Shown: positions 1 to 64,000 of the stretch, one piece after another
Layout of the letters: each line of letters begins with the position of its first letter
How positions within the stretch are numbered: the stretch's first letter is position 1
Assembly (NCBI GenBank): GCA_965213625.1
Contig: CBDBZU010000004.1
Coordinates: forward strand, 896,001-960,000
DNA length: 64,000 nucleotides
Direction: 5' to 3'
Origin: a bacterium
GTDB taxonomy: Bacteria > UBA8248
Notes under the pieces: generated by a model
Databases searched by the model: none
Told to the model about the DNA's origin: nothing
What the model saw: the letters and a program-made list of their open reading frames with translations, nothing else
Program-made: the position numbers and the translations under genes

Positions 1-233
1 GTGGGGAGAAAAAGCGTGTGGCCCTTGCCCGGGCGTTAGCGGCGGGTGCGGAAACCCTTCTCTTGGATGAACCCATCTCTCATCTGGACGAGGAAAACAG
101 CAAACTGATTGTCGAAATAATCAAAGAGTTAGCCGCCTCAGGAATTACTTTGGTTGTGAGCACTCATATACCGGAATGGGCCAGTTCTCTTTCCGTGAAG
201 AATGTGCGGCTCTCGTATGGCAAAGTTGTGTAA
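1..233 (+). CDS. ABC transporter ATP-binding protein, C-terminal part (5' end outside window)
   Basis: Signature tail GGEKKRVALARAL, Walker B/D-loop LLLDEPISHLD, H-loop VVSTH. Confidence 0.85.
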   Translation, partial: GEKKRVALARALAAGAETLLLDEPISHLDEENSKLIVEIIKELAASGITLVVSTHIPEWASSLSVKNVRLSYGKVV

Positions 234-234
234 T

Positions 235-987
235 TCAGGGCAACTCGGCTTCATCGGTATGGTAGGAATCCCCGAATAAATCGGCCTCAAGCGGACCGCC
301 GCGCCATACGGGGTACTTCCTGACATAATAATCCACCAACCCTGCCTCGAACACTCTTGGTTGTGTGTAATCCGTAGCTTGTTTTTGGGAGCGGTGGCAT
401 GCGTGCGCTTTTAACCTCGCTTCCGGAAAATTTCTTCCATCGACAACAGTTGTGTAGTCGTCCCGATATATGAGGTCGGAGCGATTGTACAGGGTGCGTC
501 TTTTCACTGGCGATATACGGTGGTACAGGCGTTTAGGCGCAGCATCGGGATTTTTCCTCGCAAGTCGATGGAAAGCCTTTGTGGCCCAGCCGCCTACGGC
601 GATGTGGTCGGGATGTCCTGTAACGCCGTCTTCTCCATAGGTCACGACAACATCGGGTGAAAAGTTCCGGATGAATTCTTCAGTACGAGGAAGAATTTTC
701 GAATCATCGATGGTATTCAATCCGCCATCCGGGTAGTTCCAAAGCGTCAGATCTTTCACGCCAAGCACACGGCAGGCGTCATTCAATTCTTTTCCCCGGA
801 CATCACCTAACTCATCGGGCTCACACACACCGTTTGTAAGGCCTGCTTCTCCTCGCGTCAGGGTAAGGAGGCCCATACGCACGCCCTGATTTGCGTAGAG
901 CGTGAATGTAGCAGGGTTTCCGAAGGATTCATCGTCTGGATGTGCGTAAATATGCAATATTGAGCGCTGAGAGGTTGAATTGTTCAT
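235..987 (-). CDS. PIG-L/LmbE family deacetylase (BshB/MshB-like)
   Basis: AHPDDE and GHPDH metal motifs, TRGEAG, HRSQ; likely start MNNSTS at 987. Confidence 0.88.
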   Translation of the reverse strand: MNNSTSQRSILHIYAHPDDESFGNPATFTLYANQGVRMGLLTLTRGEAGLTNGVCEPDELGDVRGKELNDACRVLGVKDLTLWNYPDGGLNTIDDSKILPRTEEFIRNFSPDVVVTYGEDGVTGHPDHIAVGGWATKAFHRLARKNPDAAPKRLYHRISPVKRRTLYNRSDLIYRDDYTTVVDGRNFPEARLKAHACHRSQKQATDYTQPRVFEAGLVDYYVRKYPVWRGGPLEADLFGDSYHTDEAELP

Positions 988-1351
988 AACGGAGAGATGT
1001 GTTGAGGAGCCTCCATTCAAACAAAGCTTATATATTACCATTTCAAATGAATGATTCAAGAATTGTGTCCATCGTTTAGTGCATAACTTGACCTGAAGTG
1101 TTTCCGGTCGCGGCATTTCTTCTCGCGCTGGGTTTCATGCGAAACGACGGCTTGTTCCCATGTTTCATGGAATCATATTTCACGAGGCCGCAAAAGGGTT
1201 TTCCAAAATCTGTCCTCTTGCCCTGTATCTCTCTTTGGTTTATATGAAACTTACGCCCACGAGACCCTGATATTTGTTATTATCAACTAATATCGAATTG
1301 TTGTTGGTCAATGATTCATAATACCCCGTTCCACTACAAGGAGTCTGCACT

Positions 1352-2509
1352 GTGGAGTTAGCCATCTCAAGGGATACGTTGCTCAGAGCCCTGCAGACGA
1401 TACAAGGTGTCGTCGAAAACAGAAGCAGCGCAATGCCAATTTTGCAAAATGTGCTTGTCGAGACCGAAGGCGATAAAAGTATCCGCATTTTGGGTACAAA
1501 TCTTGATATCAGCATGCGGGGAATGTTTGAGGCTGAAGTAGAGAAAGCAGGCAAAGTTACACTGAATGCCAGGAAATTGTTCGACATTGTGCGAGAACTA
1601 CCTGAGGCGGAAGTTCGCTTCACGGAAGAAGATGGGCAATGGATTGAAATGCGCTGTGAGCGATCGAAATTTCGTTTTCCGGGATTACCGCCTGCAGAAT
1701 TTCCCGCGCTTCCTGAATCTAAAGAATCAGACACGCATACAATTTCTGCTTCGGTTTTGTCGGAAATGATTCGAAAGACGATGTTTGCAATATCGCAGGA
1801 TGAGACGCGCTATACATATAATGGCGTTTTTATGGAAACCGAAGGCGATATCCTGCGTCTCGTCGCTACGGATGGCCATAGGTTGGCGATGATTGAGCGG
1901 CCGAGCGAAGGGTTGGTGCTTAATGAGGGAGTGATTGTCCATAAAAAAGCTTTGGGAGAATTGGTCAAGCTTTTGCAGGGCGTCGAGGGTGACGTATCCG
2001 TTTCTCTCACACACGTCTCGAGCGGTCAGGGTTTGTCTCTTTCTGGAAATGAAGCGTCTGCCTCCCTCACTCCAAACCACATCATTTTTCTAATGGAAAA
2101 TATTGCGTTGTCGGCTCGGCTGATAGACGGTGAATTTCCGAAATACAGGCAAGTAATTCCGGATAACAATGAGCATTCCATTTTGATGAACCGGGATAGT
2201 TTAACGCAAGCGCTCAGGCGAGTTGCGCTTTTCACGAACGAAACACGCATGGTGAAGTTCGCGTTTTCCCCGGGCCTACTCAAGTTAACAACGAACGGTT
2301 CAGAAGCGGGGGAGGCCGAGGAAATCATAGAATCAAACGCGCAGACCGACATTACGATTGGATTCAATTCGAGATATTGTCTGGATGCGCTCTCCATATT
2401 GGATGAAGAGCAAGTCAGTATAGAGTTAAAGGATTCGCTGAGTCCCGGGGTGCTCTCTCCCAAAGACTCGGATGGTTATACATATGTTGTAATGCCGATG
2501 CGTGTATAA
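1352..2509 (+). CDS. dnaN: DNA polymerase III beta sliding clamp
   Basis: MPILQNV, VATDGHRL, RLIDGEFP, GFNSRY, C-terminal YVVMPMRV; GGAG RBS upstream. Confidence 0.97.
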   Translation: MELAISRDTLLRALQTIQGVVENRSSAMPILQNVLVETEGDKSIRILGTNLDISMRGMFEAEVEKAGKVTLNARKLFDIVRELPEAEVRFTEEDGQWIEMRCERSKFRFPGLPPAEFPALPESKESDTHTISASVLSEMIRKTMFAISQDETRYTYNGVFMETEGDILRLVATDGHRLAMIERPSEGLVLNEGVIVHKKALGELVKLLQGVEGDVSVSLTHVSSGQGLSLSGNEASASLTPNHIIFLMENIALSARLIDGEFPKYRQVIPDNNEHSILMNRDSLTQALRRVALFTNETRMVKFAFSPGLLKLTTNGSEAGEAEEIIESNAQTDITIGFNSRYCLDALSILDEEQVSIELKDSLSPGVLSPKDSDGYTYVVMPMRV

Positions 2510-2637
2510 CTGTTCAGTTGCCCAGGGATTAAATTATATGTAGCAAATTTACTCGAAATGAAATTTCTGGGAATCATCCTTTCTGAGGCGCCTCTTTGGT
2601 GGGGCGCCTGAATTTTTTCTGTCGCGGATTCGGTAAA

Positions 2638-3873
2638 ATGAACTTCCAATTTTCAGAGAAGGCGAGTGAGAATTCAAGCCGCTATTATGGCTGGGTGATT
2701 GTTGGCCTCACTTTTTCCACCATGGCTGTCGGTGGTTCGATTGTCGGAACTTTTCCTGTCTTTTATGTGGCATTTCTCAATGAATTCGGGTGGTCCCGGG
2801 CAGACACCGCCCTGGCTTTTTCTTTTTCAATGGTTACGTTTGCGATTTCAGCCGGCTTTATTGGGGCGATGGTGGACCGCTGGGGTCCGAGAGTGATCAT
2901 ACCCATGGGCATCGCGATTCTGGGTGTCGGTCTTGCATTGATGTCACAGGTTTCCAGTTTACCCACCCTGTATTTTTTCTATGGAGGCGTCGTAGCACTA
3001 GGCGTTACCATGTTTGGATTTATTCCTACGAGCACTGTTGTTAGTCAATGGTTTACACAACGCCGCTCCATGGCTATGGGAATATCGCTATCGGGAAGAA
3101 GTTGTGGCGGTATCCTCATGGTTCCTTTTTCCGCCTACCTGATCGCGACTTTCGGATGGCGCGCGGCGTATGTTTTGCTGGCGATTGGCATCATCGTTTT
3201 GTTGATTCCCTTGAATGTGCTTTTACACCGCAGCCGCGCTGACTTAACGGAAAGAAAAACAGGGGGTGACACCGATTCGAGTTGGACCTTGAAGGAAGCC
3301 CTGTCAGATTCTGTTTTTTGGTTGTTGTTTCTGGTGGGGATGTTTAATGGCGTTGGCTTCAGCGTCGTCGGCGTGCACCAGGCCGCTCACATGGTTGATG
3401 TGGGAATGAGCACCATAAAAGCCGCCTCTCTGATAGGAGGCCTGGCTGTTGTCAGAGCCTTGGGAGGTATTTTGGGAGGATGGGTAGGAGACAAGATTGG
3501 GCGGACCCGAACTTTTTATCTACTTAGCTTGGTCGCCATGTCGGGCGTAATTCTGTTGATGAATTTATCAGAACGTCTTGTTTGGCTGGGATATGCATAT
3601 GTTCTGGTGTATGGCATTGGCGCCGGTGCTCGTGGTGCGATTTTCGTATCGCTCAAGGCGGATATTTTTGGCGGCAAGAATTTTGGTCGAATCCTGGGAT
3701 TCAGCCAAACGGGAGGGGGATTGGCCTCTGCCGTTGGGCCTTGGGCCGCGGGATATATTTTTGACTTGTGGGATAGTTATTACTGGGCTTTCATTCTCGT
3801 GCTGGTTGTTCAAGTCTTGTCGCTTATCGCAGTAGCGGCGGCGTCATCACAAGCAAAGAGAAGAAATGGATGA
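2638..3873 (+). CDS. MFS transporter (OFA/MCT-like)
   Basis: About 12 hydrophobic segments; motif A GAMVDRWGPR and GWVGDKIGR; YYGWVIV start. Confidence 0.9.
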   Translation: MNFQFSEKASENSSRYYGWVIVGLTFSTMAVGGSIVGTFPVFYVAFLNEFGWSRADTALAFSFSMVTFAISAGFIGAMVDRWGPRVIIPMGIAILGVGLALMSQVSSLPTLYFFYGGVVALGVTMFGFIPTSTVVSQWFTQRRSMAMGISLSGRSCGGILMVPFSAYLIATFGWRAAYVLLAIGIIVLLIPLNVLLHRSRADLTERKTGGDTDSSWTLKEALSDSVFWLLFLVGMFNGVGFSVVGVHQAAHMVDVGMSTIKAASLIGGLAVVRALGGILGGWVGDKIGRTRTFYLLSLVAMSGVILLMNLSERLVWLGYAYVLVYGIGAGARGAIFVSLKADIFGGKNFGRILGFSQTGGGLASAVGPWAAGYIFDLWDSYYWAFILVLVVQVLSLIAVAAASSQAKRRNG

Positions 3874-3888
3874 ATATCGAGACAGTAT

Positions 3889-4461
3889 TCAGGAAGCCGC
3901 TTTTTCTTTTTCTTCAATCATCGATTCGATGAAGGAAATCATGCTTTCGGGTGCTGTTTGTTCAATGTTCAATGTGCCGTGATAAAGAGTTGAATCGGCG
4001 AAATCGACATTGAAGAAATATTGGGAGAACAAACCCTGATCCCGGTCTGATCTCTTGATGGTTTCTTCCGCCGCAGTTCTCGTTACGCCTGATGATTCCA
4101 TGAAGTGGCGGATACGGGCTTCCAGGCTGCCGACGATTCGAAGATGCAGGGCGTCGGTTCGATCCTTCAAGAGTACTTGACCACCCCACCCGCCGATAAC
4201 CACATTCCCTTTGTCCGCCGCTTCATTCATGCAATCAGACAAAACGTCACGCAAGCTGTCTCTTCCGACGCCAAAGGTGCGTTCCAAAATTGTTGGAGCG
4301 CGGCCTTCTATTTTCTCCAAATCCAGGGTCAAACCTCTTTGCTCGCAAATTTCAACGAGCTCGTCACGCCCGAGAAACGCATAGCCCAGTTTGTCCGCGA
4401 GCTGGTGCGCAATGAAAATTCCACCGGTACCGTATTGACGTGAAATGGTGATGACGGCCAT
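3889..4461 (-). CDS. Cytidylate kinase-like family protein
   Basis: VITISRQYGTGG P-loop, GNVVIGGWGG, IKRSDRDQ..F..YF. Confidence 0.85.
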   Translation of the reverse strand: MAVITISRQYGTGGIFIAHQLADKLGYAFLGRDELVEICEQRGLTLDLEKIEGRAPTILERTFGVGRDSLRDVLSDCMNEAADKGNVVIGGWGGQVLLKDRTDALHLRIVGSLEARIRHFMESSGVTRTAAEETIKRSDRDQGLFSQYFFNVDFADSTLYHGTLNIEQTAPESMISFIESMIEEKEKAAS

Positions 4462-4674
4462 GTGAAATCTCCTTTTTAGCAATCTCCGATATGATGAATA
4501 CTTGTTCGAATAATCTTATCAAAAATTATCATGACGCACGAGCTTGATGAAAAGCGCGTTGTTCCATCTCGCTTGGCAAGGTAGAAAAGAATCGTGTTTT
4601 CTGCATGGGGAATTCTATGACTGAATGTTATTGTTCAACCTGTACTCAAGTTCACCGATGGAGAGGTAGATTTC

Positions 4675-5241
4675 GTGACGATTCCACCCGAAGAACTTCT
4701 TGAACGTCTTGGTGTGCATACTTCGTTGTATGCAGTAGATGAAAAAGGAATTTTCGCCGTTTTGAATGATCAGGAAAAGGGCCATTTTTTTGCAGTGGAT
4801 CGTGAAAGCGGCAATTTCCGCTGGCGTGTGGAGAACTCGGCGGGGTGGGTGATAGCGCCTCCTCTTATCTGGGGGGATATATATATCGTGGGTACGAGCA
4901 GCGCGGAAATGAGAAGGGAAGAAAAAGGAGGACCGTTTGCGAATGTGGACTGGAAGCGAGGAGGTTCCGTTTATGCATTCGGAGTAAGTGATGGCGCCGT
5001 GCGGTTTTGGGATGAAAAAACAGGTGTGGTTAGAAATACCCCTAAGGTGGAAGATGGTGCTTTGATTGTAGAAGGAGAAATTCGGGTGGGCGGGTTTCAG
5101 GATGAAGAACCGTGGTCTTCATCCTGCGAGGTGGAAAGCCGGTTCTCTTTAAAAACAAATCGCCTGATCGCCCGCCGTGTGCGAGGGGATGTGCCTTCCG
5201 GGTATTTCGAGGGAGAGGCGCCGCCGACAGAGTGGGCGTGA
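4675..5241 (+). CDS. PQQ-like beta-propeller repeat protein
   Basis: Repeats FAVDRESGNFRW and YAFGVSDGAVRFW. Confidence 0.6.
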   Translation: MTIPPEELLERLGVHTSLYAVDEKGIFAVLNDQEKGHFFAVDRESGNFRWRVENSAGWVIAPPLIWGDIYIVGTSSAEMRREEKGGPFANVDWKRGGSVYAFGVSDGAVRFWDEKTGVVRNTPKVEDGALIVEGEIRVGGFQDEEPWSSSCEVESRFSLKTNRLIARRVRGDVPSGYFEGEAPPTEWA

Positions 5242-5246
5242 TTTTC

Positions 5247-6125
5247 TCACCTTCTTTTTCTTAATTCCTTTGCCATTAACGTCGCGTTTTGGGGAACCAG
5301 ATTTGGGCGAAACCAATTCCGGTATTCATCCATGTGAACGCTCGGAACCGCTTTTGCGAGCGTCCGGTGTTTTTTTAGGGCTGAGGCGGTGCGTGAACGC
5401 AATTTCGTCATATAGCCTCTGAATTCATCCCATACCTTTGAGGCAGTCTGCGTGGGAACGGGTCCATGGCCGGGGATGAGGAACTTGGCGGGAAATTTCT
5501 TTAGTTTTGGAATCGCATCTATCCAGTTGCCGAAATTCCCCAGCCTTGCTACAGGGTGGGTTCGATAATCGAGCAGATCTCCCGTGAAGAGAATTCTCTC
5601 CTCTGGCATCCACACAACGGTGTCTCCTTTTGTGTGGCAATGTCCAATGTGGACCATCTCAAATAAACGCCCGCCGTAGCGGACGGAAATTTCACCTTCG
5701 AACGTCACCATGGGTGGTGCGATGTGAAGTTTGCCGATCAGGTGCTCCACCTTTTGCGGCCTTCCCGCCATTTGCTTTACCCAGATGCCCTCATTTTCCT
5801 CTCGTTCCATCTCCAGGCGCACGTTTTCCTGACCGACGGAAACTGCTCCTCGTTTGTGGTAGTAGCCATTGTCGGAGGTGTGGTCGAAATTGTGGTGGGT
5901 ATTAAGCACAAGCCCGGGCGATTTTCGGGTGACTTCTTTCATTCCGGACACAAAGGCTTTTCGTATCCGGATATCGTTATCAACGATGACGGGTTTTTCG
6001 TCCGTAAGAACAAGGCCGAAGTTCGTGCCGCCATCTCCTCCAATAAATATATGCACACCATCTGCAATTTCGACGAATCCCTGAGTTTTTGCCGGGCCTG
6101 GCAATGCTTTTACACTGCGTGCCAT
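5247..6125 (-). CDS. MBL-fold metallo-hydrolase (cyclase-like)
   Basis: NTHHNFDH, HTKGD, FTGDL, IPGHG motifs. Confidence 0.9.
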   Translation of the reverse strand: MARSVKALPGPAKTQGFVEIADGVHIFIGGDGGTNFGLVLTDEKPVIVDNDIRIRKAFVSGMKEVTRKSPGLVLNTHHNFDHTSDNGYYHKRGAVSVGQENVRLEMEREENEGIWVKQMAGRPQKVEHLIGKLHIAPPMVTFEGEISVRYGGRLFEMVHIGHCHTKGDTVVWMPEERILFTGDLLDYRTHPVARLGNFGNWIDAIPKLKKFPAKFLIPGHGPVPTQTASKVWDEFRGYMTKLRSRTASALKKHRTLAKAVPSVHMDEYRNWFRPNLVPQNATLMAKELRKRR

Positions 6126-6246
6126 TGGTTTCTCCTTGCGGGGACAATGATGATGACGATATCGTTATAGAAATCTAATCAAAGGTACCAAAGTGCTTTT
6201 GAAGCAACAATATCGAAAATGAAAAATTCATAAGTGGGACTCCAAG

Positions 6247-7452
6247 ATGAATTCCTATTCTGCATTTATTGGACTTGAGTGTTCAAAAACCGGGGAACAA
6301 TTTGCACCTGGCGGCTTGATGAATCTAAGCCCCTGTGGTGCTCCGTTGCTGGCGCAGTATGACACCGAAGCCGCCGCGCGGACTTTGGACATCAAGAATA
6401 TGGCGGGCCGCGCTCATTCCATGTGGCGCTACCATGAAATGCTCCCGGCTCCCGATGAGAGCGTCATCGTTACGCTCGGTGAAGGTATGACTCCTTTGCT
6501 AAGGGCGTCTCGTCTTGAGAAGGTTTTGGGGCTATCCCGTCTATACGTGAAAGATGAGGGCTTGAATCCGACGGGAAGTTTTAAGTCCAGGGGATTGTCT
6601 GTCGCCATCACGATGGCGCGTCATCTGGGAGCAGATAAAATCGCCATTCCCACGGCCGGAAACGCAGGTGGCGCGGCGGCGGCTTACGCTTCACGAGCAG
6701 GCATCGATGCGTCTGTGTTTGTCCCGGAAAAAGCACCGAGTGTACATAAAGTGGAATGTGTGCTTTCAGGGGCCAATGTGACCGTTGTACGTGGCTATAT
6801 ACATCATTGCGCGGAAATTGTGGCGCAAAGGACTCCGGAGGAAGGTTGGTTCGAATTGTCCACGTTCAAGGAGCCTTATCGAGCCGAAGGCAAGAAAACG
6901 ATGGCTTATGAACTCGTCGAGCAATTCGGTGGTGATGTTCCAGACGTGATTCTCTATCCCACGGGTGGCGGGACGGGTTTGGTGGCGATGTGGCGCGCCT
7001 TTGAAGAGCTAGAAGCTTTGGGATGGATAGGCGAAAAAAGACCGCGCATGATTTGCGTTCAGGCCGAAGGCTGCGCCCCACTCTTGCGGGCGTATGAGAA
7101 CGACGATGAAGTATCGTCCCTCTGGGACAACCCGACGACGATGGTATCCGGCCTGCGCGCGCCGAAGGTTCTGGCGGATTTTTTATGCCTTCGGGCCATA
7201 CGGGAAAGCGGGGGTACGGCGATCGCTGTTTCGGATGAGATGATGTTCGAAGCCCAAAGAAAAGTGGGAGCTTCCGAGGGGATTCTCATTTGCCCGGAAG
7301 GCGGGGCGTGTATTGCAGCCCTGGATGTTTTGCTTGAGAGGGGTGACATCAGTCGCGATGAACGCATTGTGACGTTTAATACGGCTACAGGCTTAAAATA
7401 TGCGGATATGATAGAAACGGAGGTCTCTGTTATAGACCCGCTTTCTACGTAG
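6247..7452 (+). CDS. thrC: Threonine synthase (PLP fold II)
   Basis: LGEGMTPL, NPTGSFKSRG (PLP lysine), TAGNAG, YPTGGGTG, CPEGG, TGLKY. Confidence 0.88.
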   Translation: MNSYSAFIGLECSKTGEQFAPGGLMNLSPCGAPLLAQYDTEAAARTLDIKNMAGRAHSMWRYHEMLPAPDESVIVTLGEGMTPLLRASRLEKVLGLSRLYVKDEGLNPTGSFKSRGLSVAITMARHLGADKIAIPTAGNAGGAAAAYASRAGIDASVFVPEKAPSVHKVECVLSGANVTVVRGYIHHCAEIVAQRTPEEGWFELSTFKEPYRAEGKKTMAYELVEQFGGDVPDVILYPTGGGTGLVAMWRAFEELEALGWIGEKRPRMICVQAEGCAPLLRAYENDDEVSSLWDNPTTMVSGLRAPKVLADFLCLRAIRESGGTAIAVSDEMMFEAQRKVGASEGILICPEGGACIAALDVLLERGDISRDERIVTFNTATGLKYADMIETEVSVIDPLST

Positions 7453-7464
7453 GATGAATGGCGA

Positions 7465-7893
7465 ATGATTGAGATAACAAGGCGAGAGGAATTCTCCGCG
7501 GCCCACCGGTTGTTTCGACCCGACTGGAGTGATGAGCAAAATGAGGCCATGTTCGGGAAATGCGCCAATCCGCACTATCATGGGCACAATTATGTTTTTG
7601 AAGTAACCCTGCGAAATCCCGTAAATCCAGAGACGGGTATGTCTTATAATCTGGCTGACCTGAAAAAGCTGATGAGGCGGGAAGTCGTAGAAGCGCTGGA
7701 TCACAAGAATTTGAACGAAGATGCTGCGGGTTTCATGAAAAACAGAATTCCCACGGCGGAGAACATAGCGATTTCGATTTGGGAATGCTTGGCGGAATAT
7801 ATAGACACAGAAATTCTTTTTCGCATCCGCTTGTATGAAAACGAGCGAAATTTCGTGGATTATTTTGGAGAAAGTCCTGATGGCGTTCGGTGA
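7465..7893 (+). CDS. 6-pyruvoyl-tetrahydropterin synthase family protein (PTPS-II-type Cx5HGH signature)
   Basis: FSAAHRL, FGKCANPHYHGHNY, LDHKNLN, PTAEN, LYENERN. Confidence 0.88.
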   Translation: MIEITRREEFSAAHRLFRPDWSDEQNEAMFGKCANPHYHGHNYVFEVTLRNPVNPETGMSYNLADLKKLMRREVVEALDHKNLNEDAAGFMKNRIPTAENIAISIWECLAEYIDTEILFRIRLYENERNFVDYFGESPDGVR

Positions 7894-8611
7894 ACCGAGA
7901 AATTTGGAGAAAAGAAGAATCGTTTTAACCGGAGCCTCTAGGGGAATTGGCCGTGTGAGTGCGCTTCGCCTCGCAAAAGCAGGAGCAAGGGTTCTTGCCG
8001 TTTCGAGGGATGCCGAAGCCTTGGCGAAATTGGCCTTTGATTCCAAAGGGTACGTGGGCCAGATTTTTCCGCACAGTTGTGACGTGACGAAAGCCGATGA
8101 AGTGGAAGCGCTTAGCGAAATGGCAGAAAAAAGACTTGAGGGGGTGGATGCGCTGATAAACAATGCGGGTTCAGGTGTTTTCAAGGATATCGAAAACCTT
8201 TCGGTGGATGAATTTAACGCTACGGTCTCGGTGTGTCTCACCGCACCTTTCATGTTGACGCGGGCGCTATGCCACATGCTTGAGGCGGCGAATGGGGATG
8301 TCATTAATATATCTTCGATTAGTGCGGTGTCGGGCTTTCCGGGAGCGTCGGCTTATTGCGCCGCGAAAGCGGGACTTGAAGGACTCTCCAGGGCATTGGT
8401 CGAAGAATTGAGGCCCAAGGGGATACGTCTTACTATCCTCCGGCCTGGCGCCTGCGCAACGGATATGTGGAAATCTATTCCGGGGGAGTTCGATTTTGAG
8501 GCGATGATCCCCCCGGATCTGGTGGCGGAAGCCATAGAGTTTTTGCTCTCTCAATCCCGCAAGGCATGGACGGAATCGATGGTGGTTCTACCCCCGAAAG
8601 GTATGGTCTAG
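7880..8611 (+). CDS. SDR family oxidoreductase (candidate sepiapterin reductase-like)
   Basis: TGASRGIG, NNAG, YCAAK catalytic YxxxK; overlaps the 3' end of the PTPS gene. Confidence 0.85.
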   Translation: MAFGEPRNLEKRRIVLTGASRGIGRVSALRLAKAGARVLAVSRDAEALAKLAFDSKGYVGQIFPHSCDVTKADEVEALSEMAEKRLEGVDALINNAGSGVFKDIENLSVDEFNATVSVCLTAPFMLTRALCHMLEAANGDVINISSISAVSGFPGASAYCAAKAGLEGLSRALVEELRPKGIRLTILRPGACATDMWKSIPGEFDFEAMIPPDLVAEAIEFLLSQSRKAWTESMVVLPPKGMV

Positions 8612-8823
8612 CGTACCCTCATCACCCTGTGAATCTGTATATTTATGATCCCCGTCTGATTTTTTAAACCCCAATTGCGTGGAACGCGCTTGTTGAAGAG
8701 GACAAAAAAAGATATAGATTTGGCCTTTGATGGAAGGGGTTCTGCAGAATTCCGATGTATGTGAAGAACGTATATATAGCGATTTTGAAAGATTAGCACA
8801 TTATTTTGGGGGGAGGTGGATCG

Positions 8824-9123
8824 TTGAGTACTGTTCGATATGAAAATCTCGATGTCGAATATGAGACGGAGATTGGAGATTCCATTCTGGACGCGGATTT
8901 GGATAAAGGAGTCGATCATACCTGCGATTGCGGTGGAAACTGCGCCTGTTCGACTTGTAAGGTGGTCGTGATTTCTGGAGCCGAGTTTCTCTCTCCACAA
9001 CAGGAAGACGAAAAAGATACGCTGGATGCCTATGGATGGAATCCGGATGAATATCGTCTGGCTTGTCAATGCATCGTTGAGGGAGAGGGCCGGATTGTCT
9101 TGAATATGCCTGAGCCTGAATAA
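8824..9123 (+). CDS. 2Fe-2S ferredoxin (adrenodoxin-like)
   Basis: CGGNCACSTC...RLACQ. Confidence 0.9.
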   Translation: MSTVRYENLDVEYETEIGDSILDADLDKGVDHTCDCGGNCACSTCKVVVISGAEFLSPQQEDEKDTLDAYGWNPDEYRLACQCIVEGEGRIVLNMPEPE

Positions 9124-9141
9124 AATTCAGGGAGCGTGTTC

Positions 9142-9777
9142 TCAGGCCCTATTCCAAGCTTGAGCCACCGAATCGAAATCAACCATACCCTCGCGCAAGA
9201 GTTTCGGCTTCTCCCCACGTACGTCCACAACAGTGGAAGGCCGGGTATTTTCTGTTGTTCCGCCGTCCAAGACCAACGATACCTTGTCTTGGAATCGAGA
9301 AAAAATCGCCTGAGCGCTTTGGAGTGGTAGCTCGCCTGATGGATTCGCGCTCGTCGCAACGAACGGGCCGACCCGCATGGCCAGGATGCGGCAAAGTGCT
9401 TGAGCGGGCATGCGCACGGCGACAGACTCCCCATCTTCGGCGAGCAGCGGAGACAGATTGGGAGATGCCGGTAGAATCAAAGTCAGGCCCGAGGGCCATA
9501 GGGAATCCATCAGTCTTATCGCGTGTGGAGTGATGTCGCGGACGAGTCCATTTAACTGGGAGCGGCAGCCGATGAGAACTGGCGCGCCTTTCTCGTCTTT
9601 TCTTCCCTTTGTTTCGTAGAGTTTTTCGATGGCCTTTTTATCAAGCGCGTGGGCGCAAAGGCCATAGATCGTATCCGTGGGCAAAGCGACAATGTTTCCC
9701 GAATCCAGTTGTTCGCCGGCTTTTTGAATAACTTCTTCTTTTGGTGAATCAGGATTCACCGGGAGGATTCTGCTCAC
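9142..9777 (-). CDS. tsaC: L-threonylcarbamoyladenylate synthase (YrdC/Sua5)
   Basis: PTDTIYGL, KGR, TSANPSG, PSTVVD, LREG. Confidence 0.92.
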   Translation of the reverse strand: MSRILPVNPDSPKEEVIQKAGEQLDSGNIVALPTDTIYGLCAHALDKKAIEKLYETKGRKDEKGAPVLIGCRSQLNGLVRDITPHAIRLMDSLWPSGLTLILPASPNLSPLLAEDGESVAVRMPAQALCRILAMRVGPFVATSANPSGELPLQSAQAIFSRFQDKVSLVLDGGTTENTRPSTVVDVRGEKPKLLREGMVDFDSVAQAWNRA

Positions 9778-9780
9778 CGT

Positions 9781-10410
9781 CTATTTTTTCCGGTAAGTCC
9801 TTTTGGCGCGACTACGCTTGGGCCTTGATTTTTGGCCTGTACTTTTTTTGGTTTCATTTTGTGGTTGTTTCGCGCCGTCTTTTTGCGCTTGGGCGGGTGG
9901 AGGGGAGATTTCTTTCTGGAGTGCTGCGTCAGCGGCCAGAACCTTCTCGGTTTGTTGTTGCGCGAAACGTCGATATTCCTTCGCCAGTTTCTGATCGGTC
10001 AGGGCGAGTATACGGGCGGCGTGTAGGGCGGCGTTTCTGGCGCCGGGGCCGCCTATCCCCATCGTCGCAACGGGAATGCCGGGGGGCATCTGCACTGTCG
10101 AGAGAAGGGAATCGAGACCGCCGAGCGAAGAACTGTCGATGGGAACGCCTATCACGGGCAGGTCCGTAGCGGCTCCGACGACGCCCGCCAGGTGAGCAGA
10201 CATGCCTGCGCCCGCAATCAGCACCCGGATTCCGCGCTCGGGCGCATTTTTCACATATTCATGTACGGCGTCGGGTGTGCGGTGGGCCGATAAGACTCTC
10301 ATTTCAGAGGGAATGTTGAAGGTTTCGAGCGCCTTCGTGGCTTCTTCCATCACCGGTTTATCAGAAGCGCTTCCCATCAGTATCCCAACCAGGGGTGCTC
10401 TCGTGGCCAA
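9781..10410 (-). CDS. purE: N5-CAIR mutase with basic C-terminal tail
   Basis: ILMGSASD, SAHRTP, GAGMSAHLAG, PVIGVP, VQMPPGIPVAT. Confidence 0.95.
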   Translation of the reverse strand: MATRAPLVGILMGSASDKPVMEEATKALETFNIPSEMRVLSAHRTPDAVHEYVKNAPERGIRVLIAGAGMSAHLAGVVGAATDLPVIGVPIDSSSLGGLDSLLSTVQMPPGIPVATMGIGGPGARNAALHAARILALTDQKLAKEYRRFAQQQTEKVLAADAALQKEISPPPAQAQKDGAKQPQNETKKSTGQKSRPKRSRAKRTYRKK

Positions 10411-10427
10411 GAAAAGTTCTCCTATTT

Positions 10428-10817
10428 TTATTTGGGGATGAACGCGAGCAGTTCGATTTCGAGTTTTGCGCCCGCGATGATTTTCGCCGCCTGAAAAGTC
10501 GTCCGCGCCGGGGGGTCTTCCGTCCCGAAGTACTCCTCGAATACGGCGTTCATTTCCCCCAGATCCGCCAGATCTTCCATGAAAATGGTCACTTTTACGG
10601 CGTTTTTAAGCGATGTGCCGCCCGCCTCGCACACCGCCTTCAGATTCTCGATAATCTGCCGCGTCTGTTCGCCGACGCCGCCCGGAACCAGTTCTCCCGT
10701 CGCGGGGTCGAGGGGCAACTGCCCCGAGCAGTGGAGCCACTCTCCTACCTGAATGGCCTGGGAGAGCGGTACCTTGCCGGATGCGGCCTTGTCCGTATGA
10801 ACCACTCTTTTTTCCAT
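10428..10817 (-). CDS. ridA: RidA/YjgF family reactive intermediate deaminase
   Basis: SQAI, SGQLPLDP, VKVTIF, PPART, LEIE. Confidence 0.85.
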   Translation of the reverse strand: MEKRVVHTDKAASGKVPLSQAIQVGEWLHCSGQLPLDPATGELVPGGVGEQTRQIIENLKAVCEAGGTSLKNAVKVTIFMEDLADLGEMNAVFEEYFGTEDPPARTTFQAAKIIAGAKLEIELLAFIPK

Positions 10818-11267
10818 TGTAGCTCCCCGGTGCAGGTATGTGACGCCCCATCAAAACACAAAATGCGCCTTGTGGGTATCTTTCGCGGCATGTTTCGGAG
10901 GCTACGAAATAAGTCATTTTATATCAGATAGTTGCAATGGTTACCTGTTCGCTCCAGGGGCGCCGCGCTGTGCGAATTCCCCCATTTGTCGCTGCAGGCG
11001 AGCCGCCGGGGCCGCGGTACCCTCGCAATGCTTTTGCGGGAGAGAGATTTTCACCCCCGCAGTTCCCCGCATTTGCCGTCATCGCGTGAATAGCTGCCCA
11101 TGTCAGAATTCCCCTGCGTCGCGACCCCTGCGCGCCCATTCCAGAGTAAATAAATTGCCAATAATTTATCGAAAAACCCCGTGAATTTGTCGAATTTTAT
11201 CGATATATCCAGAATTGAAAAATTAAGTTGTTGTTTATAAATCAGTTATAAATTCATCAAAATAAAT

Positions 11268-11287
11268 GTAATCAAAACGAAAGCGGA
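11268..11287 (+). other. Copy 1 (core only) of repeated att-like element, GTAATCAAAACGAAAGCGGA
   Basis: Matches 31514-31533 and 45398-45417; AT-rich upstream; G-rich motif in inverted orientation at ~11050-11070. Confidence 0.6.
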
Positions 11288-11335
11288 TTCATTATAACCC
11301 CAGCGCACCCTGGCGGGATACTGTCGAACGCGGAT

Positions 11336-11378
11336 GGCCGGGTAGGCGGGGCGCAGCAATGCCCCCGCCTACCCGGCC
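11336..11378. repeat. Perfect 16-bp inverted repeat hairpin
   Basis: GGCCGGGTAGGCGGGG (11336-11351) pairs with CCCCGCCTACCCGGCC (11363-11378). Confidence 0.85.
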
Positions 11379-11394
11379 CGCGGTTTCGGTAATC

Positions 11395-11638
11395 GATGGA
11401 GTGGACGCGCCCTCCCGGCGCCATCAAACTGGGTGTGTTGACATGGTCTGCCGCCCTTCGGGAGGAGCGAGATGGAACAGGTCCACATCATCGGCATCGA
11501 CTTGGCGAAACACGGTTTTCAACTCCAGGGCGCGCACCTGTCCTGGACGGGTCGGTCGCGTTCCGCAAGAAGCTGACGCGGGGGAAGGTGTTGGGTTTTC
11601 TGGAATCGCAGCCTCAGTGCCGGGGTTGCGATGGAGGT
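11395..11638 (+). pseudogene. IS110/IS1111 left end and truncated transposase 5' fragment
   Basis: Near-identical to 31589-31825 (MEQVHIIGIDLAKH...), with a frameshift, then truncated. Confidence 0.9.
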
Positions 11639-11649
11639 AGTAGCGGCAC

Positions 11650-11905
11650 TCGATCACGGCGTCATCCCGGCGCCATGAGGGCGCGCCTGCGCTCGGGGTT
11701 CATCGACCAGGGCAGCCATGCGGAGAGGTCCCCGGGTGGGCGGCCGCCGTTCTCCGCGCAGGCCGTGAGCCATGCCTCCAGCCAGCGGAGTGGGTCGATG
11801 CCGTTCAAGGAGAGTGTGCCGAGGACGGAGTACATCATCGCCGTGAACCCGGCACCGGCCTCGCTGTCGGAGCCGAACGAGAGCCGCCTTCCGATCACGG
11901 GGCAT
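11650..11905 (-). pseudogene. IS66 family transposase (TnpC) C-terminal remnant
   Basis: VIGRRLSFGSDSEAGA...YSVLGTLSLNGIDPLRWL...LSAWLPW. Confidence 0.75.
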
Positions 11906-12216
11906 AAGGGACGAGTCGTTGGTGGCACGGGCAAAGGGAGTGCGAATCCCGCCCTCCTCGACTTGCGCCATGGCAGGACTTGGGCGAAATCAGAGGCGGT
12001 GAATACGATGGTGGGTTCCGGCTCGCACGGACTCTTGTTTCCTGAATCTTCGGTTCCTGACCTCGGAAGTTCAGGAAAACTCTTTTTTGGAGAGAAAACG
12101 GATACAGGAACCTGGTGAAATCTAAAGATCGTATCCGATGGAAGGCGCGTCCACCCCATCGTCCGGGCGCTATTCGGGAATGCGCCTGGAAACATCGTGT
12201 GAATACCCGGAATGCC

Positions 12217-14961
12217 CTAGAAGTCGGCTCTCAACTGAAAAGAGACTCCGCTGTTGCGGCTTTCGCCTTCGTATTCCAGGCCGAAGGCGAGTTGCGTGCT
12301 TTTTCGAATGGGCAGGGCGTAGCCGAGGGAATAGTGCGTCATTGGCCAGACGCGCAAATCGATCGTGGTTTCCTGTCGCTGGAGAGACTGCGATTCCCCG
12401 AAGTAGAACGCATCGACAAAACTGCTTCCGGTTGCGACGAGACGGCTGATCCGGGCCTTTCCGCTGCGAACCCCCATATTCTGGCGGACGGAAAACCGCA
12501 GGGCGTCACCGCCCCGGAATATATCCCGCCCCCGGGTCCCCACCGACCATCCTTCCGCCCGCAAGGCCGATATGCCGGCCACCATGCCGCCGGCTGCGGG
12601 GACCTCTCCGGTGCTGTGCTCGTAGCTGGCAAATCCACGCCATTTCCCGCCCAACTGGGTAGAGAAGAGCAACTGCTTTCTGAGGGTTTTCGTCCGGATG
12701 TTCCCGAGCGAACCAAAAGTCGCTCCCCAGACACTGCTTTTTTCATCGATGCGCGAGAGCTCCGCCACAAGGTCAAATCCATCGCGCTCGTGTCGCCACC
12801 GGAAGCCGTACTGGCGCCACGGCGCCCGTTCGGTTTCCCACCCGCTGACCGCAGCGAACGGCCGCGGGCCGTTCCCCTCCATTTGCAGCACGAAGCCCCC
12901 TCCGGGACGGGCGAAGAACGGGGCGGCGGCAACGGGACCGGTGGGTTGAATTGAGCCCCGTTCCCGCCACGATGAGCTCTCGCAACCCTCGCACAGTTCG
13001 TGGCGCAGCTGCCAGCGGCCCAGCGTGTCGTCGGCAATATCCATCCCGACGGCATGCGGCCTGCCGGTTCCCTGGCCGAGTTCGACGAACACGCCCCGGT
13101 TCTCGACGCGATAGCCGCCCGGCTGCGCGAGCATGTCCCTGGCGGCGGAACCAAGCGGGGGGTTTCCGGTTTCGACGTCGACGATACCGGACAGTTTCAT
13201 GTTGTAATACGCGCTTCCCACGCCGCCCACGGCAACGTCGACTGACTGCATCCGGTAACCCACGTGAGCGAGAGCGGGGGACAGGGTGATGCGGGCGTTC
13301 CGCAGTGAAACCGCCTGCGTCGCTCTTGCATCGCCGACCGAGCGCGGCAGGTGGACCCGTCCCTGCATGGTCACAGCGCTGCCCAGGTTCAACCGCCCCC
13401 AGCCATAGACGGGGTCCGGCTCGCGGGGGTTGTCAACCCGGGTCCCTACCGGATCCGCAGAGGCGAGCAAAACGGCCTGGACGACCTCCATCGGCATGCT
13501 AGGCAGCCGGCTCTTGAGCACCGCCAACGCGCCGGTCACGAACGGGGCGGCGAAGGAGGTGCCGCTGATTCCGCGACCGCCGGGGCCCACGGCGATGTTC
13601 TCGCCGGGTGCCATCAGGCACCAGTTCCGCGCCGCGCCGCATCCGTTGGAGAAACCCGCGATCTCGCCGCTCCTGTCCATCGCCCCGACGACCAGCCACT
13701 TCCCAAGCAATCCGGGCTCGAACAACGGGGCCTCCTTCCACTCTCCGCCGGAGTTGTAGTCGGCGCAGTCATCGCTCCCGCAGGCCGTTCCCCATATCTC
13801 CTTTAGCGGAATCTTGCGGTCCGGGTTGTCCGGGTCGGGCAGCCAGGTGAAGTTCTTCATGAATTCAACAGCGCTGACGGGCCCCTCGCCCAACCGGCAC
13901 CCGTCCTCCCCGTGGTGGTTTTTCCCGCACATGCGCACCTGATTGTTCCGGGAATTCCACCCCTCGTTCCCCGACGCCCACACCATCACGATGTCCGCGT
14001 TCTCGACCGCCGCCGCGACCTCGGCCATGTCTCGCCTCAGGCCGTCTACGATGATCGGCCCGAACACCGGCAGGGGTAATGTCAGCCAGACCCCTTCCCT
14101 GCCAGCGTATTCACCGAAATAGGATGTCGAGAATCCGATGCTGAAGTTCATCGCCTGCGCCCCGTTGGCAACCGCGTGCCGCACCGCTGCCGGGGGAAGA
14201 CCACCGCCGCTGAGCGCAATCGGGATGATCGACGCCTGCGGCGCGACTCCGTGGAAGTTAGGCGTGGGAATCTGGGTGCCGCCGGCGACTTTTATCCCGG
14301 AAGCCTGCCCGGAATCGTTGCCCCTCGCTCCCGCCGCAATCATGGCGACATAGGTGCCATGCCCTGTCCCGGCTCCTCCGTAGTCGATTTCGAATACCCT
14401 GTCGTTTCCGTTCACCACGTGACGCGGTGCCCTGATCCTGCCAGCCAGTTCCGGATGGGTGATATCCATCCCGTCGTCCACTATCGCGATGCTCACGCCC
14501 TGGCCGAAATAGCCGCGCTCGTAGGCCTTGTCCGCCGAGATGGCACCCAACCCGTGATGGACCCGGAATTCCGGAGTGCGGTAGTCCACGCCATCCGGCG
14601 GGGCGGGAACGCCCAGGTCCACCGGCTGGAAATCGAGTCCAACCGGATTCGGTGCGTGAGGCGCCGGCTCGCTGATAATCGCGGCGCCGCCACCCACGTC
14701 GCCGCCGCAACCGGCCGCCATAAGCAGGAAACACACCAGTATAAACAACCTCGATGATGTAACCCTGGCGATAGATGCGCGGCGCGTGACTTTCTGTGAA
14801 GGGTCAAATCCAAGAGATACCAGGAGTGCGGAATTACATCGTCTCTTTTCGAGCGAGGAAGGGACTAGGCATTTCAGCCTTCCGAGTCTTCTCCTCCGGG
14901 TCTTTCTTGCGGATGAGTTTGCTCGACCGTCATGAAATTCATACTCTGCTCGATCATCCAT
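12217..14961 (-). CDS. S8 subtilisin-like serine protease, putative lipoprotein with C-terminal beta-rich domain (true start probably downstream of 14961)
   Basis: Triad IVDDG / GHGT / GTSFAAPFVTGA, ASGNE oxyanion, YGWGRL; hydrophobic stretch then LMAAGC; ends in F. Confidence 0.9.
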   Translation of the reverse strand: MDDRAEYEFHDGRANSSARKTRRRRLGRLKCLVPSSLEKRRCNSALLVSLGFDPSQKVTRRASIARVTSSRLFILVCFLLMAAGCGGDVGGGAAIISEPAPHAPNPVGLDFQPVDLGVPAPPDGVDYRTPEFRVHHGLGAISADKAYERGYFGQGVSIAIVDDGMDITHPELAGRIRAPRHVVNGNDRVFEIDYGGAGTGHGTYVAMIAAGARGNDSGQASGIKVAGGTQIPTPNFHGVAPQASIIPIALSGGGLPPAAVRHAVANGAQAMNFSIGFSTSYFGEYAGREGVWLTLPLPVFGPIIVDGLRRDMAEVAAAVENADIVMVWASGNEGWNSRNNQVRMCGKNHHGEDGCRLGEGPVSAVEFMKNFTWLPDPDNPDRKIPLKEIWGTACGSDDCADYNSGGEWKEAPLFEPGLLGKWLVVGAMDRSGEIAGFSNGCGAARNWCLMAPGENIAVGPGGRGISGTSFAAPFVTGALAVLKSRLPSMPMEVVQAVLLASADPVGTRVDNPREPDPVYGWGRLNLGSAVTMQGRVHLPRSVGDARATQAVSLRNARITLSPALAHVGYRMQSVDVAVGGVGSAYYNMKLSGIVDVETGNPPLGSAARDMLAQPGGYRVENRGVFVELGQGTGRPHAVGMDIADDTLGRWQLRHELCEGCESSSWRERGSIQPTGPVAAAPFFARPGGGFVLQMEGNGPRPFAAVSGWETERAPWRQYGFRWRHERDGFDLVAELSRIDEKSSVWGATFGSLGNIRTKTLRKQLLFSTQLGGKWRGFASYEHSTGEVPAAGGMVAGISALRAEGWSVGTRGRDIFRGGDALRFSVRQNMGVRSGKARISRLVATGSSFVDAFYFGESQSLQRQETTIDLRVWPMTHYSLGYALPIRKSTQLAFGLEYEGESRNSGVSFQLRADF

Positions 14962-15195
14962 ATCGATGTCCTTTGTTCGGTGCTGCTTTGATTATGTCGA
15001 TAACCTGGTGTCGCATAACAGGCCAGATGCGATCCCTCTGGTGAAGTGAAGATTGGAACGCAGCCCCATCGTGTTTACTGACCACCTGTATGGTTATATA
15101 CCAAATAAGGGACCAGAATCGCCAGATCGGAGCACTATGCTACAAGGAAATTTCCACCAGGTCCGCTTTGAGAGGCTCCACCTGGTTATCTAGGA

Positions 15196-15822
15196 ATGGG
15201 CGCTACGCTACGGGCCGATTTACCGGATCGCCATGGGCCCGCGCCGGCAGGCGGTGGTTTCGGATCTCGGCGCCATCCGGCGAATGCGGGGCCCTCGGCC
15301 CCACGGTTTCAGACGCGCGAGCCCGCTCGGCCCCGTGGCCGAAGAGATGGGCCTCCTCCCGGCATCTTCGCCGCTGAGGGAGAAGGCTAGCGCCGCCAGC
15401 GGCGCGTCCTCAGGGTCCAGGAGACCAAGATCGGGGAGCCGCTGGAGCTTCCGATCACCCGGCAGCTCGCCGCCACTCTCAAGCGGCGCCTCACGGATGG
15501 CGAGGAGCCCGGAGAAAAGCGGAACGGCTGGGTGTTCCCATCCCCCAGGAGCGGAGCCGGATACGTGTCGGACCTTGCGCGTTTCTATGGCGAGATTTCG
15601 GAGAAGGGTGGTGCCCGGTTCTGGTTCCACGGACTGCGCAACGCCTTCATCACGGTGGCCGAGCGCGAACTCATGCTGCCGTGACCGCTCACGAAACGGC
15701 TGGTGAACCACGCACGGCCTCAGGATGTGACTGAGGGCTACGCCGCCGACTGGAGCGTCGGGCAGCTGCGCGATCCCGCGCAGCGCATCGCCGACCGCAT
15801 CGATGAGCTGATGAAATGTTGA
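15196..15822 (+). pseudogene. Tyrosine recombinase/integrase remnant
   Basis: WVFPSP...FHGLRNAFITVAERELMLP*PLTKRLVNH...DVTEGY; internal TGA at ~15683 and frameshifts. Confidence 0.8.
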
Positions 15823-16004
15823 CTCGATATCATCAGGAAGGCGACACGAATCAGGAGGCCCTGCGCCGCGTGGTGGATATCGTGGTCACCGAAACGCGCG
15901 AGGGAATTTTTTTAAGACGGCAGAGGGGAGAACTTAACACACCCGCATATTGACGACCTGCTTCGAGCATTTCACTTTCCATTTTTTTCTGTCTGCACCT
16001 CACG

Positions 16005-16400
16005 ATGCCCGCCTTCGCCGTGGTGCCCAAGCAAAAGCGCGGCTCCCCCGCCAAGGCGAAGGAGATCGCCCTGTTCGACGGGGAAGGAGTGGAGGCGGCC
16101 TTTGCTCGCTTCAACGACCGTCCCGCACCCGACTTCAAAAACCTCGAGCTCTATATTTTCGTGATAAGGGCCAAGGATGCACTCATCCTCGCGCATGGCG
16201 TGGCTCGATCACCGATCAGCGCCGACGCACCACGCTCATCGACATGAAAGGCCTCAACATCGGCCGTGCCTTACTGGCCGGGGCAAGAGAAAAAGGGGTG
16301 TGGGTGTATTACGGGTAGAAACACCCCCTCTCCGGCAAGGTCCTGCCCAAGTCCTCATGGATCGTCCGCCACAAAGGCTATATATTCGGCTGCGGTGCCC
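16005..16400 (+). pseudogene. Single-Cache-domain protein remnant (frameshifted)
   Basis: G.EAAFARFN..F...LYIFV...LAHG, then in another frame LID.KG...GVWV.Y. Confidence 0.55.
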
Positions 16401-16695
16401 ACAAACACTGAATTGATTTCCGCCGCGTCCCGCGAGGACAACGACGCAACCATTGCAATGCAGACTCTTCACGGGGCTCGCATTTGTGCGCGTCCCGGTG
16501 GCGGGTACGGTTTTGCCTTTTTCGAGGCGGAGAAGTGTTATACGTGATGTAGATATCCTTCTCTCGTATTTTGTATCGACAGAAGATCGGGCTTCTGTTT
16601 CGTAATCGACCCGCAATCGGATTAATGCCATACACCGGCTTAGCAGCAACGCGATTGACATCGCTTCCCGGCAATCGACGGGATGCACGCGCCGC

Positions 16696-17493
16696 TCATC
16701 TTCCGCGCGCTAGCAACTCCCAAGAATTGCTGATGAGGAACAGCACCGCCGCCGCTAAGATGATGCACGGCCCCGCGGGCGCGTCCCATTCGACCGACGC
16801 CCAAAGGCCCGCAGCTACCGAGAAAATCCCCGCCAGAACGGCGAGCGCCGCCATCTGCTCGGGCGTTTCGGCGAAGCGCCGCGCTGCCGCCGCCGGTATG
16901 ATGAGCATCGAGGTGATGAGCAGAATCCCAATCAGCTTCATGGCGACTGCGATGATGAAGGCAATCAGAAGCATGAAGACAAACTTCACGCGGAATGTCG
17001 GGACCCCTTCGGTAGTCGCTAGTTCTTCATGCACCGTGACGGCGAGAAGACCTCGCCAGATAAAGGCGAGCGTTCCCAGCACAGCCGCGCCACCCAGGTA
17101 GATCCACCACAGATCCATCGCTCCGACGGCGAGGATGTCCCCGAAGAGGTAGCCCATCAGATCCACCCGAATCGTTTCCATCACGCTGACGGCGAAGATG
17201 CCCACTGAAAGCGCTGTGTGCGAGAGTACGCCCAGAAGCGTATCAACGGCCAGTCTCCTCTGCTTCTGAAGCAGGAGAAGCATCAGCGCAAAGCAGATGC
17301 AAGCGGTGAGAATGCCGAGCCGCAAGTCGATTCCAAAGGCGAAGCCCATCGCCACGCCGAGGAGGGCCGTGTGGGCGAGGGATTCCCCAAAATAGGCCAT
17401 CTTTCGCCAGACGATGAAACATCCCACGGGCCCCGTCACCACGGCTACGCCGACTCCGCCCAGAAGGGCGCGAATCATGAAATCTTCCATCAG
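16696..17493 (-). CDS. znuB: Zinc ABC transporter permease
   Basis: GPVGCFIVWRKMAYFGESLAH, DLMGYLFGDILAV, LIIPAAAARRF..TPEQM. Confidence 0.93.
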   Translation of the reverse strand: MMEDFMIRALLGGVGVAVVTGPVGCFIVWRKMAYFGESLAHTALLGVAMGFAFGIDLRLGILTACICFALMLLLLQKQRRLAVDTLLGVLSHTALSVGIFAVSVMETIRVDLMGYLFGDILAVGAMDLWWIYLGGAAVLGTLAFIWRGLLAVTVHEELATTEGVPTFRVKFVFMLLIAFIIAVAMKLIGILLITSMLIIPAAAARRFAETPEQMAALAVLAGIFSVAAGLWASVEWDAPAGPCIILAAAVLFLISNSWELLARGR

Positions 17494-17530
17494 GTGCTCC
17501 TGCGGAGGCATCTGCCGAGTTCGCTGATCC

Positions 17531-18142
17531 TCATTGCGGAAACCCCAAAACCAGCAAGTCGTCGGTGAACTCCATGACGAGGTGGAGATCGTGTGAAATC
17601 ATCAGGACGCCGCAACCCCTCTCGTCCCTTATCTGCATGATCAGGCGGTGGAGATCGGTTTGTCCGGCCATGTCCACGTTCTGGATGGGTTCGTCAAGAA
17701 CAAGGAGTTCGGGGTCGCGCAGCAGAGCGCGGGCGAGAAGGACGCGCTGGCGCTCACCGCCGGAAAGGGTTCCGACGGGGCAGTCCAGCAGATCCCCTGC
17801 GCCGACTTCCCCGAGGCTCTCTTCCATCTCCTTTCGAGACGGTTTTTGCGTCAAGCGCAACAATCTGCGTACTGTGAGAGGAAGTGTTGGGTCCACCGTG
17901 AAAACCTGGGGGACATAGCCGACCTTGAGGCCCTCCTTTCTGTTCACCTCGCCCGTATCGGGCTTCAGCAGACCGAGCAATATGCGGATGAGCGTGGTTT
18001 TCCCCGAACCGTTGGGGCCGACAATGCAGAATATTTCGTTTGCCGATATCTCAACGTCTATGTCTTCAAAAACAGGCTCCTCCCCGAAGCTCAAAGCTAG
18101 ATCATTGGCGGTAATGAGCGGTGTCCGGCCTCTAATCATCAC
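17531..18142 (-). CDS. znuC: Zinc ABC transporter ATPase (C-terminus apparently shortened)
   Basis: GPNGSGKTT, GYVPQ, LSGGERQRVLLARAL, SHDLHLVM; ends shortly after the H-loop. Confidence 0.85.
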   Translation of the reverse strand: MMIRGRTPLITANDLALSFGEEPVFEDIDVEISANEIFCIVGPNGSGKTTLIRILLGLLKPDTGEVNRKEGLKVGYVPQVFTVDPTLPLTVRRLLRLTQKPSRKEMEESLGEVGAGDLLDCPVGTLSGGERQRVLLARALLRDPELLVLDEPIQNVDMAGQTDLHRLIMQIRDERGCGVLMISHDLHLVMEFTDDLLVLGFPQ

Positions 18143-18476
18143 CGGACTCGGGGCGACGGCCGTTGATTTCCAGAACGGGCGTCGCCATCTGAATGTCGCA
18201 GGAGCCCATGGGCGCGTGGATCTCCCGGAGGATATCGGTCACCCTCCTGCTGAGCGGTATGAGTCTCGCGCCGCGCGTCCGGCAAAGCGCCCCGGCTCGT
18301 TTCAGGGCGTTCTCGATAAATGCCCCGTGGTCGTGGTCCTTGCCTTGAAAAAGATTGCTGTGCAATTTCACCCGGTGCTTCCCGACCTGATTCTTGAATT
18401 CCAATACGGATCGCTCATCATTGCTCCGTTTCACTGCTGGTTCATGCCCCTCAAACGCCGCTCTTCGCTTTTTCAA
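18132..18476 (-). pseudogene. zur: Zur/Fur-family regulator, N-terminal fragment
   Basis: DHDH...ALKRAGALCRTRGARL.PL.RRV..IL resembles the Zur N-terminus; C-terminal CxxC domain absent; adjacent to znuC. Confidence 0.6.
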
Positions 18477-19404
18477 GGGATACGACGTTCACCGGGTGCG
18501 TGTTGCGGCGACGCTTGTCGAAGCGGATATGCAGGCGCGAGGCATCGGCAAGGCTCAGGCCCGCTTCGCGCAATTCGCTCGGGCTGAATCCCTTGCCGGT
18601 CCGCCAGTCGCCGCGAGCGTCTCGCACGAGGGGGAAAATACCGTTTTCCGCGAGAGTGGGCTCCAAGTATTCTTCCGGCGATTCTTGCATCACCATAGCC
18701 GCGAGGGGCTCACCAACCTCCTCCGCGATATCTTCCGCTGGCCCACTCTCTTTAGCGATTTCCGGTTCAGGTGCAGCAACTTCTGCGGCGCTTTCCGCCA
18801 TCACCAGGGCAAAAACTTCGTCCTCAAGCGGTGTTTCTTCCTCATCCGGCGAATCTGGCATAACCGACGCCGTTCGTATTTCCTCATCCTCGGCAAAGGC
18901 ATCATCGACAGCTTCCGGTTCGTTCTCCTGAATAACCTCCGGCTCAGGCGCGGACGCCTCAGCTAGTTTGCCGGCTGCTTCCGAGGCTGCGACTTCATCG
19001 TCGTGAGACGACACCGTTTCTTCTTGCAACGCTTTTGATTCCGTCTTGCTCAGCAACTCCAGGTCGAGGCCATATTCCTCATATGGCGCTGCTTCACGAG
19101 GAGACCCTGGCGTATCCGGTGATTCATCCGTGACAGGCTCGGCCAATGCCTCAAGGGCGGGAGCATCGCCGCCATCAACCGCGTCCACGCCGTTCACTGA
19201 ACCGGTTGACGCAGGCTCTCCGGAAACGATCAGTTCCAGTTCCTGATGTGAACCAAGACCTTTGTCCTCCGAATTTCCCGTCGCAGACGGAATGCCCGGT
19301 CCGATGGACGCCGGAGGCGGGATCTCATACCCCTCTTCCGATTCAACCCCACCGGCACCCTTGCGACGCGCGATACGGCTTAAAAAATTCTTTTTGATAT
19401 TCAT
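18451..19404 (-). CDS. Acidic low-complexity protein with C-terminal ribosomal protein eL13 (L13e)-like domain
   Basis: Last ~60 aa WRTGKGFSPSELREAGLSLADASRLHIRFDKRRRNTHPVNVVSL fit the eL13 motif; ~250 aa E/A/P-rich N-terminal region. Confidence 0.75.
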   Translation of the reverse strand: MNIKKNFLSRIARRKGAGGVESEEGYEIPPPASIGPGIPSATGNSEDKGLGSHQELELIVSGEPASTGSVNGVDAVDGGDAPALEALAEPVTDESPDTPGSPREAAPYEEYGLDLELLSKTESKALQEETVSSHDDEVAASEAAGKLAEASAPEPEVIQENEPEAVDDAFAEDEEIRTASVMPDSPDEEETPLEDEVFALVMAESAAEVAAPEPEIAKESGPAEDIAEEVGEPLAAMVMQESPEEYLEPTLAENGIFPLVRDARGDWRTGKGFSPSELREAGLSLADASRLHIRFDKRRRNTHPVNVVSLEKAKSGV

Positions 19405-19964
19405 GCCACCCCCTCGAGATCGGAACCTCGTTGCGTGGAGAACAAAATTCCGGGGGCGGTAGAAACAGGTGAGACAGGCTACGGATTCAAGCTAGCGATT
19501 CCGAAGGCCCGGTGTCAAGCGGCGTATCGCCGGGCGCGCGGGTTTCAAAGGCGAATATCGACAGCGGGAAACCCGTGCAGATAGCGTGGAGAACAGACTC
19601 TCCTAAGTGAATATTAACGACGCGGGCCAATGTCCCCCGCGGTCGGTAATAATGCTGCTGGTTCACCGGGGCCTCCGAGTCTCCTGCCGCTGCCGAAGCG
19701 GTGAGGTCGTTGCTCTGACTCCTTTCGGGAAATACTTCTGCAGGCACCGGCTTCAGTACGGCCGTAAATATGCCGCCGAATCGTTACATTTCATCCAAAC
19801 CTGAAAATGGAAAATCTCGTATGTGATGATCATCCAACTCTCCGGGACGTCGGTCGTCGGCTAGTTCGTTTCGTGGCAGGGCGCGATTCACGAGTTCAAA
19901 ATACGCTGTTTCCGACTTGTCCGCAGAAGAACATCGCGCCGGAAGAGTAACAAAACCATCGCAC

Positions 19965-20150
19965 TCACGCCAATTGACGCGGGTGGATAGCTCGCAAGGC
20001 GTCTTCATTCTCCCGCTCCGCAAGTTCGAGCTCGTAACGATCCTGAAGATTCATCCAACTCCTTGCGTCCGTGTTGAAATAACGCGCCAGCCGAAGCGCA
20101 ATCTCGGCAGTGATACCCCGCACCAAGAGGTCGGACATACGACTGCACCT
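19965..20150 (-). pseudogene. HigA-family antitoxin C-terminal remnant
   Basis: RGITAEIALRLARYFNTDARSWMNLQDRYEL. Confidence 0.75.
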
Positions 20151-20548
20151 GACCACAGACCCTGAATCGTTCAAACAACATGTTTGCATTTACGGGGCCG
20201 TCCACATACGTTCGGTCGTGGATGGAGGGCATCGAGGATGCCGTGTCCGGCGGTATCGCGATGGCTACGAGGATCGCCTCGGCGGGCTTGCGACCGGACG
20301 CGCAACAACTGGGTACGGGCATGTAGTGCGGGCCGGTGACGGCGCTGTCGCGCGGGAACGCATGCATGGGGCCGAACGGCAGGCCAATGCAGGATTTCCC
20401 CTGACCGTCGGTTTTGAAAGCCCGAGCGGCTCCGTCTCCGTTCGCTTGGCCCTCCCGCGTACGCCTCCCGGCATGGTCTCGCGTCGGCGGGACCGTGCCG
20501 GCGGCGCGGAAAGTCAGGCACACCCAGAAATCGAACGGGGCAAACAGC

Positions 20549-20759
20549 ATGGGCGATGACGAGAGGGGATTCTTCGACACCCGGCGGACTATCTCGGCCT
20601 CTCGCACCGCACACTGGACGGCTACCGCGTGAGGGGGGACGGACCCGCCTTTCACCGCTTCGGCAACCGGGTGCGGTATCGCAGTGGGACCTGGACGCGT
20701 GGGCGGCAAAGCGCCGGGCGACCACGACGGCGGAGGCGGACAGGCTGGGCGCGCGATAA
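20549..20759 (+). pseudogene. Excisionase-like HTH (HTH_17) remnant, frameshifted
   Basis: Across frames: FDT..ADYLGLSHRTLDGYRVRGDGPAFHRFGNRVRY..DLDAW. Confidence 0.65.
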
Positions 20760-21074
20760 GGGCTGGGAGAGCGCACGCTTTCAACTGGGATTTCTCGGTC
20801 GATGGTGACGGCGCTGCGGTCGGCGGCTCTGTGGTGAGAGGGCGCGCTGACTTTCGAGCACGCGGCTGACTTGCCTTCGCTGCGTGTTCGGCATAAGGTA
20901 CGCCAAACGGGACAGGCGACGCTCGGCAGATTTGCGCGCTGTGCGCACTGCCAAGCCGGGCGACAGGTTCGGAGAGATCGCGATGACCATCTTCAACGAA
21001 GGACGATATGCGATCCGCTGGGTGCGGCGGTTGCGGCCACCGCCGGGCGCGCGAAAAATTGTTTCGCGCAGGGG

Positions 21075-21109
21075 TTGACAAGGTCTGAGGGGGCTCCCCT
21101 CACTATAAT
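21075..21109 (+). promoter_or_regulatory. Consensus TTGACA and TATAAT hexamers 23 bp apart with an intervening hairpin
   Basis: TTGACA 21075-21080, TGAGGGG-gct-CCCCTCA, TATAAT 21104-21109; spacing is non-canonical. Confidence 0.3.
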
Positions 21110-21184
21110 CGCCGGATCGCCGGATCGCCGGATCGCCGGATCGCCGGATCGCCGGATCGCCGGATCGCCGGATCGCCGGATCGC
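21108..21184 (+). repeat. Octanucleotide tandem repeat (ATCGCCGG) x9 plus 5 bp
   Basis: Perfect units read directly from the sequence. Confidence 0.97.
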
Positions 21185-21559
21185 TCGTATTCACCGCACT
21201 GCTTTTAATCTCCTCCCCCGTTTATGCGGAGACCGTGACGCTCGAATGCCCGTCGAGTGTTGTTGAAGGTGGGTTGGTGGCGCAGGCGACCAACTGCTCG
21301 GACCCGAACCTGCCTATCGGGCATCCCTACTGTGAGTATCGGAACTTCCCCGGTATTGCGATAAACGCACATTCAACTGATCCAACTTCGGCGGGGGTTG
21401 GTCCGAACGGTCGTGATGAGTTCAAGTTTGAAATTCTCGATGCTGATGGTGGGGTGTACGGCGTTTGAGGGGCATGAACCAGCACTAAAAGGGAGCAACG
21501 TTGAGCGAATCCGCATTGGAATTCTGAAATTATCACGGCTCCACCGGATGCGACGAGGA

Positions 21560-21680
21560 AAATGAGACCCTGCATAACAAGGTTTTCCCCACGTACGGGA
21601 TTTGATTGCATACGAAGCCGAAACCGCCAAAGAGTTGAAGAAGGCGTTTCAGGATTCGGTGAACACGTATATACGCGGCC
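21560..21680 (+). pseudogene. HicB-family antitoxin remnant
   Basis: HVRDLIAYEAETAKELKKAFQDSVNTY. Confidence 0.6.
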
Positions 21681-21775
21681 ATACACGTCTGCGGTCCGCT
21701 CTATCACCTAACTCCCGAATAGTAACAATTGTCGGACACTACAATGAGGAACAATAGATCATGAGGATAATGATC

Positions 21776-23161
21776 GAGTTACTGTCAAATGTTGTGTATG
21801 GCCGTCATGAGTTCAGCGGCCTCCCTGCCGGTTTCGTTTTCGTTCACCCCATCGATGAATCTCACGTCGGTGATCACGTCCGCCAGATGACGCAGGCCGC
21901 GTAGCGGCCCCCATCGCTTCTCGGCGCTCATGGCGAGTTGATGAACGAGGCTCAGCGCCGACTTCTCGCTCAGGCAGTTCCTCGTCTTCGCCGTTCGCAG
22001 CCGGATAGTGGCGAAGGTCGACTCGATGGGGTTCGTCGTCCGGATACTCCGCCAGTGCCCCGCCGGGAAGTCGTAGAAGGAGAACAACTCATCCTCGTCC
22101 TTCGCCAGGCACTCGACGGCTTTGGGGTACTTCGCCTCCCAGGTGGCGCAGAAGCGTTCGAACGCGCCCTGCGCATGCGCGCGGGTGTCGGCCCCCCACA
22201 TCTCATGGAGCATCGACTTCGCTTCGCCCTGAACGCTTTTGGGCATCTTGTCGAGAACGTTCGCCGTCTTGTGCACCCAGCAGCGCTGCGCACGGGTCTC
22301 GGGATAAACCTCCGCCAGGGCCAACCAGAACCCCAGACTCCCGTCGCCCACCGCCAGCTTCGCCGCCTTCACGCCCCGGTCACGCAGGCTCAACAGAACC
22401 GCCTGCCAGCTCTCCTTCGACTCCCTAAAGCCTGGTTCCAGGGCCACGAAGCGCTTGCGGCCACGCGCGTCGCAGCCCACAACCACCAATAGACACCGCC
22501 GCTCCCCGCTGCGGACGTTCAAGTAGATACCGTCCGCCCATAGATATACGAACTCCTCGCCATGCCACGCCCGCTTGCGCCACGCGGCGTACTCGCGATC
22601 CCACCCCTCCTTGAGACGTGTGATGCTCGCCGGGGACAAGCCCCCCACCGATTCGCCGAACAGCGCCCGCAGCGCCTCGCCGAAGTCGTTCGTCGAGACC
22701 CCCTTGAGGTACAGCCAAGGGATCACCGCCTCCACATGATTCGTCTTCTTCAGATACGGAGGCAACAACTCCGAGTGGAAGCACCGGCCCGAGCCCGAAC
22801 GGTCCCGCGCCCGCGGCACCTGGACCTCGACCGGGCCCACACCCGTCAATACCTCCCGCGACGGCAGATAGCCGTTGCGAACCACCGCGCGGCGGCCCTG
22901 CGCGTCTTGCTCGCCCGCATGTTCTTCCAGAAAGGCATTCAACTCCGCTTCCACCGCCTGGCGGATGATTCGTTGCGCGCCCGCGCGCACCAAGTCGCTC
23001 AACTCGTCACGGAACGCTGGACTTACAAAGGGTATCGTCTTATCTTCTCTCATGGTGGCGCATCTCCTTGTGCTGAATGACCGGGCTCTTTGACAAACCC
23101 ATTTCAGCAGGATGCGCCGCCTTTTTCAATTCAGCTCATACACAACATCTGACAGTAACTC
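21776..23161 (-). mobile_element. IS256 family insertion sequence
   Basis: 25-bp terminal IRs GAGTTACTGTCARATGTTGTGTATG (24/25 match); no flanking direct repeat seen. Confidence 0.93.
21785..23053 (-). CDS. IS256 family (Mutator-type DDE) transposase
   Basis: RNGY, VPRARDR, YLWADG, GDG, QRCWVHK, RTTNPIES. Confidence 0.95.
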   Translation of the reverse strand: MREDKTIPFVSPAFRDELSDLVRAGAQRIIRQAVEAELNAFLEEHAGEQDAQGRRAVVRNGYLPSREVLTGVGPVEVQVPRARDRSGSGRCFHSELLPPYLKKTNHVEAVIPWLYLKGVSTNDFGEALRALFGESVGGLSPASITRLKEGWDREYAAWRKRAWHGEEFVYLWADGIYLNVRSGERRCLLVVVGCDARGRKRFVALEPGFRESKESWQAVLLSLRDRGVKAAKLAVGDGSLGFWLALAEVYPETRAQRCWVHKTANVLDKMPKSVQGEAKSMLHEMWGADTRAHAQGAFERFCATWEAKYPKAVECLAKDEDELFSFYDFPAGHWRSIRTTNPIESTFATIRLRTAKTRNCLSEKSALSLVHQLAMSAEKRWGPLRGLRHLADVITDVRFIDGVNENETGREAAELMTAIHNI

Positions 23162-25015
23162 CATTAAGATCACTGCTACGAACCACGCCATCTGGACGGC
23201 AGGCACAGAGCATCGTCCAAACCGCCCCAACACCACCGCCTACGGCATCTTCGCTTATCAGGCGAACCCCGGCAATATCGACATTGACCTGGGGCTGGGC
23301 TCCTCCGTTCTGACCGAAGGAGATAACTCTCACGGCATCGTGGCCTACAGCTTTAGCGACGCCGACGCCCGGCGTATCGATATCACGCTCGACGGCTCGG
23401 TCACTGTAAAGGGTGAGGCGCAGGGGGTCCGTGTGGGCATCGTCTGTGGCGGGGCCCCGGCCCGTATGGCGGCCATCGGCGCCGATGGTTTTCGCCAGCA
23501 GACGGTGACGGTGAACGATGCGATCACGAGTGCGGGCGAGGGTATCTTTCTTGCCAACGGCGGCAAGGTGATCATCGGATCTTCAGGCAGCATCACTTCC
23601 GGTTCCGGGATCGCGATCCTGGCCGCGGGCACTGTGCCTGCGGTAGGGGATGATCCGAACACCACGGATGACGAAGCCATGCTGGCCATTCCACCGAAGC
23701 TGCGCGTGGACCTGAACCCGGGCGGGCAACGGATGACCGGTGAAGAGGGCTGGGCGGGGGCTGGATTCTCAATGATGGCGGGGAGACTACCATCGCGGTC
23801 AACGACACGGTATTGCACGAGGGGGCGACCGGCGTGGTAGCCACTGCGGTGGCCCACAACGGGGTCTGGGATGTGACGATGAAGGACGAGGGCGTGACGG
23901 TGAATGACCGTACGAATGCGGACCCCGCGATGTGGACCATCGCCCCGCGTGCGCCAGGGGTCATTGCGGATCGGGATTTCAATGCAGACGACTTCACGGA
24001 GGTAAGAAGAGTGTGTCCGGATGGGCAGGTTGGGATGCCTCCGAACTGCACCACTCCACCCCCGCCGATGTGTCCGGATGGGCAGGTTGGGACGCCTCCG
24101 AACTGTACCACTCCACCCCCGCCTCCGGTATTCATGGAGGAATACGCCCCGAGAGCAGCGGTCTATGAAGCCTTGCCTGATTTCCTGCTGGGCCTGCATA
24201 CGGCCCCCGCCCCCCCCGACCTGCCGGTATGGATCGAGCTGTCGGACCATACCGGGAGCCAGGACTTCGAGCACTCCACGGTAGATACCCGGTACGATTC
24301 CGAGCACCTGGTAGTCAGTGCGGGCGTTACGGTCCCGGTGAGTCGCCACTGGAAGATCGATGCCTCGGCGCATCAGGTATCCGGTTCCGCAGACGTCTCT
24401 TCTCCGGTGAAGGGAGGGGAAATTCACGCCCGGGGCCAGGGTCTGTCGTTTGGTGCACACTGGCAAAGTGAGCACGGCCACTACGCAACCGGTCGTGTCT
24501 CGTGGACGGACTATGATCTGAATATTTCTTCGGACAACATAGGGTTATTGATTTCGCATGTGGAGGCGGAACGGTTAGCCCTGCTGGTGGAGGCCGGACG
24601 TCGTATGGCCTGGGGAGAGCGGGCGCACTGGACCCCGCAGGTGCGTGTCGATTACATACAGGTGCGGGTGGATGGCTTTACCGATGCAACGGGGGCGCGG
24701 GTATCGTTTCCACAGGCCGAGCGGTATCGTGCGAGCCTGGGGGTGCTGGTAGATACCAGGAAAGAAGCCTGGGGCGGTGAGTTGTCGTTGTGGGGTTCGG
24801 TGCACCTGAAGCATGCATTCGGGGATACGAGCACCACAAGCCGGGTCTCAGGTGAGCAGCTGCGGGCAAAACCGCAAGCAGACAGTGTGCAACTCGGCCT
24901 GGGCGCTACCTGGCAGCAGGGTCCGTGGGCACTGAATGTTGCGCTGTCGGCCCGGCAGGCCTCCGGCGGAAGCCATACCTACTCGGGCTTTCTAAATGTC
25001 GGAATGCAGTTCTGA
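23162..25015 (+). pseudogene. Autotransporter, 5'-truncated by IS256 and frameshifted near 23755
   Basis: Gly/Thr-rich passenger in ORF 23112-23840 continues in ORF 23813-25015; YAPRAAVYEALP linker; beta-barrel ending in MQF. Confidence 0.85.
24014..24127 (+). repeat. 57-bp tandem duplication encoding CPDGQVGxPPNCTTPPPP
   Basis: Units start at 24014 and 24071. Confidence 0.9.
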
Positions 25016-25169
25016 AAAAGATATATCCAGGACCTGGAGCGTTATCTGAATAATAATCACACACACAATTGACTGGAACAATCAGTATGCGCTGATGCCC
25101 GAACTCGCAGCTGATGCGTTCTCGGAATTCTACAAGAAGTACATCGACAAATTGGATTCAATTGGCGCA

Positions 25170-25454
25170 TCGGCCTCTTCCCCATTGCCCAGCGTCGTGA
25201 AGGTGACGATGGAGAAATAAAGGGCCGGCTCCACACTTTGAAAAGCGCCGATAAACAGGAATGCCCCGCCCATGACCATGCGCTGAGGCTGAGGCCGATA
25301 ATAAACCAAAGCACGACGGCGACCAGCGCAATGGTCATCTTGAGGAGAAATGGCGCTTCACAAGCCAGCCTCCTCGCATCCTCAGCACTTCGATGGCTGC
25401 GCTGATGAACAGAACTTGCATGCCAATCGTCAGGAAGATGACGATTGCTCCCAT
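25170..25454 (-). pseudogene. Potassium-channel-family (Ion_trans_2) protein remnant
   Basis: Frameshifted TM helices, then pore-helix motif ALYFSIVTFTTLGNG; truncated. Confidence 0.7.
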
Positions 25455-25710
25455 ACCGATCTGTATCGACACGAACCGGCTCCCATACGACGCAGACGGA
25501 GCGTTGCGCCCGCTGCGGCGAAGTCGCCGATGACGAATCCGGTGAAAACTCCATGCTTCCTGAAGATTATAGGATGCTTGCAGCAGATTAGGGAATCAAA
25601 TACATTGAATCCTCGACTTTGCATGAAATCAAGGCTAGCCGATCTCGATCTTCGCGCCGGATCGACGTTCCGTCCAAGGTGTCGCTATCCACTTGGGGAG
25701 AGCCGTCCCG

Positions 25711-26784
25711 ATGTCATTCAACAGGTATTTCAGCCCGTGCGGCGCCTTGCTCCTCGCCCTCTCCCTGTCCGCCTGCGAGGACGCCCCGGAAACGAAGAGC
25801 AGAGTCCCGGCCGTGCGGCCGGTCAAGCTGAGCACGGTCAAGGCGGCCGGCGGGGCGCGGGTGAATCGCTTCCCGGCGGTGATCGGCGCAGGCCGGCTCT
25901 CGGAGTTGAGCCTCCAGGTAGGCGGCATGCTGCGCGAGTTCCCGGTAAGGGAGGCGCAGCGTCTCAAGCGCGGCGCCCTGATCGCCCGGCTGGATCAGCG
26001 GGATTTCAGGTCCGCCCTCGCCTCGGCCAGAGCGCAATACCAGAACGCGGAAAAAGAGTATCGGCGCGCGGTTCGCCTGGCGGCGCAGGACGCCATTGCG
26101 CGCACCGTGCTGGAGCAGCGCAAGACCCAGCGGGACGTGACGCGGGCGCAGTTGGAGCGCGCCGAAAAAGCGCTGGCCGACTCCGTGTTGCGCGCCCCCT
26201 TCAAAGGGATGATCGCGCAGACGATGGTGAAAAAACTCCAAAACGTGTCGCCTGGCCAGGTCGTCGTGAAACTCATGAGCGACGACGCGTTCGAAGCCAC
26301 CATCGATATGCCATCCGGCTTTCTGGCCAGGATTCCCAGAAAATCCGCTGAAAACAACCCCGATCGGCGGGCCTTCGTCATCCTGGACGCGGTCCCCGAC
26401 CAACGTATCGAAGCCGTTTTCAAGGAAGCGACGCTACTGGCGGATAAAGCGTCCCAAACCTACGCGATCACGTTTGCGTTTCGCCCTCCCGAAAATCTGC
26501 TCGTGCTGCCCGGCATGAATGCGAACGTGGAACTGCGGGTGGAAAACAAGATCCGGACGCCTCGCGTGGCTGTGCCCCTGGCCGCGGTGACCAACGACGG
26601 GAAAAACAACTACGTCTGGGTCGTCGACAAGAAAACGATGAGGGTATCGAAGCGCGTCGTCACTCTCGAAGAAGGCGTCGGCGAGACGGTCGTCGTCACC
26701 GCGGGTCTCGCGGACGAGGAAACCATCGCCGGCGCGGGCGCGGCCTATCTGTCGGAGGGCATGAAAATCAGAGAGTGGAAATGA
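25711..26784 (+). CDS. RND efflux periplasmic adaptor (MFP), lipoprotein
   Basis: LSAC lipobox, RPVK, LRAPFKG, LPGM, coiled hairpin. Confidence 0.92.
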   Translation: MSFNRYFSPCGALLLALSLSACEDAPETKSRVPAVRPVKLSTVKAAGGARVNRFPAVIGAGRLSELSLQVGGMLREFPVREAQRLKRGALIARLDQRDFRSALASARAQYQNAEKEYRRAVRLAAQDAIARTVLEQRKTQRDVTRAQLERAEKALADSVLRAPFKGMIAQTMVKKLQNVSPGQVVVKLMSDDAFEATIDMPSGFLARIPRKSAENNPDRRAFVILDAVPDQRIEAVFKEATLLADKASQTYAITFAFRPPENLLVLPGMNANVELRVENKIRTPRVAVPLAAVTNDGKNNYVWVVDKKTMRVSKRVVTLEEGVGETVVVTAGLADEETIAGAGAAYLSEGMKIREWK

Positions 26785-26836
26785 TGTGCGGGCATCGCCC
26801 ACCCGGTTCGGCCCGCGCAACCGGGTGCGTCGCGCC

Positions 26837-29800
26837 ATGAACATCGCCGAATTCACCATCAGGAACACCGTGTTGAGCGTCATCGTCATCGCGTTGACGA
26901 TTGCGGGCGGCTGGTCGGCCTACCGGGACATGGCGCGTTTCGAGGATCCGGAATTCATCATTCGCCAGGCCCTTGTCATCACGGGCTACCCGGGCGCCGG
27001 CCCTCACGAAGTCGCGCTCGAGATTACCGAGCCCCTGGAGAAGGCCATCCGGCAATTGGTGGAGGTCGACACCATCGAGTCCGTTTCCACTTCGGGAAGG
27101 TCCGAGATCAACGTGGAAATAAAATACGAAGCGTCGCCGAGCAAAACCGACCTCCAACTCATCTGGACCAAGCTGCGCAACAAGGTGAACGACGCCGCCC
27201 GGGGCCTGCCGCCCGGCGCGGAAACGCCCTACGTAGCCGACGATTTCGGCGACGTCTTCAGCCTGCTCTACTTCATTACCGGCGACGGCTATTCGCTCGC
27301 CGAGTTGAAACGCTACGGCAAATCCTTGCAGGGCTCCTTGCTCCAGGTCGAGGGCGTCGCCCACGTCACGCTGGACGGACTGCAAAAGGAAGCGATTTTC
27401 GTCGAGATATCCAGACAGGACGCAGCCGCCCTGGGGCTTTCCATTTCCAACATCTACGACACGCTCGCGCAACAAAACGCCGTCGTCGCATCGGGGGACG
27501 TCAAAATCGGCGACCGGCGCATCGTGATCGATCCCACCGGGTCGATTGATTCCGTCGAGGCGATCCGAAACCTCCTCGTATCGTCCGACAACAAGGGGAA
27601 AGTGATTTTCTTGAAGGATATCGCGCGCGTCTGGCGGGGTTACCGGGAGCCTGCGGAAAAACTGTATCGATACAACGGTGAGGCGGCGATTGCGCTGGGC
27701 GTTTCGGGCGCATCGGGCGGGAACATCGTGAAAATCGGCGCGGCCATCGACGAGAAAATCGCGGAGGGCGAGAGGTCGCGCCCCTTGGGCGTCGAGATCC
27801 ATGAATTCTACCACCAGGGGAAAATCGTGGACGAATCGGTGCGCGTCTTCGTCAGCAATGTGATCGCCGCGCTGGTCATCGTCATCGTCACGCTGCTGAT
27901 CTTCATGGGGCTGAGATCGGCCGTCGTGATCGGCGCGATTCTGCTTATGACGATTTTCGCCACCCTGGCGACGATGCACGCCGCCGACATTCCCATGCAC
28001 CGCATCTCCCTCGGCGCGCTCATCATAGCCCTGGGCATGATGGTGGACAACGCGATCGTGGTGACAGAGGGCATTCTCGTGGGCATGCAGAGGGGCGCCG
28101 GGAAACTGGAAATTGCGAACCGCATCGTCAAACGCGCCGTCTGGCCGCTGCTGGGCGGCACCCTGGTCGGCATCATCGCCTTCGCGCCCATCGGCTTCGC
28201 GCCCGGCTCCACTGCCGAGTATACCGGCCATCTGTTCTGGGTGATCCTGATCTCACTGATGTACAGCTGGGTATTCGCCGTTACGCTGACGCCGCTGTTC
28301 TGTTTCTGGCTCTTCGGGGAGCCTGCGGCGTCCTCGGGAGGCCGCGCGAGGCCCGAGAGCGGCTTGTTGCGAACATACAAGCGGTTTCTGCGCTTCGCGC
28401 TCAGAATGCGCATCGTCGTCATCGTCGGCGTGGTGAGCATATTTCTCGCCTCGGCCTGGGGCTTCCGGTTCGTCAAATCCGGATTTTTCCCCGCATCCAC
28501 CACGCCGCTGTTCGTCGTGGACTACTGGCTGCCCGAGGGGACGGACATCTCCAGGACCGCGCGCGACATCACGGCGCTGGAGAAGTTCGTCGCGGGCCTC
28601 GAGGGGGTCGACGCGGTGCAGGCGTCCATCGGGGCCGGTGCGCCGCGATTCATGCTGGTCTATCCCCCCGAATCCGGGAACCCGGCCTACGGACAACTGC
28701 TGGTGCGCACGGACGACTATCGAATCATCGGCGGCCTGATGCCGAAGATTCACGCATACGTGGAAAACGCCTTTCCCCAGGCCCAGGGGAAGGTGTGGCG
28801 CTTCGTGCTGGGGCCCGGCGGCGGGTCGAAAATCGAGGCCGAGTTCAGCGGGCCTGAGCCTGAAGCGCTTCGCGCCCTGGCGGACCGGGCCAAGGCCGTC
28901 ATGGCGGCCGACGGCGGAGCGCTGTCGATAAAGGACGACTGGCGACAGCCGGTGAGCGTGATCGAACCTGTTTATGCGGAAAGCCCGGGGCGGCGCGCGG
29001 GCGTCTCCCGCGAGGACCTGGCGAAGGCCCTGCAAAGAAACTTTTCCGGGCGTGTCGTCGGCGTCTACCGGGAGAACGACGAACTGGTTCCGATTATCTC
29101 CCGCGCACCCGAACACGAACGCGTGGATATCGACAACATCCACAACATTCAGGTGCTGAGTTCGGTCACGGGCAGAGCGGTGCCCATCGGCCAGGTGACC
29201 GACGGCTTCCGGACGCTGTGGCGCGATGGTCTGGTCCGGCGCAAGGACCGCGTCTGGCGAATCAAGGCGCAAAGCGACCCGTACCCGAACGAACTGCCTG
29301 CGGACCTCTTCGCGCGCCTTCGTCCGAAAATCGAAACCATCGACCTGCCCGAAGGCTACCGGCTCGAATGGGGCGGGGAGCACGGCGACTCGAAGGAGGC
29401 CAACGAAAACCTGGCCTCGACCATCCCGTTGGGCTTCCTCGCTATGGTGCTCGTCGTGTTCGTCCTGTTCGGCAGCGTCAGGCAGCCCGTCGTGATCTGG
29501 CTGGTCGTGCCGCTCGCCATCACCGGGGTGGTCGTCGGGTTGCTGGCGACGGGCACGCCCATGGAGTTCATGGCAATTCTGGGCTTGTTGTCTTTGTCGG
29601 GGCTGCTGATCAAGAATGCGATCGTGCTCGTCGATCAGACCGATCTGGAAATCGGCGAGGGCAAGGCGCGCTTCGACGCCGTGGTCGATGCGGCGGCCAG
29701 TCGCGTGCGCCCCGTTATGATGGGCGCATTGACGACCGTGCTGGGGGTCATGCCGTTGTATTTCGATGCGTTCTTCAAGTCGATGTCCGTGGTGCTCATA

Positions 29801-29914
29801 TTCGGACTCACCTTCGCCACACTGTTGACGCTGGTGATCGCGCCGGTGCTCTATGCCTTGTTTTTCCGAATCGGCCCGACGGAAGTCGAGGGAGGTGCGA
29901 ACGATGCGGAATAA
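26837..29914 (+). CDS. RND efflux permease (AcrB/AcrD/AcrF family)
   Basis: EDPEF, ALGMMVDNAIVV, IKNAIVL, RVRPVMM..LTT; ~1025 aa. Confidence 0.95.
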   Translation: MNIAEFTIRNTVLSVIVIALTIAGGWSAYRDMARFEDPEFIIRQALVITGYPGAGPHEVALEITEPLEKAIRQLVEVDTIESVSTSGRSEINVEIKYEASPSKTDLQLIWTKLRNKVNDAARGLPPGAETPYVADDFGDVFSLLYFITGDGYSLAELKRYGKSLQGSLLQVEGVAHVTLDGLQKEAIFVEISRQDAAALGLSISNIYDTLAQQNAVVASGDVKIGDRRIVIDPTGSIDSVEAIRNLLVSSDNKGKVIFLKDIARVWRGYREPAEKLYRYNGEAAIALGVSGASGGNIVKIGAAIDEKIAEGERSRPLGVEIHEFYHQGKIVDESVRVFVSNVIAALVIVIVTLLIFMGLRSAVVIGAILLMTIFATLATMHAADIPMHRISLGALIIALGMMVDNAIVVTEGILVGMQRGAGKLEIANRIVKRAVWPLLGGTLVGIIAFAPIGFAPGSTAEYTGHLFWVILISLMYSWVFAVTLTPLFCFWLFGEPAASSGGRARPESGLLRTYKRFLRFALRMRIVVIVGVVSIFLASAWGFRFVKSGFFPASTTPLFVVDYWLPEGTDISRTARDITALEKFVAGLEGVDAVQASIGAGAPRFMLVYPPESGNPAYGQLLVRTDDYRIIGGLMPKIHAYVENAFPQAQGKVWRFVLGPGGGSKIEAEFSGPEPEALRALADRAKAVMAADGGALSIKDDWRQPVSVIEPVYAESPGRRAGVSREDLAKALQRNFSGRVVGVYRENDELVPIISRAPEHERVDIDNIHNIQVLSSVTGRAVPIGQVTDGFRTLWRDGLVRRKDRVWRIKAQSDPYPNELPADLFARLRPKIETIDLPEGYRLEWGGEHGDSKEANENLASTIPLGFLAMVLVVFVLFGSVRQPVVIWLVVPLAITGVVVGLLATGTPMEFMAILGLLSLSGLLIKNAIVLVDQTDLEIGEGKARFDAVVDAAASRVRPVMMGALTTVLGVMPLYFDAFFKSMSVVLIFGLTFATLLTLVIAPVLYALFFRIGPTEVEGGANDAE

Positions 29915-31322
29915 GAGGTCGTCCCTGCCCATCCAGGCGTTATCGGTCTGCTTTCTGGTCGCGCTAATTGGCTGCGGCCGCGCGAAGGTCCGCGGCGATG
30001 AAACCGTTAAAGCCAAAATCGCGCGTCAGACCACGTTTACGCCGCAAACCTGGGCGACGAGCGTGGACGAGTCCCGACTCCGAAGCGCGAGGCGGGTTGA
30101 CTGGCTGAAATCCTTTCAGGACGCCCGGCTGAGTGGTTTGGTCGCCCAGACCCTGGCAAACAACCGCGACCTCATGGCCGCGGCGGCGAACGTGGAGCGC
30201 GCCAGGGCGTTGGCCGTTCAAGCCGGCGCGCAACTGAAGCCCCAGGTGAATCTGGCCTTCGCCGGCTCGCGCTCCGGCGCACTCGAGAGCGCCGTGCCCG
30301 AGGTTTCGGACCACAAACTCTCGGTTCAGCTGAACTGGGAAGTCGACCTGTGGGGGCGCATCGGCGCGGGTCGGCGCGCGGCCGTCGCCAGCGCCGATGC
30401 CGCGGCCGCCGACTACAAATACGCGCAACACTCCCTGACAGCGGCGACGGCAAAAGCCTACTTCATCTCGATCGAGGTGGGGCGGCAAGCGGCCATATTG
30501 AAGGAAATCCTCGCGTCGCTCAAAGAAACCGTCCGCATCGTCAATGTGCAATACGAGAACGGACTCACCTCCGCTCAGGACGTCGCGTTGGCGAAATCCG
30601 ATTTGGCGTCCACCCGCGAACAATTGATCACGCTTGAGTCGTCTGAGAGAGAGGCGCTCCGCGCGCTGGAAGTGCTGTTGGGACGCTACCCCAAGGGCGA
30701 GCTCGCCGTGCGCGCGGCGTTGCCGCCTCTGCCGCCCATGCCGCCGCCGGGCGTGCCCTCCGACATCCTGGAGCGGCGGCCGGATCTGATCGCCGGCGAA
30801 CGCCGCGTCGCCGCCGCCTTCAACGCCCTGAAACAGGCGAAGGCCGCGCGCCTGCCGCAGTTGAGCCTGACCGGTAGCATCGGAGGAGTCTCTGGTTCCC
30901 TGTCGAACATCACCGATCCGGCCAACATCGCCTGGCGGATCGCTGGCAACCTGTTGGCCCCCATCTTCGACGGCGGCGCCGGAAAAGCGCAGGTGGAAAT
31001 CGCAACGGCGGAACAAAAGCAAGCCCTGGCGGCCTATGCCCAAACCGCGCTCAACGCATTCAGCGAAGTGGAAACCAATCTCGACCTCGCCAGCACGCTC
31101 GCCCGGCGCGAAGAGGCGCTCGGCGTCGCGCTCGGGGAGGCGGAAAAGGCGCACCGAATCGCCCGGCTCAGATACACCGAAGGCGAAATCGGCCTGATCG
31201 ACCTGTTGGCCATACAACAGCGCGTGCTCTCGGCGAAGAGCAATATGTTGTCCGTCCGGCGTCTCGCGCTCGAACAGCGCGTTAATCTCTTTCTCGCGCT
31301 GGGCGGGAACTGGGAAAGTTGA
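29904..31322 (+). CDS. RND outer membrane factor (NodT/OprM-like lipoprotein)
   Basis: LIGC lipobox, WEVDLWGR, PSDILERRPDL, LFLALGGNW. Confidence 0.93.
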   Translation: MRNKRSSLPIQALSVCFLVALIGCGRAKVRGDETVKAKIARQTTFTPQTWATSVDESRLRSARRVDWLKSFQDARLSGLVAQTLANNRDLMAAAANVERARALAVQAGAQLKPQVNLAFAGSRSGALESAVPEVSDHKLSVQLNWEVDLWGRIGAGRRAAVASADAAAADYKYAQHSLTAATAKAYFISIEVGRQAAILKEILASLKETVRIVNVQYENGLTSAQDVALAKSDLASTREQLITLESSEREALRALEVLLGRYPKGELAVRAALPPLPPMPPPGVPSDILERRPDLIAGERRVAAAFNALKQAKAARLPQLSLTGSIGGVSGSLSNITDPANIAWRIAGNLLAPIFDGGAGKAQVEIATAEQKQALAAYAQTALNAFSEVETNLDLASTLARREEALGVALGEAEKAHRIARLRYTEGEIGLIDLLAIQQRVLSAKSNMLSVRRLALEQRVNLFLALGGNWES

Positions 31323-31396
31323 ATGCATACGAGTCCGTCGCGCATTCAGGCACTGCCTGGAAAAGCTGCTTGTCCGAAACATCGGAAAAAACCTAA

Positions 31397-31555
31397 CGCC
31401 CGTTTTCAGACGGTGGGGGGTTTCGCGCGGGGGTGAAGTCCTTGTAGTCTGTTGAAAGTATTTCGGGTATTTATATTTTGTGAGTTTCGTGCAGGATTTG
31501 CTTGTTGTAAGAAGTAATCAGATCGGAAGCGGACGAATTCAAACTTCTGCGCATC
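31397..31555 (+). other. Copy 2 of ~160-bp att-like non-coding element
   Basis: Aligns with 45282-45439: CGCCCGTTT..GACGGTGGGGGG..GCGGGGGTGAA..TGTAGT..TTGAAA..GTAATCA..CG.AAGCGGA.GAATTCAAACTTCTGCG.ATC. Confidence 0.75.
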
Positions 31556-31665
31556 TTGGGGAGTTTATATCGACGAAATGGGGTATCCGATGGGGTGGAC
31601 GCGCCTTCCCGGTGCCATCAAACTGGGCGAGTTGACATGGTCTGCCGCCCTGCGGGAGGAGCGAG

Positions 31666-32691
31666 ATGGAACAGGTCCACATCATCGGCATCGACTTGGC
31701 GAAACACGGATTTGGGCTCCACGGCGCGCGCGTAGACGGGTCGGTCGCGTTCCGCAAGAAGCTGACGCGGGGGAAGGTGTTGGGTTTTCTGGAATCGCAG
31801 CCTCAGTGCCGGGTTGCGATGGAGGCATGCGGGAGTGCGCACTATTGGGGCCGCGAGATCGGCGAACTCGGCCATGAGGTGAAGATCATGCCACCGCGAT
31901 ATGTGAAGGCGTTCGTCAAACGTCAGAAGAACGACGACGCGGACGCGGAGGCGATCTGCGAGGCGGCTTCGCGTCCGAGTATGCGCTTCGTGGCGGTGAA
32001 GAGCGAAGCACAGCAGGCCCAGGGCATGCTGTTCCGCACGCGCGATCTCCTGGTTCGCCAGCGTACGCAGACTGTCAATGCGTTGCGTGGTCACTTCGCG
32101 GAGTTCGGGATCATCGCTCCGCAGGGACTGGTGAATACCTCTCGCCTGGCGGCGGCTCTTGGAGACTCGGTTACGGAGCTGCCGGAGACGGTCCGCGAAC
32201 TGGGCGGGTTTCTGCTCGGGCAGATCGCCGACCTGAACAAGAGAGTCGGGGAACTGGAGAGCCGGATCCGCTCCGGCGCTTACGAGGACGAGGAGGCGAG
32301 GAGGCTGATGAGCATCCCGGGAATCGGGCCGATCTGCGCGTCGGCGATACTGGCCTTCGCGCCGCCGATGGAGAGCTTCCGGAGCGGGCGGGACTTCTCC
32401 GCCTGCCTCGGCCTCGTGCCCCGGCAGAACTCCACGGGCGGCAAAACACGGCTGGGCAGGATATCGAAGATGGGCCAGCGTGACATCAGGCGGCTGTTGA
32501 TCATGGGCGCGATGACGGTGGTGCGCTGGGCGGACCGGCGCGGTGCGCCGCCGGGTTCATGGCTCGCCCGGATGCTGGCGCGCAAGCCGAGGATGCTGGT
32601 CGCGGTAGCGCTGGCCAACAGGATGGCGCGCATCGCTTGGGCGCTGATGGCGAAAAGAGAATTCTACAGGGAGCCTGCGCCGGTCATCTGA
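31666..32691 (+). CDS. IS110 family transposase/recombinase
   Basis: GIDLAK, MEAC, KNDDADAEAI (DEDD), SIPGIG, LGLVPRQNSTGG. Confidence 0.96.
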   Translation: MEQVHIIGIDLAKHGFGLHGARVDGSVAFRKKLTRGKVLGFLESQPQCRVAMEACGSAHYWGREIGELGHEVKIMPPRYVKAFVKRQKNDDADAEAICEAASRPSMRFVAVKSEAQQAQGMLFRTRDLLVRQRTQTVNALRGHFAEFGIIAPQGLVNTSRLAAALGDSVTELPETVRELGGFLLGQIADLNKRVGELESRIRSGAYEDEEARRLMSIPGIGPICASAILAFAPPMESFRSGRDFSACLGLVPRQNSTGGKTRLGRISKMGQRDIRRLLIMGAMTVVRWADRRGAPPGSWLARMLARKPRMLVAVALANRMARIAWALMAKREFYREPAPVI

Positions 32692-32949
32692 GCGGGCGAG
32701 CAGGAGAATATAGCCGGGAGGAATGTAAGCAGGTCGGAGGATAGTGTAGGGGCAAACGGTCAACGAGGCGGGATCGGGAAAACCAGGGACCGAACGGAGA
32801 GCTTCGAAGCTCGCGTAAGCGATATGGACCCGGTCCTCGCATTTCCATACGGGCCCGCGGCAAAAGTAACGCCGCAATCGAGAGGCCGGATACACGAATG
32901 CGCCTGACCACTTTGCGCCGAACTATTCAAAACCATGCTTGCAATCATG
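32692..32949 (+). ncRNA. Candidate bridge/seek RNA in IS1111 right non-coding end
   Basis: ~260-nt non-coding region between the transposase stop and the right IR; position matches known IS1111 organisation; structure not computed. Confidence 0.5.
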
Positions 32950-33256
32950 GGCGCGTCCATACACGTTCATCTAAGCCCGGCTCGAGCTACCCACAACATG
33001 ATAAAGCGCAAGCTTGATGACAAGTTTACTGGTATGATGAGCAAGTTGAGAGTGCGCGTATGTTCAGTAAACGCTTGATTCTCTGGTATCCCTCAAATGA
33101 CGAAAGTATAGAGTCAGACAAACACGATCGGACAAGGCAACGGACGGAAGTCCGGCGCCCTAGTAGAGTGAGTCTTTGAAAATTCACGGCTTGGGGACAT
33201 TTTCAACTGGCTTGAACGATACCTATTCTTAGGCAAAATCCGATTGGGAGGATGTA

Positions 33257-34195
33257 ATGATGTCGATGCGCTGGATAAAGCTGGCGGTGCTGTTTGCGTT
33301 GGTCGCCCTAACCGCAGCTTCCAAAATATCGGGGGAGGAATCCGCTCCCAAGGCGATGCGGTCCCCGACGAGCGCACCGGCGGTTCCGCGCAATCAGGCG
33401 GCGACGATTGCCGTGAATTGCGCGGGCTGGAACACAGGAACCTTCTTCGAGAAGGCGAGCGTTGACCGAGTGCGTGAATGCCTGGGGGCCGGGGTGAATC
33501 CGAACGCGCGGGACAAGCGGGATAGGACCCCCCTGCATTGGGCGGCGTTCAATAATAAGAACCTCACCGTCATCAGCGCCCTGCTCAATGCCGGCGCCAA
33601 CCCCAAGGCGCGGGACAAGCGGGGCAATACCCCCCTGCACTTTGCGGCCAGGAACGAGAACTCCACCGTCATCACCGAATTGCTCAAAGCCGGCGTCAAC
33701 CCAAGTGCGCGGGACAAGGAGGGGTATACCCCCCTGCATGACGCCTTTCGGCGAGCAAAATCCGGCATTGTCGTCGTCCTGCTTGAAGCGGGCGCGGACC
33801 CGAACATCAAAAACAGCAACGGGGACAGGGCGGAAGACGTGGACAGGATGAACATCGCAGAGCACGCGAACGTCGCGCAGGCCCTGGCCAAGGCGGGTTC
33901 CAAAGGGCGGGCCTACGGATCGGAGAAGCAAAAAAGAAAAGAAGCGCAGGAACGAGCGCGCAGAAGAGCCGAACAGGCACGCGAGAGAGCCGAACGGGCG
34001 CGCAAAAGATCCGAACGGCGGGCAGCGAGGCGCATCGCGAGAATCCGGAAGGAGAACAGGCACGCGCGGGCGGAGTACAGGCGGTTTAATGAGGAACTCG
34101 GAAGACTAAGAGAAGAAGACCGGATTGAGCGGAAGCGGCAAAGAACCGTGACGAGACGACAGCAACACCAAAAAGAGGCCGGAATCCGCGAGTAG
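33257..34195 (+). CDS. Secreted ankyrin-repeat protein with Arg/Glu-rich coiled coil
   Basis: Signal peptide; repeats ARDK.G.TPLH.A...LL.AG.NP; frame stays open after TAG at 34193. Confidence 0.88.
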   Translation: MMSMRWIKLAVLFALVALTAASKISGEESAPKAMRSPTSAPAVPRNQAATIAVNCAGWNTGTFFEKASVDRVRECLGAGVNPNARDKRDRTPLHWAAFNNKNLTVISALLNAGANPKARDKRGNTPLHFAARNENSTVITELLKAGVNPSARDKEGYTPLHDAFRRAKSGIVVVLLEAGADPNIKNSNGDRAEDVDRMNIAEHANVAQALAKAGSKGRAYGSEKQKRKEAQERARRRAEQARERAERARKRSERRAARRIARIRKENRHARAEYRRFNEELGRLREEDRIERKRQRTVTRRQQHQKEAGIRE

Positions 34196-34790
34196 ATCGC
34201 GCGGGTATTGAAGCATGACGAGAAAGGCTGCAGAGCTATCGCGGAGCGTACGGAGCATCGGGTAAGGGGTGCTTGCTTCGCCCTGAACAATTTCAGCGGG
34301 TCCCTGCGGCAAAAGAAATTCCGGGAATGCCGGGAGATGAAGAAAGCCCGCGAACAACTACTGAGATGGTGCGAGAAGAACATCAGGAGGTGTCTCGACA
34401 GAAAACGTGTACACATGCAAAACCAAAAGACACAAGCAATGACATATGCAGCGCGCCGTAGAGGGGTGGATAAGGGGCGGGCCCACTGGCGTGAAATGGA
34501 AAGCGAGGTGCACCCACTGACGTGCCAGGGAGTTGAACGGGGAGAACGGCGCGCCCGGCCGCTCGCCTGGATACAAGGCGCTGCCCACCACGCCGACGAT
34601 GGGCGTCATGAGGAAGTACAGCGATATCCTGGCGGACGAATACCTGAGCAGTAGATGATTCCGGCAGGCCGGGAGCAACGCACCCGCTATGACACCCATG
34701 TAGAAACACCGCGAAAATCTGCGGGGCGCCGATGAGGATGCAGGAATCCGCCTGGAGGGAGCCGCCCGCGTCGAGGCTGTTCGAGAAACC

Positions 34791-35291
34791 GTGACGGTGC
34801 CCTCCATCGGCATCGCGAAGCCCGGCGCGCACCATGATGATGCGCTCGCCCGGAGGTGGCGCAGCTACCGCAGAACCCGGAACCACAAGGTGTTCGCCCT
34901 TGGAGAAGAAAGTCCGTTCGGGTGGTCCGCCGGACGAGCCTCCGTCAGGGAGGCGAAAGAGGCCGCGATGCGCGATTGCGAGAAGAGAGGCGCTTCATGC
35001 CGAATCGTCTCGATTGACGGGTGGCCCGAAGCGAGGACTTCGACAGCCCAACTGAAGCTCACCTTCGCCGATCAGGTCTGGTACTGCGAGAATTTCCCCG
35101 ACGGCCGGCAGTGCTCGAAATTCCGGGGCAAGGGGGCAAAGCCGGCCTTGCGCGTCGAGAACATTCCCGCAGTAGCGAATGCGACCGGGAGGGCCGATCA
35201 CGAGTCCTGGCATCGGATCCCCGTCAGCCAAGGCGAATCGATGAACATGAGCCTCGGGAACCGTTCCTGCGACGGCGCTTCGACCCTTTAG
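34791..35291 (+). CDS. DUF4189-like domain protein or fragment
   Basis: FALG...FGWS.G....EA...A...C.K.G..CRIV. Confidence 0.45.
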   Translation: MTVPSIGIAKPGAHHDDALARRWRSYRRTRNHKVFALGEESPFGWSAGRASVREAKEAAMRDCEKRGASCRIVSIDGWPEARTSTAQLKLTFADQVWYCENFPDGRQCSKFRGKGAKPALRVENIPAVANATGRADHESWHRIPVSQGESMNMSLGNRSCDGASTL

Positions 35292-35361
35292 GCTAGCCAA
35301 GTCCGACAGGCTGTTAACCCGTAACCTTTTGTTTATTGTTATATATTGACAATATAATAGT

Positions 35362-36948
35362 TTGCAGCCGGCAATACACATCGATGGCGATATTCTGGTT
35401 TGCCGTTACCGTGTTGGCTCCTCGAGGAGGCGCGAGACAGTGCTGCGATTCGGATACCAAGTCGGGACCTATCGCTTCGGCAAACGGGTGCTGGGTCTCT
35501 ATTTCGCCCAGGCGGCTTTTGCGCTCGGATTTTGCGGCGCGGCCGAGCCCGCGAGCGCTTCGCTGGAACGGGAACTAACGTTGTCCGAATGCATCGTACT
35601 GGCCGTCCGGAACAATCGGGATCTCGCCGCCGGCCGTCTCGACAGGCTGGCGCAGAAGCTGTCCCTTCAGGATGCCGAGGATGAGTTCCGCCCGTCTCCC
35701 GCGCTTGGCCTGGCCCTGGAGCAGGACTCGACGGGGTCCGCACTCGTACGTGAGAATACCTCAACCATCAGGATCTCGCCCCGGGTAACGCTGCGCATCC
35801 CCACTGGGGGGAAATTCAACCTGAGCTCGGACAATAGGGTGTCGAGCGCGAACATCTCCAAACGCTACGCCCAGAGCGTGGTGATCGAGTTCGTCCAGCC
35901 GTTGCTGAGGGGCGGCGGAACCGAGGTCGGCTCCTCCGGGGTCGTGACGGCAAGGCGCGCGGAACAGAGCGGCGCCCTCGGCTTCAAATCGGCGGTCATC
36001 GGGATCGTCACCCGGGCGATCCTCGCCTACCGGAACGTCATTCGTTCGACACGCGCGGTAGAGATCGCCAGGCGCTCGGTACAGCGGGCCCGCAAACTGC
36101 TGGAGGTGAACCGGATCCTGATCCAGACCGGCAGGATGGCCAGGCAGGATATTGTACAGACCGAGGCGAACATCGCGGAGCGCGAGCTCGGCCTGACCGA
36201 AGCGGAGGGTGCGCTGAACGACGCCCGCCTGGCCCTGATCAATATCCTGGAATTCGACAGCCGGACCCGTATCCGGCTGACTGAGCCGTTGCGCATGGAG
36301 GAGACGAAGCACGAGGCCGACCGCGCCGTGCATCTGGCGTTGCAGAACCGTACCGACTATCTCCAGGCGCAGCTGAGCGTCGAGAACGCCGAGAACGCTC
36401 TCATGCTGGCCGACAACGCGCGCAAGTGGGGTCTGGACCTCTCCGTGTCGGCGAGGTTCGGACACAGCGGGAGTTCGTTTTCGGAGGCCTACCGCCGGTT
36501 CGACGACAACTACGGGGCGGGGCTCAGCGTGGACATCCCCGTGGGAGCAAACGCGGACGCCCGGCAGCGCAACTACGAGAGGGCTAGGCTCGCCCTGCGA
36601 CGGTCGCACTTGCGAGTCGCGGAGCTGCGCCAGTCGATCGAGGTCAAGGTGCGGGCCGCCCTGCACGATGTCAAGGTGTTGTTCCGGCGCGCGGAGCTCG
36701 CCCGGCGGGCCAGGGAGCTGACCGAGCGGAAACTCGAGATCGAGCAGGCCAAGCTGCAAGCCGGTTTGACAACGAACTTCCGCGTCGTCCGGTTCGAGGA
36801 CGATCTCGTCAGGAGCCAGAACAGTGAAGTCGGAGCCGTCATCGGGTATCTCAATGCTTTGACGGCGTTCGACCAGACGCTGGGGACGACGCTCGATACC
36901 TGGGGGATTGAGTTCGAGTCGTCGGTCGATGTGGGGGTGGGCAAATGA
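35362..36948 (+). CDS. TolC-family outer membrane channel (module A, intact)
   Basis: LTLSECIVLAV.NN.DL, QPLLRGGG, AL.NR.DY, GLTTNF.V; start uncertain. Confidence 0.88.
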   Translation: MQPAIHIDGDILVCRYRVGSSRRRETVLRFGYQVGTYRFGKRVLGLYFAQAAFALGFCGAAEPASASLERELTLSECIVLAVRNNRDLAAGRLDRLAQKLSLQDAEDEFRPSPALGLALEQDSTGSALVRENTSTIRISPRVTLRIPTGGKFNLSSDNRVSSANISKRYAQSVVIEFVQPLLRGGGTEVGSSGVVTARRAEQSGALGFKSAVIGIVTRAILAYRNVIRSTRAVEIARRSVQRARKLLEVNRILIQTGRMARQDIVQTEANIAERELGLTEAEGALNDARLALINILEFDSRTRIRLTEPLRMEETKHEADRAVHLALQNRTDYLQAQLSVENAENALMLADNARKWGLDLSVSARFGHSGSSFSEAYRRFDDNYGAGLSVDIPVGANADARQRNYERARLALRRSHLRVAELRQSIEVKVRAALHDVKVLFRRAELARRARELTERKLEIEQAKLQAGLTTNFRVVRFEDDLVRSQNSEVGAVIGYLNALTAFDQTLGTTLDTWGIEFESSVDVGVGK

Positions 36949-37600
36949 TGATCGAAGCATCCCCGCTCCCGGACGGGTCAGCGAGGGCGCGGTGCGGGAC
37001 TCGCTGCTTCAACGCAACGTGCTGATAAGCATGAACGACGGGGTCATGATCATTGATTCCGGCGGCCGCATCGGGATCGCCAACCTCGCAACTTCTCGTC
37101 TGCTCGTTCAGGCTTGCGCTGACGTCGAGTCTAAGGCGTTCACCGAGGTTTTCCTCCATCTCGGCGGGCTGGAGAAATTCAGCGATACCATGCTCGCGGC
37201 GGTCTACGACAGGGGGTTCGGGACCCGCTCCAAGGTTCGCGTGCGTCTCGGTGACGACACGGAGCGGTCTCTCGCCGTCACGACCTCCTACCTGGTCGAC
37301 CACGAGGACGGGGAAACCCGGAGAATCGGCAGCGGCGCCGTGTTCATCGACATCACCGAGATCAAGGCGCTGCGCAAGGCCGAGCAGGAGTTCGCAGCCT
37401 CGATGGGGGAACATAACGTCAGGCTCCGCGACGCCTATCGCTAGATTGAAGAAACGAACAAGGCCCTGATTTCGGTGCTTAAAAAGATGGCGGTGGTGCG
37501 GTGGGCCGCCATGGTTCTCGTCGTCGTCCTGATTGGGGGGCGCCGCATGGTACGTCTTGGACGAGACGGGGGCACGTTGTAGGCCGAAATTGCGACAGTG
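36945..37600 (+). pseudogene. PAS-TM-MFP fusion, module A paralog (truncated)
   Basis: MNDGVMIIDSGGRI..AN...RSLAVTTS...DITEIK.LR matches the N-terminus at 39649; TAG at 37442, TM helix, then homology lost. Confidence 0.8.
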
Positions 37601-38149
37601 TCGGCAGCGGCGCCGACGGATGCGGAAGATGTGCCGACCCAGGGTGAATGCCCCGGTTACTTTCGTGACTAAGCCGCCGCGTGGCGGAGGTCTCCGCTCC
37701 GTATTACTGCGACGGCTTTACGCCAACCCTTCCCGGCGAGCTTGCGCCGGATCATGGTCCGCCTGCATTCCATCCAACACTCCGCTTCATCTCCCTCCGC
37801 GCCTGTGTTCCCTTCCCGTCGCTCAGGACGGTCAGGTCCGTGTCCACAGTCGCTACACAATCGGTTGCCGGTCGATTGCCTAGCGCATGGCGATGCAATA
37901 CGCTCGGCAATCCAATTTTATGCGTCGGAATCGACAGGATCGTCCCCGCCACGAGCGCCGTCAGCGCATGATTTCGGCAATATCGTCGGCCGAGAGGTGG
38001 GGGAGGACCGCGACGGCCTTGCAATGCGTGGAGGGTTGGGTTGGAAGCGGGCCGGGCGGATCGAAAATCGGGCACGGTTTCCATCCGCGCCAGTCCCAGG
38101 CGAGGCTGGAGGGGAGCAACCAAATGGTCCGAAATTCTCGGAAAGCTCG

Positions 38150-38660
38150 CGGGAAATCGAAGAATTACTCCGCGATAAGCACGAGAACAAACTCGAAAGC
38201 ATCGTTAGCGACGGGCGCCTGGAGATGTCGGAGGCACTAGAACCAGCTTGAGGCGTGTGCCAGCCATTCATCCGGAAACGCCCGTAGAGGCGGAACGAAA
38301 CCGACCTCAGACAGGAACCTCGACGCACTCGCTTGGCGTAATCCGTTCTACCGTGTCTTTGTATGTGGCCACTGAAATGGACTTCGACGCTTCGTCGCTG
38401 TTGAATACCAGCTTGCCCGAGACTGAAGCGAAATCCATCCCTTGCGTGGCCGATCCGCCAGCCGTTTCGTAAGACCAGCGATAGGACCAGTCGCTCGGCG
38501 GGATGCCCGTTTCTAACTTGAACACTGCGTCATTGCCTTCGCATGCTTTCGCATCTGACGCCGACGCGGCCGGAGAGATCATCGCCCCGGCTGCCAGTGC
38601 GGCCGCAAATACAGAGCACTGAACGACCCGCGCGAAGCCCTTGTTCGAAGCAGTCTTCAT
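38150..38660 (-). pseudogene. Secreted Calx-beta domain protein, module A paralog (frameshifted near 38330)
   Basis: Signal peptide; YETAGGSATQGMDF..VSGKLVF...KSISV.T..D; similar to 44339-44857. Confidence 0.7.
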
Positions 38661-39099
38661 AATGGCGTCTCCTTTTCCTCTGAATGCGCCCCAGAAATCG
38701 GCCAGTATGCGTTATTGATAGAACAGAGACAAAACTACTTTGTTACAAAACCCCACTATCTCTACGATATCATGGTGTTAGTGGCAATATCAAACTTGCC
38801 CGCTCCCCGTGATTACAGGTCGAGTATTTCACACGGTATGGGTTGACATTGACAATATGGCCTCGCTAGAATTTCCCGATAAGCTCAGAGCGTCTTGCGG
38901 CGTGGCCACCGCGATTCTGCCAGACAGTTCTCGGTTGCCCCGCTGAAATGGGGTAGATTCCCGGAGGAGGGATGCCCACGAAAGGCTCTCGCTTGTCACC
39001 GTAGTCTCACAGAGGGTGCACGTGACCAACGGAATCGATGTTCGTCGCACGTGGACAAGGCCGGTTGGATCGTCCGGGTAATCGACGGCGGCAAGTCTC

Positions 39100-39652
39100 A
39101 GCCTGCCTTGGACTGCGTTCGGCTCATCGCCGGATCTGGCGAGGTGTTTGTGAGCCGTCGTCTCCGTTCTATGGGTCTGGGCGCTGGTTCCTGCGACCCC
39201 CCAGACGCCTACGACGGCGGACGATCTCCCTGGCTGCGCCGCCAATGTTTGCGACTTGACGCTTAAGGACGTGATCGGGCTGGTGCTGGCGCGCAACCGC
39301 CCGATCCTCAACAGCCGGCTCGACCGGGAGGTGCGACGATTTTCGCTGGACGTATCCGAGGACCGCTGGAGCCCCCGTGTCACCATCGGCCCATATGCTA
39401 GCAGGAACCGGCAGGACGACAAGGAGGGCTTCCGCACGTACACGAGCCTGCGCGTTCGCGCTCGGGTGGGACGAAAACCTGACGAAGAGGTCCGACGGCT
39501 CCAGTTCGCAGGCCTTCAACTTTTCCTAGCCCTTGCTGAAGGGCGCTTGGGCTCGTATCGACAGCGCAACGGTGCGCCAGGCGCAGTTCGACCGGATTTC
39601 CGGACAAGTGCTGGATCGCGGGGACATCCGGCTGGAGGCAGTTCTGCAATGA
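39100..39652 (+). pseudogene. TolC-family gene, module B, with large internal deletion
   Basis: LTLKDVIGLVLARNR..RLDR and LLKG..V joined directly to C-terminal FDRISGQVLDRGDI, matching both ends of the 35362 TolC. Confidence 0.75.
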
Positions 39653-41409
39653 CGGACCGTGGCCCTGACATTTACCGTACACTCCTGGAGAACCTGTCCG
39701 ACGGGGTGATGGTCATCGGTTTCGACGGGTCGGTCAGACTGGCGAATACCGCCTTCTGCCGGATGTTCGGTCTCGACCCCGCTGAAGCGGTCGGGGATTC
39801 CTTCGGGGAGCTCTTTGTCACGTTTGAGGGCTTCGACGAGTTTACCCAGTTCGTCCTCGACACCGTTGCCGAACGCGGTGAGATCGCGCGGCGCATCACG
39901 CGGGTTCGCGCCGGCGAGGAACTTCGGTCGCTGTCCGTCACGACCTCCTCCCTGACGGCGGAGGGAGAACGGCTGGCGGTGATAGTCGTGGTCTCCGACA
40001 TCACCGAAGTTCGGGAGTTGCGCGAGACCGAGTTGCGCCAAGCGGAGGTCATCGAGACACAGCTCAGCGAGCTCCAGGGCGCCTATCGCGACCTTGAGAC
40101 CCGGAACGAGGCGCTCTCGGCGATGACGAGGCGCGTCAACACGGCACGCAGCGCGGCGATGTTTTTTGTCATGGTACTGTTCCTCGCCATTGGCGCCTTG
40201 TATGTCCGGCCGCTGGATTTCTTCATCGCCACTGCTACGCGCGACGCCGGCACGGGCATCGAAGTCGGCGATCCCGGTGTGCTGCCGACTGTGACCGTTC
40301 AGCCCCGCGAATTCCAGTCCACCATCGCGCTCAAGGGCCATCTAGCGCCGGGCCGCGTCGCTGAGATCGTCAGCCCGATCGAAAGTCATGTGAGCGAGGT
40401 GCATGCCGCCCCCGGGGACCGGGTGGCAGCGGGCGATCCACTGGTCGATCTCGATACCGGTCAGCTCGACGCGGACCACCGGCGGGCCCAGGTCGAGCAT
40501 ATCAAGGCGCGTGATCGGCTTGTCAAGATCGAGGCCTGGGAGAAGAGCGCCGACATGGCGCGCGCCCGACGCGCCTTGCGGCGGGCGAAGATCGCGTTCG
40601 ACGACGCGGAGCGGCATCTCGGCGAGACCGCCTTCCTGCTGGAGCAAGGACTAGTCCCCGCTTCGCAGCACGAGAATGCGCAGCGGCAGCGGCAGAACCG
40701 GACCCTGGACCTTAAGGAGGCCCAGCGGGAACTGGAGGCGGTAAAGGCGAAGGGCGGCGACGAGGCGCGGCGGGTGGCGAGGCTGGAGGCCCAGACGGCC
40801 CAGGACCGCCTGCGCACGCATGAGGAGAAACTGGACCTGGCGCGGGTCTCGGCGCCGATCTCCGGGGTCGTCATAAAGGCGGATGGCCCTAGGGACAAGC
40901 CCCTGACGAAGGGACGCCTTGTGGGACAGGGAGAATTGATGCTGAGCATCGCGGATCAGGAGCGCCTCGCAGTGGTCACGAGCGTCAACGAGGTGGATGT
41001 GAGAAAGGTCGAGGCCGGCCAGCGGGCCTGGATCACCGGCCCCGGATTTCCCGGCCTGAGGGTCGTAGGCGCCGTGAGCCGCGTCTCGTCGCGCGCGGAC
41101 CGCAGGGGGCGTCGTCGCAACGTGCCGCAATTCGAGGTCGTCGTCACGCTCGACAGGTTGGAAGCGGAAGCCCGCCACCGACTGCGAGTCGGTATGTCGG
41201 CCTATGTCACGATCGTCGTCTACCACCGCCCGGCGGTCCTGATGGTCCCGATCGGCGCGGTAGGGCAGAGCGGCGGCGAAGCTTGGCTGCGCGTCCTCGC
41301 CGGCGGCGTTGCAGAGCGGCGCAAGGTCGAGCTCGGCCTCACCACGATCGATTCGGTCGAGGTGGTGAAGGGCCTCTCGCCCGGCGACAAGGTCGTCCTG
41401 GCCCGATGA
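39649..41409 (+). CDS. PAS domain-coiled coil-TM-MacA/HlyD-type periplasmic adaptor fusion
   Basis: N-terminal YRTLLENLSDGVMVIGFDGSVRLAN..F..MFG...SDITE (PAS); one TM; GDRVAAGDPL, SAPISGVV, EVDV..V..GQ, RVGMSA, GLSPGDKVV. Confidence 0.88.
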   Translation: MTDRGPDIYRTLLENLSDGVMVIGFDGSVRLANTAFCRMFGLDPAEAVGDSFGELFVTFEGFDEFTQFVLDTVAERGEIARRITRVRAGEELRSLSVTTSSLTAEGERLAVIVVVSDITEVRELRETELRQAEVIETQLSELQGAYRDLETRNEALSAMTRRVNTARSAAMFFVMVLFLAIGALYVRPLDFFIATATRDAGTGIEVGDPGVLPTVTVQPREFQSTIALKGHLAPGRVAEIVSPIESHVSEVHAAPGDRVAAGDPLVDLDTGQLDADHRRAQVEHIKARDRLVKIEAWEKSADMARARRALRRAKIAFDDAERHLGETAFLLEQGLVPASQHENAQRQRQNRTLDLKEAQRELEAVKAKGGDEARRVARLEAQTAQDRLRTHEEKLDLARVSAPISGVVIKADGPRDKPLTKGRLVGQGELMLSIADQERLAVVTSVNEVDVRKVEAGQRAWITGPGFPGLRVVGAVSRVSSRADRRGRRRNVPQFEVVVTLDRLEAEARHRLRVGMSAYVTIVVYHRPAVLMVPIGAVGQSGGEAWLRVLAGGVAERRKVELGLTTIDSVEVVKGLSPGDKVVLAR

Positions 41410-41434
41410 CCCGGAGCGACAGTTGGCGGGCGGG

Positions 41435-42175
41435 ATGCTGAAGCTGACCGATATCCGCAGGTCCTACCGGATCGGGCCGGTCACGACCGAGGTCCTGCGG
41501 GGCGTCGATCTGGAGGTCGAGGCGGGCGACCTGATGTCGATCATGGGGCCGTCGGGCAGCGGTAAGACGACACTCATGAACATTATCGGCCTGCTGGACC
41601 GCCCGAGCTCGGGTGGCTGCGTTCTCGACGGGCGCGACATATCCGGGCTCCGGGACGACGAACTCTCCGCTCTGCGGAGCCGGTATATCGGCTTTGTGTT
41701 CCAGTCCTTCCACCTACTGCCGCAACTGACTGCATTAAAGAATGTCTGCCTGCCGCTGGTCTATCGGGGCACCGGGCGGCCGGAGATGCGCCGCCGGGCT
41801 CTGGATATCCTGGAGCGTGTCGGCATGGCGGACCGGACCGGCCACCGGCCAGACCAACTTTCCGGCGGGCAGAAGCAGAGGGTCGCCATCGCCCGGGCGC
41901 TGGTGGGCGAGCCGGCCCTGCTGCTCGCCGACGAGCCGACCGGTGCGCTGGACACGGACACGGCCGACGAGGTGATGTCTCTGCTGCGGCGGCTGAATGA
42001 GGAGCGCGGCATCACGATCCTGATTATCACGCACGACCCGTCGGTCGCGGACCTGTGCGCGCGGCGGACGCGCATTCGCGACGGCAGGCTCTTCGAGCCG
42101 AAGGCTGGGCGCTCCGGGTCCGCCCTGCAACAATCCGGTCACGCCCCGGACGCCGCGGCGGCGTCCGGGGTGTAA
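41435..42175 (+). CDS. MacB/LolD-type ABC ATPase
   Basis: GPSGSGKTT, GFVFQSFHLL, LSGGQKQRVAIARAL, ADEPTGALD, ITHD. Confidence 0.95.
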   Translation: MLKLTDIRRSYRIGPVTTEVLRGVDLEVEAGDLMSIMGPSGSGKTTLMNIIGLLDRPSSGGCVLDGRDISGLRDDELSALRSRYIGFVFQSFHLLPQLTALKNVCLPLVYRGTGRPEMRRRALDILERVGMADRTGHRPDQLSGGQKQRVAIARALVGEPALLLADEPTGALDTDTADEVMSLLRRLNEERGITILIITHDPSVADLCARRTRIRDGRLFEPKAGRSGSALQQSGHAPDAAAASGV

Positions 42176-42190
42176 CGCGGGCGTCCGACG

Positions 42191-43390
42191 ATGTCGAGAA
42201 CGGTCCAAGTCCTTGCGAACAATGCCCGCGAGGCGGCCGACAGCCTGCGCCGGGCAAGGCTGCGCACGGTGCTGGGCCTGGTCGGCGTCATGATCGGCAT
42301 CTCCTCGGTCATTGCGATGGTCTCGCTGGGCGAGATCGCCAGGGAGCAGGCCCGCAAGCAATTCGAGGCGCTCGGAACCGACATCGTTGTCGTCCGCAAG
42401 TCGGCTGCCGCGGGAAGGGCCGCGATCGGCCTCCCGGACGCCCTGCAATTGGCGGCGGTGGTCCCGTCGATCGTCGAGGCGGCGCCCAGGATATCGGGAC
42501 GCGGGACGTTCCGCTACGCCGGCCGGGAGGTCGGGCGGGGCGCGGTCCAGGGCGTCACCCTGTCCTTCGCGAGCGTGAACAAGCTGACGCTGCGGGAGGG
42601 CCGGTTCGTTACGGACCTGGATACCGACAGATACTGGTGCGTCATCGGCGCCGAGGTCGCGGAGAAAATGCGCGCGGCGGGGGCGGATCGCCTCACGGGG
42701 ACGCTCATTGAGGTCGATGAGGTTCTCTTCACCGTCGTGGGCGTGCTGAACCGCAAGGAGAAAAGCTATGCGCTGCCGTTCCAGGTGAATGCAGACAAAT
42801 CGGTCTTCGTCCCGATAACCACAGCGCAGCGGGTCGTCTCCGACCCCGGAATCGAGGTCATCGTCGCCCGATCCGGCGGCGGCGTCCATTACGCGGCGGC
42901 GGTAGAGGATATCCGGTCGTATTTCCTCAAGCGCGCGCCCGATCTCGGCCTCAATATCGTCACCGCGAAGGAGTTGATTGCCCGGATGGAGGCGCAGATG
43001 GGCATTTTCACCTTGTTGCTGGGCGCGGTGGGCAGCATTTCGCTGATCGTCGGCGGGATCGGAATCATGAACATCATGCTCGTGTCCGTGGCCGAGCGGC
43101 GCGCGGAAATCGCCATCCGCCGGGCACTCGGCGCTCGGCGGCGGGACATAAGGAGCCAGTTCCTGATCGAATCCGTCATCCTGACAGTCGTCGGCGGCGT
43201 GCTCGGCGTGGCGCTCGGCCTGGCGGCAACCTGGACGATCTGCCGCTTCACCGGCTGGGACTTCCTGATCTCGGGGCTCTCCGTGGCCAGCGGCCTCGGC
43301 ACGGCGGTGGCGGTCGGCCTGTTCTTCGGGTTCCAGCCCGCCCACCATGCCTCGCGGCTCGATCCCATCGCCGGACTCCAGGGCAAGTAG
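42191..43390 (+). CDS. MacB/FtsX-type ABC permease
   Basis: RT.L..GV.IGI.SV, ISLIVGGIGIMNIMLVSV.ER..EI.IRRALGA, QFLIES, PA..A.RLDPI. Confidence 0.95.
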   Translation: MSRTVQVLANNAREAADSLRRARLRTVLGLVGVMIGISSVIAMVSLGEIAREQARKQFEALGTDIVVVRKSAAAGRAAIGLPDALQLAAVVPSIVEAAPRISGRGTFRYAGREVGRGAVQGVTLSFASVNKLTLREGRFVTDLDTDRYWCVIGAEVAEKMRAAGADRLTGTLIEVDEVLFTVVGVLNRKEKSYALPFQVNADKSVFVPITTAQRVVSDPGIEVIVARSGGGVHYAAAVEDIRSYFLKRAPDLGLNIVTAKELIARMEAQMGIFTLLLGAVGSISLIVGGIGIMNIMLVSVAERRAEIAIRRALGARRRDIRSQFLIESVILTVVGGVLGVALGLAATWTICRFTGWDFLISGLSVASGLGTAVAVGLFFGFQPAHHASRLDPIAGLQGK

Positions 43391-43429
43391 AAAGCCGGTC
43401 GATGTCATGCAACCTGCAAAACCGGGAAC

Positions 43430-44248
43430 TCAGCAGGATGTCTTGAGTGTCCCATCGCAGTTCTTGAGGTTTTGCACCTGTCCCAGGTCCCCCTTGTACG
43501 AGGTTTCAACTGCGAGGATTCCCCCAGTCTTCCCCAATGGATCGTCAACCCGTCTTTCGCAATGGGTCTTTATGGAGCACTGTCCCGAATCCACTCCGAC
43601 TTGGGTGCTGTAGACGCCGGTATAGTTACAGGTGACTTTGGCCGAACTCGCATTCCATGCGCTCGTGCATTTCTCGACCGTTGGGCAAGAAGTGGACAAC
43701 TCGTTGTTGCAGAAATCGAGCTGTTTCACATTGCCGGGCGACCCGTAGAAGGACGCGGCCACCGCCAGGGTCCCGCAGGAGGTCGAGACATGACATTGCT
43801 GGCCTTGATAGGTCGACATGCTGTGGGACCCGTAGGACGAACCGCATCTCTGGCTGGCATCGCTGTCGTTCCACGACTCATTGCATGCTGTCTCCAGGGC
43901 GGTTTGTTGATCAGCGGAGAGGCAGGAGCCGATTTTGAGCTTGCCGTCGCAACTCACCAGATCGCGCATGTCATCCAGATCGCCGGTGACAGTTTGCTGG
44001 GTTGATGGCACGCCATTCAACTTCCGGCACCTGGCCGTGACGCTGCACTCTCCGTTCGGGGTGTCAAACCAGAATTGGGTGCCGGGAGCCGGGCAATGAT
44101 TGGAGGCGTCGCTTTCGTACCACGCTTGAGCACAGTCGCCATATGTGGGGGCATTCTGCGCGTAGACCCCCGGCGCGGCGAGGAGCCCGCCTGCAAGCAC
44201 CGACAGGACCAGCGCCAGCGTGGGGAGGATTCGGTATGAGGTTCTCAT
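43430..44248 (-). CDS. Secreted protein with three tandem six-cysteine repeats
   Basis: GGAGG RBS, Sec signal ending VYA-Q; three repeats C-x3-W-x2-S-x-A-x3-C...C-x5-C...L-x2-C-x3-L-x3/4-C. Confidence 0.85.
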   Translation of the reverse strand: MRTSYRILPTLALVLSVLAGGLLAAPGVYAQNAPTYGDCAQAWYESDASNHCPAPGTQFWFDTPNGECSVTARCRKLNGVPSTQQTVTGDLDDMRDLVSCDGKLKIGSCLSADQQTALETACNESWNDSDASQRCGSSYGSHSMSTYQGQQCHVSTSCGTLAVAASFYGSPGNVKQLDFCNNELSTSCPTVEKCTSAWNASSAKVTCNYTGVYSTQVGVDSGQCSIKTHCERRVDDPLGKTGGILAVETSYKGDLGQVQNLKNCDGTLKTSC

Positions 44249-44338
44249 GGCATTCACCTCCTTTGTTCTCCGCCATGGTCGGCGGGGGTTACGGGTTTGA
44301 AGCGGTATCGCCCGCGCTCATTGCACGGCCGCGCGGAC

Positions 44339-44857
44339 TCACTGGCAGTACTGACCCGCGTTCCCGCATCCCATCTTGACCGTTTGATCGTTGTCCTGGA
44401 TCTGGCCCTTCAACGTCATATTGCGCGGCATGGACCGGATGCTGGATGTCGGTGAAACCCACCCCGTGACACCGCGGTAGAGCCCGTTGACCTCCTGGTC
44501 GTAGAGCTTGAGCTTGAAGACTTCCGGGTCTTCTTCCTCGCTGTCGTCAATCGTGTCTACATAGACCTTCTGCTCCTTGACCCCCGAGTTGAAGGTCACG
44601 GTGCCGGTGGTCTCTTCGTAATCCTCGTCCTTCACGGCCGCGCCGTCTTGCGTCTTGTACTTGTAGCGCACCGCCCAGCCGTTCGGCGCGGCCCCGAGCT
44701 TGACCGTGAACTCCATCTTGTCGCCCTCGGTTGCGCCGGCGTCCGCGCCGTGCGCCGCCTGCGGCGCGCCAAGCGCGGCGCACACCGCCAGCATGACAGT
44801 TGCAACGGCCGCGAGCCATGCGGCCCGTACGGATTTTCTGTTCGAGTCCTGTTTCAT
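44339..44857 (-). CDS. Secreted single Calx-beta domain protein
   Basis: Signal peptide; EGD..F.V.L...V.Y.TQDGAA..EDY..TGTVTF....V.V.TIDD..EE..E.F.L.L. Confidence 0.88.
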   Translation of the reverse strand: MKQDSNRKSVRAAWLAAVATVMLAVCAALGAPQAAHGADAGATEGDKMEFTVKLGAAPNGWAVRYKYKTQDGAAVKDEDYEETTGTVTFNSGVKEQKVYVDTIDDSEEEDPEVFKLKLYDQEVNGLYRGVTGWVSPTSSIRSMPRNMTLKGQIQDNDQTVKMGCGNAGQYCQ

Positions 44858-44879
44858 AGCCTTTACTCCTTCACGATGG

Positions 44880-44961
44880 TGGTGCCTACTGTGATCGCCC
44901 CCGATCCGACCGACGTTCCCATCGAATTCGCAACATCGTTGGCGCCGATCCCCCAGGCCAT
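44880..44961 (-). pseudogene. Inorganic phosphate transporter (PiT) N-terminal remnant
   Basis: MAWGIGANDVANSMGTSVGSGAIT signature only. Confidence 0.7.
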
Positions 44962-45281
44962 CTCCGTCGGCACAGTTCCTGGTTTCTTTGACCGGCCGAA
45001 GCGATGTTTATGGTGACAATGATAATACACGGATGGTTGCTTGACAATTTTTTTTTAGGTCGGCGGGCAGGTCGTTCGTGCTTTGCGGTGGTGACGAGAC
45101 GGCGGCCAGGCGGATCGAGGCGATTCGGAGGAGGACGGACCGCCTCGACTCAGGCCAATCTCTGCCAAGCCGCACTGTGCCCCCCAATTATTCCTCGAAA
45201 GCGACATCCACGTCTTCTGGAATGTGTCGCGGATGATAAGGCGGATGTGTGGAACGGGTTATGGTGGATTCACTCGTAAAT

Positions 45282-45439
45282 CGCCCGTTTAGTGACGGTG
45301 GGGGGGGTCCTGCGGGGGTGAATTCCCTGTAGTTTATTGAAATTGTTGCAAGTAATTGGTTTTTTGAATCTCGCTCAGGAGTTGTTTTCTTAAAGGTGTA
45401 ATCAAGTCGAAAGCGGATGAATTCAAACTTCTGCGTATC
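45282..45439 (+). other. Copy 3 of ~160-bp att-like non-coding element
   Basis: Direct-orientation homolog of 31397-31555. Confidence 0.75.
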
Positions 45440-45678
45440 CTAGATCATTCCTGTCGGGCTGCTCACCCAAATTCAGTTCGCAACGGTTTGCCTGTGCTCA
45501 TGTACTGGTTGGCACCATTTAGCTGTGAGTCGAAAACATCCTTGACTTAACATTATTGGCGAGCATATAGAATTGCGTGTACGCCGTGTAGATATCCCAA
45601 TGAAAGCACAAAACCATCCCCTGGGAATAAATTAGAACTCACTAAGCGCATTTCTAGTTCAAATCCATAGAGGTAATT

Positions 45679-46811
45679 ATGAGCAAGAAGAATCGGCAGC
45701 ACTCAAGGGACGTCATATCACTCATCTACACACGTAGTGGCTCTCGCCTATACGGTTGTATTCGATTTTTTCGTCCCGAACCCAATCAGCAACATATTGA
45801 GCCGTTCCGCCAAAGCGCACCGTTTGTTATCTCGCAATCAATTGGGCCAAAAGAAACCATCGTATACGGAAGCGTCAATGAATTGATAAGGGAAATTCGC
45901 CGTCTGCTCGATGACGTATCTGAATGCAACGAGAAATTCAAGTCAACACTACGTCTTGGCGGTGTGATCACGGATGAAACTCGCGACAATTCAGGAAGAA
46001 AAGTCGTAACTATTCCAGAAGGAGAAAAAGGGGACAAGCTGTTCTACGAATACGTAAGAGAAGTGACCAATATTTTGCTTCTTCTTTCGACTCAAACGAG
46101 GAATTTGTTTCAACTTTACCCCAGATTCAATAATTGCTGTATCTCAAGATTTGATTATGAGGGGAATAAAGTGGACAACATCCCCCTGAAAGAACTTTTC
46201 GATTATTTTGTACATAACCGATACTTGTTCGTAGATGGCGAGCATGTCGTGGATCTATTTTCAGATAAATTCTCGCCCAAGTCTTCGATTTCCCAAACAT
46301 TCATGGGCTACAAAATCAGATGGAGAGAATATCTCGGCGCCATTCGAAGCGTGACTGACAATGTAAAGATGAGGGACTTGACCGGATTACTGCGAGGTCG
46401 CCTGAAAAACTTTCATCTGGTTCGTCCCACAAGGACATCGTTTTCCTGGTCCAGAATTTGGAATCGTTTTCGAATTTGCTCGCTACGAAAATTTCCGATA
46501 ATCGGTACACATCCATGTTGAGTTTGATGTTTGACGAAAGAGCGAATCAGGACCTCCCCGATATCGGGGAAAAGAATGAGAGTGTTGAACAGTTTGTCAC
46601 CTTTACAGCACTTCATATTAATATCCACGAAAAGCTCAGCGAGAAAAAATTTGAGATTCGGGTGCGCTGCAAATTTACTTTGCGTGACAATCAGAAACAC
46701 CCTGTCAAAGCGGAAGATCTAGATAATTACAGCATAGATGTAGGTTATGAGAAGTTCTTTGACCTTGTGAATAGCGTTTTCGGCGATGATCCTCTGGTGA
46801 GTTCTGTCTGA
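45679..46811 (+). pseudogene. Low-GC hypothetical protein split by a frameshift at an A-run near 46405
   Basis: Overlapping ORFs 45679-46521 and 46458-46811; GAGG RBS; AT-rich codon use. Confidence 0.55.
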
Positions 46812-47155
46812 CGGACATGGTGCTGATGTTGGACCCTTCGGGTGGATTCGGGACGTTTCATTCCTCTTTAAGCTGATGTTTGTTCGTTTTGGTTGCTGCC
46901 CTTGAAGGATACGGACCCATGTCTCTTCAACCTTTCCAACAACACCCACCATATCTCAAGGTCCGACTGCCCCTTGGGTCATCATACCCTCTCAATGCGG
47001 GCTGTGACCTCGAAGAACAGGACCGGCATTATAATTAGGTCTGTGTTTCAAGTATCGTTTCGGTTAATCCGCATATCCAGCGGATTATCAGGAATGATTT
47101 TTCCGTCATTAAGATATTATGTTGAATAATCCGCGTTTTTTGCGGATAATAAGAC

Positions 47156-47983
47156 ATGATACATGATCAACGAAAAACATTGTCATCCTATACTTCCGGT
47201 TTGCTGTCAGAGGGCCGTGTAGTCTTCTCGGCAGATGAGGCGGAGCAGGCGCTGGGAATCGGACGAGGGGCGTTTCTGGACGCCGCCGAACGGCTCCAGC
47301 GCCGCAGGCATCTTATCAGGCTGCGGAATGGGTTCTATGTCGTGGTTCCGCCCCGGTACGCATCCTGGGGCGCTCCGCCTCCGGATTGGTATATCGATGA
47401 CCTGATGCGGCACGAAGGGCGACCGTATTATGTAGGTCTTCTCAAGGCGGCCGAACTGCACGGCGCTACCCATCAGGCCGTTATGGAGTTTCCCGTTGTC
47501 ACGAACAAACGGCTGCCCGGTATCCACGCTGGCAGAACCCGGATCGTTTTTCATTACCGAAAAGACATGAAAGCCGTATCGGACGGCGTGGAAAACCGGA
47601 AGACCGATACGGACGCGATGAGCGTGTCGTCCGCCGAACTCACGGCACTGGACCTTGTGCGCTATTCACATGCCGCCGGAGGCATCGACAACCTCGTCAC
47701 CGTCCTTGCCGATCTCGGCCCGAAACTCGGTTCGCAGGAACTGGCGCGGCTTTCATCCGCGGCGGAGCGCTCGATCGTTCAACGTCTCGGCTATCTGCTG
47801 GACCGTCTCGGGCACGGGGACCGAACCGGACCGCTGTACGACGCGCTGTCCGGCCGCGGCGCGTTTCCGTGGGTCGAACTCGACCGCAAGGAAACCCGCG
47901 ACCCAGAATTCACGTCACCCCCGCTGGAACGTGACGAACACTGGCGCGTCATTGTCCGTCGCCCGCCTGAGGTCGACGAATGA
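47156..47983 (+). CDS. Type IV TA antitoxin, AbiEi family
   Basis: GFYVVVP, YYVGLLKAAELHGATHQA, TALDL, QRLGYLL; overlaps the toxin start (ATGA). Confidence 0.88.
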   Translation: MIHDQRKTLSSYTSGLLSEGRVVFSADEAEQALGIGRGAFLDAAERLQRRRHLIRLRNGFYVVVPPRYASWGAPPPDWYIDDLMRHEGRPYYVGLLKAAELHGATHQAVMEFPVVTNKRLPGIHAGRTRIVFHYRKDMKAVSDGVENRKTDTDAMSVSSAELTALDLVRYSHAAGGIDNLVTVLADLGPKLGSQELARLSSAAERSIVQRLGYLLDRLGHGDRTGPLYDALSGRGAFPWVELDRKETRDPEFTSPPLERDEHWRVIVRRPPEVDE

Positions 47984-48840
47984 TCCCCCGGATGAACATC
48001 ATCGCATGGGGGAATGTCGTCCCCTGGGCGGACCTGCGCCAGGTCGAACAGGATCTCATCATCAGCCGCGCGCTCGTCGAACTGTTTTCCCATCCCGGAC
48101 AGGCCGGACAACTGCGCTTTCGCGGCGGAACGGCGCTTAACAAGCTCCATTTTCCTCAACCCCTTCGCTATTCGGAGGACATCGACCTCGTCAGGACCGA
48201 GACCGGACCGATCGGCCCGGTTCTCGATGCCGTCCGGGAAACTCTCGAGCCATGGCTGGGGCGGGCGGGTTACGACCAGAGCGCCACGGCTCCCAAACTC
48301 CGTTTCCGGGTCGACGCGGAAGACCCCTCCGTCGGTGCCCCGATTCGCCTGAAAATCGAAATCAATACACGGGAAACCAAAGCGTTCGACCCGCCGGCCT
48401 CCGTTCCGTTCGCAGTGGAAAACCCCTGGTTCAGCGGGGCGGCGGACATACCGACGTTCTCGACTGAGGAAATCCTTGCGACGAAACTCCGGGCGCTCCT
48501 TCAGAGAAACAAGGGGCGCGACCTGTTCGATCTCTATCATGGGTTGCGCACGTTCGAGGAATTGAACAGGGCGCGTGTCGTGAAAGGTCTCGTGTTCTAT
48601 CTTGAAGAATCGGGATTGCGCATTTCCCGCGCCGAGGCGCAGCAGCGAATGTTCCCGAAACTCGCGAATCCCGCTTTCCTTACGGACATGCGGCCCCTGG
48701 TTTCGGCCGAGCACGCCGAGACCCTGGACGAAGACTCCACGAAGGAAGCGTTCAGACGGGTCTTGCGAGAACTGATCGACCTCATCCCGGGTGATGACTG
48801 GGCACGGACCCCGGACATGATCGAGCGTTTCGCGATTTGA
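47980..48840 (+). CDS. Type IV TA toxin, AbiEii nucleotidyltransferase
   Basis: QVEQDL, FRGGTAL, RYSEDIDL, KIEIN, TKLRALLQR.KGRDLFD. Confidence 0.92.
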   Translation: MIPRMNIIAWGNVVPWADLRQVEQDLIISRALVELFSHPGQAGQLRFRGGTALNKLHFPQPLRYSEDIDLVRTETGPIGPVLDAVRETLEPWLGRAGYDQSATAPKLRFRVDAEDPSVGAPIRLKIEINTRETKAFDPPASVPFAVENPWFSGAADIPTFSTEEILATKLRALLQRNKGRDLFDLYHGLRTFEELNRARVVKGLVFYLEESGLRISRAEAQQRMFPKLANPAFLTDMRPLVSAEHAETLDEDSTKEAFRRVLRELIDLIPGDDWARTPDMIERFAI

Positions 48841-48899
48841 AGTGGCGAGGCGGGCAACGGCTGCAAAAGAGAACACTCTCGAACGGGTCGTCGAGGAAT

Positions 48900-50052
48900 A
48901 TCTCTGTTCCACACGTCTTGAAAGGACAAAGCTTCGCTTGAACATGTATTTGTGCAAATGAAGCTGTCCGTAATCGACAGCGAGAATAGCGAGATGATTG
49001 TGCCGCGCATCTCGGAATACGCGAATACCCAAAACAGAGTGAATGCCGCGGACTTTTTTTCCAATCACCCCTTCCATATCAGGATGGAGGAATTTTCGCG
49101 ACGAATCTGGGCGCCGGCAAAACAGGGCGCGCTACGCGAGACGAAATGGTTTTATGAAAGAGCTCGAGATCAATATAACGATGCGCAGTCAAAACTGACC
49201 CGAGCCGAGCTGCATCGTTTCAGGGCGGAATACCCCAAACCACAGATGTTCACTAAAACTGATCTCGCGAAGTTTGAGAATGTATGGGATGACCACCCGA
49301 AATGGGTGAACCTGGGTGCGCAGAAGAACTTCGCGTGTTTTGCGGCTCGGATCGGTATGGAGTGGCTCAAGTCAGCCGATACCTTTAACGAATTCTATTA
49401 CCATCGTGCCATTGCACGGGCAATTATCTTTCGGCGAACCGAGAAACTTGTTTCAGAGCAGCCGTGGTACAATGGGGGTTACCGGGCAAATATCGTCGCG
49501 TACACGATTGCAGCAATCAGCGAAATATGTAAGCGGCACAACCGGGCGATAGATTTCATGTACATTTGGAACACTCAGGCGCTTCATCAGTCTTTAATTG
49601 ATGCCCTCGAAATTGCCGCCCGATTTGTCAATGACGATATCACGCAGCCACCGCCGGGCATTTCAAGCATTTCAGAATGGTGCAAAAAAGAGGGTTGTTG
49701 GGAGAGGATTTATGCACGGCTTTCGCAATTAAAGACCAAGCTTCCAAAAAAGTTCTGGGATGATCTCGTGTCAATCCAGAAACAGAAGGCTGAAGCGCAG
49801 GCAGCGAAGAAAACATAGAAGACCGATAACGGGATATATGCGCAACGGCAGGTGTATGAGATATCGTCTGATAAGTGGACGTTGATACTGGAAGCGGGAA
49901 TGAAAGACAAATTGCTGACACCAAAAGAGATAAGTATTCTACGAATTGCGCAGCAGATACCGGTCAAGATTCCGACAGAGAAGCAATGCGCCGTGCTCAT
50001 CGGTGTGCTTGAAAAAGCGGAGCAGGAAGGACTTTCCATCAGGAATGTTTGA
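48900..50052 (+). pseudogene. AIPR family protein, C-terminal part (5'-truncated, internal stops)
   Basis: SLFHT*..VQMKL, ISEYANTQNRV..ADFFSNHPFH, WFYERAR, KTDLAK, GYRANIVAY, SEWCKKE; in-frame TAG at 49816. Confidence 0.8.
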
Positions 50053-50127
50053 GCAACGACAAATTTAACTCGCCCCAAAAGTACTTTAATGCACTAAATC
50101 ATAGTTTTTTAGTTTCCATATTTGATA

Positions 50128-50430
50128 TTACTGAACCGTTTTCCCCGTCAATTCCGGCGCGACTTCGGAGATATTCCTGCTGATTTGCTCGATCTCTTCC
50201 TCCCGTCCGTCTCGTTCCATGTCGCGAATGATGGCCTGCGCAGTGAACATTGCAGAGCGAAGCAGGTGAATTTCTGCCTCCGTGCGGGGCCATTCCCTGC
50301 GTTCAAGGGCCTCCATTGCGAGCTCGACCACCAATCGATTAGGCGACATCTCGCGTCTTTCGGCCTCTTTTTCGACGTGTTTCCACTGTTCGGACGTGAA
50401 GCGGATGTTCTTCTGTGCCGTCTGCGCCAT
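50128..50430 (-). CDS. Small ribbon-helix-helix-like DNA-binding protein
   Basis: QKNIRFTSEQW..VE..A...MS.N.LV..A.EAL. Confidence 0.5.
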   Translation of the reverse strand: MAQTAQKNIRFTSEQWKHVEKEAERREMSPNRLVVELAMEALERREWPRTEAEIHLLRSAMFTAQAIIRDMERDGREEEIEQISRNISEVAPELTGKTVQ

Positions 50431-50603
50431 TCGTTTTGCCGCTCCTTTCTTGAAGATTTTCCTCGATTCCGGTCCAAAACGCTCACTAAATTCCGGTTTC
50501 CTTTCATTAAACGCACCCGCCGTGAACCGGGAAAGTCCCGAATCGATGCCGGAAGTCGCAATATCAAATCGGTATTCATCATATTCGCGCGCATCCCTGA
50601 CGC

Positions 50604-50719
50604 GTATGCTTATAGCATACATGCCGAAAATCCCCGTACTACGCCGAGTTACAATGAGCATACGCTCTCTTTGAGATTCAAGGATTTCAAGAGGATATGG
50701 GCGTATGCTATCAGCATAC
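50604..50719. promoter_or_regulatory. Palindromic operator-like repeats GTATGCT-N3-AGCATAC
   Basis: Full sites at 50604-50620 and 50703-50719; half site at 50657-50663. Confidence 0.6.
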
Positions 50720-51213
50720 AGCTTTATTAGTATCAGGAAGGCGGGTTCTGGCGTCGTTCACGCACGTCGCTGCATGCCGGGCGCGCGCATACCTTGTAAC
50801 GGCAGCCCGCTGCGTCAGGTATGTAACCCGAAGCGCCGAAGGGCGTCAGATGATGCCGTTTATCGGCGGAGCGTCATCGGCCTGAAATGTCGACGACACA
50901 AGGGATTGGAGCCAACGCGGCGATTGAGCGAGACGACCGGGCGCGACCACGGGACGCGTACCGTGTCCTCTTCCCGTGAACAGGGGTAACAAAAGCAGGC
51001 GCGCGGTGCAAGGGAGCGGGTGCGTTTTTCATACGTCGCGCACCGCGAGGTAGTGGCGATCGATTTGTGGTTTCACGCGTTACCTTTACGCAACGTGGAG
51101 AGGTACACAAGTTACCCGCTCGTCAGGGAGCGGGCGGTCGTGAGTGGAGGAAGGCTTGTTCGGAGGGAAAAAGGGCCGCGCCGCCTGTCGACGCGACCCG
51201 AGGAATGTTCCAG

Positions 51214-52170
51214 TCAGGCGACCTGCTTGACGGGTATGCCGAGGGTTTTAGCTTTGTCGACGAGGTTGTCCGTGATGCCGCTGCCTGGGAACGCAATGAC
51301 GCCCTTGGGGAGGAGTGCCAGGAGCTCGTCGTTGCGCCGGAAGGGAGCGGCCCTGCCGTGGGCGTCCCAGTCGGGCTTGCAGACGACCTGGTGGACGCCG
51401 TTCCGCTCGGCCCATCCCGCCGCTATCTTCTCCGCACCGGGACCGCCGCCGTGGACGAGGACGACGTCGGCGTACTTGGCCTTGACCTTGTCGAGATGCG
51501 CGATGATTTTGCCCGCGTCGTTCGCTTCCTTACCGCCCGCGACGGCGACGAGGGTTCCCTGGGGGAGGTGGGCGGTGTTCGCGCGGTCCTTTCTGGCCCT
51601 TTGAAAGTCGCGGGCCTCGATCACGGCGGAGGTGAGCTTGCCGGTCTGCGAGACGTGCGAGCCTCGCCGTGGACGCCATACCTCGCCGGTCTCGATGCGG
51701 TAGGCCTCTGCTGCCGTGTCCCTGAGTTGCTCGAAGGAGTCTCTGCGTTCCGTGAGGTTGTTGGCCCTGTCGGTTGCGAGTTCGAGTTCGCGGGAGCGGA
51801 TCTCGGAGCCGTCCTGCTCGCGCTGGAGTTCGCGGACGCCGGGGATGAGTTTGTCGGCGGCGCGGTCGAGCCTCTGTGTCTGGGCGTCGAGGGTGTTGAC
51901 GAATCCCCAGAGGAGACTCGCCCGCTCATCCGCAAGCTGCGTTCCGTCGGGTGCGGCTTCTGCGAGTGCGCCGAAGGCCTTGATGACGGCGGCGGTCGCC
52001 TCGCCCTCGTCCCACACGGGGCGGTTGTCGAACTCGTCCGGCCCGGGGGTGGCGCCGAACAGGGCGGCCTGCTCGCATACCATGGCGGTGAAGGATTCAT
52101 GCTGGGCATCGTTGTGATCGTTCTCGTTCATGTTCATCTCCTTGTGGTCGTGAGTCGCGGTGGCAGTCAT
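51214..52170 (-). CDS. DUF2493/SLOG (YspA-like) domain protein
   Basis: VAVAGG, LVHGG..GAEKIA..WA, W..HGRAAPFRRN, AFPGSGIT.NL. Confidence 0.8.
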   Translation of the reverse strand: MTATATHDHKEMNMNENDHNDAQHESFTAMVCEQAALFGATPGPDEFDNRPVWDEGEATAAVIKAFGALAEAAPDGTQLADERASLLWGFVNTLDAQTQRLDRAADKLIPGVRELQREQDGSEIRSRELELATDRANNLTERRDSFEQLRDTAAEAYRIETGEVWRPRRGSHVSQTGKLTSAVIEARDFQRARKDRANTAHLPQGTLVAVAGGKEANDAGKIIAHLDKVKAKYADVVLVHGGGPGAEKIAAGWAERNGVHQVVCKPDWDAHGRAAPFRRNDELLALLPKGVIAFPGSGITDNLVDKAKTLGIPVKQVA

Positions 52171-52191
52171 CGTTCACTCCTTTGGTTGTCC

Positions 52192-52563
52192 TCAAGCGAG
52201 GGGATGGTTGTATTGGGGCAGCGCGTAGCCGAAATCGTCCCGCCCCACTTCTTTGGGCATCTCGTCGAGATATCTGGCTGCCCACTCGGCGGCGCGCGCG
52301 AGGACGTCGCCGTGGCACGGGAGGGGATGGCAGTGGCAGCCGAGTTCGCAGCCGTGAAGGTCGGCGAGTTCGTGGAGGTTCACCTCCTCCTGCCGGATTT
52401 TTCTCCACAGCCATTGGCGGTATTTCTCGATGACGGCGTCGCGGTCGCCGTCCTGGCCGACCCGGAAGGGATTTCCCCACTTCGTCATGCGGTCGATCCT
52501 CACCATCAAGCCGCTGCCGAGTTCATCAACATAGGTGTTCAGGTTCACCACGGTGGTTTCCAT
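52192..52563 (-). CDS. DUF4326 domain protein
   Basis: IDR.TKWGNPF, I.KYR.WL, L.G..LGCHCHPLPCHGDVL. Confidence 0.8.
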   Translation of the reverse strand: METTVVNLNTYVDELGSGLMVRIDRMTKWGNPFRVGQDGDRDAVIEKYRQWLWRKIRQEEVNLHELADLHGCELGCHCHPLPCHGDVLARAAEWAARYLDEMPKEVGRDDFGYALPQYNHPLA

Positions 52564-53124
52564 GCCTTTCTCCTTTCCAGAGAGTTAACGGATGCGCTTC
52601 TTGGCGTCCCATTTTCAGCACGTAAGGGCGCCGGGCGGTGTATCCGGTGCCCGCAGGCGGGCGAATCAAGGGCTTGTCATTTTCCGGGGGGTTCCCGAAA
52701 AATACGGTTCATCGTTTTTTGGGGGGTACCGGCAAATGATGGCCGCTTGCGGCCACCCTTTATTGCCCGGCGTTCGTGCTAAAATGAGGACGCTAAGAGA
52801 GAGACATCAGTACCGCCACCGGGACACAAGAGTTTTTGGGTGTTTCACGATGAAGACGAAGCTCATCGGGAAACATCCCTTCATGCTGCGGAAAGGGTCA
52901 TTTCGGGCCGTTATTCGGCCCGGAATTCCCGCAGCGGGGGGTAGACTGAGCCACTGTCTTGAATACGGGATGATTGCAGGCGCAAGCCGATCTTCCGGGA
53001 ACACGGTTTATCGTTCACGGAATAGGAGATTCTTCAGGAGTTCCCGGTAGACGAGAGAAGCCTACAGGGAGGGAAAGGCGCGGGCGCTTCGGCGGTGGAC
53101 TTCCTCCGGACAACGGGCATAAGA

Positions 53125-53160
53125 AAAGGGGTCGACGCGCGTGATGGCGCCGACCCCTTG
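53125..53160 (-). terminator. Intrinsic terminator downstream of ssb
   Basis: AAGGGGTCG...CGACCCCTT stem followed by a T-run on the minus strand. Confidence 0.55.
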
Positions 53161-53167
53161 TGAGCAC

Positions 53168-53470
53168 TTAAAACCGGATGTCCTCCTCCTCACCCCCGAC
53201 CCCTGCGGCGACGGGCACGCCGTTGCCGTTGTTGTTCCCGTTCGCCTTGTCCAAAAACTGGACGACCCCGCCGGGTGCTACGAGTATCTCGGTCGAGAAG
53301 CGTTCCGAATCCTCCTCGTCCTTCTTCCAGCGACGGGTCTGGAGCTTGCCCGCGACGTAGACCAGACGGCCTTTCTTCGCGTGCCGCTCGAACATGTCCA
53401 CCAGGCCGGGCTGGAAGGTCACGATCCTATGCCACTCCGTTTTCTCCACCCTCTCACCGGATTGCTTGTC
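53168..53470 (-). pseudogene. ssb: Single-stranded DNA-binding protein, 5'-truncated
   Basis: TEWHRIV.F, KG.LVYV.GKLQTRRW, TEI, acidic tail EEDIRF; N-terminus missing. Confidence 0.88.
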
Positions 53471-53523
53471 TACCGGTTCCAAATGCAGGTGGTTGCGCCG
53501 AAGAGGGTGATCTTCAGGATGCT

Positions 53524-53799
53524 GTGATCACCCACGCGTTCCATCCGCTTCGCGGCCGAACGGTCCGGATTTACGACCGTGTGGGAGGCTCCAGGAGAGC
53601 GATTGTTCGCTACTTCGCGGACAGCGCGTCCGGCGCAACCCTTGTCAGCGTGCCGGTTTCCTGGACGTCCCTGTGGCAGGTCGACGACTTCGAGCGCGTT
53701 GCGTCCGGTCGCTGCCTGTTCCGGGGAGACGACCTGATTGTGCTTCGCGAGCTTGTGGACGCGCTTCTTGCGCCGGCGGTCGAGCGTGATCAGAAATAA
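53524..53799 (+). CDS. DUF5372 (Y4bD/Y4pK)-like protein
   Basis: ITHAFHPLRG..., SVP.SWT, R..DL..L..LV. Confidence 0.6.
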   Translation: MITHAFHPLRGRTVRIYDRVGGSRRAIVRYFADSASGATLVSVPVSWTSLWQVDDFERVASGRCLFRGDDLIVLRELVDALLAPAVERDQK

Positions 53800-53972
53800 T
53801 GGCGCTATATGATCAGAAACCAGGGCGCTCATGCGTGGCTGTTCCGGGCATGGAGTGCCAGATAATGCCTTTTATAGGTAGGCATGGAGCAAGAGTATCG
53901 TGGTTGGATGTTGACTCGGTGGTGATTGTTGGCGTATTATTTATAGATACTACTTCGGAGGGCCGCACCGCC

Positions 53973-54452
53973 ATGGCAGACCGTCGCGACGACACCGAAA
54001 AGCAGGACCGGCTCAGGGAGGCCGGAACGCTCAACCGGACGCCGGAGAAGGTCAGCGATCCGGCATTCGCCTCCGGCGACTTCTTCGATGCGCGCGACCT
54101 GCTCCAGGTTCGCTACGAGATGGTACGGGTGGTCCGGCTGGGCGAGGCCACCCTCGCGCAGGCGGCGGCGCGGTTCGGGGTCTCGCGGCCGACCTGCTTC
54201 CGCATGGTCAAGGCGTTCGACGGGGGCGGGCTGCAGGAGCTCATCCCCGCGCGGCGCGGGCCGCGGGGGCCGCACAAGATCAGCCCGGAGATACTGCGCT
54301 TCGTCGAGGACTACAGGGCGCTGCACGGACGTGTGGGCGCGCGCCGGCTGGCGCCGCTGATCGAGGCCGAGTTCGGCATCAGGCTGCATCCACGCGGTCT
54401 GGAGAAGGCGATCGAGCGGGATAAAAAAAAATCTCCGGAGCCCGGACGATGA
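53973..54452 (+). CDS. HTH domain protein
   Basis: FFDARDLLQVRYEM.R, AAARFGVSRPT, L.PARRGPRGPHK. Confidence 0.75.
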   Translation: MADRRDDTEKQDRLREAGTLNRTPEKVSDPAFASGDFFDARDLLQVRYEMVRVVRLGEATLAQAAARFGVSRPTCFRMVKAFDGGGLQELIPARRGPRGPHKISPEILRFVEDYRALHGRVGARRLAPLIEAEFGIRLHPRGLEKAIERDKKKSPEPGR

Positions 54453-54754
54453 TGCACGGCGACGCTGCGCAGGTTTACGAGGACTGGCGCCGGCTCTGGA
54501 TGTCGGGCGGCGACAGCAACGCCTTCGCCGTGCTGCGCTTCCACGGTCTGCGCGGCGCCCTGACCATGGCCGGGGCCGCGTGCAACCGCGCCCGTCCGCG
54601 GCCACCGTCGCCGCTGCCTGCCAACATGGACCTGCCGCTCGCCGATGCGGTGATCGTCGAGGCCGCCAGCCAGGTCCGGCGCCTGCTGGGCGTGTCATCG
54701 CCTCCCGCGGCCGCCGGCGTTGCGCGGAAATACGAGGAGAGCCGTCATGTCTGA
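54449..54754 (+). CDS. Hypothetical protein of the recombinase element
   Basis: Overlaps both neighbours; YE.WR motif. Confidence 0.5.
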   Translation: MMHGDAAQVYEDWRRLWMSGGDSNAFAVLRFHGLRGALTMAGAACNRARPRPPSPLPANMDLPLADAVIVEAASQVRRLLGVSSPPAAAGVARKYEESRHV

Positions 54755-56220
54755 AGCGGAAGCGCGCAAGGTCGCGACGCATCATCTGGAGCGCGAGGCC
54801 TGCCTCTACGTGCGGCAGTCCTCGCTTCGCCAGGTCATGCAAAATACCGAGAGCACGCGGCGTCAGTACGGGCTGAGCCAAAGGGCGACGGCGCTCGGCT
54901 GGCCTGCCGAGCGTATCCGGGTGATTGACGAGGACCAGGGCAAGTCGGGGGCCTACAGCGGAAACCGCAGCGGCTTCCGCGACCTGATGGGGAGCATCGC
55001 CTCCGGCGACGTGGGGATCGTTCTCGGCCTGGAAGTCTCGCGTCTGGCGCGAGACAACGCCGACTGGCACCAGCTGCTGCGGATCGCCGGCATCACCAAT
55101 ACCCTGATCCTTGACGAGACCGGCATCTACGATCCCAACGACGGCAACGACAAGCTCTTGTTGGGCGTCAAAGGGACGCTGAGCGAGTTCGAGCTTGAGG
55201 GGCTCAAGGCGCGGCTTGTCGGCGGCCAGCGCAGCGCCGCCGCGCGCGGTGCGCTGAAGTTGCGGCTGCCGGTCGGCCTGGCCTACAACGACAGGGACGA
55301 GGTGGTGTTCGAGCCCGACCGATCCGTCGTCGATGCGATCCGTCTCGTGTTCGACAGCTTCCGCCGGATGGGGTCGGCGATGGCGGTGGTGAAATGGATG
55401 CACCGGGAGAACATCGAGCTTCCGGCGCGGCCGCGAAGCGGGCCGGCCTGCGGCGAACTGCGCTGGGCGCCTCCGCGCGTGCAGCAAATCGCCCGCATTC
55501 TGAGGAATCCGCGCTACGCCGGCGCCTACGTCTATGGCCAGACGCACGTCCTGCGGCGGCTTGACGGGACCGGAAGGTTGCGTGTCGTGCCGATGGAGGA
55601 GTGGAAGGTGTGCATTGAGGACGCCCATGTGGGCTTCATCGATTGGGAGGAGTACCTTCGCAATCGAGCCACCCTGAGAGGCAATGCCGCGGCCTTCCTG
55701 GAATCGGACTCGCGCACCGCGGCGCCCCGCGAGGGGGCGGCGCTGTTGCAGTCGCGGGTGCTGTGCGGCCACTGCGGCCGGCGCATGGGCATGCAATACA
55801 ACCGCGCTCTCCCGCATCGCAACCGGCCGGCGCGCTACTTCTACGTCTGCAATGAAGAGTGGGCCCGCTACGGACGGAAGACCTGCCAGACCATGCGCGG
55901 CGATCTCGTCGACGCGGAGATATCCCGCTTCGTGATCGACGCGATGAACCGCAAGAACATAGATCTTGCCCTGGCGGTGCAGGAGCAGGTCGATGTGGAG
56001 TTCGCCGAGGCCGATGCCCAGCGCGCCAGGCGCATCGATGCCCTGCGCTACGAGGCCGATCTGGCGCGGCGCAGGTTCTTCGAGGTCGACCCGGCCAACC
56101 GGCTGGTGGCGGCATCGCTGGAGGCCGACTGGAACGAGCGCCTGCGCGAGCTGGAAGAGGCGTGCCGGGAACGGGAGGCCCGCGGCGCGGCGCGCGACAC
56201 CGAGCTCTCCGAGCGGCATG
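54747..56220 (+). pseudogene. Large serine recombinase, C-terminally truncated
   Basis: YVRQSS catalytic Ser, EVSRLAR, IL.NPRYAG, Zn ribbon CGHCG...C, VDPANRLVA..LEA.WN; runs into unrelated sequence. Confidence 0.85.
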
Positions 56221-56651
56221 CCGATAGGTTTCGGTTCGGTAGAAAGAACGTGCCCGAGCCCGGCGGGGGCAATTCGGTCAACATAGTCCCACCACGCGCC
56301 GTCGACGATGAGTTTATCTAATAGTGGTACCGAATCCATGTTCAGCCAGCACAGGAAGGGTCGGTAGACCGCGAGCTCGACTGCCGCATAGCGCTGCTCC
56401 CGGTACGTCGCCTCGCGCCACAATGTGAGAATCGTGGCCTGCCAGTTGTCCGCACAGGCGGGTGGGTAGCGCTCGAAGACGGCCCGTGCGGTCTTCCGCA
56501 TCACGGGTACGCGCACGCCCATGAACGGCATACTCGATTTCATGTAGCGTTGCTGGCCGGCAGCCCGCCCGGGTTCGCGGACCGACCACAGTGCGTCGTG
56601 AAGCGCGTCGATCAACGTGCAAGATTCCTGTGCGGCAATCGACCGGTTCAT
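56220..56651 (-). pseudogene. DNA alkylation repair (AlkD-like) protein, N-terminal half
   Basis: RA..QQRYMKS.MPF.GVRVP..RK, LW....YRE.RYAA, WWDYVD. Confidence 0.78.
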
Positions 56652-57066
56652 CACGACACCCACCATACAGTACGGAAAAATGGCAATCTTGCTGTTCGAT
56701 GCATTGGGACAGCGACCGAATCCAGCCCTGGAGAGAAAACCCGCGACTTACAGGGTGCCGTTCGGCCGCTAGCCACCGAGCGCCTAGTATTCCACCCCAA
56801 CTGACCGGAAGCAACAATGTCGCTCAGCGGCTGACCCCTTTGGTCGCGGTGGAGACCCCTTGCCTCGGCAGATGTGGGGAGCGTGGCTTCGCCTCTATCA
56901 GCCGCAGGAGTCAAGATTTGCAGCATCTCACGTTCCTGGTGGTGCAGATGTGTTCCTTTGAACATACCGGGCCGTTGCGACAAAGCGCTGAATGCGGATA
57001 ACATCGAGGATCATCGACTCTGGACTTAGTCGGTTCTTTTGCGTTTATCGAGAAAGGGAAATTACG

Positions 57067-59540
57067 ATGAGGATCGCTTTGGCGGCAGCCACCGCTTATG
57101 TAGTGCTGGCGGTGATGATATCCCATGCCGGACCTCTCGCGCCGGCCCCGCAGGTCATCGCCGAATACGACCGCAAGTTCATCGAGCGCTCGGGTGCTCA
57201 GACGCTCGAGGAGCTGTTGGACACCGGCATCATCCGCTACTTTTTCACCGGGGGACGAGATCTGCTCGTCCTGGTGAACGGCAGACCCTACGCCACCACC
57301 GGCCAGAATCTGGATTCCCTGCCGCTCTCGGCCGTGGAGCGCATCGAGGTTCTGAGAGGCGAGAGTCTGAGCACGCTGGGCGGCCACGCCGCCATAAACG
57401 GCGCGTTCAATATCGTGCTCAGAAAGGACCTGGACGGTTTCGAGATGCGTACGGTTACGCGGAAGCCGAGCCGGGACGGTGGCGACGGCTGGCAGGGCAG
57501 TGTCTTCTGGGGCGGCGCGGTCGGCAAGGGAGGACGCATGACCATCGGCGCAGACATACTGGACCGTCAGGAAATCCTCGGCAAGAACCGGGAACACAGC
57601 CGCTCCGAGTGGGTCGAGGGCGGCAGCTTCAGCCAATCCAAGAATATCAGCGTCGGCGGCAACACCGTCTATGTCTCCCGGAGAGACGACCAGGGAGCAC
57701 CTACCGCCTTAAGGTCATTACCGCTGGGGGACTGCGACCCGGCGCAAGGCTATGCCGGCCCGCTCAGCAATCCGCCCGGTATCCGTACGGGCGACAAGGG
57801 CTGTGGTTACGCCTATGGAAACATCTGGTGGGATACCCCAGCTATGAACAGAAGAGCGCCATCCTGAACCTGGAGCATCCGCTCGGTGGGGACGCCGAAC
57901 TCCATCTGGACGCGAACATCAGGCAGGGCCGCGGGGCGTTCCGCTACGCGCCGTCGGTCGACGTGTTTTCCTTTACGCCGAACGAGACATTGCTGGATGA
58001 GCTCAAGAGAGCAGCCGGTTCCGACTTCCGGTTGGGAGAAAACGACGAATTCGTTGTGGGGCACCGCTTTATCGGCCACGGCAACCGTGACTGGGTGACG
58101 GATATCGAGGAATACGACATTTCCGCAAGCGTCGAAGGTCGTCTGGATGAAGGTCTCGGCTATGACGTGCGCGTCAGCGCCTACCGGCTGGACCATTCCG
58201 TGTCCGGCGACACCTTCGTGCATGCCGGCAAGATCAGGGAAGAGATCGAGAGTGGGGCTTACAACCTCGTGAACCCGTTAGACCCGCGTAATTCCGCAGC
58301 GATCGAGAACAGCAGCTTACAGGAGGAGGATAATTTCAGTTCGGAGTATCTTGGCGCCCGGCTGGCGCTGGAGGGCTCAGGCTTCGCTATCGGCGGGCGC
58401 CTGACGGCATGGACCGCAGGGGTCGAACTGGAGAGCGTGGACGTGCGCCGCCTCCTGGTCTTTCGGGACAAGGACGGCTATACCCATGAAGTGACCGAGG
58501 TGCTCGGTTCCGGCGGAACCAGCTATGCCGGCAAGCGCGACATTGCGGCGGCTTTTGCGGAGATGTCCCTGCCGCTGACCGACAAACTGGAAATCAGGGT
58601 CGGGGGACGCGGCGATGAATACGACGATATAGGCGGATTGGAATCGTGGCGTTTCGGGGCCGAATACCGGCTGACCGGCATCGTCACGCTGCGCGGCTCG
58701 TGGAGCGCGGGCGAGACGTCGCCCTCGATGCGGCATATCTACAGCGACGCGTCGCAGGACCACCCTTATGTCGTTTGCGACCCCGGGAGCGGACCGCCGC
58801 CCCGCACATGCGATAGTCCGAACTTCCGGCAGGTGACGCGTGAGACAAGCGGCAACCCGGGTCTCGACCCCGCAGGCTCCGAGATGCTTTCTTTCGGCGC
58901 CGAGGCCCGCAAAGGGCCGTTCTATCTCGTTGCGGACTGGTATCGGCTCGCAATATCCGACCAGCCAGGGCAGAACACCGCCACCTGGGCCATGTTGAAC
59001 CTGCAAGAATGCCGGGGCGGCAACCGGAATGACTGCATCGAGCGCATCGGCGGCGACATCACCATTCACGACAGCTTTGCGAACATTGTCGATACCGAGA
59101 TTTCGGGCGTGAATTTCCGATACGGCGCGCGCATGAGAACGGGTTGGGGCGTTATCGGGTTGCGCGGGTTCTGGCGGCACGTCATCAGCACCAAACAGCA
59201 AATCGCGGGCGAAAAACAGCGGTTTCCCCTCCCCCGGAATGCGGTGCGCGTCGTAGTCTCGGCCGGGCGTGACAATCTCACCGCTTTCTGGTCCACGAAC
59301 TACCGCTCCGAAATCGAGAGTCAGTCGGGCGAAGGGAGGTTCAGGTCCTGGACCGGCCACGATTTGACGCTCGACTGGGAGCGGCCGCTAGGGCTGGAAA
59401 GCGTGCGGGTGACCGCGGGCGTGTACAACCTCACCGATGCCAAACTCTCGACGAATACAGCCAACCCCTCCGTTACGGACGGGCCCAGAGCGGCTGGTTG
59501 GGGCCGCACCTTCTTCCTCACTCTCAACATGCGGTTCTGA
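57067..59540 (+). pseudogene. TonB-dependent receptor, frameshifted near 57835
   Basis: Signal peptide, plug LVLVNGR..LDSLPLSAVERIEVLR, GNPGLDP, GVYNLTD, C-terminal GRTFFLTLNMRF; split into ORFs 56992-57867 and 57039-59540. Confidence 0.85.
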
Positions 59541-59693
59541 GGGGCCGTCGGACAGCTTCGGGAGGGGTGCTGCTTTCCCGGCTGAGCCGGGAAGGGCTTC
59601 GGGGTGGTATCAGGGTGCGTGCGTCGGGCGCGACATTGATGCCGTCGCTCAGGATCGGCGTGCGCAGCTGCTTCCGGGAACCGTCCTTCGCAC

Positions 59694-60899
59694 TCACTTC
59701 GGAGACGGCGGGCGGCGCTCCCGCCAGCCTTCCAGCATGTTCTCCTCGATGCTCCCGGCGACCCGTTCGGCCGCCTCCTGCGCCGAGTCGCGCGCGAGGT
59801 GCGCGTAGCGCGCCGTCGTTTCCATCTTGCTGTGGCCCAGGAGCTTCCCGATCACGGGGAGCGACTCGCCGAGCGCGAGAGCCCTGGATGCATACGAATG
59901 TCTCAAGTCATGGATCCGCACGCCTTCGAGGCCCGCGCGCTCCCTTACCGTCCGCCAGGCCTCGTCGATATTCGCAAGGTGCGTCCCGGGCTTCCCGCCC
60001 GGGATGACCCAGGGGCCGTCGTGGGCGCGAAGGAGGTCCGTGAGAAGTTCGACCGCCTCAGGCGGCAAGGGGATCGCCCGCGCGCCCGTCTTGGAATCGG
60101 GCAGTCTGAGCTCGCCCGCTTCGAGCGCCACGTCCTCCCGGCGCAGCTTGAGGACTTCGCTCCTGCGGCACCCGGTAAGGGCCAGGAGCCTGATCGCCGC
60201 CACCGCGGACGCGCCGCCCGCAGCCTCCGCCTCCTCGAGTGCGCGTCCCAGGCGGGTGAACTCCGAATCCGTCAGGAACCGCTCGCGCCTGCGCTCGGGG
60301 TATTTCATAATCGAGCGGCAGGGATTTGATAATCCGTCCGGCGCCATGCCCCAGCCGGCAGCCTGCTCGTACATCGCGGAGAGGGTGCGGAGCGCCATGT
60401 TCGCCACCGCGGGCGTCTCGTAGAGGCTCTCGTGGAATTCCGCCACCTGCGCGCGAGAGAGCGCAGCGATCGGCAGCTTGCCCAGGGCGGGCAGGACGTG
60501 GCGGTTGATCACCGAGCGGTAGAGCGCGGCGGTGGCCGGCTTGCACCGCACCGCGACGTATTCGGCGAGGTAGCGCGCGCACACCTCATTCACCGTGGGG
60601 CCTGCCTTGCGTATAAGCGGCTCTGGAACCGCCTCCTCGCCCGCCTTGACCCTCGCGATGATGTGGGCGGCGCGCTTCCTGGCCTCATCGGCGTTGATCA
60701 CTCCGTGGCGGCCCACCGCCACGCGTTTGGGTCCCTCGGGACCCCGCGCCTGCGCGATGTAGACTTTTGAGCCCGTGGGATAGACCCGCACGCCGAAGCC
60801 GGTGAGGTCGCGGTCCCAGAAGACCGTGTCCTTCTCCACTTTCAGTTTCGCGACCGCGCGGTTGGAAAGCGTCCCGTATTTCGTCTTCGCCATCTTCAC
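59694..60899 (-). CDS. Tyrosine integrase with N-terminal arm-DNA-binding domain
   Basis: WD..L.GFGVRV..TGSK, TGCRRSE, SKTG, HDLRHSYAS, LLGH...TARYAH. Confidence 0.93.
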   Translation of the reverse strand: MKMAKTKYGTLSNRAVAKLKVEKDTVFWDRDLTGFGVRVYPTGSKVYIAQARGPEGPKRVAVGRHGVINADEARKRAAHIIARVKAGEEAVPEPLIRKAGPTVNEVCARYLAEYVAVRCKPATAALYRSVINRHVLPALGKLPIAALSRAQVAEFHESLYETPAVANMALRTLSAMYEQAAGWGMAPDGLSNPCRSIMKYPERRRERFLTDSEFTRLGRALEEAEAAGGASAVAAIRLLALTGCRRSEVLKLRREDVALEAGELRLPDSKTGARAIPLPPEAVELLTDLLRAHDGPWVIPGGKPGTHLANIDEAWRTVRERAGLEGVRIHDLRHSYASRALALGESLPVIGKLLGHSKMETTARYAHLARDSAQEAAERVAGSIEENMLEGWRERRPPSPK

Positions 60900-61672
60900 C
60901 CGGCCCTCCCGTTGGTGATGTGAATCCCGATGCTCCCGCCCACCCGTACCGCCGCCTCCCTCTCGGCCTCGCGCATCAGGTGCGCGTAGCGCGCGCTCGT
61001 CGCCACGCTCGTGTGCCCGAGCAGTTTGCCTATCGTGTAGAGGCTCTCACCCAGCGCCAGCGCCCTCGACGCGTAGGAATGCCTGAGGTCATGGATGCGC
61101 ACGTCATGGAGTCCCGCCCGCTCCCGGACGGGTCGCCAGTAGTGGTGCAGGCCTGTGAGGCGCTTCCCGGGCCTCTGGCCCGCGATCACCCAGGGATTGT
61201 CCTCAGAGCGGGGGATGGCGTCCAGTATCCTGAGCACGGGCCTCGTCAGGGGAACCATGCGGGGACCCGCCTTGGCGTCCCTCAAGCGCAGATCGCCCGC
61301 CGTGCGGTCCACGTCGTCCCACCCGAGGCTCAGTATCTCGCCCCTGTGGCACCCGGTCAGGACGAGCAGCCGGATGGCCGCAACCGCGGGCGGCCATATC
61401 CCGCCTTCCGCCTCGGCTTGCCTGAGCGCACGGCCCAGGCGTCGGTATTCCTCAGGCGTCAGGAACCGCTCGCGCACCCGCGTCCTGTAGCGGCGCACGG
61501 AGAGGCAGGGGTTCCGCCCGGGCGGGACCAGTTCCCACGCCTCGGCAAGGGTATACATCCGAGATAGCAGGTGGACCGTCGCGTTGGCCCGGGCGGGCGT
61601 TTCCCTGAGCCTGTGATGGAGCGCCGTGACTTCCGCCCCGCCCACTTCTTCCAGTACCATCCCGCCCATGGC
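60896..61672 (-). pseudogene. Second tandem tyrosine integrase, 5'-truncated by IS1182
   Basis: Paralogous RERFLT, TGCHRGE, HDLRHSYASRALALGESL, LLGH...RYAH; N-terminus absent. Confidence 0.85.
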
Positions 61673-63192
61673 GGGTCTGTTGAAAAACCCGGTGTTGGAA
61701 GCGGGCGTTTTGGCGGCTCACGCGGCGGCGGAGAGGCAGCCCAATCGGCGCGTGAGGGCGCCATGTGTGCGCAGACGGCGTCTCCAGGCGGCACAGACCC
61801 TCCAGAGGGCGAATAAACGCGCCGCAAAAGCGGCGGCCAGCCGCTTGAGGTTCACCGCTATCGCCGTCAGGTAGGACTGGATCCTCATGTTCGCAAGGCC
61901 CCGGCGCACCGCCCGCCCCAGTCCGTGCCAACTCTTCGCTTCGCCGTGGTAGCCCTCCGAGCGCCAACGGTGGCGGTCGTAGAGCCGCTTCTCCTCCTCC
62001 CCCCATCGCAAATGGCGACGACGCGCGCGCAACAGCGCCGGATACGCGTTGGGAATCAACACCGCCTTGCTCGTTTGCGACTTCGACAGACAATCGGACC
62101 TGAGCGCGCAGCCCGCGCAATCCCGCGTCTTCGATACATAGGAGCGCCCCCGCTCCGTCGCCTGCCGGGGACGCAGCGTCTTGCCTCCCGGACACTTCAC
62201 CACCTCGTTGCGCGCATCGTAGTGGAACAACTGCAGCGGAACACGGCTCTGGCTGGGTTCCTTCTTCGCTGGTATCAGCGCTTCCACGCCCCGCCGCTCC
62301 AATTCGCCATAAACCTTCGAGTACGCGTAGCCCGAATCCGCCGTCACCATCTCCGGCGCGCGGCCCGACAACTCGCTTACCGCCTCTATATGGGACGCCA
62401 TCATCTCACGCTCGTTCCGCGTCCCCTCCGTCACCGACACGTCGAGAACAACACCCCGCTCATCGTCCACCGCCGCGTGCTGCTTGTAGCTCGGCTCGAA
62501 CCCCGCCCGCGCGCTCTTGCGCGCAAGCCGCGCGTCCGGGTCCGTCCGGCTCACCCGACCCCCGCCACCGCGGCCTCCTCCCTTCTTCTCCCCCTCATCA
62601 TCGACGGGATTCTCCCGAATCACCTTCTCCGCGTGGTGCGCCGCCAGACTCTCCCAGCTCACGTCCGCGCGTATCAACGAGGCGTCCACGTGTACCACTT
62701 CCCCCTTCGCCACATTCGCCTCCAGGCAAGCCTGCACCGTGCGACGGAATATCTCCTTGAACCGAGCCTCCCCCCACCGCTGACGAATCCGCGTCAGGCT
62801 CGAATGATGCGGCAAATCCTCGTGCAGCCCGTACCCGATGAACCACCGGATCGCCAGGTGCGCACGCGCCTCGCGAAGCAGACGCCGGTCGTGTACGTAG
62901 CCCAGCAACATACCCGCAAGCATCAGGCGCAACGCCACCTCCGGGTCGATCCCCGGTCGACCGTTATCCGCGCAATAGCAATCCGCCACCTCCGCGCGAA
63001 GCCAACTCAAATCCAGTACGCGGTCCACGCGCATCAGGACGTGATCCTCGGGGATCAACCGTTCCAGCGAACCGGCCACGAACAAATCCATCTGCTCGCG
63101 CCCCTTGCTGCCTATCATCTCGGGAACTCCCATCTCGGGCGAGATAGTGTCATTACACCCAATCACAATGCCGGGGGTTTTTCAACAGCCCC
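61673..63192 (-). mobile_element. IS1182 family insertion sequence
   Basis: Terminal IRs GGGTCTGTTGAAAAACCC and GGGTTTTTCAACAGCCCC. Confidence 0.88.
61718..63118 (-). CDS. IS1182 family transposase
   Basis: IPEDH, GRPGIDPE, PHHSSLTR, VDAS, SRTDPDA, ADSGY, CxxC, EAK..HGL.RA..RG, NLKRL. Confidence 0.92.
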   Translation of the reverse strand: MIGSKGREQMDLFVAGSLERLIPEDHVLMRVDRVLDLSWLRAEVADCYCADNGRPGIDPEVALRLMLAGMLLGYVHDRRLLREARAHLAIRWFIGYGLHEDLPHHSSLTRIRQRWGEARFKEIFRRTVQACLEANVAKGEVVHVDASLIRADVSWESLAAHHAEKVIRENPVDDEGEKKGGGRGGGGRVSRTDPDARLARKSARAGFEPSYKQHAAVDDERGVVLDVSVTEGTRNEREMMASHIEAVSELSGRAPEMVTADSGYAYSKVYGELERRGVEALIPAKKEPSQSRVPLQLFHYDARNEVVKCPGGKTLRPRQATERGRSYVSKTRDCAGCALRSDCLSKSQTSKAVLIPNAYPALLRARRRHLRWGEEEKRLYDRHRWRSEGYHGEAKSWHGLGRAVRRGLANMRIQSYLTAIAVNLKRLAAAFAARLFALWRVCAAWRRRLRTHGALTRRLGCLSAAA

Positions 63193-63850
63193 GACAAGGG
63201 GGGGTAGGGGGGGTTGATTTTCCAGCCGAGAGGGGCGTCCCCTCTACTCTCGAAAAAGGGGACCTTATCAACAACCCCGTTGAGGGAGGCTTTGCGCTCC
63301 ATGCAAACGGGCCTCGCCGGGGTCAATCGTGATTGAAGATTGAGCGATTGCCGAAAAAGGGCCGCGTCGGGGTCAAAGCCGACCGCAGAGGGAGGTTTTG
63401 CCATGCGGTGCTTTGCGCTTACCCAAAAGGGCCGCGCGGGGAGACCCCCAGGCGGGCTTTCCGCTTACCGTGGTTCCCGGCCGTATCACCCGAGCCAATA
63501 GGCGAGCAACGTCCGGGTTTCGGGTGCGTATCCGCGCGACTGGATAACGATCCGTCTCGGTGGCGGGCAGACCCGCATGCGAGGCCTTTGGCCCCCGCGC
63601 GGCGTTTCCGGCCCGCCGCTGCTCGGTGTACAATCGCCAGGCAGTTCGACGTCCCCCGCCGGAATCACCCTTCGCCTCCACGAACACCCGTCGAGGCATC
63701 ACAAACGGAAGGAATACTATCAGCGAAGACGGTTTTGGGGGGTAAAGATTAGGTAAAGGTTTTGACGCGAGATCGTAGTTTCGGAGTTCCGTGCAGGGGG
63801 TTATTCCCGGGTCGGATTTTCATCCATGACGCTTGTATGTTCACCCGCAT

Positions 63851-63983
63851 GGGTCTGTCGAAAAACCCGGCGATGCCGGAATGACGATGCCTTTGCTCGG
63901 TCGATAAACAACAATGCAGGGGACCCTCTTCCCCGGTAGGCTTCATTCGCCGAATCACGAAATTATGGGTTTTCAACAACCCC
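63851..63983. mobile_element. MITE-like non-autonomous element with IS1182-type ends
   Basis: Left GGGTCTGTCGAAAAACCCGG (19/20 to the IS1182 end), right GGGTTTTCAACAACCCC; 133 bp, no coding capacity. Confidence 0.7.
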
Positions 63984-64000
63984 GCTGGGGGAGGGTTCGG

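What the first reader, a model, noticed from the sequence alone, without database searches (positions are those of the whole stretch)
18451..19404. Archaeal/eukaryotic-type ribosomal eL13-like domain on a long acidic tail in a bacterium, heading zur-znuC-znuB
Seen: the C-terminal ~60 aa read R.GKGFS..EL.EAGL....A..L.I..D.RRR..H..NV..L. They follow ~250 aa of E/A/P-rich sequence with an internal APEPE repeat, and the gene is co-oriented with and abuts the zur fragment and znuCB. Known: eL13 belongs to eukaryotic and some archaeal ribosomes and is not a bacterial ribosomal protein; Zur regulons often include alternative ribosomal proteins. Inference: a horizontally acquired RNA-binding domain repurposed as a ribosome- or RNA-associated factor, possibly linked to zinc status.
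Basis: partly seen in the sequence, partly recalled or inferred. Interest (0 to 1): 0.75.

Follow-up and report, generated by a model that had tools for sequence, protein, structure and literature searches.

The report
Acidic bacterial protein with eL13-type domain
A sponge-associated Nitrospinota bacterium encodes an accessory, very acidic and probably disordered protein that ends in a small domain of the archaeal/eukaryotic ribosomal protein eL13 type; its position next to zinc-uptake genes looks accidental, and the same domain also ends a family of putative phage-defence proteins.

Summary
ORF 18451-19404 (-) encodes 317 aa: a basic N-terminal 20 aa, a 235-aa polyanionic E/A/P-rich region (net -57) and a basic 62-aa C-terminal domain. 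That domain passes Pfam Ribosomal_L13e (29.4 bits, cut-off 24.9), and its model superposes on solved eL13 chains (TM 0.77).

It is not a ribosomal protein in the usual sense. The family occurs only in one genus of its phylum (Pfam: 18 of 51 genomes, 0 of 28 outside the genus), in 0-3 copies.

The zinc link is not supported. The window gene is a second paralogue: a ~1.09-kb cassette (ORF plus its own conserved promoter and 5' leader) lying upstream of a decaying zur-znuC-znuB. The primary copies lie elsewhere, in 13 of 17 loci examined.

The eL13-like module is widespread (732 cluster representatives). Besides archaeal-type stand-alone proteins, it ends a 580-970-aa family of tandem Ig-like repeats. 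That family always sits directly upstream of a DruE-like helicase (11 of 11 assessable metagenome loci, plus two genomes). One member carries an RNA-polymerase Rpb6/omega domain instead.

Best reading: a lineage-specific accessory protein that binds nucleic acid or the ribosome through the eL13-like domain. The role of the acidic tail is inferred only.

The parts
19513..19518 (-). -35 hexamer TTGACA of the gene's own promoter
   Evidence: CTTGAC is invariant in 13 of 13 aligned upstream regions of family genes and in 15 unique 5' regions. The tool's consensus scan did not call a promoter because the -10 is weak.
19489..19494 (-). -10-like hexamer TAGCTT, 18 nt after the -35
   Evidence: The conserved block TCG(C/T)TAG(T/C)(T/C)T aligns in all 13 loci. 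Its role as a -10 is inferred from spacing only.
19405..19480 (-). Conserved 5' leader. It holds an invariant C-rich box ACCGCCCC(C) at 19452-19460 and the Shine-Dalgarno GAGGGGGTGG at 19406-19415.
   Evidence: The box and the SD are invariant or nearly so in 15 unique leaders. RNAalifold pairs CCGCCC with GGGCGG of the SD (6 bp) with no covariation. The single-sequence fold has z -1.05, not significant. No Rfam family matches.
18451..19404 (-). ORF of 317 aa (P0001), the second paralogue of the acidic eL13-domain family in this genome
   Evidence: 117 family members. One search found a second copy at G000:C4:3666499-3666633.
19345..19404 (-). N-terminal basic segment, aa 1-20 (MNIKKNFLSRIARRKG...), net charge +6
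   Evidence: Conserved across the family; charge.
18640..19344 (-). Polyanionic, probably disordered region, aa 21-255: 27% D+E, 10% P, net charge -57
   Evidence: Composition. Its length varies between orthologues, whose proteins range from 174 to 541 aa. Disorder is inferred from composition and length variability; it was not modelled.
19051..19074 (-). YGLDLELL motif, aa 111-118, the family's repeated short motif
   Evidence: A motif of this type is present in 112 of 125 family proteins and 0 of 60 long-family proteins. With the slightly broader pattern it occurs in 1-4 copies in 101 of 105 family proteins that have the domain.
18454..18639 (-). eL13-type C-terminal domain, aa 256-317, pI 11.2
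18447..19539 (-). Extent of paralogue homology, i.e. the duplicated cassette: ORF plus about 120-135 nt upstream
   Evidence: blastn of the window against three primary copies stops at the stop codon and at 19524-19539. Short-read contigs fork at 18460 and 19539.
18132..18476 (-). 114-aa ORF holding a zur remnant with an internal deletion of about 226 nt
   Evidence: The window ORF itself matches no FUR or Zur model. Independent contigs cover 17500-18490 with 0 differences.
17531..18142 (-). znuC, 203 aa, ends at profile position 194 of 251
   Evidence: NF007090 E 7.3e-67, 225 bits, below the 306 cut-off. The orthologue in G014 ends at the same point and has an internal stop.
16696..17511 (-). 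znuB, 271 aa
   Evidence: PF00950 E 1.6e-70; NF007089 E 1.2e-82.

Best explanation
SHOWN. The gene encodes a lineage-specific accessory protein of one genus of Nitrospinota known from MAGs. It has three parts:
- a short basic N-terminal segment;
- a long polyanionic, length-variable linker carrying 1-4 YGLDLELL-type motifs;
- a basic 62-aa domain of the eL13 fold.

The window gene is a second paralogue. A ~1.09-kb cassette, consisting of the ORF with its own conserved sigma70-like promoter and ~90-nt leader, was duplicated into a variable, IS-bearing region. It landed just upstream of a decaying zur-znuC-znuB, so its position at the head of the zinc genes is an accident of insertion.

The eL13-like module is not unique to this protein. 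It is a mobile module that also ends a large bacterial family of Ig-repeat proteins, each encoded directly upstream of a DruE-like helicase. In that family it can be exchanged for an RNA-polymerase Rpb6/omega-like module.

INFERRED.
- The C-terminal domain keeps the nucleic-acid-binding role of eL13. The Arg/Lys-rich core G-[KR]-G-F-S...D-[KR]-R-R is shared with archaeal-type eL13.
- It anchors the protein to RNA, most plausibly ribosomal RNA or the ribosome, or possibly to single-stranded DNA.
- The polyanionic tail either competes with nucleic acid for the basic domain (autoinhibition) or displays its repeated motifs to an unknown partner.

The protein is not a core ribosomal protein and is not part of a zinc response.
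For: Domain identity:
- Pfam 29.4 bits over the cut-off.
- NCBIfam archaeal L13e, E 5.8e-13.
- PDB sequence matches are eL13.
- The model has pLDDT 86.4, and all 50 best Foldseek matches are eL13, TMq up to 0.77.
- G23, S25, E28, D47, R50 and N57 of the domain are invariant across 56 sequences that include archaeal-type stand-alone proteins.

Accessory status:
- PF01294 is found in 18 of 51 genomes of the phylum: the window's own genome (G000, genus g1) plus 17 of the 22 other g1 genomes, and 0 of 28 outside the genus. The control rings in 0 of 14 model genomes.
- With the family's own profile the count is 20 of 51, still one genus.
- There are 0-3 copies per genome.
- HicAB and UPF0175 modules are inserted beside the primary copies.

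Paralogy and the cassette:
- A second copy lies at C4:3.67 Mb.
- Homology to primary copies ends at the stop codon and about 120-135 nt upstream of the start.
- -35 TTGACA, a -10-like box, a C-rich box and the SD are conserved in 13 aligned loci and 15 unique leaders.

No zinc link:
- znu neighbours are present in 2 of 17 loci; conserved synteny elsewhere holds in 13 of 17.
- zur is a remnant.
- znuC is truncated.

The gene is not obviously dead: the frame is intact, and dN/dS is 0.29-0.49 in the domain and 0.29-0.41 in the tail.

Mobile module:
- 732 representatives at E<=1e-3.
- 60 of 143 non-family proteins examined belong to the long family.
- The acidic family and the long family share only the C-terminal 67 columns (hhalign E 7.6e-22).
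- A DruE-like gene lies directly downstream in 11 of 11 metagenome loci with enough sequence, of 14 fetched. The same is true in L049 and in G023.
- One member carries an Rpb6 domain instead (E 6.5e-8).
Against: - No experiment or expression data exist; no RNA run holds the locus.
- Binding to RNA, ribosome or DNA is inferred from homology alone.
- The window copy departs from the family at some conserved positions, such as Pro for the nearly invariant Arg in GKGFS-R. Its dN/dS against its orthologue is higher (0.49 and 0.41) than against the primary copy (0.29). It may therefore be under relaxed constraint.
- Disorder of the tail was not modelled.
- The autoinhibition or partner-display idea has no direct support.
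- The leader's SD-sequestering helix has no covariation, and its fold energy is not unusual (z -1.05).
- The origin of the domain is unresolved (AU p 0.21 and 0.20).
Confidence: 0.55

Rival explanations
1. It is a true ribosome-bound protein. The eL13-like domain sits on bacterial 23S rRNA at the site that eL13 occupies in archaea and eukaryotes, and it decorates the large subunit with an acidic, motif-bearing tail (a lineage-specific ribosomal accessory protein).
For: - The fold and core residues of eL13 are kept.
- The domain is basic, pI 11.2.
- In the DruE-partner family the same position can hold an RNA-polymerase Rpb6/omega-like domain. This suggests that these C-terminal modules dock on core expression machines.
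- The conserved leader with a possible SD-sequestering box recalls autoregulated ribosomal-protein genes. That resemblance is recalled, not tested.
Against: - By the Pfam model the family is missing from 5 of 22 congeners. With the family's own profile 3 of 22 have no match; 2 of those 3 are >=98% complete, and the two extra matches are a DruE-partner member in G023 and a marginal hit in G025. It is also absent from all 28 other genomes of the phylum.
- Copy number varies from 0 to 3.
- The score is half the NCBIfam equivalog cut-off.
- No bacterial ribosome structure with such a protein appeared among the PDB matches.
Confidence: 0.2
2. It is related to phage defence: a derivative or companion of the DruE-partner family. 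It could be a decoy, a regulator or a remnant sensor that uses the same C-terminal module to reach the same target.
For: - The best non-family matches of the domain profile are long-family members: P0127 at 91 bits and P0128 at 77 bits, against <=67.5 bits for proteins of 140 aa or less, or <=66 bits for archaeal-type stand-alone proteins.
- The tree places the family among long-family domains.
- In congener G023 the long-family gene and its DruE-like partner lie in the same chromosomal interval (between the c7 remnant and c8/c16) that holds the acidic gene in carriers.
- The long-family core is found only in 2 of 51 genomes, and both lack the acidic family.
- Toxin-antitoxin modules flank the primary copies.
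- Both families start with a short basic helix followed by a polar or acidic linker.
Against: - The window's own genome has neither the long-family core nor a DruE match.
- N-terminal similarity is not significant: hhalign E 0.36, BLASTP E 2.5.
- The YGLDLELL motif is absent from 60 of 60 long-family proteins.
- The gene's orientation differs from that of the long-family gene in G023.
- Tree support is weak and the AU test is neutral.
- PADLOC has no match.
- The complementary distribution involves close kin and only 2 genomes.
Confidence: 0.12
3. One reading: a zinc-status-linked ribosome or RNA factor, heading a Zur-controlled zur-znuCB operon.
For: - It has the same strand and close spacing as the zur remnant, znuC and znuB.
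- No convincing terminator lies between them.
- The same arrangement occurs in one congener.
Against: - The linkage holds in 2 of 17 loci only.
- The cassette was duplicated with its own promoter.
- zur is deleted or frameshifted and znuC is truncated.
- The only intact Fur-family gene lies elsewhere.
- There is no palindromic operator upstream.
- The protein has no Cys/His metal motif.
Confidence: 0.04
4. It is a eukaryote-like effector of a sponge symbiont, aimed at host ribosomes or the nucleolus.
For: - The domain type is otherwise eukaryotic or archaeal.
- Record titles show uncultured Nitrospinota MAGs.
- The acidic tail has repeated short linear motifs.
Against: - There is no signal peptide or hydrophobic N-terminus.
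- The domain scores better against the archaeal model and against bacterial long-family domains than against eukaryotic eL13.
- It has no secretion-system neighbours.
Confidence: 0.05
5. The window copy is a decaying, functionless duplicate.
For: - It lies among pseudogenes and an IS element.
- It has substitutions at conserved positions.
- dN/dS is 0.41-0.49 against its orthologue.
Against: - The 317-codon frame is intact.
- Promoter, leader and SD are kept.
- dN/dS is still below 1, and the orthologue in G014 is also intact.
Confidence: 0.1

Closest known systems
Ribosomal protein eL13 (Pfam PF01294; archaeal 50S L13e, NCBIfam NF008914)
   Same: The conserved core of about 60 aa is shared: a beta-hairpin, two short helices and a C-terminal helix, with G-[KR]-G-F-S...E-L...A-G...D-[KR]-R-R...N. 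The predicted fold superposes on eL13 in 60S structures.
   Different: - The organism is bacterial.
- Only profile positions 62-97 of 180 of the Pfam model are matched.
- The score is 48 bits against the 96-bit equivalog cut-off.
- The domain is fused behind 255 aa of basic-then-polyanionic sequence, giving the whole protein a net charge of -45.
- The gene is accessory, occurs in several copies, and is confined to one genus.
C-terminal domain of an unnamed family of DruE-associated Ig-repeat proteins (here called the 'long family', e.g. P0130, P0170)
   Same: These are the nearest relatives of the domain by profile score, and hhalign gives 42% identity over 67 columns (E 7.6e-22). Both families are bacterial. 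Both begin with a short basic helix and a polar or acidic linker.
   Different: - The long family has about 450 aa of tandem beta-sandwich (Ig-like) domains: model pLDDT 88.7, Foldseek matches to titin, contactin and similar chains.
- It has an obligatory downstream DruE-like helicase gene.
- The window protein has neither.
- Only the window's family has the YGLDLELL motif.
DruH of type III Druantia (preprint 10.64898/2026.05.12.722862; only passages found by term search were read)
   Same: This comparison concerns the long family, not the window protein. Both are partner genes directly upstream of DruE. The preprint describes DruH as a globular N-domain, six Ig-like subdomains and a C-terminal domain, with ssDNA bound between Ig5 and the C-terminal domain.
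   Different: - No PADLOC model matched the five complete long-family proteins, the L049 fragment or P0001 that were scanned, at E<=1e-3. No DruH model appeared among the matches of any protein scanned, and I did not check which DruH models the library holds.
- No DruH chain appeared in the PDB searches.
- A DruE partner on a Clostridium plasmid has no eL13-like domain.
- Whether DruH's C-terminal domain resembles eL13 was not testable.
Nucleic-acid-binding proteins with autoinhibitory acidic tails (HMGB1, Hfq, SSB; recalled from general knowledge, not from a call)
   Same: A basic nucleic-acid-binding module is tethered to a polyanionic disordered segment.
   Different: There is no homology. 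Here the acidic part is N-terminal, far longer (235 aa), and carries a repeated hydrophobic-acidic motif. The analogy is a proposed mechanism only.

Membership tests
eL13 ribosomal protein family (PF01294 / NF008914) | Sequence match to the family model above the curated threshold | tested here: inconclusive
   Pfam: 29.4 bits against a cut-off of 24.9, met, but only profile positions 62-97 of 180. NCBIfam equivalog: 48.3 bits against a cut-off of 96, not met.
eL13 ribosomal protein family (PF01294 / NF008914) | eL13 core fold | tested here: met
   The model has pLDDT 86.4. All 50 best Foldseek PDB matches are eL13 chains, TMq 0.61-0.77.
eL13 ribosomal protein family (PF01294 / NF008914) | Small basic stand-alone protein, a core gene of its lineage | tested here: not met
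   317 aa with net charge -45. Absent from 33 of 51 genomes of the phylum by Pfam (31 of 51 with the family's own profile); 0-3 copies per genome.
eL13 ribosomal protein family (PF01294 / NF008914) | Physical component of the large ribosomal subunit | not testable with these tools
   No ribosome structure or proteome of this organism is available. No bacterial ribosome entry appears among the PDB matches.
Zur regulon / zinc-responsive alternative ribosomal proteins | Conserved linkage to zur or znu, or a Zur operator upstream | tested here: not met
   znu neighbours are present in 2 of 17 loci. zur here is a remnant. The gene has its own conserved promoter and no operator-like palindrome.
Zur regulon / zinc-responsive alternative ribosomal proteins | Paralogue of a zinc-ribbon ribosomal protein that has lost its Cys ligands (criterion recalled) | tested here: not met
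   The domain is eL13-like, not a zinc ribbon, and the protein has no Cys.
DruE-partner 'long family' (Druantia-like two-gene module) | Tandem Ig-like core domains | tested here: not met
   hhalign of the two families aligns only the C-terminal 67 columns. A search of the window's own genome with P0130 matches only the C-terminal domain.
DruE-partner 'long family' (Druantia-like two-gene module) | DruE-like helicase gene directly downstream | tested here: not met
   Downstream of the window gene lie the zur remnant and znuCB. No DruE1 match was found in the window's own genome at E<=1e-5.

The most novel reading that the evidence does not exclude
Small subunit-like modules of the expression machinery have been domesticated in bacteria as exchangeable C-terminal docking or decoy modules. 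Two are seen here: an eL13-type ribosomal domain and, in its place in one member, an RNA-polymerase Rpb6/omega-type domain. They would place DruE-partner immune sensors on the ribosome or on RNA polymerase, or on the nucleic acids those machines handle. The Nitrospinota acidic protein would be a stripped-down offshoot that puts a polyanionic, motif-bearing tail at the same site.
Probability: 0.2. Interest if true: 0.8.

Novelty: new variant of a known kind. Interest (0 to 1): 0.55.

Why it matters
eL13 is regarded as a protein of eukaryotic and some archaeal ribosomes (general knowledge, recalled). This analysis shows that its core fold circulates in bacteria as a module, with 732 cluster representatives in one exhaustive search. 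Two bacterial architectures are not described in any paper I could find:
- an acidic, motif-bearing protein confined to one Nitrospinota genus;
- the C-terminus of a large Ig-repeat family tightly coupled to DruE-like helicases.

If the module docks on rRNA or the ribosome, it gives a handle on how a Druantia-like system chooses where to look for infection. It also offers a natural example of a ribosomal-protein fold re-used outside the ribosome.

For genome annotation the result is a caution. The public name 'ribosomal protein L13e' on these bacterial proteins is a domain match, not a function.

Tried and rejected
- Zinc link: rejected, as set out above.
- FUR/Zur models on the window's 114-aa ORF: no match. 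Pfam FUR also missed the fuller G014 piece; only NCBIfam Zur matched it.
- Search for stand-alone short relatives by shared words: only 8 fragments of the same family.
- ESM Atlas on aa 1-255: no usable hit.
- PADLOC on P0001 and on long-family proteins: no match.
- Rfam on 18000-20000: nothing.
- Leader structure: a 6-bp helix with no covariation, and fold energy z -1.05. It is kept only as a lead.
- Donor of the domain: a quick tree of 162 rows and a careful tree of 58 rows. I left out 7 long-branch rows and sampled 10, 24 and 24 rows from the three groups. AU tests reject neither 'with archaeal-type short proteins' (p 0.211) nor 'with long family' (p 0.204).
- Derivation of the acidic protein from the long family by internal deletion: N-terminal similarity is not significant, and the motif is absent from the long family. 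Not shown.
- Is the eL13-like C-terminal domain a general property of DruE partners? No. A Clostridium plasmid partner lacks it, and one congener's member has Rpb6 instead.
- Expression: no RNA holder is listed for the locus. The four runs laid are contigs from one study and may be the source sample. They only confirm the sequence, including 17500-18490 with 0 differences.
- Literature: searches for L13e+bacteria+sponge (0 papers), Ribosomal_L13e (1 unrelated paper), eL13/'bacterial homolog'/horizontal (nothing relevant among the 15 listed), L13e+Nitrospin and L13e/eL13 with Druantia/anti-phage (none holding L13e or eL13) found no description. Subscription journals and supplements were not searched.
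- The second structure job went to the long family, so the full-length window protein was not modelled.
- Complex prediction was not used, because no partner is known.
Full report
1. WHAT IS THERE.

Window 18451-19404 (minus strand) is an intact ATG-initiated ORF of 317 codons. A strong Shine-Dalgarno sequence precedes it. The protein has three parts:
- aa 1-20 are basic (net +6);
- aa 21-255 are polyanionic (20% E, 7% D, 14.5% A, 10% P; net -57) and contain two APEPE copies and one YGLDLELL motif;
- aa 256-317 are basic (pI 11.2).

The C-terminal part matches Pfam Ribosomal_L13e above its gathering score (E 9e-7, 29.4 against 24.9 bits, profile positions 62-97 of 180). It also matches the archaeal L13e model of NCBIfam (E 5.8e-13, 48.3 bits, below the 96-bit equivalog cut-off). 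Against PDB sequences, all matches but one are eL13.

I modelled aa 250-317 with a 56-sequence alignment and obtained pLDDT 86.4. The 50 best Foldseek matches in the PDB are all eL13 chains (TMq up to 0.77, rmsd 2.2 A, 31-38% identity).

2. THE FAMILY.

A word-indexed search found 117 relatives of 174-541 aa, nearly all carrying PF01294. Where a source names them, it calls them 'ribosomal protein L13e [Nitrospinae bacterium]'; one is labelled Rhodospirillaceae.

An alignment shows four features:
- a conserved N-terminus (M..KK.FLSRI.RRK...EEG.YEIPPP.AI);
- a linker of very variable length;
- repeated YG[LD][DE][LF]E.L motifs, in 1-4 copies in 101 of 105 proteins with the domain and, with a slightly narrower pattern, in 112 of 125 family proteins;
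- a strongly conserved C-terminal 68 aa (86% mean column identity in 13 sequences).

Record titles of related loci name uncultured Nitrospinota MAGs.

In the 51 genomes held for the phylum, PF01294 is found in 18. These are the window's own genome (G000, which belongs to genus g1) plus 17 of the 22 other g1 genomes; it is found in 0 of 28 genomes outside the genus. The same search rings in 0 of 14 model genomes. The family's own profile finds 20 of 51, again in that genus only. The two extra matches are a divergent domain in G023 and a marginal hit in G025.

Copy number ranges from 0 to 3. This is the pattern of an accessory gene, not of a ribosomal protein.

3. THE WINDOW COPY AND THE ZINC GENES.

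The window's genome has two copies. I compared 16 fetched loci plus the window, 17 in all.

- In 13 of the 17, the gene lies in one conserved region. On one side are an alpha/beta hydrolase (upstream, same strand), FMN reductase, luciferase-like monooxygenase, PEGA protein, IlvD-type dehydratase, 2-hydroxyacid dehydrogenase and SRAP. On the other side are an NmrA-like gene (convergent) and TRAP-transporter genes. HicAB and UPF0175 modules are inserted beside the gene in some genomes. The window genome's copy at C4:3.67 Mb is of this kind.
- znuB and znuC flank the gene only in the window and in the second copy of congener G014.
- Two further extra copies in G031 are fragments in other contexts.

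Homology between the window copy and primary copies begins at the stop codon (18447) and ends 120-135 nt upstream of the start codon (19524-19539). Short-read contigs fork at the same boundaries.

That upstream stretch carries four conserved elements in 13 aligned loci and 15 unique leaders:
- an invariant TTGACA (19513-19518);
- a conserved TAG..T box 18 nt further on (19489-19494);
- an invariant ACCGCCCC box (19452-19460);
- the SD sequence.

So the copy arrived with its own promoter and leader.

Downstream, the 114-aa ORF matches no Fur or Zur model. The G014 orthologue has about 226 more bases. Its frame piece matches NCBIfam Zur (E 2.3e-9), though it has frameshifts and stops. ZnuC ends at profile position 194 of 251 in both genomes and has an internal stop in G014. 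The only Fur-family gene that passes the Pfam cut-off lies about 1 Mb away. A Mutator-type transposase lies 2.4 kb upstream.

I conclude that the position at the head of zur-znuCB is an accident of insertion next to a decaying operon.

4. THE DOMAIN ELSEWHERE.

An exhaustive profile search of 1.84 billion cluster representatives gave 732 matches at E<=1e-3 and 56 at E<=1e-10.

I examined 143 proteins: the non-family part of the best 150 plus 9 cluster members.
- 64 are 140 aa or shorter.
- 60 share a large common core, which I call the 'long family'.
- 18 are other architectures.
- 1 has no domain call.

I scanned nine proteins of 140 aa or less against the archaeal L13e model. They scored 56-121 bits, and one of the nine was above the cut-off. 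One cluster is named Thermococci archaeon.

Long-family proteins (580-970 aa) have no Pfam match other than L13e at the extreme C-terminus: 4 of the 5 complete long-family proteins scanned matched L13e, and one matched nothing. A model of P0170 (pLDDT 88.7) consists of consecutive beta-sandwiches followed by the eL13-like domain. Its Foldseek matches are tandem-Ig proteins.

The long-family gene is followed directly by a helicase gene:
- In a Gammaproteobacteria MAG, the downstream gene overlaps it and encodes a 1404-aa helicase that matches PADLOC DruE1 at E 6e-156.
- Of 14 metagenome loci fetched with the family profile, 11 have a DruE-like gene immediately downstream on the same strand. The other 3 end within 281 nt of the gene.

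No PADLOC model matches the long family. A preprint on Druantia III, of which I read only passages found by term search, describes DruH as an N-domain, six Ig-like subdomains and a C-terminal domain, with ssDNA bound between Ig5 and the C-terminal domain. The architecture is similar, but membership is untested. A DruE partner on a Clostridium plasmid has no eL13-like domain.

5. THE SAME GENUS HOLDS BOTH KINDS.

Congener G023 lacks the acidic family. It has a 660-aa long-family gene and a 1425-aa DruE-like gene (DEAD, Helicase_C and MrfA Zn-binding domains). They lie between a remnant of gene c7 and genes c8/c16, which is the interval that holds the acidic gene in carrier genomes.

The long-family core is found in 2 of 51 genomes, G023 and G025. 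Neither has the acidic family. These genomes are close kin and few, so this is a lead, not a statistic.

The G025 member ends not in an eL13-like domain but in an RNA_pol_Rpb6 (omega) domain (E 6.5e-8, 32.9 against 26 bits). The C-terminal module of this family is therefore exchangeable between two 'small subunit of the expression machinery' folds.

6. ORIGIN.

The acidic family's domains form one clade (SH-aLRT 96; UFboot 99). That clade sits among long-family domains with weak support (SH-aLRT 72-83, UFboot 20-25). AU tests reject neither grouping (p 0.21 and 0.20).

The best non-family profile scores belong to long-family proteins (91 and 77 bits). Proteins of 140 aa or less score at most 67.5 bits (a 55-aa protein), and the best archaeal-type stand-alone protein scores 66 bits. 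The two families share only the C-terminal 67 columns (hhalign E 7.6e-22). N-terminal resemblance (basic helix, then polar or acidic linker) is not significant.

I favour domain shuffling within bacteria over a direct archaeal transfer, but this is not shown.

7. HOW IT PROBABLY WORKS.

Shown: the architecture, accessory status, own promoter, and moderate purifying selection (dN/dS 0.29-0.49).

Inferred:
- The basic eL13-like domain binds nucleic acid. Ribosomal RNA or the ribosome is the most economical guess, given the fold's only known role and the Rpb6 swap in the sister family. ssDNA is the alternative, given the DruH analogy.
- The polyanionic tail either masks the domain or presents its repeated motifs to a partner.
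- The conserved leader could sequester the SD through the C-rich box. However, the 6-bp helix is invariant on both sides, so covariation says nothing, and the fold energy is ordinary.

None of this could be tested with expression data, because no RNA holder is listed.

8. NOVELTY AND LIMITS.

Public pipelines already label these proteins 'ribosomal protein L13e', so the domain match itself is on record. I found no paper describing either bacterial architecture. Supplements and subscription journals were not searched.

The full-length protein was not modelled. Taxon labels for most matches are lacking.

Noticed in passing
L049:4-5564; L052-L065; L068:4959-11202 (G023): A large family of 580-970-aa proteins has an N-terminal amphipathic helix, a polar linker, tandem Ig-like beta-sandwiches and a C-terminal eL13-like domain. 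It is encoded directly upstream of a DruE-like helicase in 11 of 11 assessable metagenome loci and in two genomes. No PADLOC model matches it. It looks like an undescribed Druantia-like two-gene module.
   Followed up: partly
L070:976-3366 (G025): One member of that family carries a C-terminal RNA_pol_Rpb6 (omega-like) domain (E 6.5e-8) in place of the eL13-like domain, and a DruE-like gene starts about 200 nt downstream. The C-terminal module therefore swaps between a ribosomal-protein fold and an RNA-polymerase-subunit fold.
   Followed up: partly
window 19405-19520 (minus strand) and the matching stretch of 14 other loci: The promoter and ~90-nt leader are conserved. An invariant ACCGCCCC box is complementary to the Shine-Dalgarno GGGCGG, which suggests translational control. 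There is no covariation and no Rfam match.
   Followed up: partly
window 16696-18476: zur-znuC-znuB appears to be decaying. zur has an internal deletion of about 226 nt, and znuC lacks the last ~55 profile positions. The G014 orthologue has frameshifts in zur and a stop in znuC. No znuA was seen adjacent.
   Followed up: partly
window 21785-23053: A Mutator-family transposase (PF00872, E 3.6e-67) lies upstream of the gene. Beyond it are an autotransporter beta-domain protein (23813-25015) and RND-type efflux genes. The same genes neighbour an extra family copy in G031, so this is a variable region.
   Followed up: no
L017:9010-9674; L020:11100-11471; L021:8332-8841; L022:8995-12205: HicA/HicB and a UPF0175-type module are inserted immediately beside the primary copies of the acidic gene in several congeners. 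This marks the interval between genes c7 and c8 as an insertion hot spot.
   Followed up: partly
P0138, P0226: Two long proteins with decapeptide/pentapeptide repeats and a TrbI domain matched the domain profile in 16-17 short stretches. This is low-complexity cross-matching, not eL13 homology.
   Followed up: no
window 12217-14961: A 914-aa subtilase-family protein (PF00082, E 2.8e-35) lies on the minus strand downstream of the znu genes.
   Followed up: no

Follow-up and report, generated by a model that had tools for sequence, protein, structure and literature searches.

Control of tripartite pumps is known to act for the most part on transcription, with small accessory proteins in a few cases, and MacA, the adaptor of the MacAB-TolC pump, has only a short cytoplasmic tail. 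A review states, in the portion searched, that ABC, MFS and T1SS adaptors 'have sizable cytoplasmic domains' which are structurally little known and on which both assembly and the recognition of substrates depend; the terms 'PAS domain' and 'GAF' are absent from that portion (PMC8277102). Proteins with GAF, HlyD and biotin_lipoyl domains were described in 2015 from SecA_DEAD/peptidase_M50 loci, and the part of the paper seen calls their function unclear, while its authors propose a regulatory or sensory role (PMC4452313). The account in that part is a comparative-genomic note only. Our literature search, with subscription journals and supplementary files outside its reach, found no characterised fusion of a sensor domain with an adaptor. 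The statement of a first-pass annotation that no system like the one presented here has been described therefore holds for characterised cases but has to be qualified, as GAF+HlyD fusions have been in print since 2015 (PMC4452313, as far as seen).

In a 64,000-nucleotide stretch of bacterial DNA (the window), the gene P0001 (39649..41409, + strand) is a single, intact open frame of 586 aa. Profiles, homologs and an AF2 model identify its product as a sensor-bearing MacA-like periplasmic adaptor, and we consider it probable, with moderate confidence, that it acts as the sensor-gated adaptor in a tripartite ABC exporter of MacB type whose activity would be switched by a cytoplasmic signal. The domain order is a cytoplasmic PAS domain, a coiled-coil linker, a single transmembrane helix and a full MacA-like adaptor; profiles, hydropathy and AF2 agree on this arrangement, which the first-pass annotation had proposed from the reading frame. 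The model (mean pLDDT 90.3) places the PAS domain at residues 6-117, followed by one helix of 66 residues (119-184) and then the adaptor. Homologs align to 99-100% of the length of P0001 at identities down to 56%. A gene-call artefact or chance fusion was ruled out because the frame is continuous and the fusion is conserved in relatives. The only hydrophobic segment (residues ~166-188, 40144..40212, + strand) has its Kyte-Doolittle maximum of 2.39 at residue 168. It is flanked on its N side by the Arg-rich motif RRVNTAR, which puts the positive charge inside and hence predicts an N-in topology. The segment leads into a variable periplasmic tether (residues 189-225, 40213..40323, + strand) with the highest column entropy of the protein (3.07 bits), a length that varies freely among relatives and pLDDT values below 50 at residues 186-209.

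The adaptor body (residues 226-586, 40324..41406, + strand) comprises a long alpha-hairpin, lipoyl, beta-barrel and membrane-proximal parts, modeled with a pLDDT of 88-98 per 10-residue block over residues 210-586 except for one block at 82. P0001 scored 117 bits with TIGR01730 RND_mfp (cut-off 94.9), 53.9 bits with HlyD_3 (22.2) and 48.6 bits with HlyD_D23 (30). In Foldseek searches its fold matched MacA, AcrA, MexA and EmrA at E values of 1e-25 to 1e-16, with MacA of MacAB-TolC on top (9qgy_G, E 2.7e-25; 5nik_D, E 6.8e-23). Profiles, fold and partner genes thus all identify P0001 as a periplasmic adaptor or membrane fusion protein. However, its score with the MacA equivalog NF008606 was 68.1 bits against a cut-off of 342, so that P0001 is MacA-like in fold and partner without being a MacA orthologue. 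Scores also stayed below the cut-offs for type I HlyD (TIGR01843, 52.6 vs 208.65) and DevB (TIGR02971, 62.8 vs 129).

Directly downstream on the same strand follow a MacB/LolD-like ATPase subunit (41423..42175; ABC_tran 116.8 bits), the true start of which is probably the ATG at 41435, and a MacB-type permease (42191..43390) with MacB_PCD and FtsX domains (113 and 75.6 bits); these three scores assign the pair to the MacB-type ABC transporters. The fused MacB equivalog NF007826 was not reached (259.9 and 171.9 vs 966), since the two subunits are encoded separately here. The ATPase shares 82-91% identity with its syntenic counterparts in the nine close loci L001-L009. TolC, adaptor, ATPase and permease genes occur together at all 20 loci of relatives that were examined. 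Neither separate PAS and adaptor genes nor a conserved cytoplasmic partner gene was found among these 20.

The N-terminal PAS domain (residues 9-123, 39673..40017, + strand) contains the PAS motif quoted in the first-pass annotation, and it exceeded the curated cut-offs of both PAS_4 (52.6 bits vs 23.1, residues 13-123) and TIGR00229 (58.9 bits vs 22.9). The Pfam profiles PAS, PAS_8 and PAS_9 as well as the predicted fold agree with this assignment. Modeled on its own, the domain forms a five-stranded sheet with helices on its flanks (pLDDT 86). Its Foldseek neighbours are the PAS domains of LOV proteins, NifL, FixL, PYP and DosP at TM scores of 0.6-0.7; the closest folds are generic PAS domains with 16-24% identity, and the best matches of the N-terminal part include 5luv, 4gcz and 8js5. 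With the N-terminal 168 residues as query, the solved structures yielded a single weak sequence match (3bwl, E 7e-5). Histidine and tryptophan are absent from residues 1-125, Cys37 varies among relatives, and no His, Cys or Trp column of the PAS domain reaches 30% across 121 relatives. P0001 has neither the flavin-adduct cysteine motif of LOV domains nor the heme-ligating histidine of the FixL/DosP type. Since such residues are not conserved, heme-His, LOV-Cys and similar chemistries are disfavoured, and the PAS domain of P0001 is unlikely to use them; it could even be ligand-free. For the same reason, the redox (or heme) input that had been suggested for the pump is not favoured. The predicted complex of residues 1-165 with residues 1-232 of the ATPase scored 0.01, compared to a mark of 0.32, a value that speaks neither for nor against an interaction.

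PAS domains are often dimerisation modules, and the domain could be a constitutive structural module that dimerises neighbouring adaptor protomers or, by docking on the ATPase, stabilises the complex without any sensing. The lack of conserved cofactor-type residues and the generic character of the nearest folds would agree with such a role, which we nevertheless consider unlikely, as its main difficulties lie in the composition of the wider family. A phmmer search with P0001 against 1.84 billion representatives returned 400 matches at E<=1e-30. The best 150 of these (50%-identity cluster representatives) contained HlyD_3 in 147 cases, PAS in 106, GAF in 21 and a cNMP_binding domain in 1. GAF and cyclic-nucleotide-binding domains thus take the same position in sister pumps, and the adaptor genes with GAF (L025) and cNMP-binding domain (L111) adjoin TolC, ATPase and MacB permease genes as the PAS forms do. 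Adaptors with PAS-GAF and GAF-PAS arrangements also occur. Cyclic-nucleotide-binding domains are dedicated ligand receptors, and their presence argues against a mere strut. Moreover, some relatives with 32-41% identity have no sensor domain at all (e.g., P0226 and P0228). This pump type thus needs no such strut, but it also works without a sensor, which counts against the gating proposal as well.

The linker (residues 119-165, 40003..40143, + strand) is a signalling helix or coiled coil that begins at the DITE motif and is predicted by AF2 to run with the transmembrane segment as one helix (119-184), with a leucine every seven residues at positions 135, 142, 149, 156 and 163. Among 121 proteins, the span from D117 to G182 measures 66 residues in 80, 59 in 31 and 52 in two. 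The linker length thus changes in heptad steps in 113 of the 121; the remaining eight have lengths of 51, 55, 62 (four times), 63 and 65. By contrast, the PAS core (96-115 residues) and the tether (41-66) vary freely in the same proteins. A FastTree phylogeny built only from the adaptor part requires at least eight changes between 66 and 59 residues, whereas shuffled labels require 27 on average and never fewer than 21; as this is a quick tree with unassessed branch support, the true number of changes may be lower. PAS-kinase linkers are likewise known to conserve their length modulo seven. Still, selection would favour a fixed coiled-coil phase in a pure strut too, and in this respect the linker is compatible with the structural role as well.

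PAS domain, linker and adaptor part are equally conserved by column entropy (2.21, 2.19 and 2.19 bits), and dN/dS is 0.19-0.28 for the PAS domain, 0.16-0.29 for linker and transmembrane helix and 0.24-0.35 for the adaptor part. Overall, the exchange of PAS for GAF or cyclic-nucleotide-binding domains, the heptad steps of the linker, the conservation of the PAS domain and its dN/dS suggest a sensory or regulatory function of the N-terminal domain, and the sequence data make direct gating of the pump by a cytoplasmic signal likely. Homologs covering at least 95% of P0001 account for 119 of the 120 listed, and the search of other genomes for architecture and synteny showed that the fusion of PAS domain, transmembrane helix and adaptor recurs, with all four pump genes at each of the 20 loci. 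As judged from their sequences, sensor-bearing adaptors are a widespread, uncharacterised clade. The family is rare within the phylum of the window (3 of 50 other genomes); in another class it was found in 5 of 401 sampled genomes, for each of which only three candidates were scored. In a metagenome scan, only three full-length relatives and a single GAF form turned up; the remaining 76 loci encoded plain adaptors.

The state of the locus in the source genome itself is a separate matter. The first-pass annotation placed P0001 in an operon with TolC, ATPase and permease, and the latter two are confirmed downstream on the same strand; for TolC the claim is wrong in this genome because the adjacent cognate copy is dead. 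This remnant, TolC_B (39022..39652, + strand), has in-frame stops, a frameshift and an internal deletion of about 286 aa in comparison with TolC of the relative L001, of which residues 258-543 are lost; at the DNA level, L001 positions 6060-6934 are absent (an 874-bp deletion). The 3' end of the remnant still shares nucleotides with the adaptor start codon (ATGA). Lying 2.7 kb upstream, an intact TolC_A gene (35362..36948, + strand; OEP 111 bits) encodes the outer-membrane factor of a paralogous operon native to the genus and is 91% identical to TolC of the same-genus genome G005 but only 35-42% identical to the TolCs beside B-type adaptors. It is followed by a stump of the native PAS-MFP_A gene (36929..37639, + strand) with an in-frame TAG at 37442-37444. 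The stump is 35% identical, with homology lost at 37639 (about residue 210); compared to G005 its nucleotide identity is 92% up to that position. The PAS-coil-TM start after this other TolC had been cited as evidence of conservation, but its frame opens at 36929, not 36945, and belongs to a gene stump. That the architecture is conserved and no chance fusion is instead borne out by other genomes. Assembly error as the cause of the pseudogenes was ruled out: contigs of three further public runs, representing at most two more samples from a single study, span 35300-39241, 35300-39711 (as two contigs that overlap) and 35300-40602 and differ by one letter without gaps. Since they agree, the lesions are not errors of one assembly.

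At the DNA level, the pump segment shares about 84% identity with loci from genomes that do not belong to the phylum of the window, and by sequence the pump paralogue beside the broken native operon is apparently foreign. Judged from these lesions, the pump system may be decaying in the source genome. Whether decay has gone so far that the locus, regardless of how the family behaves in other genomes, is a remnant of an acquired island without function is another question, and we regard this as quite improbable. The TolC_B pseudogene and the reduction of the native operon to TolC_A and a stump would fit such a remnant, as would a duplicate of the island's tail at another site of the genome, in which only the last 60 permease codons are kept, and the IS110-family transposase and AbiE pair near the pump locus. 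On the other hand, the frames of adaptor, ATPase and permease are intact and of full length, and the overall dN/dS is 0.24-0.32 in comparison with six relatives. TolC_B has diverged more (77% vs 84.6% nucleotide identity), so that relaxation looks confined to it. With its own TolC dead, the pump would depend on TolC_A or on some other outer-membrane factor, and candidates remain: besides TolC_A, the window holds a second outer-membrane-factor ORF (30063-31322) with an OEP profile match. In the first OEP repeat the match sets in at position 3 of the profile, so that the N-terminus of the ORF may be cut.

We therefore return to the sensor-gated adaptor as the preferred reading. Here, the usual short cytoplasmic tail of the adaptor would be replaced by a small-molecule-sensor domain, i.e. 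PAS, GAF, GAF with PAS or a cyclic-nucleotide-binding domain. Its ligand-bound or free state would be passed on through a parallel coiled coil to the transmembrane helix and from there to the periplasmic adaptor and/or the permease-ATPase, so that an intracellular signal could switch export on or off post-translationally by inside-out gating. The reverse direction of signalling is also conceivable, with the adaptor reporting periplasmic pump or substrate occupancy and the PAS domain relaying it to a cytoplasmic partner without enzymatic output. A transmembrane helix could transmit either way, and T1SS adaptors have been reported to couple substrate recognition with TolC recruitment. However, no output domain is fused to P0001, a conserved cytoplasmic partner gene is missing from the 20 loci, and PAS, GAF and cyclic-nucleotide-binding domains are typically input domains, all of which makes the reverse direction highly improbable.

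Candidate cargo for the proposed inside-out gated pump is encoded next to it on the opposite strand. A secreted 275-aa protein with signal peptide, 18 cysteines and three repeats of ~80 aa (43430..44257, - strand) has paralogs adjoining the pump in six of the nine close loci L001-L009 and, weakly, in L021. It matched no Pfam family; the ESM Atlas gave a weak cyanovirin-like lead at 0.84, below the score level trusted for that search. A second candidate is a small secreted Calx-beta protein of 172 aa (44339..44857, - strand; 47.9 bits), the gene of which is syntenic in eight of the nine close loci as well as in L112 and L114. A further small secreted Calx-beta protein of 117 aa (38307..38660, - strand; 36.3 bits) is 69% identical to the product of the gene upstream of TolC in L003. 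MacAB-TolC has been reported to export the enterotoxin STII. By analogy, the neighbouring Calx-beta and Cys-rich proteins may be cargo of the pump, which would be exported by Sec and taken up in the periplasm. A more specific and tentative version, to which we give less than even confidence, is that the adaptor serves as a one-component output: a cytoplasmic ligand would open or assemble the MacB-type channel and release these proteins without transcription. The ligand could be cAMP or cGMP in the cyclic-nucleotide-binding forms and some other compound in the PAS and GAF forms, and a phase-locked coiled coil would couple it to opening or assembly of the trans-envelope channel.

If the adaptor is a sensor, this would add a direct post-translational layer of control to efflux or secretion across two membranes. 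The cyclic-nucleotide-binding members offer an experimental handle through their predictable ligand, and the heptad-quantised linker predicts the behaviour of insertions of 1, 3 and 7 residues. Furthermore, a broken native operon beside an apparently foreign paralogue without exit duct is a natural case in which to ask whether outer-membrane factors are interchangeable. Sensor adaptors would also fill a gap, as structural knowledge of the cytoplasmic domains in ABC- and MFS-associated adaptors is very scant according to the portion of the review searched (PMC8277102).

P0001 can be set beside several known systems. The GAF+HlyD proteins share with it a cytoplasmic sensor-type domain on a HlyD-family adaptor, but their loci contain a secondary SecA and an M50 peptidase, and the part of the paper seen describes no MacB permease operon (PMC4452313). 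Like the adaptors of HlyD-type T1SS, P0001 has an N-terminal cytoplasmic part before one transmembrane helix; the cytoplasmic regions of the former, however, contain no recognisable sensor domain, and their transporter is HlyB-type rather than MacB-type. In LapD, a cytoplasmic ligand-binding module likewise controls a periplasmic domain across the membrane, although this is an analogy only, given its unrelated domains (degenerate GGDEF-EAL and HAMP) and a protease as target. As in FixL, YF1/LOV kinases and short LOV proteins, the PAS domain ends in DIT(E) and continues as a coiled-coil helix. Unlike FixL and LOV proteins, P0001 lacks the heme histidine and the LOV cysteine motif, and unlike in PAS kinases and cyclases, its 'output' is a transmembrane helix with a periplasmic pump adaptor. 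The pump of P0001 resembles E. coli MacAB-TolC (PDB 5NIK, 9QGY) in three respects: its adaptor is anchored by a transmembrane helix and has a long alpha-hairpin, its permease is of MacB type and carries a periplasmic core domain, and the exit duct belongs to the TolC family. It differs from MacAB-TolC in that ATPase and permease are separate genes and in the PAS domain and 47-residue cytoplasmic helix that precede the transmembrane segment of its adaptor.

The gene at 39649-41409 (+) encodes in one frame a 586-aa protein, P0001, in which a sensory domain precedes a periplasmic adaptor. Judged against curated cut-offs, its N-terminus matches PAS_4 (52.6 bits versus 23.1) and TIGR00229 (58.9 versus 22.9), and its C-terminal 360 residues are a periplasmic adaptor (TIGR01730, 117 versus 94.9, together with HlyD_3 and HlyD_D23). 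Hydropathy indicates that the chain crosses the membrane once, at about residues 166-188; with three arginines flanking this segment on the N side, the PAS domain is predicted to be cytoplasmic and the adaptor periplasmic. An AlphaFold2 model built from 121 relatives (mean pLDDT 90.3) consists of a PAS fold (residues 6-117), one unbroken helix comprising linker and TM segment (119-184), a disordered tether (186-209) and an adaptor part of four domains with a long hairpin. Profile scores, hydropathy and model agree with the first-pass annotation, which had read PAS domain, coiled coil, TM helix and MacA/HlyD-like adaptor in this ORF. In Foldseek, MacA chains from MacAB-TolC rank first (9qgy_G, E 2.7e-25; 5nik_D, 6.8e-23), followed by AcrA, MexA and EmrA. 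Modelled alone (pLDDT 86), the N-terminal 140 residues resemble cytoplasmic PAS domains that end in a helix, such as short LOV proteins, YF1, NifL, FixL, PYP and DosP. These matches reach TM-scores of 0.6-0.7 at 16-24% identity, and no PAS subtype can therefore be assigned.

That this architecture is kept across genomes is borne out by its relatives. Among the 120 proteins listed by a word-indexed search, 119 cover at least 95% of P0001, and 117 combine PAS accessions with PF259xx/PF26002 accessions, taken here to be adaptor domains. An exhaustive phmmer search gave 34,452 matches at E<=1e-3, of which 400 reach E<=1e-30; the 150 top-ranking cluster representatives contain HlyD_3 (147), PAS (PF00989; 106), GAF_2 (21) and cNMP_binding (1). 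In proteins whose match starts in the linker, checked individually, GAF replaces PAS; there are also a PAS-GAF form (P0204), two GAF-PAS forms (P0254 and P0218) and a protein with a cyclic-nucleotide-binding domain (P0221, 79.5 bits). All 20 loci examined, nine close ones and eleven at 30-60% identity, encode TolC, sensor-adaptor, ATPase and MacB permease, mostly in this order, and the locus type is the same for a GAF form (L025) and a cNMP form (L111) as for the PAS forms. In one relative (P0139, 1064 aa) the PAS-adaptor is joined to a MacB periplasmic-core permease, either as a true fusion or through a merged gene call. Another genome holds the whole operon twice (L006/L007, G054:C10:328796-330544 and 340647-342395), 11.85 kb apart with identical scores, which looks like a recent tandem duplication. 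The sensor-adaptor fusion is conserved and old, and the family is rare and patchy: it occurs in 3 of 50 other genomes of the window's phylum, all three in its genus, and, with only three candidates scored per genome, in 5 of 401 genomes drawn from the class to which G051 belongs. Public annotation names such proteins only 'PAS domain S-box protein' or 'HlyD family/efflux RND adaptor'.

Sensor and linker are constrained like the adaptor. Mean column entropy, taken over 121 full-length members, is 2.21 bits in the PAS domain, 2.19 in the linker, 2.19 in the adaptor and 3.07 in the tether, and dN/dS against six close relatives is 0.19-0.28 (PAS), 0.16-0.29 (linker and TM) and 0.24-0.35 (adaptor). 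The linker, counted from the DITE aspartate D117 to the conserved TM glycine G182, is 66 residues long in 80 proteins; 31 have 59 and two have 52, so that 113 of 121 fall on a seven-step series; the other eight measure 51, 55, 62 (four times), 63 and 65. In length, the PAS core (96-115 residues) and the tether on the periplasmic side (41-66) follow no pattern. Heptad leucines occupy positions 135, 142, 149, 156 and 163 of the P0001 linker. In a FastTree restricted to the adaptor part, at least eight changes between 66 and 59 are required, and with shuffled labels at least 21; the tree being a quick one, the actual count of events may be lower. Linkers that preserve phase are expected of a signal-transmitting coiled coil, and a purely structural strut could give the same pattern. 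Gating is argued for most strongly by comparison between relatives, in which one position of one pump is taken by ligand-binding input domains of three unrelated classes. On balance, we consider it most likely that the P0001 pump is sensor-gated, as predicted. The cytoplasmic input domain would set the state of a parallel coiled coil, which would run on as the TM helix and act on the adaptor ring and/or the permease-ATPase; export would be switched after translation. The P0001 PAS domain is devoid of His and Trp, its Cys37 is not conserved among relatives, and a search for a conserved His, Cys or Trp column in the PAS domains of the family gave none; heme-His and LOV chemistry are therefore unlikely.

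Downstream of the P0001 gene lie an ABC ATPase (41423-42175, +) and a MacB_PCD+FtsX permease (42191-43390, +). This part of the operon first proposed holds; its TolC does not, as the abutting TolC_B (39022-39652) is a pseudogene: it has in-frame stops and a frameshift, and an internal stretch of 874 bp is deleted by comparison with the close locus L001, whose positions 6060-6934 have no counterpart in it. With the TolC of L001 as reference, the remnant keeps about residues 57-257 and has lost residues 258-543; the last 22 residues persist, with a stop that overlaps the adaptor ATG. At 77% nucleotide identity it has drifted further than the intact neighbouring genes (84.6%). A further outer-membrane efflux ORF at 30063-31322 (+; OEP, 158.6 bits) is a possible alternative exit duct; with 419 aa it is shorter than the intact TolC_A, and since its match starts at profile position 3 of the first OEP repeat, its normal N-terminus may be missing.

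TolC_A (35362-36948) is 91% identical to the TolC of a same-genus genome (G005), where an intact PAS-adaptor follows that is 79% identical to the window fragment at 36929-37639. In that genome ATPase and permease are convergent to TolC and adaptor (L020, G005:C1:1722000-1741000). The fragment carries a TAG at 37442-37444 and its homology stops at 37639, cutting the adaptor at about codon 210; the recurrence of the PAS-coil-TM start behind the second TolC, first read as conserved architecture, is thus the stump of this genus's own paralogous operon A. By this comparison TolC_A belongs to an operon other than that of P0001, and the window has next to each other the stump (TolC_A and about 210 adaptor codons) and a B segment, some 6 kb long (38.9-44.9 kb), with the P0001 pump genes. 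Contigs of three more runs repeat the whole 35300-40602 layout with one letter changed. The B segment was probably acquired from outside the lineage, because its DNA is about 84% identical to L001, L005 and L009, whose genomes are not among the 51 covered for the window's phylum, whereas the only other adaptors of this kind within the phylum share 37-42% identity.

Just upstream of the rearranged region, 31666-32691 (+) encodes an IS110/IS116-family transposase (Transposase_20, 84.7 bits; DEDD_Tnp_IS110, 55.6 bits). At 33257-34195 (+) there is a gene for an ankyrin-repeat protein whose N-terminus resembles a signal peptide and whose C-terminal tail is long and rich in Arg, Glu and Lys. An AbiEi antitoxin and AbiEii nucleotidyltransferase toxin pair (47156-48840, +; 100.4 and 133.5 bits) sits where G+C is lower (0.50-0.55 at 44-50 kb versus 0.60-0.68 around). 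Positions 1-10000 have a G+C of 0.485-0.51 and strongly positive GC skew; the rest of the window has 0.57-0.69.

Beside the pump, 43430-44257 (-) encodes a secreted 275-aa protein that has a signal peptide, belongs to no Pfam family and carries 18 Cys, spread over three repeats of about 80 aa; a cyanovirin-N-like lead is weak (0.84, ESM Atlas). Relatives have one to three paralogs per locus. Two Calx-beta proteins with signal peptides (172 and 117 aa) also adjoin the pump. Relatives of these cargo candidates flank the pump in eight of nine close loci, the ninth contig ending at the permease, and in 3 of 11 distant loci (L021, L112, L114). Enterotoxin II is reported to be taken by MacAB-TolC from the periplasm. 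The literature names MacAB-TolC in connection with this toxin. Export of the neighbouring small secreted proteins by the P0001 pump is conceivable, if rather doubtful. At another place in this genome, the island tail recurs as a partial copy that keeps cargo-candidate genes but only the last 60 permease codons. It encodes 18-Cys proteins of 95% and 60% identity and a Calx-beta protein of 92% identity, the permease codons being 98% identical. The copy is present twice, near both ends of a 4.13-Mb contig at constant offset (G000:C4:22000-28100, L115, and G000:C4:4118000-4124200), which may reflect overlapping ends of a circular assembly or else a genuine repeat.

P0001 is like MacA in fold and partners but is no MacA orthologue by score (68 versus 342 bits), and subfamily profiles place it with neither type-I HlyD nor DevB. 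A 2021 review, in the portion searched, describes the cytoplasmic domains of ABC-, MFS- and T1SS-associated adaptors as sizable, essential and structurally unknown and makes no mention there of PAS or GAF (PMC8277102). GAF+HlyD proteins appear in a 2015 genomic study, in a different locus type and with a function called unclear (PMC4452313). Beyond this note, our search for PAS-, GAF- or cNMP-adaptor fusions, which covered the main text of openly accessible papers, gave none, in line with the first-pass annotation, which knew of no such system. The parts and the pump are already known, and what appears to be new is a conserved, modular class of adaptors that carry a sensor.
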